Assembly (NCBI RefSeq): GCF_032191835.1
Contig: NC_083230.1
Span: 133,176,001 to 133,240,000, forward strand
Length of the DNA: 64,000 bases
Source of the DNA: Heteronotia binoei
Lineage: Eukaryota
Direction: 5' to 3'
Below the pieces are notes generated by a model. That model was not told the origin of the DNA. It worked only from the letters and a program-made list of their open reading frames with translations, and ran no database searches. The position numbers and the translations under genes are program-made. This document shows, piece after piece, positions 1 through 64,000 of this stretch. Position 1 is the stretch's first letter; every line of letters starts with the position of its first letter.

Positions 1-1150
1 TTAAAAACCTCCAAGGAAGGATAGCCCACCACCTCCCAAGGAGGAAGCCTGTTCCATTGAGGAACCGCCCTAACAGTTAGGAAGTTCTTCCTAATTTTGA
101 GCTGGAAACTCTTTTGATTTAATTTCAACCCATTGGTTCTGATCCAACCTTCTGGGGCAACAGAAAACAATTCTACATTATCTTCTATATAATAGCCCTT
201 CAAGTACCTGAAGATGGTGATCATATCACCTCTCAGTCATCTCCTCTCCAGGCTAAACATCCCCAGCTCCTTCAGCCTTTCCTTGTAGGACTTGGTCTCC
301 AGACCCCTCACCATCTTTGTTGCCCTCCTCTGGACCCGTTCCAGCTTGTCTATATCCTTCTTAAATTGTGGTGCCCAAAACGGAACACGATATTCTAGGT
401 GAGATGTAACCAGAGCAGAGTAAAGCAATACCATCACTTCATGTGATCTGGACACTACACTTCTGTTGATACAGTCTAAAATTGCATTTTCCTTTTTAAA
501 CACCACAACACATTTCTGACTCATGTTCGGTGTATGGTATACTAAGACCTCTAGATCCTTTTCACACATATTGTTGCCAAGACAAGTCTCCCACATCCTA
601 TAATGATGCATTTATTTTTTCCTACCTAAATGCAAAACTTTACATTTTTTCCTGTTAAAATTCATTTTATTAGTTACAGCCCAGTTTTCCAGCCTGTCAA
701 GATCATCCTGTATCCTGACTCAGTCTTCTACTGCATATGCTACCCCTACCAATTAAGCATTCCCTCTATTCCTTTATTCAAATGATTGATAAAGATATCA
801 AACAAAACAGGTCCTAGGACAGATCCTTGAGGCACTTCTCTCCAAGAGGATGAGGAACCATTCACAAGCCCTCTTTGGGTGTGATCTGTCAACCAGTTAC
901 AGATACACCTAACAGTAACAGGATCCAAACCATATTTTACCAACTTGTCAACAAGAATAATATGTGGAACCTTATCAGAAATCTTACTGAAGTCAAGATA
1001 AACTATATCTACAGTATTTCCCTGATCCAGCAAGGTAGAAACTTTGCCAAAAAAAAAAGAGATCAGATTAGTCTGACATGACTTGTTCTTGAGAAACCCA
1101 TGCTGGCTCTTAGTGATCACAGCCATCCTTTCTAAATGCTCAAGGACTGA
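1..1150 (-). mobile_element. CR1 LINE 3' fragment (RT C-terminal half), runs off the window start
   Basis: Minus-strand peptides [54 protein letters not shown]; frameshifted; the FADD motif is deleted near 760. Confidence 0.92.
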
Positions 1151-1217
1151 GCTATACATTCCAGTTTACCATTCCAAATTACATTACATTATATTCTATG
1201 ATTCATTATGTTGCATT

Positions 1218-1389
1218 CAGTGTTCCCTCTAAGCTGCAGAGTCTTGTGAGCAAAAATTCCAGTTTGTGAGCTCCTGGCATTAAAGTTGTGAGCTGCTGCA
1301 TAAATTAGTGAACTCTGGGGTCATCCTTCCTGAGCGAAGACAAAAATGTGTGAGCTAGCTCACGCTAACTCAGCTTAGAGGGAACACTG
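1218..1389. mobile_element. hAT-type MITE, family A
   Basis: Perfect 19-bp TIR CAGTGTTCCCTCTAAGCTG / CAGCTTAGAGGGAACACTG; decayed 8-bp TSD gttgcatt/cttacatt. Confidence 0.85.
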
Positions 1390-2674
1390 CTTACATTACA
1401 GTCTACTCTTCTAATCTATCATTCTAAATAAGAAATAAAATAAAGAGGATATATGGCCTTTTTTGTGTGGTTGGTAAGAATAGAGATATAATGTCTGGAT
1501 GAGTTTAGCATATGTAGTGAGATAAAAAAAAAACAATATTCCTTTAATGTCCTGGGGATTCCATTGTTCTGAGTGTTGTAATAATGTTGTAGTTTGTTCC
1601 TGAAGTTCCTTTGCCATAAAACAGCTACTTTGGGGTCACCCATTGAATGTCCTGGGAGGCTGACATGTTCTCCTGCAGGTTTCTCAGTCTTGTGATTCTT
1701 GTTGTCAGTTTGGACATGGCCACACCCCTCTCTGATTTTGTTCAGGGTTAGGTTTCTCACAGTGCAAGTGTTCATTCGTGTTGCTATGGAATTAGATGGG
1801 AAAAGAGGACTTCAGCCACTAAGGCCTCACTGAAACTCAGAATTGCTGTTGAAAGCCTAATATGTGCTGCAAGTAACACAAAGACAGCGATAATGGATTA
1901 CTGGATATTTATAGGAAATTTCCAGATGTTCCAGGAGGATTTCTGTGTCCATTATCTCTTGTACTCAAATAGATGCAGGGAGTGAGTTTTGATACATGGA
2001 TTTTACTTACTTGTGATCAGTTCAACTATAGTGTTTTGTTTTGAGCTGTTGAATTTTCAGACAATGCAGTTCACTCCAAAAATGTCCAAAATGTATGTGT
2101 TTGTTGATTCACGATGTGTGTAACAAATCCCAAAAGCTGTCTGGAAAAATAGGAACTGCTCAGACAAGGAAGGCACCCGGGGGCAGTCACTTAGAAAGAG
2201 TTCTGAAATGTTGCAGACTCATTTTTAATATGGGCCAGTCGCTGGCTTTGCCTTGCAGCTTTTGAGCCTGTGATGTCAAACACTTGGGCTTGGGCCAGAA
2301 GCAGCAGCGTTCTCAGTTTAAATCTGCCTGGTTTTCCCACTGGCTCGGCTGTCTGCAGCCAGTTTCAGCCTTGCACTTGCAGCCAGAAGTGTCAGGCAAG
2401 ATGTGCTCTGCTCCCTGAAGAATACGGCATCTTTGACACAATAGGAAGTCACCTTGGGAGGGAGGGAAGTGGGGCTTCCGTAGTACCCCAGGCCATGAGG
2501 GATGACTTCTGTGCGGAGTTCTCTGGCTCAGCTGTGTTGGTTGAACCTGGTTTGCAGAATAGCAGCTCCCATCATTGTCACAAGGAAGTGTTCAGACAGG
2601 AGAATGACTTGAAAGGTAACAAGGATTATAAGTAGTAATGTGAAAATCCAAGTCTTTATTTGTTCAGCCAGGTA

Positions 2675-2806
2675 GATGGATCCAGGCGGGCAGCCATGTT
2701 GGTCTGAAGCAACAGAACAAAGTAGGAGTCCAGGAGCACCTTTAAGACCAACAAAGTTTTACTGAGAACGCAAGCCTTCATGTGCTGAAAGCACACTTCA
2801 TCAGTT
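2675..2806 (-). mobile_element. Penelope-like element terminal fragment with degenerate hammerhead core
   Basis: gcacctttaagaccaacaaagtttta...aagccttcatgtgctgaaagcacacttcatcag resembles squamate PLE termini; minus strand reads CTGATGA-A-GTGTGC-tttca-GCACAT-GAAG. Confidence 0.7.
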
Positions 2807-2974
2807 AGACCAAAGATGCCATTTCAGTCAGCATTCCATAGTTCTGGGAAGCTCGCAGACAGGACCTGTTGGAAACGTTCACTCCATATTTGAACATAAC
2901 TAGAGCCTTGCTGGATCAGACCAATGAGGGTCCATCTACATGGGGCTGCCTCCATGCCAAACTCGGAGGCTGCA

Positions 2975-3555
2975 GCTGGGGCAAACACGGTGGCTAGGCT
3001 GCTACTGGGGCTCCTGAAGTGGGAGCACATACAGCCGGGGCTGCGCGGACTGCACTGGTTGCCAGTTACATACCGGATTCGTTACAAAGTGCTGGTTATT
3101 ACCTTTAAAGCCCTATATGGCCGAGGATCTGCCTACCTGAGGGACCGTCTTTCCCCATATGAACCCCAGAGAGCACTGAGGTTAGCAGGGAAGAACCAAC
3201 TGACCATCCCCGGGCCGAAGGAGGCAAAACTGCAGAGTACTTGTATGCGGGCCTTCTGTATTGTAGCTCCACACCTATGGAACCAGCTCCCAGAAGAAGT
3301 GCGGGCCCTGCGGAACCTTGAACATCCCTTTTTGGGATGGCCTTTGCCGATTAAATGACAGAGGGACTCGCCTAAGTGATTTTCGCCATCATGCTTATTG
3401 GAAATAGCACCAGAATGTTAATTTTAAATTATAAATTAGACTGTTTTAAAGCTAAACACTGATTTTAAATACTTATTGTATAATCTATTGTATTGATGTT
3501 GTTAGCCGCCCTGAGCCTGCCTCGGCGGGGAGGGCGGGATATAAATAAAATGTTG
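2975..3555 (+). mobile_element. L2-clade LINE 3' end
   Basis: Peptide LHWLPVTYRIRYKVLVITFKALYG...RAFCIVAPHLWNQLP; 3' UTR gccgccctgagcc...gggcgggatataaataaa. Confidence 0.85.
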
Positions 3556-3559
3556 ATTG

Positions 3560-4480
3560 ATCTAGTCCAGCATCCTATCTCAGATGGCAGCCAACGAGGT
3601 CCTCTGGAGGGCCAACCACAGAGCAGGGAGGTCGAAGCCTTCCCTTCATGTCGACTTTTTCTGGGATTCAGAGGGTCCCCTCAGTCACCATCAGACTCCC
3701 TCTAAGCTGTGGAGTCTCGTGAGCAAAAATTCTACTTCATGAGCTACTGGCATTAAAGTTGTGAGCTACTGCAGAAATCAGTTTACTCTAGAGCCATTTT
3801 TCCTGAGTTAAGACAAAAATGTGTGAGCTGGAGGCTAAAAAACTGTGAGCTGACTCAGCTTAGAGGGAACACTGGTCACCATGGCTCGTAGCCACTGACA
3901 GACGTGTCCTCCATGAATCTGTCTAATCTCCTGGCAGCAAATTCCACATTTTAGTAACTCTGTGTAAAGCAGTATTTCCTTTTATCTGTCCTGAACCTAC
4001 TGCCCGTCAACTTCATCGGATGCCTTTGAGTTCTAGTATTTTGGGAAAGGGAGAAAAATGTCTCTTTTGTCAACTCTCCCCATCCCATGCATAACTTTAT
4101 AAACCTCTGTCATGTCTCCCCCGCCCCTTTGAGTTGTCTCTTTTCTCAGCCAAAAAGTCCAGACTCTTCAGCCTTCCTCACAGGGAAGGTGCTCCATTCC
4201 CTTAAGCATCTTGGTTGCCCTCTTTTGTGTTTTTTCCAGCTCTGCGATGTCCTCCTCGAGATACGGGGACCCAAACTGTAGGCAGTATTCCAAATGAGGC
4301 TGTGCCATAGATCTATACAAGGGCAGTATTATAATACTGGCGTTTTGTTCTCAGTCTCTTTCCTGATGACCCCTAACATGAAGTTGGCCCTTTTCGCTGC
4401 TGCAGCACAGGGGCTTGACACTACTGTGGCCGCAAGATCTTTTCCCTCTCAGTCTCAGCAAGTTTGGTGATGTCTGAACG
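3560..4480 (-). mobile_element. Older CR1 (subfamily B) 3' fragment, interrupted by the MITE at 3692-3874
   Basis: Reverse complement of the CR1 3' UTR (tctagtccagcatcc...ggagggccaac) plus a decayed RT C-terminus. Confidence 0.75.
3692..3874. mobile_element. hAT-type MITE, family A
   Basis: TIRs as in 1218-1389; perfect 8-bp TSD GTCACCAT at 3684-3691 and 3875-3882. Confidence 0.9.
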
Positions 4481-5081
4481 TGACAGTTGCAGCCCTGGCT
4501 GTTCTAGACCGATCTAATGAATAACCATCTCCTCCGTGAACCTGTTTTGTGCTGTGTGCTTCCATAGCATGTTCCCCTGAACCTACGGCTATTCAGTTTC
4601 TGGACTGGTCAAGTGTTAATGCTTCAACACACACAGCAGAAGTACTTCTTGTTAATACTGTTCATGTTGGTCAGGATTTCCTTAAGTGGTTTTGTTTTTG
4701 TTCAGGGTTTCATTTTCAGCCTCTTAAGCTTTTTGTGGTGGAGGGGCTTCATTTCCCATCTTTGAAGGAGGGAGGCTGTTGCAGGGCAGGGCTTTGGTCT
4801 GAGGTCTTGGAGAGGTGTGAGGCTGCTTCCCAGGAGACGCCCTGCCTTCTCCACAGAGGAAGAAGGAAACAAGGGGTGTGGTGACATGACTGCCTTTTCT
4901 TCCTCTGTGCTCTCTTTTGGCTGCCACAGAAGTGAAGGGACTGCAGTTCCTCAAGGTGGGGAGAGGGCCCATGGAGGTGCTGCTTTGAGGGCGCCTCCGC
5001 TGCAGTAATGCCCATCAGTCTCCACATGGGGAGCCTACTCATGTCCCAGGTGGCTGCAGCTGCCCCTGCACACTGGCTAGC

Positions 5082-6324
5082 CAGGGAAAGCCGTCTGGCG
5101 GGGCAGCTGCAGTGTGCGCCCAGCAGGGGCCACCAGCCTGGGCCCTGTTGGCAGTGGGAAGCCATTGGGGAGCCTGGGCACAGGGAGAGCTGTCACTACT
5201 GGTGGCTGGGCTGTTGGCCACTCGGGCACAAGGAAAGCCGTCTGGCGGGGCAGCTGCAGTGTGCGCCCAGCAAGGGCCACCAGCCTGGGCCCTGTTGGCA
5301 GTGGGAAGCCATTGGGGAGCCTGGGCACAGGGAGAGCTGTCACTACTGGTGGCTGGGCTGTTGGCCACTCGGGCACAGGGAAAGCCGTCTGGCGGGGCAG
5401 CTGCAGTGTGCGCAACAAGGGCCACCAGCCGGGGCCCTGTTGGCAGTGGGAAGCCATTGGGGAGCATGGGCACAGGGAGAGCTGTCACTACTGGTGGCTG
5501 GGCTGTTGGCCACTCGGGCACAGGGAAAGCCGTCTGGCGGGGCAGCTGCAGTGTGCGCCCAGCAAGGGCCACCAGCCTGGGCCCTGTTGGCAGTGGGAAG
5601 CCATTGGGGAGCCTGGGCACAGGGAGAGCTGTCACTACTGGTGGCTGGGCTGTTGGCCACTCGGGCACAGGGAAAGCCGTCTGGCGGGGCAGCTGCAGTG
5701 TGCGCAACAAGGGCCACCAGCCGGGGCCCTGTTGGCAGTGGGAAGCCATTGGGGAGCATGGGCACAGGGAGAGCTGTCACTACTGGTGGCTGGGCTGTTG
5801 GCCACTCGGGCACAGGGAAAGCCGTCTGGCGGGGCAGCTGCAGTGTGCGCCCAGCAAGGGCCACCAGCCTGGGCCCTGTTGGCAGTGGGAAGCCATTGGG
5901 GAGCCTGGGCACAGGGAGAGCTGTCACTACTGGTGGCTGGGCTGTTGGCCACTCGGGCACAGGGAAAGCTGTCTGGCGGGGCAGCTGCAGTGTGCGCAAC
6001 AAGGGCCACCAGCCAGGGCCCTGTAGGCTGTGGGAAGCCATTGGGGAGCCCGGGCAGGGAGAGCTGTCACTACTGGTGGCTGGGCTGTTGGCCACTCGGG
6101 CACAGGGAAAGCCGTCTGGCGGGGCAGCTGCAGTGTGCGCCCAGCAAGGGCCACCAGCCTGGGCCCTGTAGGCTGTGGGAAGCCATTGGGGAGCCCGGGC
6201 AGGGAGAGCTGTCACTACTGGTGCCTGGGCTGTTGGCCACTCGGGCACAGGGAAAGCTGTCTGGCGGGGCAGCTGCAGTGTGCGCAACAAGGGCCACCAG
6301 CCAGGGCATTGTAGGCTGTGGGAA
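5082..6324. repeat. GC-rich minisatellite, about 8.5 units of 143-147 bp with A/B dimer structure
   Basis: gcagctgcagtgtgcg recurs at 5103, 5250, 5397, 5542, 5689, 5834, 5981, 6124, 6269. Confidence 0.95.
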
Positions 6325-6418
6325 AGAGGGCTTCAGAAGCTACCGTGTTCCTCCTCTCAGGGATTGGCCGGGCTGTGATGTCATAGTTGTTAGGTGATGC
6401 AATAACCGATGTGCTTTT

Positions 6419-7457
6419 TTAGTTTAAAACAATTTATTATGCTGTAAGATATTGTAATAACACATTATCATTTGTTATTAAGGATTAATACATATACATT
6501 ACATTTTCTCCATCCCTCCCCCCTTTTGGTGACCCCCGGCAGTGTATTTTATTTAAATTGTTAAAAAAAGGTAATAAACTTTATCTATTAAAGAATCTTA
6601 CTTAATAGAAAAAAAACATCAAAAAGAAAAACATTATAATTGTAATCCATTTTCATTGTAGTCTTTTAGGCATTAACAAAAAAAATGAAAAGGATATATT
6701 CCAATAATCTCGCTTTTTTACTATAATCCATTTAAAGTTTCTTTAGAGATTTACCATTGTCAAAAATCGCCAAATATCCTTTAACGTTCCATTGTTTTTC
6801 AACATACTTTTGGAACTTTCCCCACTCATTTTTAAACTTCTCTAAATCTTGTTCTTTTAAGATTCTTGTAAGCTTGTCCATTTTACTCCAAGGCATAACT
6901 TTTAAAGTTCACTCCTACGTTTCTGGTATTTTGTGTTGTTTCCACATCTGCGCATATAATGTCCGTGCAGCTGAAAACATATACCAAATTATTGTTCTGT
7001 CTTGTTTTAAAAATGTTTCCATTTGTAATCCCAACAGAAAAATGTCTGGTGCCTTCTTAATATTATATCCCAAAATTTTCGAAATCTCTTGCTGAATCAT
7101 TTGCCAAAATTGTTTTGCCTTTTCACAAGTCCACCACATACGGTAGAAAGATCCTTCTTGTTTTTTACATTTCCAACATCTATCCGACACCTGATTGTTC
7201 ATTTTTGCCAGTTTCTTAGGTGTCATGTACCACCTATATAAAATGTAAAGCAATTTTCCTTAATTTTATAACATGTAGATATTTTCATAGAGTTCTTCCA
7301 TAAGTGTTCCATGACTCCATCTGTATTTCTTTATTTATATTTATCGCCCATTTTATCATTTGTGATTAACTACTTCATCTTCCGTAGACCATTTCAAGAA
7401 CAGCTTATATGTCTCTGAAATCAGCTTTTCATTTTCCCCAGACAGCATTCTCTCCAA
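6419..7457 (-). mobile_element. 5'-truncated L1 (ORF2 C-terminus + 3' UTR + short A tail)
   Basis: Peptide [25 protein letters not shown]...YRWYMTPKKL...RCWKCKKQEGSFYRMWWTC; 19-bp TSD caataaccg(a/g)tgtgctttt at 6400-6418 and 7458-7476. Confidence 0.92.
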
Positions 7458-7513
7458 CAATAACCGGTGTGCTTTTGTTGCCTTGGCCTTGCAGGCAGGC
7501 ACGTGTGCTCACC

Positions 7514-7740
7514 ATGTTCTGGAAATTTGATGTGAACACGACGTCGCATGTTGACAAGCTGCTGGCCAAGCCGGATGTGACGCTGCGTGAGCTGATGGAT
7601 GAAGATGACCTTCTGCAGGAGTGCAGAGCGCAGAACCGCAAGCTGGTGGACTTCCTGTGTCAGCAGCCCTGCCTGGAGGAGCTGGGCAGCCTCATCACTC
7701 ACGAGCCACCCCTGGACATGGACGAGAAGGTCCGCTTCAA
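7514..7740 (+). CDS. PPP6R2: PPP6R2 coding exon 1 (227 nt; MFWKFD...KVRFK)
   Basis: ACC-ATG at 7514; tandem acceptors ttgcAG(7494)gcAG(7498); donor AA|gtaggt at 7741. Confidence 0.96.
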
Positions 7741-10700
7741 GTAGGTCACTCATGGCCTGGCAGGGGAGAGCCCTAAAACCAGCTGGGGATGCAGAAATAA
7801 TCCATAAAGCCAGCAGAAAACTGCTCCCGCAATAGTCTCAACGCCCCAGGGTCTTGCCTGTCTCCAAAAAGATGCCCAAGTCAAAGCCAAGTGGGCTCGT
7901 TGAGGGAGGCATCGCCCCAGCAGTGGAAGTCCCTGTTCCTACTGAATGCCACGTTAGTGTCCATGTTTAGCAGAGCCTCAGTGCCTGATCTCTGCGCCTG
8001 TAGCAGTGGTGGAGAAAGATGCTCCTTGAGATATCCAAGGCCGAGGCAGTTCATGCCTCCTGTAAGTCAGAAACCAGAGCCTCACACTGAGTTTGGTGGA
8101 TGTTGCGCGCCTGCCACTTTGCCTCAGTTAAGCAGAATAAGCCAGAGTCTCTGGGAAGCAGCACGTGAGACCCACTGGGCTTCAGGTGGGGGAGGGGGGG
8201 ATGGGGGCGCCCTGTGGGGCTGGGAATGGTGGGCAGGGTCAGTGGCTGTTTGGGTCCTTATTGTGCTTACCCTTCACTAAGGTACGTTTTCAAGTCAGTT
8301 TAATACAAGTTAAATAAAGACACCAGGGGTGGCCAATGGTAGCTCTCCAGATGTTTTTTTGCCTACAACTCCCATCAGCTCCAGCCAGCATGGCCAATGG
8401 CTGGGGCTGATGGGAGTTGTAGGCAAAAAACATCTGGAGAGCTACCGTTGGTCACCCCCGATATACACACTATATAGAACATTTCAAATAATACAATTCA
8501 GAGTCAATACAGGAATAATACAGTAAGGTCACTCTTCAGTTTAAAGCTGAAATGACTGACTGGTGGAATAAACATATTTCCACTTGCCTCCAGAGTGAGC
8601 CCAAGGGAGGGCAGAACCAAGCCGTCTCTTAAGGGAGGAGTGTGTTCCGCACCAGACTGGATGAAGCCGAGCCCCTTACCTTTGGTGGGTTTTAGAGGGC
8701 AGCCTGACCCAGGCTGTACAGTCCCTGAAAGGAGAAAGCCAACAGTTTGAATCTGGCTTGGAAGTGCGTTTGTCAGAGTTGGTGTGTTGTTCTCGCTAGC
8801 TCAGCCGTCTTCTCCGGCTGGCAGGGGGGCAAAGTGTCCTGATGGTTTTCAAAGGCAGTTCCACATCAAGCATGTCCCAGCACTCCAGCCTGGCCTGGGC
8901 CAGCAAAGCTCAGCCTTCCAAGAGTGTTGATTCCATTTCCCTCAGATTGCAGGCAGGCATTGCTGGTTGTTTAAGAAACCACTGTGTGTGCATAGACTGG
9001 TGGATGAAAATGTAAGGCACGCTGAAACCTTATGGCTTAATGCTAGCTGCTCTGGGGACTAGGGGAGAACATAGTAAGACGCTTTTCAAATGAGATGGAA
9101 TTGAAGGCGAGGGAGAGGACGGAGACGTGTCTCAGGGACGGCACTGGAGATCAGCTCTCCTTGAGAAGGGGAGGGGGCATCGCTCCAGGGAGAGCCACGT
9201 CCAGCAGCCTTCTGTGCAGGGCTCCCCCCTGCGGGAGGGCAGGTGCTCTCTGGATGAGGCAGCTGAAGCCAAGTGAGTCTAGTGCCACTGCCAGTGCGAG
9301 AGACCAAGGAAGCCTTCAGGGATGCTGTTGTGGTCCCAGGGACACGTGCTCTCCCTCCCAGGGCAGGTTTATTGCAGAGGAATGGCCGCTGGGCCCAAGG
9401 GCTGTGTTTGTGGCTTAGCTGATGCAGACCAAAGCCTTCTCCATCTTCTGGCTTTCACAGATGCAGCTTGTGCTACCGCAAATTGGCTTGCCCCAGAATT
9501 ACCCCAGGGCTTTTTGTCACAATGAGATCTTAAGTCAAGCTGCAGCTTTCCTCTTTCGGAAAAGACCAGATTGCTTCCATAACCCCCCCCCCCCCCAAAT
9601 CTGGGAGTACATGTTCCACGGAGGAAGATTTTAGGGTTTTAATTTAAACTATTTATTGTGCCTCTTTCTGTTGTCAGGCTCCCTGAGTCCTGTGTGCAGG
9701 GGAGAGGCGACCAAGTGAATCCAACCCAAGAAATAAGAAATAACTTTCCCCCGTGTGGTGTGATTTGTGGCTGCTTCAGAATGAATGAGGGCGGGGGGGG
9801 GGGGGGCTCATGGCCAGAGTGGCTGCACCGGCTTCCTTCCTCTGCTCTGCTGTAATTCGCACAGGTATCCCAATACGGCTTGTGAACTGCTGACCTCAGA
9901 CGTGCCACAGATCAACGACAAGCTTGGGGGGGATGAGACATTACTGAACATCCTCTATGACTTCCTGGACCAGGAGCCCCCCCTGAACCCCTTGCTGGCC
10001 AGTTTCTTCAGCAAGACCATGGGCAACCTCATTGCGAGGAAAACGGAGCAGGTGAGTGTCAGTCCCTTTGCTCCTCTTGTGACTGTTCCCCCGGAAGTGG
10101 GCTGCCTGGCTCTCTGCTGATGCTGCTGCTCTGTGTGGCAGGCAACTCATGCTGTCTTTCATCCTTCCAGGTGATTTCATTTTTGCGGAAGAAAGCCACG
10201 TTTCTTGACCTGGTGCTGAAGCACATGGATACGTCCGCCATGATGGACCTTCTCCTGCGACTCATCAGCTGCGTGGAGCCCGCTCAGCTGCGGCAGGAAG
10301 TGCTCAGTGTGAGGGATGGGTCGCTTTTGGGGGTGTGCCAGAGGAGGAGACTAGAACTCTTCCTGGAGGAGTTGCTTTCCCCCTTCAGGCTTCTGGCCAG
10401 ACTCCGCTCCGGCTGCTTCCAAAGCCAAGGCTTGCCAGGGCAGGGCTCTGCAGGGTCCGCAGCCAGACAGGTTCTTCCCCACTTGGCCAAATGGGGGGAC
10501 CCTCCGTGACCTCAGGCAGCTTCCAGGCTGTAATGGGACAAACAGAAGGGAGAGGTGGTCTTGGTTCCCCTCAGCTGTATCAAGGCCTGGCACTGTGTGA
10601 GGCAGGATATTAAGTGATACAGAATATAACTGGGAGATCTGTGCAGTTTGTGTTTTTATGTTGGTCCAGATCACTGTCCTGTTTTGGAGTGAGAGGGAAG

Positions 10701-10953
10701 GCCCTGGGGGATAGTTGTCTTTGCTGCAGTGTTTAGTTTTTTGGGATGAATGATCTACAGCTGTTGCTTGCAGACTATGTTTCCTTTCCTGTAGTGTGTG
10801 CGTTGTCTCTGTTTTGTGGCACACTAGTCTTTGTTGGGATGGCATGGCGGGGAGACAGTGGCATCAGGTTGTCTTTTCCCTAGTGTGTGTGTGTGTATGC
10901 GCACATGCATGTGTGTTGGATGAGGTGGCCGCTGGTCTCTTCCAGCTGGGCTC

Positions 10954-10985
<32 letters not shown>

Positions 10986-13900
10986 TTTATTCTTATACCC
11001 CGCCCTCCCCCGCCAAAGGCGGGCTCAGGGCGGATCACAGACATGGAATCCCATGATTCAGTAAAACAATACATAACTTTTGTAATGGAGCCTTTGCCCT
11101 GGCTGTCACATGATGTGGGGAGGGCGGTGAGAATCCTGAATGGGCTGCAGTGTTTGCAGGTGAGATAAAGAGATTCCCTTCCCAAAAGGGCACTGTGGAT
11201 TTGGTGGTGTCAGTGGGACTGAATGGGCTGTAGTATCTGCAGGTGGGACAAAGAGATTCCCTTCCCAAAAGAGCACTGTGGATTTGGTGGTGTCGGTGGG
11301 ACTGAATGGGCTACAGTGTCTGCAGGTGGGACAAAGAGATTCCCTTCCCAAAAGGGCACTGTGGATTTGGTGGTGTCGGTGGGACTGAATGGGCTACAGT
11401 GTCTGCAGGTGGGACAAAGAGCTTCCTTTCCCAAAAGGGCACTGTGGATTTGGTGGTGTCGGTGGGACTGAATGGGCTGCAGTGTCTGCAGGTGGGACAA
11501 AGAGCTTCCCTTCTCAAAAGGGCACTGTGGATTTGGTGGTGTCGGTGGGACTGAATGGGCTGCAGTGTCTGCAGGTGGGACAAAGAGCTTCCTTTCCCAA
11601 AAGGGCACTGTGGATTTGGTGGTGTCGGTGGGACTGAATGGGCTGCAGTGTCTGCAGGTGGGACAAAGAGCTTCCCTTCTCAAAAGGGCACTGTGGATTT
11701 GGTGGTGTCGGTGGGACTGAATGGGCTGCAGTGTCTGCAGGTGGGACAAAGAGCTTCCTTTCCCAAAAGGGCACTGTGGATTTGGTGGTGTCGGTGGGAC
11801 TGAATGGGCTGCAGTGTCTGCAGGTGGGACAAAGAGCTTCCCTTCTCAAAAGGGCACTGTGGATTTGGTGGTGTCGGTGGGACTGAATGGGCTGTAGTAT
11901 CTGCAGGTGGGACAAAGAGCTTCCCTTCCCAAAAGGGCACTGTGGATTTGGTGGAGTCGGTGGGACTGAATGGGCTGTAGTATCTGCAGGTGGGACAAAG
12001 AGCTTCCCTTCCCAAAAGGGCACTGTGGATTTGGTGGTGTCGGTGGGGCTGAATGGGCTGTAGTATCTGCAGGTGGGACAAAGAGCTTCCCTTCTCAAAA
12101 GGGCACTGTGGATTTGGTGGTGTCGGTGGGACTGAATGGGCTGCAGTGTCTGCAGGTGGGACAAAGAGCTTCCCTTCCCAAAAGCGCACTGTGGATCTCA
12201 TGGTGTCCGTGGGACTGAATGGGCTGTAGTATCTGTAGGTGGGACAAAGAGCTTCCCTTCCCAAAAGGGCACTGTGGATTTGGTGGTATCTGAGGACTGA
12301 TCCTTTGGCCTTTCCCCCTTTGTGTCCCTTCAGTGGCTGAATCAGTCGAAGGTCATCCAGAGACTTGTGGAGCTGATCTCTCCCAGCCAGGAGGACGATG
12401 TGAGTATGAGCCCTCCCCACTGATGGTTAGAGGCACATGGCTCCAATTGTGGGTACTTGTCCGTGCACTGTAAGAAGGGAGGTTTTCTTGCACTTGTGTT
12501 TCACATCACTCTTTCCTGCTGGCAGAAAAAGTATAAAACGAAAAAAGAATGCATGCCAAAAACCTGAACCTGTGGTCTGTTGCCTGCACAGGCCTAAAAT
12601 ACTCTCCACTGAATGCAGGCAGGTGTGTGAGGAGGAGGAGGAGGAGTGTGGGAGAGACAATCCCCTGTTGTGACTTGCAGGGGCCGTAGTGACTGAGCAG
12701 AGGGACCATGCCTCCTGTACTCTCCTCCTCTGGCAGTTCTGAGCTGAGAGCCAAAAGTATCCCAGCGGATTGCCTCCATTTGTCATTGCTGAATAAATTT
12801 CGTTTCTACACACAGAGGTGTTCCAGGAACTGACTCTTCATTTTGGATACATGCAGGCTGTGTCTTCACCAAATGCCCAAGCGAACAGGTTTTACCTGCT
12901 GCAGCTGCTCCCAAGTGGAGTGTGTTGATGTCAGGCCTCTTGCATGCCTGTCTCCACTCTCCCCCCCCCCCAATGATTTCCAGTGTCACCAGAATGAGAA
13001 GGGTGAGGTGTGGCTTATGTGACACCACTCTAGTTGAAAAAGCTTTGGTTTCTGCGCTTAGTGGTAGGATCAGTGCAGCCCCTCTGCTGCCCCCTGCTGT
13101 TGCTCAGCATGCTGAGTCTCAGGGTCCAGCAAACGCCCAGGCCAGGGGCATGGCCCTGTGGCGATTGACAGGCAGGCACTGTGAAGAAACTTGGCCAGAA
13201 GCGGCAGCCCAGCTGGCACTTTCTTGCCTTGCTAGACTTCTGCAGCTGGGCAGCTCCGCAGTCCCCTTGGAGAACGTTCTCCTGTTGTGGCGAAAGAAAC
13301 GGTTTATCAGCCCCGGTGTTGATGCCGTGTGAGCTCCTAAGAGCGGCATTTCAGTGCTGAGCAAAATCAAGCCGCTGCTCTGGGCTCTGAGGATCACCCG
13401 CTGAAGGCGTCATAAATGTTGCCTTGTGGAGGCATTTCTTGTTCAACTGCCGAGTTCCACCTGGGGGGTTCCACAAATGGGGAGGACAGGCATAGCCTCA
13501 CCTGTCTCTTCAGTGGCCTGTGGAGCTCTCCTGCCGATACTTATCAAGGCCGTGTTCCTCATAGCAAGAACGGCCCTGGAACTCAGAGCGTTCTTTGTCT
13601 CTGGCCTGGATGCCTTCTTCAGAGCGGATCTAGAATATGATCGCCATCTTGAAGTCATTAAAGTGCTGTCCTTGGAGGTTGGTGCGCAGTTGTTTTTTGT
13701 GACCCCAGAAGATCTGCACAGAACCAGTGGGCTGAAATTAAAAGAGTTTTTGGCTAAACATTGGGAAGAACTTCCTGACAGAGCAGTTCCTCCGTGGGAC
13801 AGGCTTCCTCCTTGAGAGGTGTTGGGCTCTCCTTCTTTGCAGGTTTTCAAAGAGAGGCTAGATGGCCATCTGACAGCAGTGCTATTCTCTTACAGATCCT

Positions 13901-16900
13901 GTGAAATGCTAATAATCAGGCAGCAATTTTTCCTCAGGCCAGATTTGCAGGGTTCTCCCCCCCCCCCCCTCTTCTGGGTGTGGAGGAGGTGGCACTGGGA
14001 TGTGGGGGTGAGGCATGTGTAAATTTCTTGCATTGTGTGGGATGTTGGACTAGAAGAAGAAGAAGATGATATTGGATTTATATCCCGCCCTCCACTCTGA
14101 AGAGTCTCAGAGCTGCTCACAATCTCCTTTCCCTTCCTCCCCCACAACAGACACCCTGTGAGGTAGATGAAGATATTGGATTTATATCCCGCCCTCCACT
14201 CTGAAGAGTCTCAGAGCTGCTCACAATCTCCTTTACCTTCCTCCCCCACAACAGACACCCTGTGAGGTAGATGAAGATATTGGATTTATATCCCGCCCTC
14301 CACTCCAAAGAGTATCAGAGCGGCTCACAATCTCCTTTACCTTCCTCCCCCCCACAACAGGCATCCTGTGAGGTAGATGAAGATATTGGATTTATATCCC
14401 GCCCTCCACTCCGAAGAGTCTCAGAGCTGCTCACAATCTCCTTTCCCTTCCTCCCCCACAACAGACACCCTGTGAGGTGGATGGGGCTGGAGAGGGCTCT
14501 TACAGCAGCTGCCCTTTCAAGAACAGCCTCTACCAGATCTATGGCTGACTCAAGGCCATGCTAGCAGGTGCAAATGGAGGAGTGGGGAATCAAACTCGGT
14601 TCTCCCAGATAAGAGTCCGCATACTTAACCACTATACCAAACTGGCTCTCCACACCAAACTGGCTCTCCAGGTGACCCTGGAGGTCCCTTACAACTCTGT
14701 GATTCTAGAATTGAGCCGGTTTGGTGTAGTAGTTAAGTGCGCATACTCTAATCTGGGAGAACCAGGTTTGATTCCGCACTCCTTCACATGCATCTACTGG
14801 TGTGACCTTGGGTCAGAACACTGTCAGAATCTGTTCTCTAAAGCAGTTTCTGTCAGAGCTCTCTCAGCCCCACCTACTTCACAGGGTGTCTGTAGTGGAG
14901 AGGGGGAGGGGAAGGAGATTCTATTTTTTTCCTTATAAATCAAATTTTATTATAGACTCATTATAATTCATACCTATTCCAACAGAAAAGTGTACAACAA
15001 TAACAAATAAAAAACAATACAACTTAACATCTCACCTGAGTTAACATAAACTAAAGTTGATCTATCTCTTTGGAGATTAATTCATGTGTTACCATTCCAC
15101 ACTTATTAATATGTATATATGTATGTCTATTTATATATTTTTATTATTACTATTATTTTTTTTAGTAGAGGAATAATTAAGCTTAACAATACTATCTTTC
15201 CTAACGCATTTTTAATGTTTAATACCACAATCATTCAATATTTCCTTCTTCTTCTATAACTTCATTATTCCTTCTACTCTAAAAAAACACAATACAATTA
15301 AATTCTAACAAAATATCTCAGTCCCTGGAGACCTCAAGGGTTAAGGTCTAGAAGAGATACTTCCCTCCTTCCACCTGGACTGAATTAGCTATGGAGGGAT
15401 ATTACCCAGTTGCTCGCGCCAGCTGACCCCACCCAACCATAAATTCCGAAGGAAAAGTCTTTAGATATAAATTATAAATTTCGTCAACTTTTCCATTTTC
15501 TTATTGCTTCAGTTTCTTTTTAGATAGAATCCATACTTTCTTCCAAGTTTACATGATCTTCCTCAGTACAAGCACGAGTTGTCCTTAAAGAGACGAGAGG
15601 AGAGCAATCCTTTCTCTCGTTTACTCTCGGTGCAGGGGAGGAGGGAGTTAACTTGGAGAGTAATAATTCACCCGAGGTTGCGCAGTATGCTGTATATGAA
15701 GTGGAGCCTTTTTGGACATATAATTTGCCTGATTGTAGCCATTTATATTTAATTTTTAAGTCCCGCAGTTTGGCAGTTGTATCCTTGAGGTCTCTTCTGA
15801 TTCTTAAAAATTCGGGAGGGAGATCCGGAAAGACCTGAATCTTTAACCCCTGATAGTCCAAGACTCCCCTCTCCCTGGCCTCTGCAAAGACTCTTTGCCT
15901 CATTTGATAGTCCTTAAACTGCACCAAAATATCTCTAGTATAAGACAAATTGTCTTCGCATACCTTGCCGACACGATATACTTTTTGAATGAGTGGGAGA
16001 ATTTCGGCCTCCAGGTGAGTTGCTTCAGCAAGCCAATTTGCCATAAATACATATAAGTCCATTTTAGCTTCCACATCAGATTTAAAACCTCTAAACTTTT
16101 AAACACAGCTCCCAGTTACGAAAGTCCATTGTTAAAACCCGTTCCCTCGTCCATGCATCTGTTGTTATTTCAGATATTCTCCCTTCACACTCTTGAGCTC
16201 TTTTTAAAGCTTCTTGTGCTGTCTGGTAACTTGTTTATGAGAATCCTCTAGTTCATTCAGACGCTGACATAACGGTTGTAACATAGAGGTTATGTCCTCT
16301 CGTATTTCTTGTCTTAACCTACGTAAAAAAATTCAATGTGAGAGGACATTCTCCAGCTGGTCCCTCGTATCTCTCCAACCTTGTGTGGGAGGTGGATGGC
16401 AATTCCAAGAAGTCATTTAAAAGCTGAATGCTTTTTTCCTTCTGTTTACACTTTTTCACCCCTTTAGGAGACATCTCTCAAAGATTAAAAAAATATAGTT
16501 TAAAGGGGTAAAAAGAATATAACTTTGGAGCCAGCTGGGCGAGCGTTAGGCAAAGGCTCTTGACCGGATATTGGTCAAAGCCACTCCCATCGGGAAGGAG
16601 ATTCTAAGCCACTCCGAGTGAAGGGCAGGGTATAAATCCAGTCTCCTCCTCCTCCTTCCTCCTCTTTGTCCTCCTCTTCCTCTTCTTCCCCCTCTTCCTC
16701 CTCTTTCTGCTATTCCTCCTCTTCCTCCTCCTCCTCATTTCAGACATTTATCATTTATTTCCTCACATTCTGACTGAAACCTCAGTGTGCAAAAGAGAAA
16801 GCATGACCTCTGTCTTGAATAGTTCAAGATGCATAGACATCTGCTTCATAGGTCAGCACACCTGGTAGCATTTGATAAAACCCCGCTTCCTAGTGGGCCT

Positions 16901-19557
16901 AGTCCAGGCACCCGCTTGAGCCTGGGCCAGCCGGTACAAGCCCCCTTCATCTAAAGTGGTGCAGCCATCAGGTACAGATAGTTTAACTGAACTTCTTTCT
17001 GTAGCTGATATTCTTTTCCCTCCCTCCAAGTTTAATAGCTTTTCAACATCCCATCCTGGAAAATTTAGAAAGGATGGCTGTGATTACTAAGAGCCAGCAT
17101 GGGTTTCTCAAGAACAAGTCATGTCAGACTAACTTGATCTGTTTTTCCCCCGAGAAAGTTACTACCTTGCTGGACCAGGGGAATGCTGTAGTTTATCTTG
17201 ATTTAAGTAAATCTTCTGATAAGGTTCCACATAGTATTCTTGTTGACAAGTTGGTAAAATGTGGTTTGGATCCTGTTACTGTTAGGTAGATCTGTAACTG
17301 GTTGACAGATCGCATACAGAGAGTGCTTGTGAATGAATGGTTCCTCATCCATTTAGAGAGGAGTGACAAGTGGAGTGCCTCAAGAATCTGTTCTGTTTTG
17401 TTAAACATCTTTATAAATTTTTTGGATGAAGGAATAGGGAGAATGCTTATTAAACTTGCAGATGATACTAAATTGGGGAGAGTTCCAAATACAGTAGAAC
17501 AGGGGTGGCCAACGGTAGCTCTCCAGATGTTTTTTGCATACAACTCTCATCAGCCCCAGCCAGCATGGCTATTGGCTGGGGCTGATGGGAGTTGTAGGGG
17601 GGGAAACATCTGGAGAGCTACCGTTGGCCACCCCTGCAGTAGAAGATAGAAACAAGATACAGGATGATCTTGACAGGCTGGAAAACTGGGCTGCAACTAG
17701 TAAAATGAATTTAAACAGGGATAAATGTAAAGTTCTGCATTTAGGCAGGAAAAAAATAAATGCATCATTATAGGATGCGGGAGACTTGTCTTGGCAGTAG
17801 TCTGTGTGAAAAGCATCTAGGGGTTGGGTAGCCCAATCCAGACATAAGTGGCGACCGGCCATGGCTTAGCTGCCGCGCCGCTAGTAGACTTCCTGAGGAC
17901 TTTGGCATGCTGGAGCGTGGGGAGGGGAGAGGCGTAGCTTGCCATGAGGGAGACAGTCGCCGTGGCAATGCCGCTGGCGGAGGCGCGGAAGGGAGGCGGA
18001 GACAGCTGGAGGGGAGGGCCAGCCCACCTACCCCCCATTGGCCAGTCCTGGCGCATGTGCCGCAGCTCATGACAGTCAGGGATGGGGAGAGGTGGCCCCA
18101 GAGAGGCTGATAGCCGTCCCCAACCTGCCCCAAACAGAGAATGGAGCCAATGATGGGCAGACCATCACAGGCAAAGGAGAGACGGCCTACCAACACGGGG
18201 AGGGAACAGGAATGAGGCTGGGCATGCGCACACGAGAAGCCTGGCTTGGGGGAGAAGTGGGGATGGGGGCGAGACAGGCCCACATGGGACCACAGAGAAG
18301 CCGTCAATCCCCTCACACCCTCCCACGAGTTTAAAGGGGTAAAAAGAATATAACTTTGGAGCCAGCTGGGTGAGCGTTAGGCAAAGGCTCTTGACCGGAT
18401 ATTGGTCAAAGCCACTCCCATCGGGAAGGAGATTCTAAGCCACTCCGAGTGATGGACAGGGTATAAATCCAGTCTCCTCCTCCTTCCTCCTCTTTCTCTT
18501 CTTCCCCCTCTTCCTCCTCTTTCTGCTATTCCTCCTCTTCCTCCTCCTCCTCCTCATTTCAAACATTTATCTCCTCACATTCTGACCGAAACCTCAGTGT
18601 GCAAAAGAGAGAGACTCTGCCAGTGGCAGGCAGACAAGCAGGAAGTACCAAGTGCAGCAGCTGGAATGTGTGTTTGGGAGTTGGCAGCCCAGCAGCAGAC
18701 ACCCCCCCCCCACCCAGAGACCCCCTGTGCTGCCCTGACACCCCCTGCCATGTAATGGAACATCTCTCCCAGAGGCCGCAGAACTCAGAGTGCGAGTGCA
18801 TCAGCCACAGAAGCGCCCAGTACATAACCCGTCACCAACGTGCCTGCCTGTCCCTCATTAAGTCTGTATGGCCGGGAGCTCACCGGCAGAGCTTCCCACC
18901 ACGCGCGCCTCACCCTAACAACTGAGTTATTGGTTTTTAAGGGTTTAATTGCTTAAATATTTAATTGTTTTTATACTTAAAATTGTTTAATTTTCATGTT
19001 TGATCAATTTTGGAAGCCGCCCTGAGCCACTTGTGGGAAGGGCGGGATATAAATCTCGAATAAATAAATAAATAAAATAAGTTGTGCGAGGCCAGAGCTG
19101 AAGTATTTCTAGGAGGGGGGAGACCGCGATTGGGTGCTGCGGAGGGGGCTCGTCAGCCCGAGGTGCGAGGGGATTGGCGAGGCAATCACGCTGCTCCCTA
19201 AGGGGTTTGTGAACTTCCGCAGCGGCGGAGGCAACCTTTGTTTTTGGTTTCAACGAGTGCCTATGGAGCACGCCGCCATTTTTGCAGGTGTAAAGTTGCG
19301 CCTCTCAGGGGGACATGTCTTGGGCCAAACTGCTCAGGAAGCTGCCTAAGCCTGGCCGTGCCCCCAGCTCCACCCCCTCCTCCGCCTGAATGCCGCGTTC
19401 CGCCTCACTTCTGTCCACACTTGGGCGCAGCCCTCAGGCGCCGCTGCTCTTGGGTGGAGTGGTGCTCAGGTGGCCCACCATAAGAACATAAGAGAAGCCA
19501 TGTTAGATCAGGCCAATGGCCCATCCAGTCCAACATTCTGTGTCACACAGCGGCCAA

Positions 19558-19601
<44 letters not shown>

Positions 19602-22600
19602 GCACTGTGGCTAATAGCCACTGATGGACCTCTGCTCCATATTTTTATCTAACCCCTTCTTGAAGGTGGCTATGCTTGTGGACGCCACCACCCACGTAAC
19701 TCCCCTCCACTGTGGTGGCACTGGTCGTACGTCGGTGCAAACTCTTCCTGCTCCCACGTAGCGGCTTGTCTGCTCCCAAAAGACCTTCTGCACCCCCACT
19801 CTGGATTGTGCTGTTAGTGGACCATATGCTGAACATGAGTCAACTGTGTGATGCTGTGGCTAAAAATGCAAATGCAATTTTGGGCTGTATCAACAGGCGT
19901 CTAGTGTCCAGATCATATAATGTGATGTTATCGCTTTACTCTGCTCTGGTAAGACCTCACCTGGAGTCTTGTGTTCAGTTTTGGGCACCACATTTTAAGA
20001 AGGCTATAGACAAGCTGGAATGGGTCCAGAGGAGGGCGACGAAGATGGTGAGGGGTCTGGAGACCAAGTCCTTTGAGGAAATGTTGAAGGAGCTGGGGAT
20101 GTTTAGCCTGGAGAGGAGGCGGCTGAGAGGTGATAGGATCACCATCTTCAAGTCCTTGAAGGGCTGTCATATAGAGGATGGTGCAGAATTGTTTTCTCTG
20201 GCCCCAGAAGTAGGACTAGAACCAGCAGGTTGAATTTACATAACAGAGTTTGTGGCTCAGCATTAGGAAGAACTTCCTGACCGTTATAGTGATTCCTCAG
20301 TGGAACAGGCTTCCTCAGGAGGTGGTGGGCTCTCCTTCCTTGGAAGTTTTTAAACAGAGGCTATATGGCCATCTGACAGCGATGCAGATCCTGTGAATTT
20401 AGGGGGAGGTGTTTGTGAGTTTCCTGCATTGTGCAGGGGGTTGGACTAGATGACCCTGGAGGTCCCTTCCTTGCAACTCTCTGATTCTCTGATTCCTTTG
20501 TATCTCCTCCATCGAGTGGAGTTGGGCAGTTGGAGTTGAAGTGAAGTATTCTTGGTGCGGAGATCTTCCTGGGCCCAGGCTGTGATTTGATGGAGGACAG
20601 TGGAGGACTGTGCCATCACTTCACAGCGGACTAATTGCGACCCTGGGTGGGGTTTCTAAGGGAAGAGAGGTGGCTTGCCATTGCCTGCCTCCATGTCAGG
20701 GCCTTGGGGTTCTTGAATAGTTCCAGATGCTTAGGCAGTTTGGTGAAGTGGTTAAGTGTGCGGACTCTTATGTGGGAGAACCGGGTTTGATTCCCCACTC
20801 CTCCACTTGCACCTGCTGGAATGGCCTTGGGTCAGCCATAGCTCTGGCAGAGGTTGTCCTTGAAAGGGCAGCTGCTGGGAGAGCCCTCTCCAGCCCCACC
20901 CACCTCACAGGGTGTCTGTTGTGGGGGAGGAAGGGAAAGGAGATTGTGAGCCGCTCTGAGACTCTTTGGAGTGGAGGGCGGGATATAAATCCAGTATCTT
21001 CATCTACCTCACAGGTTGTCTGTTGTGGGTGAGGAAGGTAAAGGAGATTGTGAGCCGCTCTGAGACTCTTTGGAGTGGAGGGTGGGATATAAATCCAATA
21101 TCTTCATCTACCTCACAGGGTGTCTGGTGTGGGTGAGGAAGGGAAAGGAGATTGTGAGCCGCTCTGAGACTCTTCGGAGTGGAGGGCGGGATATAAATCC
21201 AATATCTTCATCTACCTCACAGGGTGTCTGGTGTGGGGAGGAAGGGAAAGGAGATTGTGAGCCGCTCTGAGACTCTTCGGAGTGGAGGGCGGGATATAAA
21301 TCCAGTATCTTCATCTACCTCACAGGGTGTCTGTTGTGGGGGAGAAAGGTAAAGGAGATTGTGAGCCGCTCTGAGACTCTTCGGAGAGGAGGGCGGGATA
21401 TAAATCCAATATCTTCTTCTTCTTCATAGGTCAGCACACCTGGTAGCATTTGAGGAGGGAGGAGGAGGAGGAGACTGAATTTATACCCTGTCCTTCACTC
21501 CCATCCAAATACTAGGCAGGGCTGGCCTGCTTGGCTTCTGAGAGCTGATGAGATAGAGTAGGCTGGACCATCCTGGTCAGGGCATCTGTTGCCGACACCC
21601 CCCTCCCCTCCGCTGTGCAGACGGATGATCTCTGAGTGCTGTGCTCAGTCCCATCAGGGCTTGACGGCCCCAGTGTCAGTCACTGTGGGGCTGCAGGGGC
21701 TTCATTGTCGAGCAGTAACACTTTCACTGTTTCTTTTTTTGTAGCATCTCTTTGAGATCCTCTTGGTAGAAGTACAAAGACGATTGATGGTTTCTCTTCA
21801 GAATGTTTTGTTGCATGACGTAAACATGTGAAGTTTTTGTTATTGCTCGTCTGCCATCTTCACACCATAAAATGAAGCCGTTTATCGATCTGTTGCTTTC
21901 CATACTGACTTCAGTATTCACTTAAAGCAGTGCTGAAATGGTCATTAACGGACAGAGCCCTGAAGGCTGGAAAATGATTCTGGCTCCTGTGTTTCCACCA
22001 GGCTGGTTCTAGAGCCAAAGTTCTGTAACATTTTGGCATTACATGTTCTGTAACATTTTGGCACTCAGGGAGCTGATGAGCCCAGTGTTCTTGGGCCACT
22101 CTGGCTCTGACTTGTCTCCTTGTCCACAGAGGCAGTCCAATGCTTCCCAGACCTTGTGTGACATCATCAGGCTCAGCCGAGACCAGAGCAGTCAACTCCA
22201 GGAGGCAGCTGAGCCAGATCCACTCCTTGCAGTGCTGGAGTCGTAAGTAGATTTTTTACAGCCATTGGTTGCCGCTACTGACCATCCAGGAGGCACAGAT
22301 AGCCTAGCAGTAGGCACTAATACTATCTTTAAAGGGCTGGGACAGTTTCCCCAGTGTGTTGGGCTTGACATTTCATAGCTGCACCTCCTTGGCAGCAAGG
22401 TCAGTGTGACTGTTTCGCTTCAGTGTTGTCTCTGAGAACATAAAAAGAGCCCTGTTGCATCAGATCATTCATGTGGTCCATCTAGCCCAGCTTCCTGTCT
22501 CACACAGTGGCCAGCCAGTTCCTCTGGAGGGCCAACAACAGGGCACAGAGGCCAAGGCCTTCCCCTGAGAAGAACATCAGAAGAGCCCTGCTGGGTCAGG

Positions 22601-25600
22601 CCAGGGAGGGTCCATGTAGTCCAGACTCCTGTCTCACACAGTGGCCACCCAGTTCTTCTGGAGCGCCAACAGCAGGGCAGAGAGGCCGAGGCCTTCCCCT
22701 GAGAAGAACATCAGAAGAGCCCTGCTGGGTCAGACCAGGGAGGCTCCATCTAGTCCAGCCTCCTGTCTCACACAGGAGCCAGTCACTGCCTCTGGAGGGC
22801 CAACAACAGGGAAGAGAGGCCAAGGCCTTCCCCTGAGAAGAACATCAGAAGGAGCCCTGCTGGGTCAGACCAGGGAGGGTTCATCTAGTCCAGCCTTCTG
22901 TCTCGCACAGGGGCCAGTCAGTTCCTCTGGAGGGCCAACAACAGGGCAGAGAGGCCAAGGCCTTCCCCTGAGCAGAACCTCAGAAGAGCCCTGCTGGGTC
23001 AGACCAGGGAGGGTCCATCCAGTCCAGCCTCCTGTCTCACACAGGGGCCAGTCAGTTCCTCTGGAGGGCCAACAACAGGGCAGAGAGGCCGAGGCCTTCC
23101 CCTGAGCAGAACCTCAGAAGAGCCCTGCTGGGTCAGACCACTGAGGGTCCATCTAGTCCAGCCTTCTGTCTCACACAGGGGCCACCCAGTTCCTCTGGAG
23201 GGCGAACAACAGGGCAGAGAGGCCGAGGCCTTCCTCTGATATTGCCTCCTGGCTCTGGGCTTCAGAGACTGACTCTTCTGAATATGGAAGTTCCCCTCAG
23301 TCACCATGGTTAGTGGCCTCTAATAGACGACCTGGCCACTTGGAGGGGGGAATCTTCCATGAATCTATTTAATCCTGTTTTAAAGCTGTCTGTTCCCATG
23401 ACCATCACTGCATCCTCTGGCAGTGAATTCTGCATTTTAATCGATCTCTGTGTAAAGAAGCATTTTTGTCCTGAATCTGTTGCCCGCCAGCTTCATTCAG
23501 AGCCCTCAAATTCTAGTATTTTGGGAGAGGGAGAACAATTTCTCTTTGCCAGCTCTCTCCACATGCATAATTTAATAAAACTCTATCATGCCCCCCTTTT
23601 AGTTACCTCTTTTCTCAACTGAAAGGTCTCAGGCTCTTCAGATTTTCTTCATAGGGAAGGTGCCTCAACCACCTGATCATCTTGGTCACCCTCTTCCGTA
23701 CATTTTCCAGTTCTGCAATGTCCTTTTTGAAATATGGTGACCGGGACTGTACACAGTACTGCAAATGAGGCTGTACCATAGATCTGTGCAAGGACATGAC
23801 AATATTGGCCATTTTATTCTCAATCCCATTCCTAATAATCTCTGACACGAAGTTTGCCTTTTTCGCTGCTGCCACACACGGGGTCGACACTGTCATTGAG
23901 CTGTCCACTGTAACCCCAAGATCTTTTCCCCTCCCAGTCTCAGCAACTTCAGACTGTCTGCCTACACATGAAGGTTGAGGTTTTTGGTCGCAAGGTGCAT
24001 CACTGTACACTGACCAACACTGAACTTCATTTGCCACATCGTCATCCACCCAGTTTGTGAAGGTCCTTTCAGAGTACTTCACAGCTGGTCTTGAGTAATT
24101 TGGTGTCATCTGTAAACTGCTCAGCCCCAGTTCCACCCAAAGGTAGTGAAAGTTGCTTCTGGCCACCAGGTGAGCAGCTTGGGGATGGAAGCCAGGGTAG
24201 AGGCTGGTCTGAGGAGGTAGAGAGGGGCTTGTCAGCGGGGTGCACTGGCTTAGCTTCTGGTTGTTCCTGCATTAGAATGTGGGAGTTCCGTGTGTCTAAA
24301 CCTCCGAAGGAGCTTTCACTCATGTGTGATGTTCTCAGGCAGGAATGTGTGGAGCAGCTTTTGAAGAATATGTTTGATGGGGAGCAGACGGAAAGCTGCC
24401 TCGTGAATGGCACTCAGGTTTTGCTGACACTGCTTGAGCCAAGACGTGCTGGGTAAGGAGGACTGACTTCATCGTGGTCATTGCTGTGCTTTGGATTCTG
24501 TGTGTGTGTGTGTGAAGTATCGCAGCACATTTCTCAAAAGCCACCTGAGGCTTGGGTGCCAACAGAAAGCCCATTTCCCTCTTTCAGGCGTAGTGGTAAG
24601 GGTCCCCCACCCATCCCCTTGTGTGCTCTTTATATGGCTTGTAGCTGATTTTATTTCTGTATTTCAGCTGGTATTCAGATCACATTTCTAAATTTCAAAA
24701 GCCATGTAAGTTTTTAAAAATAGTGCAGAATAGAAATATTCTAAAGTGGCTAAATAAACCCCCTGCTCTTAATTTTACTCCGCATGGGCTTGTGGATGGT
24801 CCCCTCCTGCCTACCCGGTAGGAGTGTTTGATTTCTGCAGTGCTTTCTCCAGCACAGGCATTTCCCACTCTGCTGCTGTGAACTTAGTGGGTGAACTTGG
24901 ACCAGGCATGTTTTAAACAAAGAATAACAGTCCTGCTCTCTCAGCTGTGGCTACCTCATAGGGTTGTTGTGAGGAGAATATGAGCTGCCCCAGATCTCCT
25001 TGGAAGGAGCGGGGCTGGGCATAACATATACTCTTGACAGCTCTTTGGCTGCGGCTGTGGAGATCACGAGTTTTGTAAGGCTCGATGGCCACCTGACAGC
25101 AGTGCTGCTTCTGTGAATGAGGCAGAGCTTGGGAAGGAGGGCAGGAAGGTTTGCACCAATTCTTAGTTCTCATGGCCGTTTCTTACATGCCCAGGGAAAT
25201 CCTGATTGCTACCTTGGGGTCCATCAGCAGTTTTTCTCCAGGCCAGTTTGGGCATGGATCCTGGAGGTTTTTGCCATCTTCTGGGCATGGAGCAGGAGTC
25301 ACTGGGGATGGTGTGTGTGTATGTGTGTGGGGGTGGTATTTGTGAGTTTCCTGCATTGTGCAGGGGGTTGGACTAGATGACCCTGGAAGTCCCTTCCAGT
25401 TCTCTGATTCTAAGGCAGTAACTTGTGTGGAGCTGATCTGGGCCTGGGGCCAGGGAAGTCTTGGCCTGGTTTGGTTCAGCAGTTGACCAGAGTTCCCCTT
25501 TTTGTGTGCAGGACGGAGGGGCTCGTGGATTCTGCCACTCAAGGGGCTGAGAGGTCTTATGTTGTCAGCAGCAGCATCTTGCGCGCCATTGAGTCCCGGC

Positions 25601-28600
25601 TGAAGGACTTCCACCACCTTCTGCTCAGCCCCCCCAAGGTAGGGGGTGGGTTTGGCCTCTCTTCCTCGCCAGGCTTCAGGGCTGCCTTCTGTGGATGTTC
25701 CCGGTGGGTGGGTGGGAGCCCTTTGCTTGGCTACATCATTGCTCTGGCCTTGGAGCCCTAAAAAGGCCGCTGTTTTCTGCTTGTGACAGAGGAGCTCCAT
25801 CCTGACCACCATTGGGGTCCTGGAAGAGCCTCTGGGCAATGCCCGTCTCCATGGGGCTCGCCTGATCGCTGCCCTTCTGCACACCAACACTGCTGCCATC
25901 AACCAGGAGCTGTGTCGCCTCAACACCATGGGCCTCCTGCTGGTGAGTGCGGGGTAGCAGAGAAGCCATCTCCTCTTGGCGTCTGGATGGCAAGTGTCAG
26001 TCGTTGGTTTCCATGTCAATGGAAAAGGGCATTATGCTTAGAAAACGGCCTTTTCATGCTGAAAGGTTTGCTGGACATCCAGGACAACAGTTGTGGCCCT
26101 TTTCCGGCCTATAATGCTGGTCTAGATGGACCCCCTCTGGTCTCATCCGGCAGGGCTCTTCTTTTGTTCCTTTGTGTCCTCTGATATTGGCTGTCCAGAG
26201 GGACCAGCTGACCCCCGGGCGAGACACGATGTTGGACAAGAGAGGCCCTCCCTGGTCTCTTCCAACAGGGCTCTTCTGATGCTGTCGGCCTCTGTTTTTG
26301 TTGTTGTTGTTATAATTCATTTATATTCCGCCCATTCCCCCAGGGGGCTCAGAACGGAGTACATAATAAGTAATAATATCACAGTAACATCACAATAAAA
26401 ACCAGTTACAATATTTGGTAAAAGTACAACAGGATGGTCCAGCAAGATGGTATAAATTGCTGAGAAGACGGGTTAAAACGGATAAAAGGAAGTCCTTCAC
26501 CCAAAGGAGGTGGTGGCGGCCACAAGCATGGCCACCTTCAAGAGGGGTTTAGATAAAAATATGGAGCAGAGGTCCATCAGTGGCTATTTTTTTTGGCCAC
26601 TGTGTGACACAGAGTGTTGGACTAGATGGGCCATTGGCCTGATCTAACATGGCTTCTCTTATGTTCTTATGTATAGCAAAATGGTATAGCAGGACAGTAC
26701 AGCAGAACAGCACAGTGGAATAGTACAGTAGGGGAGGCCAACCGATCTGTGTCCTGTTGTTGGCCCTCCAGAGGAACTGGTTGGCCGCTGTGTGAGACAG
26801 GATGCTGGACTAGATGGACCCTCACTGGTCTGATCCAGCAGGGCTCTTCTGTGGTTCTTATGAAGGCCTCGGCCTCTCTACCCTGTTGTTGGCCCCTCAG
26901 GTTGGCCACTGTGTGAGACAGGAGGCTGGACTGGATGGACCCTCACTGGTCTGACCAAGCAGGGCTCTTCTGATGTTCTTATGAAGGCCTCAGCCTCTCT
27001 GCCCTGTTGTTGGCCCTCCAGAGGAACTGGCTGGCCACTGTGTGACACAGGAGGCTGGACTAGATGGACCCTCTCTGGTCTGATCCAGCAGGGCTCTTCT
27101 TTTGTTCCTATGAAGTCCTCGACCTTTGTGCCACCTGATGTTGGCTGTCCAGGGGAACCAGCTGACTCTCAGGTGAGACAGAATGCTGGACAAGACAGAC
27201 CCTCATTGATCTGATCCAGCAGGGCTCTTCTGATGTTCGTAAAGATCTAAGTGTGTCCTGAGTGAACTTAATTCTCCTCCTTCAATTCCAGGACTTGTTT
27301 TTTAAATACACTTGGAATAACTTTTTGCATTTCCAAGTGGAATTGTGCATAGCAGTCATTCTGGCTTACTCTGCCAATGAAAGCAAAGCAGCCACAAAAG
27401 ATACAGAGAATAAGGAGGGACTGGACGGGTGCACAGCTTCGGAGGACTTGGAAGCATCAGACAGCCATCCTGAAAACATCATGGTGACACATGTAAGGCT
27501 CTTTATTTTGTTTTTCTCAGAGCAGTAATGTTAGGTGGATCTTCTGGGACACACAGTCTGCCCTGTCTTGGAAGCCTCTTAGAAGAGGCTCCCTTCAAGG
27601 TCTTTTGTCATTCCATGCAAGGCATCCCCCATCCTAGTTCCTGCACAGCACAGGTTCATGGGAAATGGCACACAGTTTCAGTTTAAGATTTGGCTTAACA
27701 CCATGCATTGCCCAGACTTAAATAAGGACGTGTGTGTGTGTGTGTGTGTATAAGGGTAGGGTGTGTGGCCAGGCAGCCTGGGCTCTGCAGTTCCAGCCAC
27801 AGGACTTCATGGCGTGCAGGGGGCCGCCCACACGGTGGGGTCAGGAGCAGCGGGAGCAGCTGCTTTGAGAAGCAGCACTGGAAAAAGTTCTGTATCCCCC
27901 TCCTTCCCGCCAGGGTCCCAAGATGCCTCCTGCAGGGTCCCAGCAGCCCTTTGCCAGCGGGAACCCTCTGGCTTCCTTCCATGAGGAGGGGAGGGCACCC
28001 TGTAGGTTTATCCTGTGTCTTCAGGTCAAGCCTGGAACCATGCTCCGGTTCCGCGGCATTGATGGGCCAGTGGTGAAAGCAGTGGGTTTTGAGTTGTAGG
28101 TGGGTCTGGAACTCTTATAAAGCTTTGCAGATCCTATCAAAAAGGTGTGGGGTGTCTATTCTCCATGAGTGGAGGGTGGTCTCCTCGTGGTGGGTGGTGC
28201 CTCCCGCTTGTGTCTGCAAGTCTGCAGTTAAGGCTCATGCCTGTCTTCTTTGCAGGGCTTCCACGTCCTGTGGGAAGCTGGTCCTCTCAGCCCGCCTGAT
28301 TTCCCTACTCTTCCCAGTCTTAGACTTAACTGATCCTGCTCCCCTGTTTGTTTATGTTTGTTTAATTTGATTTATACCCTGCCCTCCCTGCCGCTTTTGT
28401 AACCTCATGTTTGGATTAAGGTAACTTGCTCTCCATGAAGCTGCCCTTGAAGCCGTTCTGCAAACTGCAGCTGGTCCAGAAAGCAGAATCCCCTTTGCTC
28501 TGAGGGGCTGGCTGATGAGAACGTTTTTTGCCCATTTTGAAACACTGAGCTGGCTGCCAGGGGGATTCAGTTCAAGGTGCTGGCGATGACATGTAAGCCC

Positions 28601-31600
28601 TCTGAGTTTCTCTCAAGGACTGCTCCACCTGTTTCCTCGTGTGCACCAAAGGTGGCCTGTTCCACTTCCAAGGATGGCCCCCCTGGCACCTGCTGGAGGC
28701 CCCGGGCCTTTCCCAGTGCAGCCCCCAGACTGTGGAGGGTGCTCCCTGCAGAGGAGAGAGGGAGGAGGCCCTTCAGGGGAGAGCATCAGGAGGTGCTGCT
28801 GCAAGGGTTGCTTATTTGGAAGACTGCAATTACTAGGGGTGCGCACAAAAAAGATTAGGTATTTTTCAGGGTTAGGTATACTAAGGCTGGAAAATATTGC
28901 TATGTACTGATATTCCTGAATCCCAATATTGGTATAATCATGGGATTAGGGAGATAATGGGTACTTTCTCTTTACTCCCTGGGGGGTGCTGTTGCAGTGC
29001 AACACCGGGGTGGGGGTGGGGAAGGGAAGGTATTTAAATACCTTCCCTCTTTGAGTCATGTTGCATCAGGTAGAGAAGGGAAGCAGAGGGCTTTAAAGGC
29101 TTCCTCCCAGGGTAGCTGATAAGCAGATGGGTGACCCATTAGGCTGATCGGCTTGCTCTAGGAGGAAACCATTTAACTCCTCCATTTTGCTCTGAAGTGG
29201 GGGAAGGAAAGCAGAGGGAGTTTAGCCACTTCTTTCTAGGAGACTGATGTACTGACAGGTGGACCTGCTGGGCTGATTGGTTTCCCTGGGAGGAAGCCTT
29301 TTCGGTGCTTTTTCCCCACTTTCCGCGCTCTGGAACAGAGGAGAAAGGAAGCCCTGAAATGGCTGGTAGGCATTTAAACTGAATAGCTGACGGGCTATTT
29401 AGTTTAAATGGCTAGGGGTTTCGGTATAGCTGAAAGCACCCGAATAAAAGCCGAATAAATTTGGTTTATTTCATGCTTAGCTATATTGGTGGCTGAATAT
29501 AGATCTCTGATACATAATTCAGCTTACATAATACCAGAAGAATACCGTTAAGGTATTTTTCAGGTATTTATTTGGCTTGGTTACTCATGAATGCATGCCC
29601 TGGTAATTACCCGTAGACCACCTCAAGCGAAGAGGAAAAGCAGGGTATGCATATTTCAGTGCATAAATAAAATGGCCACTACACTAGTCCTTTCTCCTCA
29701 TGGGGTGGTTGCCACCAAACTGTTGGAGGATCCAGGGGTGTGTGCATAGCTATACCCTGGATGACTTTCCCATTGAGTCCCCCTCAGGATCCAGGGTGGC
29801 AGAGATGTGTAGAAGACTCCTGACCACTCCAGTGGCTTGGTCACCCCCCCCCCCCTCCAAAGACAGTGTCCTTTGATGGCTTAATAACATGTTCTAGTAG
29901 CTTACCTGGACAGATTTCAAAGGTTATTGGTTCCCCTTTGGCCTCCTCCGTGGAGTTACATTTGCCGCTTTCCAGCTCCCTGGCACAGAGGCTGATTTTA
30001 GTGGCAAATTACATACCCTGGTTAGCAGATCAGCAGCTTGAGCTCTTTAAGAACCCTTTGGTGCATCCCTTTGGACTCGGGGCCTCTGCTCCATGCCCTG
30101 CTCTTCCAGCGCAGTCATTTGTTTCTTTTCAGCCAGTTCCCCTGTTTCCTTCTCTTTATCAAGATAAGGCTCAAGGGTTTGGCCAGGGGACATGAGAATG
30201 CAGCTTCACTTTGAAATAACCCTTCGGTCCTGGATCTCCACTCACAGTCATTCTGTGGGGGGGTCTGCTTCCCCTGATGCTTCTAGCTTGAGTCTGTGTT
30301 CTCTTTGACAGACAGAGCAGCACCTCCTCTGGCCCCTCCCTCCCTGCCCTGGCTGTAGAGCTGATGTCCAGGGATAACAGCCGCCCATAGGTTTCCCCAT
30401 CCACCATGTTTGACACCAAGCACTCTGCCCTGCTGCCCCTTGGCCTCTAGATCTGGAAACTAGACTTCTCTCCAATGCTCTGTGGCCCTTTGCTCCCTGC
30501 CCACGGTTCTCCTTTTCGCCACCTATTGTCAGACCCAAGTTCTACCAGAACTCCTGTCAACATCCCCCTCAGCATTTCCCACATCATCACTTTGGGATAA
30601 GTCATCCTGAACTGGGTTCACCTCAGCTTTTCTCTGTAGGTTTGTTTAAAAGCTGCTCTGCCATCTTTTTGAAATTGTGCTAGCAGTGCAGTTCCTGTTA
30701 GCCTCCTGGCCCCACTTTCTCACTGATGGATTGAGACCCCTCATCTCTGCCTGCCTGTGGCGTTCTGAGAGCGGCTCTGGCCTTTCGCCTGCTGCCTGGT
30801 TGCCTAATCCTCCTTCAACACGCGGCTCCATTCCATGATGTCGTCCGTGCCAGTGTGCACTTGACTCCTCCCAGCACTGGGAATCAAACCATCTTGCTAG
30901 CAGGTGGTAGCGGCAACCTTTGCACCTGACAGGCAAGTCACCAACCCCACTCTCTTTGCTCTTAATTGTGAAGGACTTGCAAGCCCCACTCTGAGAGCCA
31001 GGTTGGTGCAGTGGTGAAGTGTGCAGACTCTTATCTGATTCCCCACTCCTCCACTTGCACCTGCTGACATGGCCTTGGAGGAGTTGTCCTTGAAAGGGCA
31101 GCTGCTGTGAGAGCTCTCTCAGCCTCAAACACCTCACAGTGTGTCTGTTGTGGGGGGGGGGGAAGATAAAGGAGATTGTAAGCCGCTCTGAGTAGTCTCT
31201 GATTCAGAGAGTATAAATCTGCAGTCTTCTTCTTCTCTCTTTTTGTTTGAGGACCTTGATAAAGCACTGCAGACATCCCGGGTGTCTACCCGGCAAGACC
31301 AACCCTTTCCTTTCTCTCCAGGGAGGCTGACTTTCTGTCTCCTGTCAACAAATCTGAACAAGGATGGTTCATACATCCGGCACTTGGTGTCTGGATTGCC
31401 ATTTAAAGGCTCTGCCTGTTTGCAGCTCATTCTGGCTGGCACCACGGGACAGTCTGTTGCATGGGATGGGTGGGCTCTGAGTTGCAGAGATGGGTTTTTC
31501 TTCTGTGGCTCTCGGGCTTCTTGGCCCTCTAGACCTCCCCCAGCTGTCTCTGGGACTCTGCAGCCTGTTCTGGCTTTTCTTGGGAAGCATAGCAAGCAAC

Positions 31601-34600
31601 AGGCTGGAGCTCAGCTAGGTATGGAAGCTCTGAGAAGGAAATTTGCCTGAATCCTGCCTGAGGAACCAGTGAGAGGCATAACCCTTTCCCCACAGGTGAG
31701 AAGGAGGTGTTCCATTCTCAAATAACTGCACCTGGCTCATTGCTTTATCTGTTGATCACCTTTCAACTCAAAGTCCCAAAGAGAGTTGATAGCAGATGGG
31801 ATGAAAAGTCATTTAGAAGAAGATGATACTGGATTTATACCCCACCCTTCACTCTGAATCTCAGAGTGGCTCACAATCTCCTTTACCTTCCCACCCCCCC
31901 TCCACAACGGACACTCTGTGAGGTAGGTGGGGCTGAGAGAGCTCTCACAGAAGCTGCCCTTTCAAGGACAACCTCTGTGACTGTGACCCAGGGCCATGTC
32001 AGCAGGTGTAAGTGGAGGAGTGGGGAATCAAACCCGGTTCTCCCAGATAAGAGAGCTCTGGCTGACCCAAGGCCATTCCAGCAGGTGGAAGTGGAGGAGT
32101 GGGGAATCAAACCCGGTTCTCCCAGATAAGAGAGCTATGGCTGATCCAAGGCCATTCCAGCAGCTGCAAGTGGAGGAGTGGGGAATCAAACCCGGTTCTC
32201 TCAGATAAGAGAGCTCTGGCTGACCCAAGGCCATTCCAGCAGGTGCAAGTGGAGGAGTGGGGAATCAAACCCGGTTCTCCCAGATAAGAGAGCTCTGGCT
32301 GACCCAAGGCCATTCCAGCAGGTGGAAGTGGAGGAGTGGGGAATCAAACCCGGTTCTCCCAGATAAGAGAGCTATGGCTGACCCAAGGCCATTCCAGCAG
32401 CTGCAAGTGGAGGAGGGGGGGAATGAAACCCGGTTCTCCCAGATAAGAGAGCTCTGGCTGACCCAAGGCCATTCCAGCAGCTGCAAGTGGAGGAGTGGGA
32501 AATCAAACCCGGTTCTCCCAGATAAGAGAGCTCTGGCTGACCCAAGACCATTCCAGCAGCTGCAAGTGGAGGAGTGGGGAATCAAACCCGGTTCTCCCAG
32601 ATAAGAGAGCTCTTGCTGACCCAAGGCCATTCCAGCAGGTGCAAGTGGAGGAGGGGGGAATCAAACCCAAATAAAGAGTCTGCACACTTAACCTCTACAC
32701 CAAACTGGCTGTCAGTATAATAACCATACAGTCTTCCAGTTGCCATTCCCTTTGCCATCTTGTTTCTTCTCAGAAGGCCCCCCTGCTCTGGAGAATCTGG
32801 GGGGGGATGGGGAAGGCAGGCAGCTTGGGAGGCACCTGCCTTCCCCCAGGAGTTGCTTGGCCCGCTGTGCAGCATGATCTCCAGGGGTGCCTGCTCCACC
32901 CTCTGCTGGCCTCTCGTGCCTCTGCGGCAGGGACAGGTCTGCCTCTCCCACCGCCTTGGTCACGCTTTACGAAGCAGCCAAAGCACAGCCCAGCCTAGGA
33001 AAAAGGCGCTTTCGTGTGCTCTTGTTCCTCCAGTCACAGTCGACAGTCATCCAAAGCATTGTCATGGAAACGGGGCTCAATAGACATTAAGCCTAAAGCT
33101 GGGCTCAGCACTGGACTTAATTGGAAAAGAATGCCTTTGGCAGTGTGGAGGGTTTTCTTGCCATGCATCCCATAGCGCAGTTGCTGTCAGCTGTGTTTAA
33201 AGAGTGGGGCAGGCATGGCTCTTAAGCAGCCAGCAGCCCCATCATCTTTGCTTTCACAAACTGGTATTTGTTAAGAAGTTCCAAAAAGAGGAAGGGTTAA
33301 AAGAGCGTTCAGAACATGTGTGGAGTGCCTTTATGATACTGCAGAGTAGATTTGGAAGGACGTTGGAGGCCTGAGCTTCCATCCCAGCAGCACTGGTGAG
33401 TTTGTGCCATTGGGTCCCCCTCCCGAGCCTCTCCCAGTGTTGCCAGAGTAGGTGAAATCGGGGGATGGAAAGAGGGTGCTGGGGCATCCACAGAGCACAG
33501 CTGCTCTGAAAGGAAAGAGGAGGTATGACCTCTTATACACAAAGGAGTATGAATTGCAGAGCTGTTAAAATGTATGCAGATAAATGCATCTCAGATGTGA
33601 TCAGACCTTGCAGAGGAGTGCAACAGCTTTCCTGTTTTAATGTGACCATCTTCAGACAATTTCATCAGACTGCAGATAGAAGGTTCCTAAATTAATAACA
33701 TCAGAATCTGTTATCAAAATCTCTTAAAATGAGAGCAGCTCGGGGCAGACCTGCTCTGGTACTGCTCAGCTTGCCTTTCCTGAACATTCTCCAGTCAATC
33801 AAACAAACAAAGCTGCTAGTGCAGTTCCAAAGACATGAGGGGCTGCAGTGGCTCCAGAGGTGCCGCTCTCTCTGTGAATCCGGAATCCAACCCAGAACGG
33901 GGTCAGATTTGTTTTTTGGACTCTTGAGTCTTGCCTCAGCTTTCCCTGGGCGACGCTGTTGCTGGCCCTCCTGCCGTTTTGCCCGTGGGGGACGTCCACC
34001 TGCGTGGGGAGCAGCACCTGCTTCTGAGGACACGCTCGCTTGGAAACTGCTGCGATGGTCTGCGTGGTCTTGCCAGGGCAGAGTTCTGTCTGATGGCCTC
34101 CCCTGCGAAGGCTGGTCTGCTTCTTGTCACCTCTGGCTCCGAGCTCTCCTCTTCCTGGGCTCCAACTTCTGTCAAGAATGCAGAGAAATCTCTGTAGGAC
34201 TAAGCAGGTTTTGCTTAACCGTTCTGTCCCAATTCTACCATTGCAGACGTCTCAAGCTCATCTGTTACGAGGGCCGGATCGGACAGAAGTGATGTCTCTT
34301 TGTTGGGCTGGGCCAGGCATACCATAAAATGTAATGCCAGTACCGGTGACACAGACTTTATAAAGGACACAGGCAAACCTAAGTAATGACATTTTTTACT
34401 CAAAACGCAAACGTGTTCATGCATTAGCACTCCGGCAGCATTTCATGACAGCGTCTTCCTGCTGCCCCCCCCCCACTTCCCCTGCCCATTGTGCATTAGC
34501 CCTGAGGGACAGGAACCCTGGACAGGAAGCCTCTGGCCCACAGGCCCTACGTTTGACACCTCTGCCAGGCAGGGCCTGTATAGGAGCTCCTTTGGACAAG

Positions 34601-37600
34601 AAGGGTCATGAACAGGTGGATAAGGTGGAAAGGTTTACGCCTCATTGTCATTTAAGATCACCAACTAACAAGCAGTTATGGGGCGCTGACAACTCTTTGT
34701 GGAAGACTTTGGGCCCGTAACTTGTATTTTTAAAGAAAAGGGAAGAGGTTAAATGTTCCAGTTGGAATCCTCAGATGTTGTCTCAGTACCGGATTGCAGA
34801 ACGTAGGATAGATGGTGCTGCCAGCAGTTTCTTGACTGCCCTTGTGTTGCATAGTCCTACTCATGTCCAAGTCCTATGAAGAAAGGTTGAAGGAGCTGGG
34901 GATGTTTAGCCTGAAGAGCAGGAGGTGGCTGAGAGGTGATACGATCACCATCTTCAAGTCCCTGAAGGGCTGTCATATAGAGGAGGGTGTGGAATTCTTT
35001 TCTGTGGCCCCGGAAGGTAGGACCCAGAACCAATGGGTTGAAATTAAATCAAAAGAGTTTCCGGCTCAACATTAGGAAGAACTTTCTGACTGTGAGAGCG
35101 GTTCCTCAGTGGAACATGCTTTCTCCTCGGGAGGTGGTGGGCTCTCCTTCCTTGGAGGTTTTTCAACAGAGGCTAGATGGCCCTCTGAAAGCAATGAGGA
35201 TCCTGTGAATTTAGGGGGAGGGGTTTGTGAGTTTAGAGTGGTTCCTCAGTGGAACAGGCTTCCTCCTGGGGAGGTGGTGGGCTCTCCTTCCTTGGAGGTT
35301 TTTCAACAGAGGCTAGATGGCCATCTGACAGCAATGAGGATCCTGTGAATTTAGGGGGAGGGGTTTGTGAGTTTAGAGCGGTTCCTCAGTGGAACAGGCT
35401 TCCTCCTTGGGAGGTGGTGGGCTCTCCTTCCTTGGAGGTTTTTCAACAGAGGCTAGATGGCCATCTGACAGCGATGAAGATCCTGTGAATTCAGGGGGAG
35501 GGGTTTGTGAGTTTAGAGCGGTTGCTCAGTGGAACAGGCTTCCCCCTTGGGAGGTGGTGGGCTCTCCTGCCTTGGAGGTTTTTCAGCAGAGGCTAGATGA
35601 CCATCTGACAGCAATGAGGATCCTGTGAATTTAGGGGGAGGTGTTTGTGGGTTTCCTGCATTGTGCAGGGGGTTGGACTAGGTGACCCTGGAGGTCCCTT
35701 CCAACTCTACGATTCTGTGATTCTTCGGGAGGTGGTGGGCTCTCCTTCCCTGGAGGTTTTTAAACAGAGGCTAGATGGCCATCTGATGGCAATGATCCTG
35801 TGAATGTAGGGGGAGGTGTTTGTGAGTTTCCTGCATTTTGCATGGGGTTGGACTAGATGACCCTGGGGATCCCTTCCAATTCTTATGCTTCTGTGTGTTG
35901 CTCAGATGAAACAGCAGCTCCTTGACAAGACCAAACCCTGAGTGGAAGACCAACCTCCCTCTCTTTGGAAGGCTTGGAGCTTTTCCTCTCCAAGACAGAT
36001 GAGGCTCTGGTGGGGAAGACCAGACATTCTGCAGGGCCTGTGAAATGGAGCTGTCCCCCACCCCCCTTTCAGCGGAGCGGAGGCAGTGGGCATCCCCTGC
36101 GGTTAGTGGCTTGACGGCCAGCAGCACTGCTCAGAAGGCTCCACTTGAGGCAGCTGGCACTCTGGTTTGCCTGGTACTAAATTTAAAACGTTCAGGGTGT
36201 TTATATTGTCTGACCTTGGTATTCTTCATGGTCACAGTCATGTGTGTTCTTGCAACCGGCCCTGAGCCTGCCTGAGGAAAATAAGTAAATACACATCGGA
36301 GCATGGTGAAGTTCCAGGGGGCTAAACAGTACTCCAGATCTTCATGCCCCTTTTTGTGTAGGGGTCAGAGAGAGATCAACCCCAAATGTGGTTCCAGCTT
36401 TCCTGCAGCCCCCCTAAGCCTCTTGTCACGCCCAGCAAATCAGAAGACTCCATGGGTAAAAGATGACGTAGCTGTTGCTCTCCAAAAGCCCTTCTGTCTT
36501 CCCACAAGCAAGGTTCCCCTTCCTGGCAACTGAAATCCCTTCACTTCCCAGTGTAGAGGACAAGTGGAGTCACCTTCCAGCCATCTCTGAAGTGACTCCT
36601 GAAGCTCCTCCCCTGTGGTCAGCCCTGGCGGTGCTCCTGGCCTCTGGCTCTTTCCTCCTGCTGCTTCAGGCAGTGCCCTGCACCCTCCGGGGTCCCCGTG
36701 GCCAGACCCTGCAGGGGAGACTGTGGCCCACCTGAGCAGCGTGAGGGTGGGGAGGCATCTAGTTGGTCACAGGAGCCCTTAAAGGCCGACAGCATTTATC
36801 CTGCCATCCAGCTGACTCATCAGGTGCACAGAAGGTGTCCATGCAGAGCCATGAAACTGATGCTTCGTCAGCCTCAGTTCATGTAGAAGACCATGGTGTG
36901 GGTGGAGGCTGTGAGGAGCAATTGCTTGGAGCCTGTTTTGCTGTTCAGTAATAGATTATAATCCCTAGGGACCTCTAGCCTCCTGCTCGATGCAGGAAAC
37001 TCACAAATGCCTCTCCACACAGACACCCCCAGTGGCACTTGCTCCACACCCAGCAGATAGCAACCCCCCCCCCCCCACCTCCCAGTGTTGTGTTCTTGTC
37101 TGTAAGGACAAGTTTTGAATTACCTGCGGCCACATCCCTAATTTAGGAAATGGCTTCCAAAGGGCTTCCACAATATTGTCAGTTTTAGACAGATGTTCTC
37201 CAGTGCTTGTCCTGGTAGCGTGTGGGAATTATCCTTTGTCTATCATTTTAAAGTTACAGAAACAAAGAGGATTATACAGCACATTGGTGCAGTTGTCGCA
37301 TCAGACCCGTAATTGCTGATTGTCGTTTCATCCTCCCAGTCAATTGGAGATCAGTGGCTTTACTAAACCAAACTGGGAATGGGGTGTGTGTGTGTGTTTG
37401 TGGGGGGGGGGGGGGAGTTCCTTTAGCATTTCTGTTCCAGTGCTCATCTCCCATACTCTTCATCCAAGCCCTGCCACAGACTGCCCACCTGTCCCTCACA
37501 GAGGAGGCTGGAACACTGAGCAGCCCTCTGGAGCAGCTCGACATCCTGTCTGGTGGGTTGGCTGGTGAGCTTCCATGGGGCAGAAATGGCACCCCCTCCC

Positions 37601-40600
37601 CAGCCACCAAGCACAGTGTAAGCAAAGGCTTAGCTCTTGAAGCCTCCCTGCAGAGAAGCAGATAGCTGCTTGCTTTTTGGAGCCCCCTTTGCACCCCTCC
37701 CTTTGGTCCTTCTGCTTGCTTTGAAGGATGCCTCTGAGCCGGCAAGCCCCTCGGTGTGGCAGCAGCAGCAGGGGCTCTGCCTTTCCTGTTGCCCTTTTCT
37801 TCCAAGCCCCCCTCCCTGGCCATGACGTCAAGCTTCTGTCTTCCTCACAAGCCATGGCTGAGAACTGGCCCTGCTTAAGCAACCTGGGGAAAGGTCCCTC
37901 TGTTAAAATAGAATGGATCTGTTCTCCTGACGGTCCTGGGCAAGGCAGTGGCAGTGCCAGCTGGAGGATTGCTTGCCTCAGTGTCCTGATGGGCTGGTGG
38001 AACCCTGGCTGTCTCCCACCACGAGCCCAGCCCTTGTGCCGTGTCCCCTGCAAGGGCAAAGGAAGTGGCCATCGTGAATCCCACCCCGCCCCTTCTCTCT
38101 TAGGCCTTCCCGCCCACCTGGCCTGTCTTTCTCTGCAAGTGTGTGAGTTACATGTTGTTTCCAAAGGGAGATGCTCTTGAGGCTGTCCCAGATGTTGTCC
38201 TGATCTGGTGGTGAGCATGCTGTGCAGTTCATAGACCTTGTGCTCCTCTCCCCCTCCAGTTATTCCAGACATGCTGCCTGGTGCAAAGGATCCTGGATGC
38301 CTGGGAGGCAAACGACAAAATACAGTAAGGCGCTTTCTGCTTCTGCTGTAGCTCTGGGCTTGGATTGTGACAACTTGTGTCCCATTAACCATCCTCAGGT
38401 GTGGCTTTGCCAAGTCAAAACATTGATTGCATGGTGTGTGCAAGAGCAGCCCCCCCCCCCCCCCCCCCGGTGCTGACTGTCCCCGCCCTCTGGGGCCAAC
38501 CACCAAGCCCCCCCCCCCCGTGCCGACTGCCCCTGCTCTCTGGGGCCGACCACCAAGCCCCCCTGTGCTGACTGCCCCCCCCCCCGTGCCGACTGCCCCC
38601 ACCCTCTGGGGCCAACCACCAAGTGTCCCCATGCCGACTGTCCCCGCCCTCTGGGGCTGACCACCAAGCCCCCCCCCGCTTCAGAGTTTCCTCACAAACA
38701 TGCTCCATTTTCCTGTGGGGCATCCCCCACCCCTTTCTTCTTCTTTTAGTGGGAGGGGAGCCCCAGAGGAGGAAGCAGGCAGGTGTTTATGGATGAGTAG
38801 TTCATAAATGTTTTAATGAGTGGTTTGTTTTCAGAATAAATCCTTCAGAAGATTGTTCAGAATATTATTGGCAGAATAAAACCATCTCAGAAGCAATGGG
38901 CAGAAAAGCTCCCTTGGCTTTACAGCAGAAGTGCCTTTGGGGACTCACCCAGCTCTCCACACCTATGAAAGCCAGAAGGAAGGTTTTCTTCCTTCAAACG
39001 GAGCTTTCCCGCTGCGTACCAAATCCACATGGAGTGTGATAATCCAGTGTGAAAGTAGCCCATCCAACACATAATGGGCTCTGGGCTGTGTCTGGCCCTC
39101 TGAGGCCAGCTGGCCTGGTGTTGCCAGGGAGGTCAGTCATGTTTGGCCAGTGGTCAGCCATCTTCTTCCAGAAAGGCCCCGTCTCCTTCCTGTTTGCAGC
39201 CCAGCAGCTGTCATTCAGTGGCACGGAGAAGCCAGTGCAGTCTGTGGCTCTTCTGTTCCAAAGCAGGTTCTCACTGGCTTGTGGAAGACATCCTGGCAGC
39301 AGATCAGTACCTTGGCTGAGCTGCTCCCAGATTGGTCTCCTGCTCTGGCATTTTGAGAAGTGTGAAGAAAAAGTTTTCCTTATTCACACTTGAATTGTAC
39401 GGGAAATGTTGCAGGCTCAGTGGCGGGGCTGTGAGCCCTCCAAAGTGGTAGCATGGCCCGTCAGACCCACATTGAGTGGCCTCCTTAATAATTTCAGTTG
39501 CCTTTTCACAATGCTATAATATCTTTTTTGAGGTGTGACCAGAACTGTACGTAGGAGTCCAAATGTGGCCACACCATCAATTTATACAGGGGCACCGTGA
39601 TACTGGCTGAGTTGTTTTCAGTTCCTTTCCTAATCCCCAGCATAGCATTTGTCTTTTTTATTGCTGTCGCGCACTAGATCAGTGTTTTCAGTGAGTTATC
39701 TAATACTCGAAGATCGGGTCAGTCTCTGCCTGTTCAGACCCCATCAGCATGTATTTATAGTTACGAGTTTTTGCACTTGTTAATTTGCACTTGTTCACAT
39801 TGAGACTTCTTTGCCATGTTGATGCCTCAGTGGATCCCTCTGAAGCACCTTTGCCGCTCACTGCCTGTGTTCATTCTCTTTGATTTACCTCACTTGGACT
39901 AGCCTTCCACTGCTTAAAGAAATCCTTATCTTTTACTGCTTCCATTACTTTGTTAATCATGCAGGCCTTTTAAAATACCTATTTGTACCTTTCCTGACCT
40001 GTGATAACACATTTTACCTGAACTTCCAGGATTGCAGCTTTAAATAGTCTCCAGGCTTCCTGAAGAGATTTGACCCTCCTCACATTTCCTTTCAGTCTCT
40101 TCCCCACAAGCCCCCATCTCAGAGAAGCTACCCCTTTTAAAGTTAAAAGTGGTTGTGTTGGTCTTCTTACAGAAAGGTTATGGTCACTGGTTCCCAAGCA
40201 CTGCAGTCACTTTTCCATCTCTCACCAGGGCTTGGGCATTACTTAGGACCAAGTCCAGGATTGCCTCCTCCCCTGGTAGGTTCTGTGGCCATCTGCTTCA
40301 CGGCACAATCACTGAGAGAGTCCAGTCTTTGTCTCTGACTTGAATACATAATGGCCCAATCAACACGTGGGCAATTAAGGTCACCTATTATAACACAGTT
40401 ATTTCATCTAGCTGCTTCCCTTTTTTGCTCTTTTTAAGTCCTCCTCTAACTTTGATCAGGTGGGCAAGAACAGACTCCTTTCCGTTAAGCTTCCTTTTGA
40501 GCACACTATTTCCACTCATAGTTTTTCTGTTTCTCTTACCTTCTCTGTCTTCCTGGGCTGTCTGTCCTCTCTGATGTACAGAGCCACTCCACCTCCAGCC

Positions 40601-42368
40601 CTTCCCTCCCTGTCCTCGCGATGTAATTTCAGTCCTGGGACCCCACTGGTTTTCCTCACCCCTCACATCCCCTTTGGAAGGGAGCCCCTTCCAAAGAAGA
40701 AGAAGAAGATGATGATATTGGATTTATATCCCGCCCTCCACTCCGAAGAGTCTCAGAGCGGCTCACAATCTCCTTTACCTTCCTCCCCCACAACAGACAC
40801 CCTGTGAGGTGCGTGGGGCTGGAGAGGGCTCTCACAGCAGCTGCCCTTTCAAGGACAACCTCTGCCAGAGCTATGACTGACCCAAGGCCATTCCAGCAGG
40901 TGCAAGCGGAGGAGTGGGGAATCAAACCCGGTTCTCCCAGATAAGAGTCCACACGCTTAACACTACCCCAAACTGGCTCTCCAAGAGAGCCAGAGCTGTG
41001 ATGGGAAAGGTCCAGACTCTGGTTGATGCCAGACAGCCCACCTTAAGTGGTGGGGTCAGCAAAAGATGTCTGCCTGGCTGTCATAGTTGGCACACAGGCA
41101 GGGTCACATGGGAAAAGGCAGTCCTTCAGATACTTGGGTCTGAGATTATGAAGGGCTTGAAAGGTCCTAACCAGCACTGTGAATTGAACTCAAAAACAGA
41201 CCGACAGCCAGTGTAACTGTTTCAAAATGGGCAGTATATGTTCCCAGCAGCTAGCCCCTGGCTGTAGTCAGGCTGCCGTGTTCTGGACCAGTGGTAGTTT
41301 TCTGGTTGTCTTCGAGGGCAGCCCCACGTAGAGCATATTGTAGTAATCCAGCTGTGAGTTTACAGAAATATTGATCAACACAGCCAGGTCAGCTGAGAGA
41401 ATTGACAAATCAGATGCATCTGATAGAAGTCGCTCCTGGCTGTTGTGCCATTCTTTCTATCACATACAAAGCCCTTGACCGTCTGACCTGTGGGGCTGCC
41501 TCTCCCCCATGCCCACTGGAGCAGGGCCTCCTGCAGGTGCCACCCTGAAAATGGGCAGCGGCTGCACAGCACCCAGTCTTCTCTGTTGTGGCCCCCTCTA
41601 ATGGAACGAGGGCCGGAAGACTCCCACCCTCCTGGCTTTCTGTGCTCCATACAACACTGAATGAATTCTGGAGGGGATTTGGGCTGTACTATAACTGTGT
41701 TTGGATTATGAACTATACCACTGTTGCTGGAGTTACAACCCTGCCATGTAATCACTGCATTATTTAAGGTGTCCTGTTAATGCCTTGTGCTTCCAGAGCT
41801 CCGTTTTCAGATTTCTGAAGACCAACCCTTACTGCTTTGTCTGTTGGATGCCCCCTCCTGTTGAGAGGGGCTTTGACTTGTGCTGTGGCATCTGCCTGGA
41901 GTCTTGGGGGGGTGCAGGTGGACTATGAATAATGTAGATGAATAAAACCAGGGGCTGCCCTCCCAGCCTCCCTGTCCACCCCCCCCCCCCGGGTGGCTGC
42001 TGGAGGAGGACCCCTGTAGGGCAGCTGCTGCTGCTGCTGAGGGATCTGCCTCTTCCTCTGTTAGGCAGTCCGGCCTGGTCTCATTTGTTCTGCTGGAGAC
42101 ACTCTTGGCAGCTGTTTCTCAGCCATGCACCCCCACCCCCCCGGCTGGTGCATCTTTTCCACATCCCTGTCTTCAAGGGGAAAGAAACATTTGAGCACCA
42201 GGGTTTTTCCTCACCAAAGGATGGGCAGGTGTCTCTCCCCCCCAACCCGGCACAGTCTTCAGTAAAGATTCAGCCACATTCCTTCTTAAGAACATAAGAG
42301 AAGCCATGTTGGATCAGGCCAATGGCCCATCCAGTCCAACACTCTGTGTCACACAGTGGCAAAATTTT

Positions 42369-42405
<37 letters not shown>

Positions 42406-45400
42406 TGGCTAATAGCCACTGATGGACCTGTGCTCCATATTTTTATCTAAACCCCTCTTGAAGGTGGCTATGCTTGTGGCCGCCGCCACCTCCTGTGGCA
42501 GTGAATTCCACATGTTAATCACCCTTTGGGTGAAGAAGGACTTCCTTTTATCCATTTTAACCTTATTGTTCTTACCTTTTCTTCCCAGCTTCTCCCCCCC
42601 CCCCTTAGTGTTCAGCACTCTGTTTGGGATTGGTTGTTCTAGTCAGGTGATTCCCCCCTTGGGGAGGCATGATCGGATGGCCCAGCGCCAGCCAGCCTGA
42701 TCCAAAGGCTTCCAGCTGATCCAGCTTCCTGGCATGTGTGCCTGGCTTTCCGGAGCAGGGAGGAGGCACAACTCCTCCTCCTCCAGTGAGATCGACACAC
42801 CTCATGGTTGCGCTGGATCCTGCTCTTTTGCTGGAGAAATAGACAACCCAGCTGGCTCTTCAGGACTAGGGAGCTGTAAGGTGCTTTACCTGCCCGTGGA
42901 GAACAGCCCACACCTGGCTATTGGCAGGAGGGATTTGCTGCCCTGGCTGCCAGTTTGCTTCTCTGTTCCATTCCCTTCCATTTCGAGGGCTGGCTGGCAT
43001 TGACCTTGAAAGAAAGACCTTCATTCACTGGGACCCTCCACACTGCAAGGCCTAACCCTACCCAGCCCACATGTGCCCACAAGGCAGCCACAATAACCAG
43101 GCCAGGAATTACTAGTAGGTTCTCCATCCAGGTTGGTGAAAACAGTTTTAGCTTGGGGTTTCTTTCTCTGTGACAGTACCTGTGTTAGGCAGTGGATTTC
43201 TCAAGAAAGTGACGAAGGCTTCTGCCAAACTTCAGCACGTTTTGGAGGCTCTGTAAAGCAGGTTTTCTGACATGCTTTTGATGGCCCATGAATGGGTCTC
43301 CTTTCCTGCATTTCTGCATTTGTTTCTAATTTCCCATAAGCTGCTTTGAGTCCCATTGCTCAGGAGACAAATAGGCTGTAACTGTCTTAAATGAACAGAA
43401 GAAGGTGCCAGCTGCAGACCGCCCCCCCCCCCCCAAATAAGTTTCTGTCTGGAGATCAGGGGTCAGTGGCCTCCACAGAGAATGGAGCTCTATGTCTTTG
43501 CCATCACCCCCCCTCCTCTCCTGGTGCTTTTGTGAAACTCTTTTGGGATGCAGCGGAGGCCTCGTCTTCTGTGACTTCCTGGATTCAGTGGTAGGAGGTG
43601 AGGTACTTGGGGGACTGGGTGGGTCTGCTGCCGCCTCAACAACCTGATCATGCTTAACGGGCCAAGCAGAATTTTCAGAGCAGGATCCTCCCCCGACTGT
43701 GAGCCTGCCCGTCCAGGTCAGCTTTGTCTCTGACTGCCTCTGATCTCATCTGGATTAAGCTTCTGTTGGATTGCTCACATCTGGCTCTTTACACCACTGA
43801 TTAGAGGTCTCTGCTGGCTTGTTGGAGTCAGATGAGAAGGAAGGACTGGTCCAGATCTTTGGGTCATTTCTCTCATTAGTTTCAAGTGGAGAGTTAAACA
43901 GATGGGAGAAGAGTGGGAGTCTTGTGCCCCCCCCCATTGTGGCAAAGAGCGAGGAGTGGGACAGTGTCGCCCTGGGGCACCTGTCCACCAGGGGGGAAGG
44001 CGGCCCTGGCAAGACACCATGCCAGCGGAGGATGCTGTGGTGGATGGTCCCGAAGGCCCCTGAGAGCCCCCTGTGTGCTCTGCCCCCTGTGGCCCTTGAA
44101 CGGCACAGCCAAGGCCATACCCCAGAGAGAAAAGCATCTAGAGCTCGTGTTTCATCCAGAAGACCATGGAGCTGTACTGTTACCCCCGTCTCTATCCCCG
44201 TGCCCTGGGAAGTGGAAATTCAGTACCTGTGAATGCTTAAGGACAGATATGTTTCCAGAGCAGTTTCTAGTTTTCCCAGGGAACTGATAGGATGGTATTG
44301 AGTTCAGATGAAACTGACCGTAGGAAAAGCATTCTGGGCCTGGGTGGGGGATCTAGCCCAGCAGCAGCAGCCACTTTGGGGTTGGTGTCTGTGTTCCAGC
44401 TTAACCCTGGGGTTTCCTTTCCTTGGTATGAAAGCAAAACCAGGGGAGGAGTTTTGTGAGATGCATGTAGAGAGTCACTGGGTGCCTTCAGCCTGACCTG
44501 ACTCTGTTGCTGTGGAAATAAAGTAGTTGAGGAGAGAGCTGTGGCGAGTCAGGCTGGAAGTGCGTCACGTCCTGCATTCAAGCACACTGTTCTTAGTGGG
44601 GAGGCTGGTGTTCTTCCAGGCAAAAGGTGTCCATGGGCTGCCTGCCTGCCTGTCTGTGGCTGCAGCCCCAGGAGAAGTCTTCGCTGGCCCTGTGTCAGAT
44701 CTTTTTGTGGCCCCTCAGGAGGAGTCCCCCAGCAAGAAAGGGAAGGAAGGCTGCTGCTGCCCAGGGGGCTCTGCTGCCAGGGCCTCCCCAAGAGACCCTC
44801 ACGACAACCCAGCAGAGCAGGTGATGCCGGGAGTGGCAGCAGGCAAGTCTGAGCCTCCTGAGCTGTCTCGTTCCTGGACGCTCAAATGACCACACTGGAT
44901 TGGCTCTGCAGGCGAAACACAGGCGGGGCAGCACTGTGGCCCACCTTCCGTTGGCTCTTCTCTCGGCTTCCTCCTTGCCGGGACAGCTTGGGCAGGTCAC
45001 GCTGGCTGGAATGCGATGCGGAAGAGCTTCTGGCTGCTGTTTTGCACCTAGCTGTAGTCACAACCTGAGGATGGCAAGCTGCTTCCCCTTGGCCTGACCA
45101 CTTCTTTTTCTCCCTCCCTCCCCCCCCCCCCCCCAGGGCAGAAGGTGGAATGAGGAGGGGCAACATGGGCCACCTGACCCGCATTGCCAACACGGTGGTG
45201 CAGAATGTGGAGAAAGGCCCCATGCAGGCCCAGCTCTGCGAGGTCATTCGAGGTAAGAGGGAGGGGAGGTGTTGCTGTTGCCCTCCACATTGCTGCTTGG
45301 GTACCCGCTCCTTCTCTCTGCCAATCGCTTCTGCCAGCAGGAGCTGCCTTGGGGGGCTCACTTGGTTTCAGACTGCAGGGCTGCTGAGATGAGGGCAGCT

Positions 45401-48400
45401 CCGGCTGGTGAGTAGCAGCTCCCTGCTTAGACTGAGGTGCCGTGGCCTTCCTTGGCCCGTCTTGTTGTGACCCCTCCCAGACAGAAATGGGTTTGCCCAT
45501 GCTTGTCCACATGCAAGGACAAGAAGGACCCAGTGGGGTTCGATCAGTGGCCCGTGGAGGTGGTTCCCTTTAGTAGCCATTGATGCCCCCCCCCGAATGC
45601 CCTCTCCACTTGTGGCCACCCCGACCACATCCACTGGCTGCGAATCTCACCATCACTGAAGGGATCCCCTTTCTTCTGAATCGGTTGCCCGTCAGCTTCA
45701 TTGGATGCCTCCAAATTCTGGTCTTCGTTTGCTCCACCCTGTGTGTCATCAAGAGACCTGATTTCCAATCTGGATACTGAAATCCGGAGCCCTGGACAGA
45801 CAAGACAGACGTGAGGAAATTGCCAGGTTTGCTGAGAAATCTGCCACAAGAGCAGCAGCAGCATGGGGTGTGCTGTCCAGGCACAGTGAACTCATGGCTG
45901 TCCCACGGGGGTCTCAAGGCAAGGGAGAGGTTGAGAGGGGGGTTCCGGAGTCCTTGGTGGTCTCAGCCAAGTGCTTATTCCTGACTGCTTAGAGCAGCCA
46001 GGCCAAGGCAGCGTTTTCTTCCACTTCAGGAAGGGTCGATCTAGCTGTGGCCGCAGCCAGGCAGGATGCCGGAGTGGGGGTGGGGATACATTTTTGCCAG
46101 CGAAGTTCCAGATCCCTTAAAAGGCACCCTGAGTATGCATGTGTCCTTTGGGTCTTTTTCAATTTGTGTCTGGAGCAGTGTTTCCTCTAAGCTGAGTTAG
46201 TGTGAGCTAGTTTTTTAGCCTCCAGCTCGCACGTTTTTGCCTCAGGTCTGGAAGGATGGTCCCAGAGCTAACTAATTTATTCAGTAGCCAAATTGCTCAC
46301 TCACAACTTTAATACTTCGCAGCTCACAAAGTAGAATTTTTGCTTACAAGACTCCGCAGCTTAGAGGGGGTATTGGTCTGACATGGACAAATTTATTTTT
46401 CTGCAACTTTTTCCTGTTAGGGTTTGGTGTTTGTTGCAGTTCCCTTTTTTGTAGTTCTATTGTGAGTCCTGTCTCAAGGACATGCAGCTTTCATAGAATC
46501 ATAGAGTTGAAAAGGTCATCTTGTCCAACCTCCTGTACAATGCAGGACACTCACAAACACCTCCCCTAAATTCACAGGATCCTCATTGCTGTCAGATGGC
46601 CCTCTAGCCTCTGTTTAAAAACCTCCAAGGAAGGAGAGCCCACCACCTCCCAAGGAGGAAGCCTGTTCCACTGAGGAACCCCTCTAAACTCACAAACCCC
46701 TCTCCCTAAATTCACAGGATCCTCATTGCTGTCAGATGGCCATCTAGCCTCTGCTGAAAAACCTCCAAGGAAGGAGAGCCCACCACCTCCCCAGGAGGAA
46801 GCCTGTTCCACTGAGGAACCGCTCTAAACTCACAAACCCCTCCCCCTAAATTCACAGGATCCTCATTGCTGTCAGATGGCCATCTAGCCTCTGTTGAAAA
46901 ACCTCCAAGGAAGGAGAGCCCACCACCTCCCAAGGAGGAAGCCTGTTCCACTGAGGAACCCCTTTAAACTCACAAACCCCTCCCCCTAAATTCACAGGAT
47001 CCTCATTGTTGTCAGAAGGCCATCTAGCCTCTGCTGAAAAACCTCCAAGGAAGGAGAGCCCACCACCTCCCCAGGAGGAAGCCTGTTCCACTGAGGAACC
47101 GCTCTAAACTCACAAACCCCTCCCCCTAAATTCACAGGATCCTCATTGCTGTCAGATGGCCATCTAGCCTCTGTTGAAAAACCTCCAAGGAAGGAGAGCC
47201 CACCACCTCCCAAGGAGGAAGCCTGTTCCACTGAGGAACCCCTTTAAACTCACAAACCCCTCCCCCTAAATTCACAGGATCCTCATCGCTGTCAGATGGC
47301 CATCTAGCCTCTGCTGAAAAACCTCCAAGGAAGGAGAGCCCACCACCTCCCCAGGAGGAAGCCTGTTCCACTGAGGAACCGCTCTAAACTCACAAACCCC
47401 TCCCCCTAAATTCACAGGATCCTCATTGCTGTCAAGTGGCCATCTAGCCTCTGTTGAAAAACCTCCAAGGAAGGAGAGCCCACCACCTCCCCAGGAGGAA
47501 GCCTGTTCCACTGAGGAACCGCTCTAAACTCACAAACCCCTCCCCTAAAGTCACAGGATCCTCATTGCTGTCAGATGGCCATCTAGCCTCTGTTTAAAAA
47601 CCTCCAAGGAAGGAGAGCCCACCGCCTCCCAAGGAGGAAGCCTGTTTCACTGAGGAACTGCTCTAAACTCACAGACCCCTCCCCCTAAATTCACATATCC
47701 TCATTGCTGTCAGATGGCCATCTAGCCTCTTTTCAAAAACCTCCAAGGAAGGAGAGTCCACCACCTCCCGAGGATGAAGCCTGTTCCACTGAGGAACCGC
47801 TCTAACGGTCAGGAAGTTCTTCCTAATGTTGAGCCGGAAACTTTTTTGATTTAATTGCAACCCCTTGGTTCTGGTCCTACCTTCTGGGGCCACAGAAAAC
47901 AATTCCACCCCATCCTCTATATGACAGACCTTCAAGTCCTTGAAGATGGTGATCCTATCACCGCTCAGCCGCCTCCTCTCCAGACTGAACATCCCCAGCT
48001 CCTTCAGTCTTTCCTCCCATCTTCCATTCAGTCCCTCAACAGAGAGCATCTGGACCATTTCAAGCCATGATCACTGGCTGTGTTCTGCTACAGCCAACTT
48101 TTAGTGGCCTACTTAGTTGCCGTTACTTTAGCATGCTGAGTTAATGAGTTGTAGACTGTCAGTTCCTGAAGATCCAGAATCCAGATAGTTGTTTGCCCTT
48201 TTCTCTGGTTCCTGCAAAAGGTGTTTCTTCCTTCTTTCCATTTAAACCAGTGTTTCCCCCTGCCCCAGGATGAGAACAAGCACCCATCCTGCCCTCTGGT
48301 TGTTAGATGTGCACAGAACAAAATATTTCTGAACCTGTCTGCACTTACTGTCGTTTTCCCTTTGTTTCTGATGTTTAAAGGAATATCCCCATTTGTAGGA

Positions 48401-51400
48401 TAAACCTGCATTGCTAAAAGTTTCAGTGATGTATTTCATCAGTTGTCTGTGATTTAAGCGTCTGGGGAGATAAATTGGAAGAAATGCGGAAGTCCTGGTA
48501 TGGGAAGGAGTCCCTTTTTCCTTGCGCCAGCGCAATGTGTTTGTGGTGCAGACAGCCAGTAATCCCTCCTTCAGTGGGAGGCCCTTCCCTGGGTGCATGT
48601 TTGAGGACAGGAGCCATCTTCCTTCAGGGCTCATGAGCGGGGAAAGGCATCTGGCACGGTCGTTTTCAGAGTCTGTCCCTCTAAACTTTAAAGTCAAACC
48701 TCCCCCCCCCCCACCCTGAAGTTATAAAATAGCCCTTATTTTCCAGACTTGAATTTTGAATTTTCAGTTTTAATTGTTCTTCCAAATGTTATCAAGCTTA
48801 TATTTCTCCTTGAAAAGTAAAGCAGTAAGGGTTGTCTGCAGATGGCTAATTTCCAGCTTTGTGGGTTCAGGTACCCAGTGTCCTTTCTGTGGCAATGGGG
48901 TCATCGTCAGTCCTTCTGATCACTTTCTTCCTGCCTAGAGGAAGACATCAAGAAGGTGACCACCTGCATGCACAGTGGGGAGGCCTGGTAGTACCTGAGA
49001 CAGGAAATGGGTGTGTGCGGGGGTGGGGGAGGGCTCCTGCATTACCTGAGACAGGCCCATGGTGGTGGTTTTCCTTTTGATCATCAAGTCATTGCTGACA
49101 CACAGCAGCCCAGGAGGGTTTCAAGGCAGTAGATGTTTCAGAGGTGGTGTCACAGGGAGGTCCTCTACTGGCTACTTGCTGCCACCACTCTGGGCCCACT
49201 CTGGACCCACCCCACTTCTGGGTCTTCGCTGTTAGGAAGTACCTCTTAATCATGGCTGAAGAGGCATGCAGACCCAGGCAGTATAACAACAATAATTTTG
49301 TTATAAGTGCTCAAGAACAAACAAGTGGGTTTTAATTATTTAGTGCAACAATGAACAAGGAAACAGAAAGGTGCAAAGAAATAAAAGCCCTGACTCAACC
49401 AAGTTTACTCTCCCTTCCTGTAAATCCAACTGACTTACCACTCTTTGGATGAGGGAGCCATCATGACTGCAGCCTCTCCAGAGAGAACAGCCCTCCCTCT
49501 CTAGCTAGTTCTTTTATAGTTTCCTCCCAGGTCCCACCCCTCTGTTCTTCACTGGGCAAGTTTTCCCTCCTAAACTTCTGCCCACCCTATCAGAGGGACA
49601 GAAGGGATCCTGGGAAATGTAGGTCTGGTCACTACTACACTACAGGCTTCCCTGGAGCTTGTAGACTGCACTAGGCCTAGGATCATGACTGGTGGTTAAT
49701 GCCATTGCCTGCCTCTGCCTAGAGACCCTGGCTTGGTTGCTGGCCTCCCATCCACATACTGGCCAGGGCCGACCCCACCTAGCTTCTGAGACCGGGTTAA
49801 CCTGGGCTGTCATCTGGGTCAGGGTGAAATGGCCCTGGGGAGCTGCTGCTGGCCCCGTTGGGGAGATGCAACATGTCCCAGTGGGCTACAGGGTCCCAGA
49901 GGGAGTCACCAAGGCTGCTGCTTCAGGTTGGGAAAATGGCATGAGGGCAGGGAGACCGAAGCCTTAGCTCCTTGCGTGCTGCGCTCCTGGTCTGTCCTGG
50001 GAAGCGCAGAACTTCCAGACGATGTCTGTAGACTGGACCCAGGAGTCAAAGCGGGCTTCCTTTCCCTGCAGGGCTTCCTGAGGACTGCCGAGGGCGATGG
50101 GAGAGCTTCGTGGAGGAGACTTTGAGCGAGGCCAATCGGCGGAACACGGTGGACTTGGTGAGGGAGACCAGGCTGGGAAAGTCCTCTGGCTTGGCTGTGC
50201 TTGAATCTCTGAGCGGGGACTTCTGGGGTCTGGTTCTGCACTGAGCAGAGTGTGGGGCTTCCTTTCCAATATAGGGAGCTGAGTTTTGATCGCCCACCTT
50301 GCTAGGCTTGTCGCGTTCCTGTTGAGAGGCAGTGGGTGGGGTGGGGGAGGCAGTGGGGGGCCGATGCTGCTGGCGGCTTCCCTCACTCTTGCCACTCATA
50401 TGTCAGTTCTCCTTCCAGGTGAGCACCCACCACCTGCACTCTTCCCGCGAGGACGAGGATCTGGAGGCAGCCTTCCCCAACGACCTCTCTCTCCAGCAGG
50501 TAACCCTCCCTGTGGGCAGGTGGTGGAAGTGCTGCAGCACCCATGGTTGGAGTACCTGGTGCCAGGTGGAGCCTGCTCTAGGGCTCACAATGGAATGGGG
50601 CTGGATGCAGGCTGCAAGTCTCCCAGCTGGCTCGCGCCTGGAGAATTCCTGTGGTGGTTGTCTTCTTGCCAAACCCTGGAAGGCCAGAGGAGAGCCAGCC
50701 CTGGACCGGCAGCCGAAGGAAGGAAGCCTGCTGTGTTTGGGGAGGGGGCAGTAGGTGCAGGGGGCTGCCTTTGTGCTGGACGAGGGAGCTCTTGCACAAG
50801 GGGCTCAGGAGGCCTCTGCTTGGTGTGCAGAAGACCCCCCATGCAACCCAGGGCACTGCGGGATGGATGGATGGATGGATGGAGAGAGAGAAGAGCTCTC
50901 CCCACTTGCCACTCACTGCCGGTTGGAGGAGACAAGGCTCCCCTGGAGAAGCCACAGAAGGCAGAGTCACGTTTGCGCGCACACCTCAGGCTCCAGCATG
51001 GAAGAAAGGCTGGGAAAGTGTTCAGAACCAAGACCATGGTGTGGTTGGATGCCTTAACCCGCCTTGCACACTTTGGCTCCAGGGGTCAGGATTGATTGAT
51101 TGATTTTCATCTGATTTCCGACTTTCCTCCCGCTTTCCCGCAAGCAGGTAGAATGAGGAAGAGATTCACAGCTTGCCAAAACCCTGCCTTCGAATCGTAT
51201 CAGAATGTTTATTTGGTGTGCTGTTCTGGGCCTGCTGATGAGGACTCAGCGGCCGCTGCCCTTTTCTGTCCCCAGAATGCCTCTTGCGAGGAGCCAGCAA
51301 ATGAGCCTCTTGAGTTCATCAGATCTCTTCATCAGGCTGGCTGTGACCAGTTTTTTCCAATGAATTTTGTTTTGGTAACATCCAGCCTGAGGAAGAGTTC

Positions 51401-54400
51401 TAATGAACGCAAAGGCTCACACACTGCCGTGTCATTTGGTTGATCCTAATAAAAGGTGTTAAGTGGATTGTGCCTTTTTTAAAATTGGATTTTGCTTTGG
51501 GATCCTCAGCTCTCCCACATTTTTATTTTAGCCAACTTTGGCAGCCAAAAGGTTAGAAGAATCTTTTGTTACAGAAACCAACCTGCCCTCTGAGGTCTTT
51601 AGAATGCCAAATGGTGCTTTCAGGGGTAGGTGAGATTGGCCAACTGCGGCGCTCCTTTGCCAGCTGTTGTGTTTCCCCCCCTCAGCAGTGAGGCAGGTGG
51701 GCTGGAGGGGGCACTGCAGTGACGGCGTGCTTGTTCCCGCAGGCATTCTCGGAATACCAGATTCAGCAGATGACAGCCAACTTTGTGGATCAGTTTGGCT
51801 TCAATGACGAGGAGTTTGCTGACCAGGAGGACAACATCAAGTGAGCCGTGCCTCCTCCTTCCTTCAGGGCTTGTGTGTGGAGGCCCTCCTGGAGCTCTTC
51901 ATTTGGAGAATGGGGTGGAGGACGTCTCCCCCATAGGAGCTTGTCCCCATAAGAACTTTATGAGGGTGACTTGGGGGGCGATTTAAACTTTACCCTCCCT
52001 CGTCCGGGTCCAGCTCATTGGCTGTGGCGGGAGGGGTGGGGGGTTGTGTGCATGTCTGTGGTGGGCAAATCAGCAATATTTGCATGAAGAGAGGCATTTC
52101 TGCACCACATTCCATCGCTGCTGCTGCCCCTGACCGGCACGCCTCCTTCTTTTCCAGCGCACCTTTTGACAGGATTGCCGAGATCAGCTTCCATATCGCA
52201 GCAGATGACGACAGTGTGAGTATCTTTCCTGGGTGAGTCCGCAGGAAACGGTCTTCTCGGTTGTAGGAGGAACAGCCTCCAGTCTCCTGAGGAAGCGTCA
52301 AAGGCCTTGAGATATGAATGGTGGCAGGGCTTGGTCCTACAAGGAAAGGCTGAAGAAGAGGTGATAGCATCACCATCTTCAGGTAGTTGAAGGGCTGCCA
52401 TAAATGGATGGTGCAGAATTGTTTTCTGTTGCCCCAGAAGGTCAGACCAGAAATTAAATCAGAAGAGTTTCTGGCTCAGTATTAGGAAGAACTTCCTAAC
52501 CGTCAGGGCGGTTCCTCCTTGGGAATCCTGTGAATTTAGGGGGAGGTGTTTGTGAGTTTTCTGCATTGTGCAGGGGGTTGGACTGGATGACCCTGGAGGT
52601 CCCTTCCAACTCTATGATTCTATGACTAACAAATTTTATTGTAGTGTAAGCTTTCAAGAAACATGGCTCATTTCATCAGAGGCATGGAGGGTATGCAGGA
52701 AGTGAGCGCCATGTCCATGCAAAGCAGTCGCAAAAGTCATAAAGACCAAAAGGCTGCATGCGCAGTCCAGCCTGGGTGTGATGACTTCCTTCTGTTGATG
52801 AATCTGAGTGGAGTGCCTCGATGGCAGCTCAGTTACTTCTGGTCATGAGAGAATTATCCAGAGTCCCTGTTGCATGTTGGGTGTTTTCAGGGATTCTCTT
52901 TGTGACTTGGAGAGAAATCCTTCATGGTCTCTGTGCAGGACATGATCTTGGTGACCCTAAAGGAGGCACAAAAATAAAATAACTTCTGGTTAGATAGCTG
53001 GAGAAATAACTTCTAGAACTACAAGAAAGCTGTTAAACTGTTGCTTGGAGCCCAGGCAGTTTTTTCGGGCACTGCATTCAGCCACCTGCTCCACAGCGGC
53101 ATCTCCACCTAGTGGAGTCTGGCAGCTGGTGAAGGCACTGTGGGCTGCGTAGTGACTTCAGGGGGCCCTCCTTTGAGGTGGCCTTCCTCATCTCCCTCTG
53201 CTCCACGTGAGCAGCAGCCCTCCTGAGACACGGACGGGCCTCTTCTTCTGGAACGGAGCCTCAACTGTAAGGGCCACAGGAGCTTCGCTTGTTGTTTCTG
53301 GCCGCATCTGCTGAAACATGTCAGTACATTGTATGCCTTGTATATGGGCAGGCGGGTCTAGAACTCGGTGCCCACGAAAGCTCACAGGTGCTCTTGGGCT
53401 CTGATTTCTCACAAGGTCACAGAGAGTCAGCGTGGCATCGTGATGAAGACCCAGGTTCAAATCGCGCCTCGTGCTGTGGGAGTTGGCTGGGGGACTCCTT
53501 GGGGGCCAGGCACACCCACCGAGCCCCACCCCACCTCACAGGGTTGTTGTGAAGATAAAATAGCGGAGAGCAGAGGGGGGCGGAGCGTCGCGAGCTAATG
53601 GCGGACGCAACCTAAGCTAGCTCCGATCTCCTCCTTCCTCAAAGCCTCCAGAAATCAACGAAACAAACTCTAATGTCTACAAAAACAAAAGGAAAAGCCG
53701 TCCGAAGCAAACAGAAGCAAGCTCCGAAAAAGAAAACCCTGGTATCGGCTTTCTTCTTGCCTGAAAACGCTTTAAAGGTGGGTGACCCGACCGCGTGCTC
53801 CCCAGACGGCCCTAATATGGCGCCCACTCCAACCTCTCCCAGGCCCGCTGACGCTGCTCAGTCTGATAGCGAAGCAGAAAGACCAATTACTAAAAAGGAC
53901 TTAGATCTATTAAAAATGGACATTCACAAGTATTTTAATGAAGCCATTATAGATCATATTAAGCCACTGAAAGAAAAGATTGGGGAACTCACAGAAGACC
54001 TCAATACGACTGCAAACATAGCTGAGCGCTCAGCGGAGCTGGGCTTGTCGTTAAAAAGGGAAGTCACCACCTTAAAAGAAAACGAGCATAAATTGCAAAA
54101 CAGACTGGCAACCTTGGAACATAAATGGCGTGCCCTAAATATTAAGCTTCGCGGATTTGACGAGAGAGTGGAAGAGAAACAGGACTTGCTGCTTTTTGTG
54201 GCAGACTGGCTGAGGGAGACATTTTCCCTTCCCGACAACGTGGCTGCTAGCATAGTTCGAGTTCAAAGACTGGGCGCCATTTCCTCGCAACGGCGCAATT
54301 TTACTAGAGACATTCTAGTCCAATTTACTAACTCTCGACTGAGAGACCTTATACTTCAAAAATCAAGGCAAATGGATGCTATCGTATACAGGGGGAAGAA

Positions 54401-57400
54401 AATCCTGCTCCTGCTTGATCTTTCGCCAGAATCACTTGAGAAAAGGAGAAAGCTAAAGATCGTTTCCAGCAAGCTGCATGAGAGCAACCTGAGGTTCAGA
54501 TGGAGCCCGACTTCGGATCTCCTGTTGTTTAAAAATGGCGCCTTTTACAAGATCCATGATGCGCAGTCAGGAATCATCGCGTTGAACGCTCTGGCCATCA
54601 AATACTCAGAAGAAGAAGAAAAGGAGCTACGAAAGAACTTTGAAGCGTCTGTAGACAGTCAGCCATCTGAAGATGCGGTTTAAATCTCTGTAACTCTACA
54701 TAAACTCCACTGGAGCTAACAAAAAGTTAACTTGCCTCAATAGCCCCGTTGGGCTTTTATCTTATAAAACTGTTATGAAACTGTTATATAAATGTTAACC
54801 TTGAGAACTCTGCTTTACAAAGCTCAGCAGAAGAACTGATTACTAGGGTAATGCATCATTTAACAAACAGAGGTATAAAACATGCATGTTAGCTAGCAAA
54901 ATCAATGAGCCCAAGCAGTTCTGTTGGGGGGGGGGGGAGTTTGCCTGTGTGAAATCACTTTGAATTTGTTATGAAACTGTTAACCCTTAGAAAGCTATTT
55001 TACAAGTCGCATCAATAGAGCTGCTTGTAAGGGAAATGTCTTCACAGACATACCTTCATTGCCTTAGAACTTTTGATGAGGCCTTTTTCTGTTGAATTAA
55101 TGGACTTTACTAACCGTTAACATTTATTGTGTTTCTCCTCACTAGCTCCACAGGAGAGGTTATACAACTAACTTTTATTTCCAGATCTGACAACAGTACT
55201 CTTGCCTTCGATATCCATACAGCAACTAATGGTGCAAAGCACGCATATTAAGGCTTAGTTCACCTCTTCATGGTTTCTAAGGTTGATATTTATATTACCC
55301 AGATGTTAGAGTTTTTAAGGCTTAATAAATGAGGATGGGGGAGGAAGGTTAAAGTATTTGTGGTTTACTTATAGCTTTTGCCCTCCTGGTAGGGACTTGA
55401 GAGTTTCAAATAAGGGAAACCTAAAGGGGTTTTTTCCCTAGCACCCTAGTTACTGGGTAGCTGTGAAACTTCACCCAAGTATTGGGTGTGAGTGAGTAGA
55501 ATATAGTTGTTCTGTTCTTTATTGGCGGGTGGATTGGCATTCCCCCCTTTTTCTTTTTCTTCTTCCCCTTTTTTCTCTTTTCGTCTTTTTTCCTCGTTTT
55601 TTCTTTATTAATTTAACTCTGCTATTTCCCTGAACTAGTTACCAGCTCTTATAAAATAGCAGTTCACATTAGGATTGATTTAGTTTGCATTAGTGAAACA
55701 ACACCTTAAGTCTCCTGGTAAAGTGTACTAAACCTCATGCTCAATGCCTATAATGCCTAAAAGTCTGAAACTGTTAACTTGGAACTGCAGAGGGTTTAAA
55801 CACCCAATTAAGCGCTCTCGCATTTCTAACTTTCTAGCAAGGCAGCGACCGCACGTGGTCTGCCTGCAAGAAACTCATGTGAAGAAACAAGCCCCTTTTG
55901 GGTTGCGCTCTAAATGGTTCAATCAGATCTATCATGCGCCAGGCTCATCTAAAGCAAGAGGGGTGGCAATCCTATTTTCTAAGGACACTGTTTTTGATTT
56001 GCATGATACCAAATCAGATCCTAAAGGACGTTATATTTTTGTTAAAGGCACTTTGAACGGTAAACCAATAACGGTGGTTTCAATTTATGCACCCAACAGC
56101 AGCCAATTGTCCTTTTTGAAAGAGACCTTCGCAGAGCTGATGGATTTCAAGCATGGCGAGCTTATTGTTGGAGGCGATCTTAACTACATCGCAGATCTGA
56201 ACCTCGATAAGACAGGGGGTAAGAAGCCCAAAAAGAGACACACTAAAGAAACAGGCCTAAACAACCTCTTGCAATCCTTAAATCTAACTGATGCCTGGAG
56301 GGCATTACACCAAAAAGCAAGAGATTACACCTACTTCTCACATGTGCACAACGTATACTCCAGGATTGACTACATTTTAACTTCCCCAGCTCTCTTAGCC
56401 TGTATCCATGATGTTGAAATCGGTTCCCGGACCATTTCAGACCACTCATGGGTATCAGCTAATTTCATGTTGCAAGAGCTAAATAGCAAAGGGCAGACCT
56501 GGACTTTGAATAAACTCTTGTTGACGAAAGACAGTATTTGCGATAGGGTAGATAAACAGATTCAAGAATACTTTCAACTCAATGATAACTGCGGAGTTGC
56601 ACAAAACGTAGTATGGGATGCCTTCAAGGCTGTACTTAGAGGCAACCTTATCTCTTTGGCTGCATTCTGCCGCAGAAACAGAAATAAAGATATTTTGGAA
56701 CTCAGATCCAAAATCACCGAATTGGAAACAAAACACAAGAAATTTGGAGGAAAGAAAACCCTTAAAAAACTAACTATGGAAAGAAATAAATTAGACCTAA
56801 TTGAAACCTCAGACGTCCAAAAAAATCTACTATACTTGAAACAACGCTATGTTACTAAAACAGCAAAATCCCTGAGGTTATTAAAATTTAGACTCCAGCA
56901 AACTAAGGCAAACTCTCAAATCCACTCTATTAAATCGCCTCAGGGCAATTTGCACGTCATACCCCAGGAAATTACTAAAGTTTTCCAAGACTACTACTCC
57001 ACCCTGTATAGTACAGCTATTGAGACAGATTTGGACTTCAAAAAGTATTTAAGAGACATGAAATTCGACCGGAAACTATCAACTAACGATGCTGAGTTCA
57101 TGGATAGGCCTATTTCAGAAATAGAAGTTCGTGAAGCGCTCTCCTCAATCAAAAACAACAAGGCGGTCGGTAATGATGGATTTCCTATCGAATTTTATAA
57201 AAGATTTAGTTCTAGTTTACTACCCCCTTTAACGAAAACATGTAATTTGGCAATGTCAGAAGGTATTATACCTGAGACTTGGAAAGACTCAAAAATGATA
57301 GTTATTCATAAGGAAGGGAGAGACAAGCAAGACCCTAAATCTTTTCGACCAATTTCGCTCCTAAATCATGACTTTAAAATTTTTTCCACAGTGCTAGCCC

Positions 57401-60400
57401 GCAGACTAAACAAAATTATCAATGCATATATCCATCCGGATCAGACAGGATTCATTCCTGGCCGGTCCATTGCCGACAACATTAGGAGAACACTCAATCT
57501 TATTCATTTCGGCAAATCAACACAAACAACTTCTCTTATTGCTTCATTAGATGCCGAGAAGGCCTTTGATAGGTTGGAAATTAAATATTTGAAAGCAGTG
57601 CTGGAGCAGATGGGCTTCGGGGAAAAATTTCTAAACTCAATAGCTGCCATTTATAATCAACCGAAAACACAGATTAGTATTAACACCCTCAAATCAGAAG
57701 TAATCACCTTATCTAGAGGTACGCGACAGGGATGCCCCTTGTCTCCGATCCTATTTGCGCTCTCACTGGAGCCTTTAGCTCACCTAATACGGATGGACCC
57801 CGAAATTGAAGGCATAAAAGTTGCTGGAGTAACCCATAAAATTAGTCTGTTTGCAGACGACGCGGTCATATACTTAAGCAACCCTTTAAAATCTCTAACT
57901 AATTTAATGCAAACAATAGAAACCTTTGGAAAATTTTCTGGCCTTGCTATTAACATATCTAAGTCGGAAATCTTTCCAATTTATGTTCCTGCTGAGGTGC
58001 GCCGGGACATTATGCTTACCTTCCCCTTTAAATGGGTCGATAAAACCTGGCGACATTTGGGGGTCCAAATTCCTACAGACCTTGCTAACTTGATTAGTGC
58101 AAATTATGGGCAACTCTTTAAAAAGGTCAAATTAGATTTACAGTCCTGGGCAAAACTTCAACTCAACCTGCTGGAGAAAATTGATTTATTAAAAACTTTT
58201 GTGATGCCTAAATTTCTCTTCTTATTTCAAAACATTCCTGTAGATATTCCAAGAGGTGAAATGAAAATGTGGCAAAAGAGCTTTTCTCTGTTTCTGTGGC
58301 AGAATAAAAAACCAAGAATAGCATATCATCTTCTGGCTAAACCTAGTGACAGGGGAGGTCTGGGTGCGCCAATCTTAGAAAAATATCACCTGGCGGCCCA
58401 GCTGCGGAACATCCTAATATATACTAAGAAAAGCTGTGACCTACCCTGGTTGCAAATAGAGGCAGCAAGTGTTCTTCCTGCCCATCTCAATGAATTTGTA
58501 TGGGTTAGCGAAACGGACAGGAAAAAAACCAACTTATCTAATCCCTTCCTACGTTACACACTACAACTTTGGGACAAGTATAGATCTGTAGTGACTCAGC
58601 CATCAACCCCGATTATGTCTTTCTTGGGGCAACCCTGGTTCCCGCCGGGTATGCCCAAAGAAAACTTCCAAACCTGGAGAAGAGGGAAAATTATGAGAAT
58701 TACTGACATTAGCGCCAAAGGTAAATTATATACGCGTGAGCAGCTCAAGACCAAATTCAAAGTCGAAATCCCTTGGTTTGAGTATCATCAGATACACGAT
58801 ACTCTAAACAATGTGATCCCTGTGATGCTACCAGTTAATCAGTTGAATGCCTTCGAGAAATTAATACATGATGAAAATACGACAATGAGAGGTGTAATTG
58901 CAAAAATATACTTTTTATTAAATCAAAAAAATTGGGCACACCCTACATCACAGCAAAATGCCTGGGCTAAGGACTGCAGCACTCACCTGACTGAGGAACA
59001 GTGGCATACAATTTGGACTTCATCTTTATGTAAATCTAGATGCATTAATTTTAAATTACAGCAATACAAAATAATCTCGAGATGGTATCTGACTCCACAA
59101 ATGCTAAGCCATGCACAGAAAAACATCAGCTCTCTCTGTTGGAAAGGGTGTGGGACTCCTGGCTCCTTCCTCCATTGTTGGTGGTCGTGTCAAAAAGTGC
59201 AGACATTCTGGAATAGCATAATTACCAAAATTGAAGCAATTGTACAGGAAACCATCCCTCGTACCCCTGATTTTGTCCTTCTTAATTTATGGCCGAAAAC
59301 AGCCTACTCCAAATTGAAATCAGAACTCATCTCAATCTTGCTCTTAGCAGGAAAACTGCTGCTTGCAAAACTTTGGAAGAACACTAAGATACCTTCAATA
59401 ACTCGCTGGTTTCAAAAGGTGTGGGAACTTATAATACAGGATAAGATTGCTTCTCAACTCGTCGCGGGGGACAACCCCAGATTAGGGGGAAATTTTATGG
59501 AAAGATGGTTTCCTTTTTTAGACTTTACAAACAAAAACACATCTAAGAAGTATGCAATGCCGAAAAAGTTCCTGGACTTTGTTTTATACTGAAACTTGAC
59601 CTGCACAGGCTGGGCCTGCTTGAAAGTGTTTAGGCAACTGCCTAGGGACAAGACTTTGTTTATAAGTATAGATGTCAATGCATAAATGTAGATTCATGGT
59701 TAAATGCAAACATATGAATGTGTATGCTGGTTATTATCATATTTTTGCCACTCTTTTATTTATTTTTTTATTTATTTATCTATTTACTTTTTCGTTTTCT
59801 CTGTTTTAAAAGTTGTGGTTGTTACACCTTTGTCGACATTTGCATGGAAGCTGTGTTTGAGCCAATCACTTGTGTTTGTATAAGAAATGTTATTATCGTT
59901 CTTTTTCTTATAAAATAAAAAAATTTTAAGTTTAAAAATAGCGGAGAGCAGGATGTCAGGAGAAGGGTGCGCCACAGATGTGAGGAGGGCATTGGCTTTC
60001 AGCTTCGGCCACTCCGCCCTCCTTTGATTTGCTTGTCTCATACCTTGTCAGCACTTGAAGAACTTCAGACGATTCCCAAACTCGTTACAAAGTATAGGAT
60101 CTTTATTGAGAACTATAGTGCTGGAGGTACGAGATAACAGTAATGCATTTGGTTACATTTTATGCAGTCAGAAGAGATACCATAAAGTCATCTTTCACAC
60201 GGATTGCAGACAAGTGTCTCCTTCCCAGGCCCTGTTATCAGAAGGGAGGATGCTCTCCTGCTGTGAAGGCCAAGCGGCCTGGCTTCAAAAGGCCACCTGC
60301 AGATGTGGACCCTAGGCTATCGGTTACCCTTCAGTGATCACAGAATATTGCCAGGCCCTGGGATCTTGTGTTAGTTGTTTATACAGCATAGCATGGGTTA

Positions 60401-62870
60401 GTATCAGGTTACAGCATGGAGTTGGTCTGGCTAACAGCACATAGGAAAGTTACAAGTTCTGACAGCTCAGGCGGTTGAGCTCCCACGCCCCCACTGGCAC
60501 AGAAGCTGCCACCCCACCCCCAGGCCTAGAGCACACTTGGTGAGGATCTCTGCAGGGGTGGGCATGGCTTCCTGGACTGCAATGAGCAGCCTCGGGCATG
60601 ACCCGCCAGCTTTGTGGAGCACAATGCACTTGGCATCGGGGCATGCAGGGGGGATGCTTCTTTGGGGCAAGTGGCCGTGCAGTCTGTCTTCTCTTAAGTA
60701 GTGCCTGCAGTGCCTCTAGATGAGCAAGCTTACTAATCTGCTTGAATCAATGTGATGCACACAGACCACAAGGACGTGGAAACAGGCTATGCACCTGTAA
60801 CTGCTATTCTTTGAGTGGTCGTCTGTGCAGAGAGGGGCTCTCCTTTTAGTGGCTTCCTCAAACTGGGAGGAACTGAGCAGAAGAGACATTATTGCTCCTC
60901 CCCCTTGAGTCTGGCTCTGTCCAATGGGGCAGGCGGGGGGAGGGAGAATTATCACACTTTTTTGTACTTCTAGGAGTTTCTCAGGTTGTGTACCGTGTGT
61001 GCGCAATGCATTAGTGTCAGTGTTCAGAGGTCCATGAAAAACAGGTATGGGCAAGCCAACTGCCTTTCCCAGTGATGTGATTCAGGGAGGAAATGTCTTA
61101 GTGGTGCAGCTCATTCAGGGAACAACAGCAGGGATGCCCCTGATCCAGGGGCTCCAGAAGTGCCCCCACTTTTGCTCTCTCCACAGAATGACTGATTTCT
61201 TCAGCTGCTGTGGTCAGGCAGCTTCTGTTCCTGGCAGTAGGTGCAGCCCGCCAGCTTGCAGCCAAGGGGAAAGGCCCCACCCCCTTCTGCTCCCCAGGGG
61301 CCCCCTGCTTCCACCTCTCCCAAGGGTGACTGCCTGAGTGGTAACCCTGCCTGTGTTGACCTTCGTAGCCCAACGCCTCCCTCTTTGAAGCCTGCTGCAG
61401 TGAGCGGATCCAGCAGTTTGATGATAACGAGGAGGACGAGGAAGATATCTGGGAGGAGAAAGAGATCAGCTATGCCACCCACGTCAAGTCCAGGACTCGG
61501 TAAGGCGAAAGGGGCTGTTTCTGGGGCCTGCCCTGGTCAGTGGCAACACGGACACATGTGGCCATTTGGCTGCCCGGAGCAGGTGTGCTGAGCACGGAGG
61601 GTGGGGGGTAGAGTTCCCGGTGCTCCCTCAGCCTCAGGCGCTGCCAGGACAGCCAGCTCCGCCTTGCCGGGTGTTCTGAGCCGGGGCTTGGAGTCAGGAG
61701 GGGAAGCTGCCAAGGCAGAAGTGCTCTGGGCACGTAGAAGGGCAGGCATCCCCTCTGGCTTGAGCAGAGCAGTCAGAGGCCGAGAAGGAGGGGCTTGAGC
61801 CTCTGGGTTGTGGGCACTGTGGAAAGGCAGGCTGTACTTGGATAAACGGCCTGTTCTTCTGGGCGGGGCTTGTGTAGGGAGAACTGGCTGGAAGAAAAGG
61901 TTGAGGAGTGTCTGTCTCCATAAGGTGACCCCATCTGCCCAAGGCGGGGGAGCCACCCGTCATTTCTGCCTGAAGGCCTTCCTACAAACCGCTGGCCTTG
62001 CTCCTTGTGTTGGGATTATAGAGCAGAATCACAGGCATCTCCAGGGTCATCTAGTTCAACCCTTTTTATAATGCAGGGAATCACAAGTGCCTTCCGCCCC
62101 GCCCCCCACCCTCCTGGATCCCTGGCTGAACCGGCCTGGAGAAAAACGGCTTCCTGACTCCAAAGTGGCAACCAGCATTTCCCTGGGTGTGGAAGAAGGG
62201 CCATGAGAACTAAGCCCTGGTGCAGCCCTGCCTGCCCTCCTTCCCATGATCTGCCTCATTCACAGAATCAGCCTTGCCCTCTAGCCTCTGCTTAAAGACC
62301 TCCAAGGAAGGAGAGCCCACCACCTCCCCAGGAGGAAGCCTGTAATGTCCGTTGTAACGTGCCCTGAGCCCTGCTGTGCAGGGAAAGGCAGGACAGAAAG
62401 AAACAAATGGGGGAGGGGGGGCACGCTGGATGTGATCTTTTGAGCCAGATCCTCTGAGGGCTGATCTGTTTGGGGGGCTGGAGGTTCCGTGAGTGCTGGG
62501 ACCTGAGCATGACCTCCTCCTCGGGGCACCATGAACTTGGCACTGATGTCTGCAGGGAACAGGTGAGAAAGGCTCTGCCCACAGAGGCTGGGCTGCCACC
62601 TCCTCGGCCCAGCTCTCTCGCTCTCTCTCTTTTGCAGTTGAATGGAACAGCCAATGATCGATATCAGTCCTGTACTGTTGGTTCTGATTTTGTGCTTCAG
62701 GTTTGGGGTATCTCATTCCTCAGAGGGGTCATCAAAGAGTGACTTACAGAACGGCGACTGCGATGACCGTGGGGATTCGGGAGGAGAGGAAGCAGAGCAG
62801 GCGTCTTCCTTGGCCGCTGTCAGCGCTGATGGGACCGGCAGCCCTTTGGAGCAGGAAGACTCTTCTGGAG
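7514..62870 (+). CDS. PPP6R2: Serine/threonine-protein phosphatase 6 regulatory subunit 2 (SAPS domain), spliced, 17 coding exons in window, 3'-incomplete. join(7514..7740,9865..10051,10171..10308,12334..12399,22130..22242,24339..24452,25512..25638,25790..25942,27292..27492,38260..38324,45137..45252,50072..50157,50419..50499,51743..51840,52158..52215,61369..61499,62701..62870)
   Basis: Translation [17 protein letters not shown]...[15 protein letters not shown]...[15 protein letters not shown]...[14 protein letters not shown]...[18 protein letters not shown] follows the vertebrate PPP6R2 sequence as I recall it, and motifs such as [10 protein letters not shown] and [14 protein letters not shown] favour R2 over R1/R3. 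All introns are GT-AG and the phases chain without stops (2131 nt). Confidence 0.95.
8324..8460. mobile_element. Palindromic hAT-type MITE, family B
   Basis: caggggtggccaa...ttggtcacccccg, arms inverted over nearly the whole length; decayed 8-bp TSD aaagacac/atatacac. Confidence 0.85.
8640..8895 (-). mobile_element. Decayed L2 fragment
   Basis: Minus-strand ...[11 protein letters not shown]...[17 protein letters not shown] resembles the L2 ORF2 C-terminus. Confidence 0.55.
9865..10051 (+). CDS. PPP6R2: PPP6R2 coding exon 2 (187 nt; [10 protein letters not shown]...RKTEQ)
   Basis: acag|G acceptor, CAG|gtgagt donor, phase 2 to 0. Confidence 0.96.
10171..10308 (+). CDS. PPP6R2: PPP6R2 coding exon 3 (138 nt; VISFLRKK...QEVLS)
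   Basis: ttccag| acceptor after a 119-nt intron; AGT|gtgagg donor. Confidence 0.95.
10955..11040 (-). mobile_element. (AAT)n microsatellite and L2-type 3' tail
   Basis: (ata)x10 followed by ttataccccgccctccccgcc...ggctcagggcgg. Confidence 0.7.
11136..12300. repeat. 83-bp minisatellite, 14 units, in intron 3 abutting the exon 4 branch point
   Basis: gaatgggct recurs every 83 bp from 11138 to 12217. Confidence 0.97.
12334..12399 (+). CDS. PPP6R2: PPP6R2 coding exon 4 (66 nt; [22 protein letters not shown])
   Basis: cccttcag| acceptor, GAT|gtgagt donor. Confidence 0.95.
13716..14712 (+). mobile_element. CR1 3' end (13716-14053 + 14670-14712) split by a Squam3-like SINE
   Basis: ...ggaagaacttcctgac...ttggactag | gtgaccctggaggtccctt...gattctag. 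Confidence 0.75.
14052..14651 (-). mobile_element. Squam3-like (MIR/Ther1-derived tRNA) SINE with four tandem copies of its 104-bp 3' segment
   Basis: Head ggagagccagtttggtatagtggttaag, (CTT)n tail; gatattgg recurs at 14068, 14172, 14276, 14382; 18-bp head duplication at 14652-14669. Confidence 0.88.
14924..16591 (-). mobile_element. ORF1-only L1 derivative (half-L1 / HAL1-like), 1668 bp
   Basis: TSD gggaaggagattct(a) at 14909-14923 and 16592-16606; 117-nt 5' UTR, degenerate ORF1, about 600-nt AT-rich 3' region, AATAAA (14951-14946) and a short A tail; no ORF2 sequence recognisable. Confidence 0.88.
15520..16474 (-). pseudogene. L1 ORF1p pseudogene (coiled-coil, RRM, CTD), several 1-bp frameshifts in the 5' half
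   Basis: [14 protein letters not shown]...[21 protein letters not shown]...[23 protein letters not shown]...YTRDILVQF...[10 protein letters not shown]...KYKW. Confidence 0.85.
16644..16737. repeat. (CCT/CTT)n homopyrimidine tract (SINE-tail derived)
   Basis: About 90 nt of almost pure C/T on the + strand. Confidence 0.9.
17500..17636. mobile_element. Palindromic hAT-type MITE, family B, inside CR1 ORF2
   Basis: Perfect 33-bp TIR caggggtggccaacggtagctctccagatgttt; perfect 8-bp TSD CAGTAGAA at 17492-17499 and 17637-17644. Confidence 0.93.
18328..18610 (+). repeat. Dispersed direct copy of 16497-16798 (L1 5' end + TSD + SINE tail + CCT tract + unique flank)
   Basis: agtttaaaggggtaaaaagaatataactttggagccagc...gggaaggagattctaagccactccgagtg...acctcagtgtgcaaaagaga is present at both loci. 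Confidence 0.93.
18990..19080 (+). mobile_element. L2-type 3' tail
   Basis: gccgccctgagccacttgtgggaagggcgggatataaat...(aata)n. Confidence 0.65.
19481..19690 (-). mobile_element. CR1 subfamily C 3' end with internal (TA)n(CA)n
   Basis: taagaacataagagaagccatgttagatcagg...ttgaaggtggctatgcttgtgg; same family at 26490-26670 (+) and 42287-42560 (-). Confidence 0.75.
20635..21592 (-). mobile_element. 5S rRNA-derived Sauria-type SINE (20635-20713 + 21497-21592) split by a templated insertion
   Basis: Minus-strand head ...tctcagaagccaagcaggccagccctgcctagtatttggatggg resembles 5S rRNA; body ggtggcttgccattgcctgcctc. Confidence 0.65.
20734..21425 (+). mobile_element. Squam3-like SINE with five tandem copies of its 104-bp 3' segment
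   Basis: Head gcagtttggtgaagtggttaag...ggtttgattcc; gggatataaatcc occurs 5 times; only the last unit has the (ctt)n tail. Confidence 0.9.
22130..22242 (+). CDS. PPP6R2: PPP6R2 coding exon 5 (113 nt; [15 protein letters not shown]...VLES)
   Basis: tccacag| acceptor, TC|gtaagt donor. Confidence 0.95.
22435..24120 (-). mobile_element. CR1 subfamily B 3' fragment whose terminal 134 bp is tandemly repeated six times (22435-23235)
   Basis: agaac units at 22435, 22571, 22705, 22839, 22974, 23108; RT peptide DLGVTVDS...[13 protein letters not shown]; TDDTKL near 24100. Confidence 0.88.
24339..24452 (+). CDS. PPP6R2: PPP6R2 coding exon 6 (114 nt; [12 protein letters not shown]...EPRRAG)
   Basis: ttctcag| acceptor, GG|gtaagg donor. 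Confidence 0.95.
24935..25020 (+). mobile_element. MIR-like SINE relic
   Basis: ctacctcatagggttgttgtgaggagaat core motif. Confidence 0.5.
25050..25412 (+). mobile_element. CR1 3' UTR fragment (long-insert subfamily)
   Basis: gatggccacctgacagc...gggaaggagggcagg...ttggactagatgaccctggaagtcccttcc. Confidence 0.75.
25512..25638 (+). CDS. PPP6R2: PPP6R2 coding exon 7 (127 nt; TEGLVDS...LLSPPK)
   Basis: gtgcag| acceptor, AAG|gtaggg donor. Confidence 0.95.
25790..25942 (+). CDS. PPP6R2: PPP6R2 coding exon 8 (153 nt; [20 protein letters not shown]...MGLLL)
   Basis: gacag| acceptor after a 151-nt intron; CTG|gtgagt donor. Confidence 0.95.
26095..27245 (+). mobile_element. Cluster of CR1 3' ends: two degenerate B units, an L2 tail, a CR1-C end, then four tandem about-130-bp CR1-B units (26731-27241)
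   Basis: Repeated ctgttgttggccctccagaggaactgg...gatccagcagggctcttctgatgttcttatg. Confidence 0.82.
27292..27492 (+). CDS. PPP6R2: PPP6R2 coding exon 9 (201 nt; [17 protein letters not shown]...IMVTH)
   Basis: ttccag| acceptor, CAT|gtaagg donor. Confidence 0.95.
28400..28825 (+). mobile_element. Decayed L2 ORF2 C-terminal fragment
   Basis: ...[14 protein letters not shown]...LSWLP...[12 protein letters not shown]...[15 protein letters not shown]. Confidence 0.7.
28834..29602. mobile_element. Putative non-autonomous DNA transposon (unclassified)
   Basis: Imperfect inverted ends (aattactaggggtgc / gcatgccctggtaatt) and subterminal ggtatttttcagg at both ends. Confidence 0.35.
30993..31238 (+). 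mobile_element. Squam3-like SINE
   Basis: gagagccaggttggtgcagtggtgaag...cacctcacagtgtgtctg...tataaatctgcagtcttcttcttc. Confidence 0.85.
31815..32713 (-). mobile_element. Squam3-like SINE with an internal 79-bp segment amplified nine times (about 31990-32670)
   Basis: ggaatcaaacccggttctcccagataagagagc recurs every 79 bp; head and tail are single-copy. Confidence 0.92.
34862..35900 (+). mobile_element. CR1 3' fragment with four tandem 140-bp 3' UTR units (35095-35650), true tail, then a second partial 3' end
   Basis: [16 protein letters not shown]...; ggttcctcagtggaaca recurs at a 140-bp period. Confidence 0.92.
36955..37075 (-). mobile_element. CR1 3' tail relic
   Basis: gggacctctagcc...gcaggaaactcacaaatgcctc. 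Confidence 0.55.
38260..38324 (+). CDS. PPP6R2: PPP6R2 coding exon 10 (65 nt; [22 protein letters not shown])
   Basis: cccctccag| acceptor, CA|gtaagg donor. Confidence 0.94.
38450..38677. repeat. C-rich minisatellite (about 45-50-bp units, 4-5 copies)
   Basis: gtgc(t/c)gactg...ccctctggggcc(a/g)accaccaagccccc repeated. Confidence 0.85.
39440..40460 (-). mobile_element. Old CR1 ORF2 fragments (endonuclease to RT)
   Basis: Minus-strand [37 protein letters not shown] and an RT C-terminal relic. Confidence 0.65.
40693..40982 (-). mobile_element. Full-length, young Squam3-like SINE
   Basis: Complete head (ggagagccagtttgg...ggtttgattcc), body and (CTT)n tail. Confidence 0.9.
40985..41400 (-). mobile_element. 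Decayed L2 fragment
   Basis: Minus-strand ...[22 protein letters not shown]...[20 protein letters not shown]-like peptide. Confidence 0.65.
42287..42560 (-). mobile_element. CR1 subfamily C 3' end with (CA)n
   Basis: taagaacataagagaagccatgttggatcagg...ctttgggtgaagaag; [21 protein letters not shown]. Confidence 0.82.
45137..45252 (+). CDS. PPP6R2: PPP6R2 coding exon 11 (116 nt; [18 protein letters not shown]...EVIR)
   Basis: poly-C tract + cag| acceptor, G|gtaaga donor. Confidence 0.95.
46176..46375. mobile_element. hAT-type MITE, family A (opposite orientation)
   Basis: cagtgtttcctctaagctg ... cagcttagagggggtattg; decayed TSD gtctggag/gtctgaca. Confidence 0.8.
46494..48025 (-). mobile_element. 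CR1 3' fragment with nine tandem 140-bp 3' UTR units (46560-47810)
   Basis: cctaaattcacaggatcc recurs at 46566, 46706, ... 47684; upstream [17 protein letters not shown]. Confidence 0.94.
49230..49690 (-). mobile_element. Putative solo LTR (about 460 bp)
   Basis: Minus strand (a)gtcatgatcc...ctgataggg...ggggtgggacc...tataaaag...attaaa...cctaaca; no TSD found. Confidence 0.4.
49691..49830 (-). mobile_element. 5S-derived Sauria-type SINE head fragment
   Basis: Minus-strand ggtctcagaagctaggtggggtcggccctggccagtatgtggatgggagg resembles internal 5S rRNA; followed by gcaggcaatggcattaaccacc. Confidence 0.6.
50072..50157 (+). CDS. PPP6R2: PPP6R2 coding exon 12 (86 nt; [17 protein letters not shown]...NTVDL)
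   Basis: ccctgcag| acceptor, TTG|gtgagg donor. Confidence 0.95.
50419..50499 (+). CDS. PPP6R2: PPP6R2 coding exon 13 (81 nt, symmetric phase 0; VSTHHLHSS...LSLQQ)
   Basis: ccttccag| acceptor, CAG|gtaacc donor. Confidence 0.93.
51300..51460. mobile_element. Penelope-like terminal repeats, two back-to-back inverted copies with decayed hammerhead cores
   Basis: + cctgaggaagagttctaatgaacgcaaaggctcacacac...ggttgatcctaataaaagg and - cctgatgaagagatctgatgaactcaagaggctc. Confidence 0.55.
51743..51840 (+). CDS. PPP6R2: PPP6R2 coding exon 14 (98 nt; [20 protein letters not shown]...DNIN)
   Basis: cccgcag| acceptor, AA|gtgagc donor. Confidence 0.95.
52158..52215 (+). CDS. PPP6R2: PPP6R2 coding exon 15 (58 nt; [19 protein letters not shown])
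   Basis: ttttccag| acceptor, AGT|gtgagt donor. Confidence 0.94.
52334..52625 (+). mobile_element. CR1 3' fragment
   Basis: tcctacaaggaaaggctgaag...gaccctggaggtcccttccaactctatgattctatga. Confidence 0.85.
52625..52685 (-). mobile_element. Penelope-like terminal fragment with hammerhead-like core
   Basis: Minus-strand ctgatgaaatgagccatgtttcttgaaagcttacactacaataaaatttgttagtc. Confidence 0.6.
53440..53573 (+). mobile_element. Old MIR/Squam3-type SINE, target of the full-length L1
   Basis: acccaggttcaaatc (B-box-like)...ccccacctcacagggttgttgtgaagataaaatag. Confidence 0.6.
53574..53672 (+). promoter_or_regulatory. L1 5' UTR / internal promoter (CpG-rich, YY1-like ATGGCGG at 53598-53604)
   Basis: Starts agggggggcggagcgtcgcgagctaatggcggacgc, resembling vertebrate L1 5' ends; unmutated CpGs. 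Confidence 0.6.
53673..54683 (+). CDS. L1 ORF1p (336 aa; basic N-terminus, coiled coil, RRM, CTD)
   Basis: Heptad region [12 protein letters not shown]...[24 protein letters not shown]; TRDILVQF; [10 protein letters not shown]; FRW. Confidence 0.93.
   Translation: MSTKTKGKAVRSKQKQAPKKKTLVSAFFLPENALKVGDPTACSPDGPNMAPTPTSPRPADAAQSDSEAERPITKKDLDLLKMDIHKYFNEAIIDHIKPLKEKIGELTEDLNTTANIAERSAELGLSLKREVTTLKENEHKLQNRLATLEHKWRALNIKLRGFDERVEEKQDLLLFVADWLRETFSLPDNVAASIVRVQRLGAISSQRRNFTRDILVQFTNSRLRDLILQKSRQMDAIVYRGKKILLLLDLSPESLEKRRKLKIVSSKLHESNLRFRWSPTSDLLLFKNGAFYKIHDAQSGIIALNALAIKYSEEEEKELRKNFEASVDSQPSEDAV
55744..59592 (+). CDS. L1 ORF2p (1282 aa; APE endonuclease, reverse transcriptase, CCHC)
   Basis: EN motifs TWNCRG, LQETH, IYAPN, GGDLN, SRIDY, SDH; RT motifs [33 protein letters not shown]; CWKGC-x7-H-CWWSC. 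Confidence 0.98.
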   Translation: MPIMPKSLKLLTWNCRGFKHPIKRSRISNFLARQRPHVVCLQETHVKKQAPFGLRSKWFNQIYHAPGSSKARGVAILFSKDTVFDLHDTKSDPKGRYIFVKGTLNGKPITVVSIYAPNSSQLSFLKETFAELMDFKHGELIVGGDLNYIADLNLDKTGGKKPKKRHTKETGLNNLLQSLNLTDAWRALHQKARDYTYFSHVHNVYSRIDYILTSPALLACIHDVEIGSRTISDHSWVSANFMLQELNSKGQTWTLNKLLLTKDSICDRVDKQIQEYFQLNDNCGVAQNVVWDAFKAVLRGNLISLAAFCRRNRNKDILELRSKITELETKHKKFGGKKTLKKLTMERNKLDLIETSDVQKNLLYLKQRYVTKTAKSLRLLKFRLQQTKANSQIHSIKSPQGNLHVIPQEITKVFQDYYSTLYSTAIETDLDFKKYLRDMKFDRKLSTNDAEFMDRPISEIEVREALSSIKNNKAVGNDGFPIEFYKRFSSSLLPPLTKTCNLAMSEGIIPETWKDSKMIVIHKEGRDKQDPKSFRPISLLNHDFKIFSTVLARRLNKIINAYIHPDQTGFIPGRSIADNIRRTLNLIHFGKSTQTTSLIASLDAEKAFDRLEIKYLKAVLEQMGFGEKFLNSIAAIYNQPKTQISINTLKSEVITLSRGTRQGCPLSPILFALSLEPLAHLIRMDPEIEGIKVAGVTHKISLFADDAVIYLSNPLKSLTNLMQTIETFGKFSGLAINISKSEIFPIYVPAEVRRDIMLTFPFKWVDKTWRHLGVQIPTDLANLISANYGQLFKKVKLDLQSWAKLQLNLLEKIDLLKTFVMPKFLFLFQNIPVDIPRGEMKMWQKSFSLFLWQNKKPRIAYHLLAKPSDRGGLGAPILEKYHLAAQLRNILIYTKKSCDLPWLQIEAASVLPAHLNEFVWVSETDRKKTNLSNPFLRYTLQLWDKYRSVVTQPSTPIMSFLGQPWFPPGMPKENFQTWRRGKIMRITDISAKGKLYTREQLKTKFKVEIPWFEYHQIHDTLNNVIPVMLPVNQLNAFEKLIHDENTTMRGVIAKIYFLLNQKNWAHPTSQQNAWAKDCSTHLTEEQWHTIWTSSLCKSRCINFKLQQYKIISRWYLTPQMLSHAQKNISSLCWKGCGTPGSFLHCWWSCQKVQTFWNSIITKIEAIVQETIPRTPDFVLLNLWPKTAYSKLKSELISILLLAGKLLLAKLWKNTKIPSITRWFQKVWELIIQDKIASQLVAGDNPRLGGNFMERWFPFLDFTNKNTSKKYAMPKKFLDFVLY
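61369..61499 (+). CDS. PPP6R2: PPP6R2 coding exon 16 (131 nt; [19 protein letters not shown]...KSRTR)
   Basis: cttcgtag| acceptor, CG|gtaagg donor. Confidence 0.93.
62014..62342 (-). mobile_element. CR1 3' UTR fragment (long-insert subfamily)
   Basis: ctccagggtcatctagttcaacc...cctgccctccttcccatgatctgcc...aagacctccaaggaaggagagcccaccacc. Confidence 0.82.
62701..62870 (+). CDS. PPP6R2: PPP6R2 coding exon 17 (170 nt; [12 protein letters not shown]...EDSSG), low-complexity C-terminal region
   Basis: gtgcttcag| acceptor, phase 2 matches exon 16; GAG|gtaatg donor; weak sequence conservation, so the 3' boundary is less certain. Confidence 0.8.
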
Positions 62871-64000
62871 GTAATGGAGACTGGCTGGGGGCAGGTTGCC
62901 TTCTTCCCTCTGCAGACACTTCCGGGGTCACCTCAGCAGCAGCATCTGACCCCTGAAAAATGGGTGGGGGAGATGCCTGGCAAGGCACCTCCAAGGCCTT
63001 CATAGTGCCAGGCAGCCGCTTTGTGTCTTGTCCAGGGCCTCCAGACGGAGATGATCCATCAAGACTTCTGGCAAATGTTACAGGAAAATAGATAGGGCAG
63101 TGGTGTCACAGCAGTGATCGGAGGGTCAGATCAGGCCCCTGGAGGGCTCCTATCAGGCCTTTGAGCAACTCACTGTCACCTTCTTCCTTCTCCCTCTCTC
63201 GCTTCCTTCTGCATCACAGCTTGTTTTGCAAGGCTTGCTCAATCACACAGGAGCTACAGAGCAAACCCTCTCTTTTCTCCATTGGCTGCCCAGCACATGA
63301 AGCAGCTTATGTACAAAAGCTCACAATGCCCAGCCATTTCATGTTTTCCCCTTGGTCTTAGGCTCTAAGTATTGACCATGAGATTTCTGTAATGAATGTC
63401 AGTAAATCAAAAGTAGATTTGCAACTTACAGATGCACCTGAACAGCATACTCAGGATTGCTGCAGCGCAGATGTCGTCCCCAGATTGTGATGCAATAATT
63501 CAGAGCAGGAGGTGCCAGTTAGCAGAGACAGTTAAATAAACAAAATATTGCAAGAGTGCTCATCTTTTGAGCATATTTAACTTTTTAAAAAATCTTTAAT
63601 TGTGTTGGTCTGTGTCCTCTGCTACTCGGCATTGCATTTCATGACACCCATGGCCCAGCCCAAGAAGGTCTCGTTCATGTCAGCTCCAGCCCTTGTAGCA
63701 AATGGGTTTGATAGGCAGAGCAGGCGTGTTGCGAGTGTTGCAGCCGAGGGCCACTGGGCCAGTCTGATCACACAGCTGGGCATTTCCCTCACGTTGCTGC
63801 TGTCCCATGTAGATGAGCAGGTGTTTCCAGGCCTCCCAGGGATGGCTGTGTTGAGTGCCATGCTTGACGGACTGTGAACAGGCATGGCGGGAGGAACCTT
63901 TGTCTTGTAGGGAGGACTCCTAGTGGGCTAGCGTTGAAGGCTGGAGGCCCATTCTCATAGTGTTATCAGGACTCCGTCCTTGTTTTCCCCAGATGTGCCA

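Follow-up and report, generated by a model that had tools for sequence, protein, structure and literature searches.

A dead, retroposed L1 ORF1 unit without ORF2 in a gecko-type genome, probably of the HAL1 design

The 64-kb window (the whole stretch of DNA that was analyzed) carries a retroposed insertion of 1,668 bp on the minus strand, at window positions 14924 to 16591. We interpret it, with a probability of roughly 0.6, as a dead copy of an ORF1-only, L1-derived, nonautonomous retroposon of the HAL1 (half-L1) design in a gecko-type genome. The insertion is a discrete retroposed unit, in which a target site duplication (TSD), an A-run, an AATAAA signal, an L1-type target, and an ORF1 of full extent occur together; ORF1 is present and ORF2 is absent within the same TSD-bounded interval. 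The original prediction had offered two readings, a HAL1-like family mobilized in trans or a retrocopy of an ORF1-only L1 mRNA, and all of our tests fit this pair.

The ends of the insertion are sharply defined. A 15-bp sequence, tagaatctccttccc when read on the minus strand, lies at the 5' end of the element (16592 to 16606) and is exactly duplicated at its 3' end (14909 to 14923), in agreement with the predicted TSD of 14 to 15 bp. The element interrupts a host SINE, the right part of which lies at 14700 to 14908 and the left part at 16607 to approximately 16650, both on the minus strand, as delimited by alignment to other SINE copies in the window. In intact copies of this SINE, the 15-mer is single copy. 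The empty site, rebuilt from the 5' flank, one 15-mer, and the 3' flank, showed no gap at the junction when aligned to five other SINE copies of the window (20738 to 21004, 31816 to 32053, 40695 to 40979, 14376 to 14648, and 30995 to 31193). This alignment rules out the TSD as a chance repeat or as the product of two adjoining SINE copies. The nicked strand reads GGGAAGGAGATTCTA/AGCCAC, which corresponds to TTCTA/AG, or to TTCT/AAG if one A is assigned to the tail. Read in this way, the nick site is of a loose L1-endonuclease type. Together with the exact 15-bp TSD, which falls in the range of approximately 7 to 20 bp of L1-type insertions, and a short tail of 7 A (14924 to 14930), this T-rich/A nick site makes up the L1-type integration marks of the element.

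A second copy of the 5' junction, absent from the original prediction, was observed 1.8 kb from the element at 18328 to 18613 on the minus strand. It consists of approximately 190 bp of flank, the 15-bp TSD, and 95 nt from the very 5' end of the element, after which unrelated DNA follows. The element portion is identical at 94 of 95 positions, and substitutions over the whole duplicate amount to approximately 2 to 3%. We rejected the idea that the 1,526 bp between the two junction copies had been retro-inserted and had generated an exceptionally long TSD, since neither end carries a run of A or T. A nucleotide search of the 64-kb window with the element returned only the element itself and this duplicated 95-nt 5' end, with no second copy and no full-length relative.

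The coding part of the element is an L1-type ORF1 of approximately 317 codons that is broken but full in extent (15520 to 16474, minus strand), beginning with an ATG at 16474 and ending with a stop codon at 15520 to 15522. The frame changes three times, near 16317, 16224, and 16097, and there is at least one internal stop, the codon at 16319 to 16321 that ends the first piece. The broken frame was searched as separate open pieces, with neither a consensus nor a mended frame. Four pieces were colinear on an L1 ORF1p profile (A1), covering profile positions 4 to 23, 68 to 101, 101 to 144, and 144 onwards. The basic N terminus mapped weakly to the first of these intervals (E = 0.11), whereas the N-terminal/coiled-coil pieces matched the second and third with E values of 1e-5 and 0.003, respectively. 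The longest open piece, of 192 amino acids (15523 to 16098, minus strand), comprises the RRM and the C-terminal domain and shares 35% identity (E = 4e-30) with the ORF1 product of an intact L1 in the same window. Profile A1 itself matched the human L1 ORF1p structures 2YKP, 2YKO, and 2LDY with an E value of approximately 1.5e-17. The Pfam family Transposase_22 gave a weak hit to a single piece (E = 0.03, below the cut-off). Judged by these matches, ORF1 is clearly of the L1-clade ORF1p type, with a coiled coil, an RRM, and a C-terminal domain, and the prediction of a whole, frameshifted ORF1 was borne out from ATG to stop.

Downstream of ORF1, the element continues for 596 nt with a G+C content of 29%, close to the approximately 600 nt of AT-rich sequence that had been predicted. 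It consists of a noncoding 3' module (14931 to 15519, minus strand) and the tail, and it includes an AT-rich, low-complexity stretch at approximately 15104 to 15172. An AATAAA poly(A) signal occupies 14946 to 14951, 15 nt before the run of 7 A, in keeping with the earlier reading; the probability of this placement by chance is approximately 0.05. As expected from that reading, ORF2 was not detected. A tblastn search of 3.5 kb (14000 to 17500) with the ORF2 of the window's own L1 gave a best E value of 3.9, and Pfam was blank on all 9 open pieces of the 3' part. No Rfam family matched the element or its flanks.

The intact, autonomous L1 (53574 to 59934) has ORF1 at 53673 to 54683 and a 1,282-amino-acid ORF2, preceded by a 99-nt leader, with a 1,060-nt spacer between the two frames, an AATAAA, a short A-run, and a 17-bp TSD. 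Like the element, it combines a short leader and an ORF1 of the same family with AATAAA, a short T-rich stretch, a short A-run, and a TSD in the range of 15 to 17 bp; unlike the element, it possesses the long spacer and ORF2. It has no nucleotide similarity to the element and therefore belongs to another L1 lineage. On this comparison, the intact L1 is a possible donor of enzymes, not the parent. The 3' module was also compared with the spacer and the 3' untranslated region (UTR) of this L1 at a word size of 7, as the original prediction had called for, and only chance 10- to 13-mers were found. Derivation of the module by recombination with the 3' UTR of this particular L1 was rejected for lack of likeness; because the only full-length L1 available is of a different lineage, the comparison is a weak test that leaves the true parent lineage unaddressed.

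Other copies of the element, with identities of 86 to 97%, were found in contigs from three public studies, comprising one RNA run and two small DNA runs; one of the three carries a second organism label. Within a single run, as many as 7 contigs cover the same position of ORF1. At the 5' end, the matches of two RNA-run contigs stop at 16588, 3 nt short of the end of the element, and one of them continues for 34 nt that do not match the flank at this locus. The 117-nt leader (16475 to 16591, minus strand) is therefore probably complete. The predicted complete 5' UTR is supported in this indirect way, and the leader of the intact L1 is similarly short. At the 3' end, similarity ceases at 14945, directly behind AATAAA, in two distinct contigs, which carry 54 and 137 nt of unmatched sequence beyond. 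Contigs cover the terminal 135 nt of the 3' module (14945 to 15079), and one contig extends from ORF1 across its stop into the module (15396 to 15746). The other copies, as pieced together from short contigs in which no copy runs from end to end and no TSD of another copy was seen, thus agree with the element at the ORF1-to-3' junction, over the 3' part, and at both ends. Since their matches stop at the same 5' end and just past AATAAA, the element is probably one member of a multicopy family.

The same contigs bear on the possibility that the locus received an ordinary full-length L1 from which ORF2 was subsequently removed by internal deletion or by recombination between spacer and 3' UTR. 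The 3' module has nearly the composition of the L1 3' UTR in this genome (29% versus 30% G+C), and the AT-rich stretch at 15104 to 15172 falls within a hole in the contig coverage of the 3' module (15095 to 15220) that could hide a join. However, a private deletion would not be shared, whereas copies with different flanks share both the junction at the ORF1 stop and the terminal 135 nt, and no remnant of ORF2 was found in the 3.5 kb searched. A one-off deletion at this locus, which the original prediction had named as an outcome that would count against it, does not agree with these partial data, and we consider it very improbable. The other outcome that it had named, continuation of all remaining family copies into ORF2, was likewise not found to hold within the same partial data.

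The contigs also inform on the decay of this copy. At all three places where the ORF1 frame changes, contigs of other copies differ from the element by an indel; given this coincidence, the breaks probably belong to this copy alone. Among 31 listed differences in ORF1 relative to the other copies, a small and partial sample, 12 were synonymous and 19 were nonsynonymous, with a neutral expectation of 21 to 35% synonymous. This ratio is indistinguishable from neutral decay and lends the ORF1-only reading no support.

We then consider the relatives of the ORF1 protein. In a collection of 5.8 billion proteins, the 192-amino-acid query found one match, of 35% identity, and a 125-amino-acid piece found none. 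A full HMMER scan of the cluster representatives yielded 334 matches, the best with 41% identity. An intact ORF1 protein of this lineage is thus absent from that collection, a point against an ORF1-only family. The nearest proteins are from geckos, Gekko kuhli and Eublepharis macularius. A conserved 27-mer, used as an exact pattern against JGI metagenome contigs, had no match, as expected.

Gecko proteins of this kind raise the question of whether the element is a processed pseudogene of a host gene derived from L1 ORF1, comparable to mammalian L1TD1, and hence an mRNA retrocopy instead of a transposon. Such a retrocopy would show the same leader, open reading frame, 3' UTR with AATAAA, A tail, and TSD, and annotated gecko genes such as Eublepharis LOC129323355 do code for ORF1-like proteins. 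However, the annotated gecko proteins are only approximately 36 to 41% identical to the ORF1 of the element, and the several distinct variants in small runs, with as many as 7 contigs covering one place, are more in keeping with a repeat family. We therefore give the host-gene origin very little credence.

A more serious alternative treats the element as a by-product: transcripts of a full-length master L1 of this lineage would sometimes be cut and polyadenylated at an AATAAA in its long ORF1-ORF2 spacer, and the resulting ORF1-only RNA would be copied by L1 ORF2p. Recurrence of this event would generate copies with the same ends without a self-propagating lineage. Premature polyadenylation of L1 RNA has been tied both to 3'-truncated insertions and to HAL1 (PMC4859970), and the spacer of the intact L1 does contain an AATAAA 641 nt past the ORF1 stop, a distance comparable to the 596-nt 3' part of the element. 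The contigs cover the ORF1 core more deeply than the leader and the 3' module. The same profile would arise if ORF1 were common to full-length L1 relatives, and it counts for the by-product and against an ORF1-only family. On the other hand, the window holds no full-length relative of this lineage. In addition, two other copies stop matching behind AATAAA, lacking the 14 nt up to the tail that would be expected from one master cut at one site, a weak point drawn from two clipped contig alignments. The 3'-truncated L1 insertions described by Perepelitsa-Belancio and Deininger (2003), as reviewed in PMC4859970, resemble the element as 5'-complete, ORF2-less retrocopies that end at an internal AATAAA and an A tail. 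They differ in being sporadic products of full-length elements, whereas several copies of the present element appear to have the same ends and no full-length parent lies in the window. Taken together, we regard the by-product as unlikely, though it merits real weight. Further points weigh against an ORF1-only family: the contigs are short, with none running end to end, and the hole at 15095 to 15220 could hide a join. RNA reads matching the element were few, came from both strands, and were mostly partial, and they lend no support to expression as a unit. The other copies with shared ends nevertheless lean toward a family.

If the element is of the HAL1 design, a source copy would have been transcribed by RNA polymerase II from its own short leader, and the AATAAA at the end of the element itself would have directed cleavage and polyadenylation of the transcript. 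ORF1p made from this transcript may have coated the RNA, and a full-length L1 of that genome would have supplied the endonuclease and reverse transcriptase that bound its poly(A) end. Nicking of the T-rich/A target and copying of the RNA in place, by target-primed reverse transcription, would have produced the 15-bp duplication. The inserted copy then decayed through three frame changes and a stop, and part of its 5' junction would have been duplicated nearby at the DNA level. The anatomy of the insertion, the homology of ORF1, the lack of ORF2, and other copies with the same two ends are observed; we infer that L1 ORF2p mobilized the element in trans, that its own ORF1p had any part in this, and that new copies stemmed from ORF1-only sources and not from a full-length L1.

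The closest known counterpart of this design is HAL1 of mammals (Smit 1999; Bao and Jurka 2010, as cited in PMC5753468, PMC5322556, and PMC13756887). Like the present element, HAL1 carries L1 ORF1 alone without ORF2, has a poly(A) tail and TSDs, and must borrow its endonuclease and reverse transcriptase from full-length L1s. The host, however, is a mammal in one case and a squamate in the other, and the 3' module of the present element is unlike everything with which it was compared. Its nearest ORF1 relatives are gecko proteins with no more than 41% identity, which would imply an independent origin and not descent from mammalian HAL1 families such as HAL1, HAL1b, and HAL1M8 of Repbase. The same relationship argues for an origin of this ORF1 within squamate L1s. 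The literature searched, the coverage of which is incomplete, yielded no account of reptilian HAL1-type elements and no description of ORF1-only half-L1 elements outside mammals. A more distant parallel is provided by HeT-A and other ORF1-only telomeric retrotransposons of Drosophila, in which ORF2 has been lost repeatedly and ORF1-only lineages can spawn new ones (bioRxiv 10.1101/2025.06.09.658640). Like the element, HeT-A is a non-LTR retrotransposon that has kept ORF1 alone and relies on the ORF2 proteins of other families. In contrast, it belongs to the Jockey clade and not to L1, encodes a different type of ORF1 protein, and is specialized for telomeres, whereas the present element is dispersed and lies within an intron.

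Elements with ORF1 alone bear on the question of what ORF1p contributes in cis when the reverse transcriptase is borrowed. The copy described here is dead and old and is not an active element; its value therefore lies in its membership of a family and in its use as a dated marker. A squamate family of the HAL1 design, if true, would mean that this design evolves repeatedly and would provide a second independent system for the pairing of L1 lineages with their parasites. Squamate genomes have many L1 lineages active at once. We tentatively suggest, at a little under even odds, that geckos harbor a self-propagating, ORF1-only L1 parasite lineage independent of mammalian HAL1, with a promoter-bearing leader and a 3' module ending in AATAAA, that lives off coexisting squamate L1 lineages, and that this copy is one of its fossils. 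If so, the loss of ORF2 with retention of ORF1 would be a recurrent outcome of L1 evolution across amniotes and not a mammalian oddity.

On the minus strand, the element, an ORF1-only insertion resembling half an L1, reads from 16591 to 14924 as a 1668-bp block between exact copies of a 15-mer (16592-16606 and 14909-14923, minus strand), and it lies within a SINE. The empty site was rebuilt by joining the 5' flank, one 15-mer, and the 3' flank, and was aligned to the window's copies of this host SINE. The rebuilt site was gap-free across the join against five other copies, in each of which the 15-mer region is present once. The 15-mer pair is therefore a true target-site duplication (TSD); the same five-copy alignment ruled out both a chance repeat and an origin of the pair from two neighboring SINEs. 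The first-nicked strand reads GGGAAGGAGATTCTA|AGCCAC, a T-rich/A sequence of the loose type cut by L1 endonuclease. The original description of a 14- to 15-bp TSD at an L1-endonuclease-type site is thus borne out, the duplication being exact over 15 bp.

The 5' junction occurs twice. Positions 16497-16801 recur in the same orientation at 18328-18613, 1.8 kb apart, each copy being approximately 290 to 305 bp long and running from unique flank through a GA-rich microsatellite and the left part of the SINE to the 15-bp duplication and the element's first 95 nt, after which the second copy breaks into unrelated GC-rich DNA. The element part is identical at 94 of 95 positions, and the copies overall differ by approximately 2 to 3% substitutions plus microsatellite length changes. 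The 1526 bp between them show no A or T run at their ends, so a retro-insertion with a very long TSD was rejected. No strong match of this interval to DNA downstream of the element was detected; the only matches there pair 17054-17449 and 17635-17824 with window positions 547-1146, at 81-89% identity and a distance of 13 kb, and have the appearance of dispersed repeats. The junction repeat represents either a DNA-level duplication after insertion or an assembly error, and the TSD argument is unaffected by it.

Other repeats surround the element. A GA/CT-rich trinucleotide or 9-mer microsatellite (16643-16736) lies directly upstream of the host SINE and, read on the minus strand, gives rise to a spurious ORF of 47 aa rich in Arg, Lys, and Glu. 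A repeat of about 150 bp at 17487-17636 and 8312-8466, matching as a pair in both orientations, is palindromic and MITE-like; its copy at 17487-17636 sits inside another repeat (17054-17824, approximately 81-89% like 547-1146). Units derived from SINEs or LINEs form several head-to-tail arrays, at 11112-12300, 14056-14483, 20902-21430, 32052-32710, 35233-35877, and 46514-47657; blastn offsets put the repeat periods at about 83, 104, 79, and 140 bp. Two of these arrays, 14056-14483 and 20902-21430, are mutually inverted and flank the element's region.

The leader of the element (117 nt, 16591-16475, minus strand) ends before the ATG at 16474, from which ORF1 extends in a broken frame to the stop at 15520-15522. 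It consists of four successive open pieces in frames 0, 1, 0, and 1, with changes near 16317, 16224, and 16097, and the first piece is terminated by a stop at 16319-16321. The last piece, of 192 aa, aligns at 35% identity (E 4e-30) with residues 158-307 of the ORF1 encoded by the intact L1, an apparently autonomous element of a different lineage (53574-59934, plus strand). Whereas the latter ORF1 (53673-54683) meets Pfam's own cutoff for the L1 RBD-like domain, the 192-aa piece alone matches that domain weakly (E 0.03). A profile built from this piece and 22 homologues retrieved the solved structures of human L1 ORF1p (E 1.5e-17), and the three upstream pieces were colinear on it at 4-23 (weak), 68-101 (E 1e-5), and 101-144 (E 0.003). 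By this mapping, ORF1 is full in extent, with a basic N terminus, coiled coil, RRM, and C-terminal domain, in agreement with the earlier description of a whole but frameshifted ORF1, which here carries three frame changes and a stop.

After the ORF1 stop, the noncoding 3' module consists of 596 nt with 29% G+C, including a low-complexity AT stretch. Its AATAAA (14951-14946, minus strand) is followed by 15 nt and then seven A residues, a distance from an A-run expected by chance with a probability of about 0.05 given the base composition. These values match the roughly 600 nt of AT-rich sequence and the AATAAA some 15 nt before a short A tail noted originally. The reported lack of ORF2 also holds: with the window's 1282-aa ORF2 as the query, no ORF2 remains were detected in 14000-17500 (best E 3.9), and the nine open pieces of the 3' part matched no Pfam family. 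Rfam families likewise gave no match in the element and its flanks. Taken with the TSD and the extent of ORF1, this absence confirms a discrete ORF1-only retroposed unit.

Nucleotide search of the 64-kb window revealed neither a second copy of the element nor a full-length relative. Four public sequencing runs from four studies were then matched to the element at a likeness of at least 85%. Contig evidence was provided by one RNA run and two small DNA runs, one of the latter under a second organism label; the fourth run comprised raw RNA reads, with low coverage of the element from a few, mostly partial matches on both strands. The contigs of the three runs match at 86-97%; reads of this very locus would be more alike, and the contigs hence come from other copies. 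Up to seven contigs of one run overlap a single ORF1 position, and the second organism label contributed a 725-nt contig approximately 96% alike over ORF1. A 351-nt contig spans 15396-15746, bridging the ORF1 stop and the adjoining 3' module. The terminal 135 and 71 nt are represented in two distinct contigs; their match ends at 14945, the base behind AATAAA, beyond which they continue for 54 and 137 nt that resemble neither the element's tail nor its flank. Toward the 5' end, the match of two contigs breaks off at 16588, 3 nt short of the element's first base, and one of the two continues for 34 unmatched nucleotides. Contigs leave a gap at 15095-15220, where low complexity was skipped in matching, and are deeper over the ORF1 core than at the ends, which could reflect conservation or an ORF1 shared with full-length relatives. 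Because start, ORF1-to-3' join, and end recur among them, these contigs, which are short and none of which spans the unit, point to a multicopy family sharing all three.

A join and terminal part common to other copies make a private internal deletion of an ordinary L1 at this locus unlikely. An origin as the processed pseudogene of a host gene derived from ORF1 is unlikely as well, since the contigs show several variants and annotated ORF1-like proteins of geckos are no more than 41% identical. Non-triplet indels separate the contigs from the element at all three frame-change places, so the frame breaks are probably private decay of this copy. Among the listed differences from other copies, a small and partial set, 12 of 31 are synonymous, against a neutral expectation of 21-35%, a count that does not differ clearly from neutral decay.

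The intact L1 has a 99-nt leader, an ORF1 of 336 aa, an ORF2 of 1282 aa, a 342-nt 3' UTR, AATAAA, a short T-rich stretch, and a short A-run, and its TSD measures about 17 bp (aaaatagcggagagcag). Its ends resemble those of the element in style (short leader, AATAAA, short A-run, TSD), but its lineage is a different one, and no nucleotide likeness was found between the two, including the 3' part, for which comparison with a full-length L1 had been proposed, against the intact L1's 3' UTR and its unusually long ORF1-ORF2 spacer of 1060 nt. This spacer contains AATAAA at 55324, 641 nt past ORF1, and early polyadenylation has been described for human L1 RNA (PMC4859970). The element might accordingly be viewed as a by-product of a full-length master L1 polyadenylated early in such a spacer. 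We regard this as rather doubtful; two other copies diverge right behind AATAAA, whereas the 14 nt preceding the tail would be expected to be common to products of one master cut at one site, although this objection is weak. Of the two readings offered originally, a HAL1-like family or a retrocopied ORF1-only L1 mRNA, a choice that these data support, we favor the family, at a probability of roughly 60%.

The element bears the signs of L1-type target-primed reverse transcription in its A-run, AATAAA, 15-bp duplication, and nick site. RNA of the element would have been copied in this way by an enzyme supplied in trans, since the element has no reverse transcriptase, and its own ORF1p may have aided it, as supposed for HAL1. 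Donors of the right kind exist in the genome, as the intact L1 has open ORF1 and ORF2 and ends of the same style; being of another lineage, it cannot be named as the donor. On the minus strand at 6921-7244, a fragment encoding the C-terminal part of an L1 ORF2 shares 37% identity with residues 1110-1218 of the ORF2 in the intact L1 and adds to the window a third L1 lineage, an old one.

The element shares the design of HAL1, namely ORF1 only, a poly(A) tail, TSDs, and dependence on L1 enzymes. HAL1 elements are described as mammalian and as having arisen several times (PMC5322556, PMC5753468, PMC13756887); no report of HAL1-type elements in reptiles was found in the searched literature, outside which lie most subscription journals and Repbase. 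The ORF1-only telomeric elements of Drosophila are a more distant analogue than HAL1. In Eublepharis macularius, LOC129323355 (XP_054825859/XP_054825860), which carries an ordinary gene annotation with two isoforms, encodes a 326-aa L1-ORF1-like protein that may represent either a domesticated ORF1 or a further ORF1-only element. The proteins closest to the element's ORF1 are from the geckos Gekko kuhli and E. macularius, which argues that this ORF1 stems from squamate L1s; on these protein affinities, the ORF1-only design found here would be of an origin independent of mammalian HAL1.
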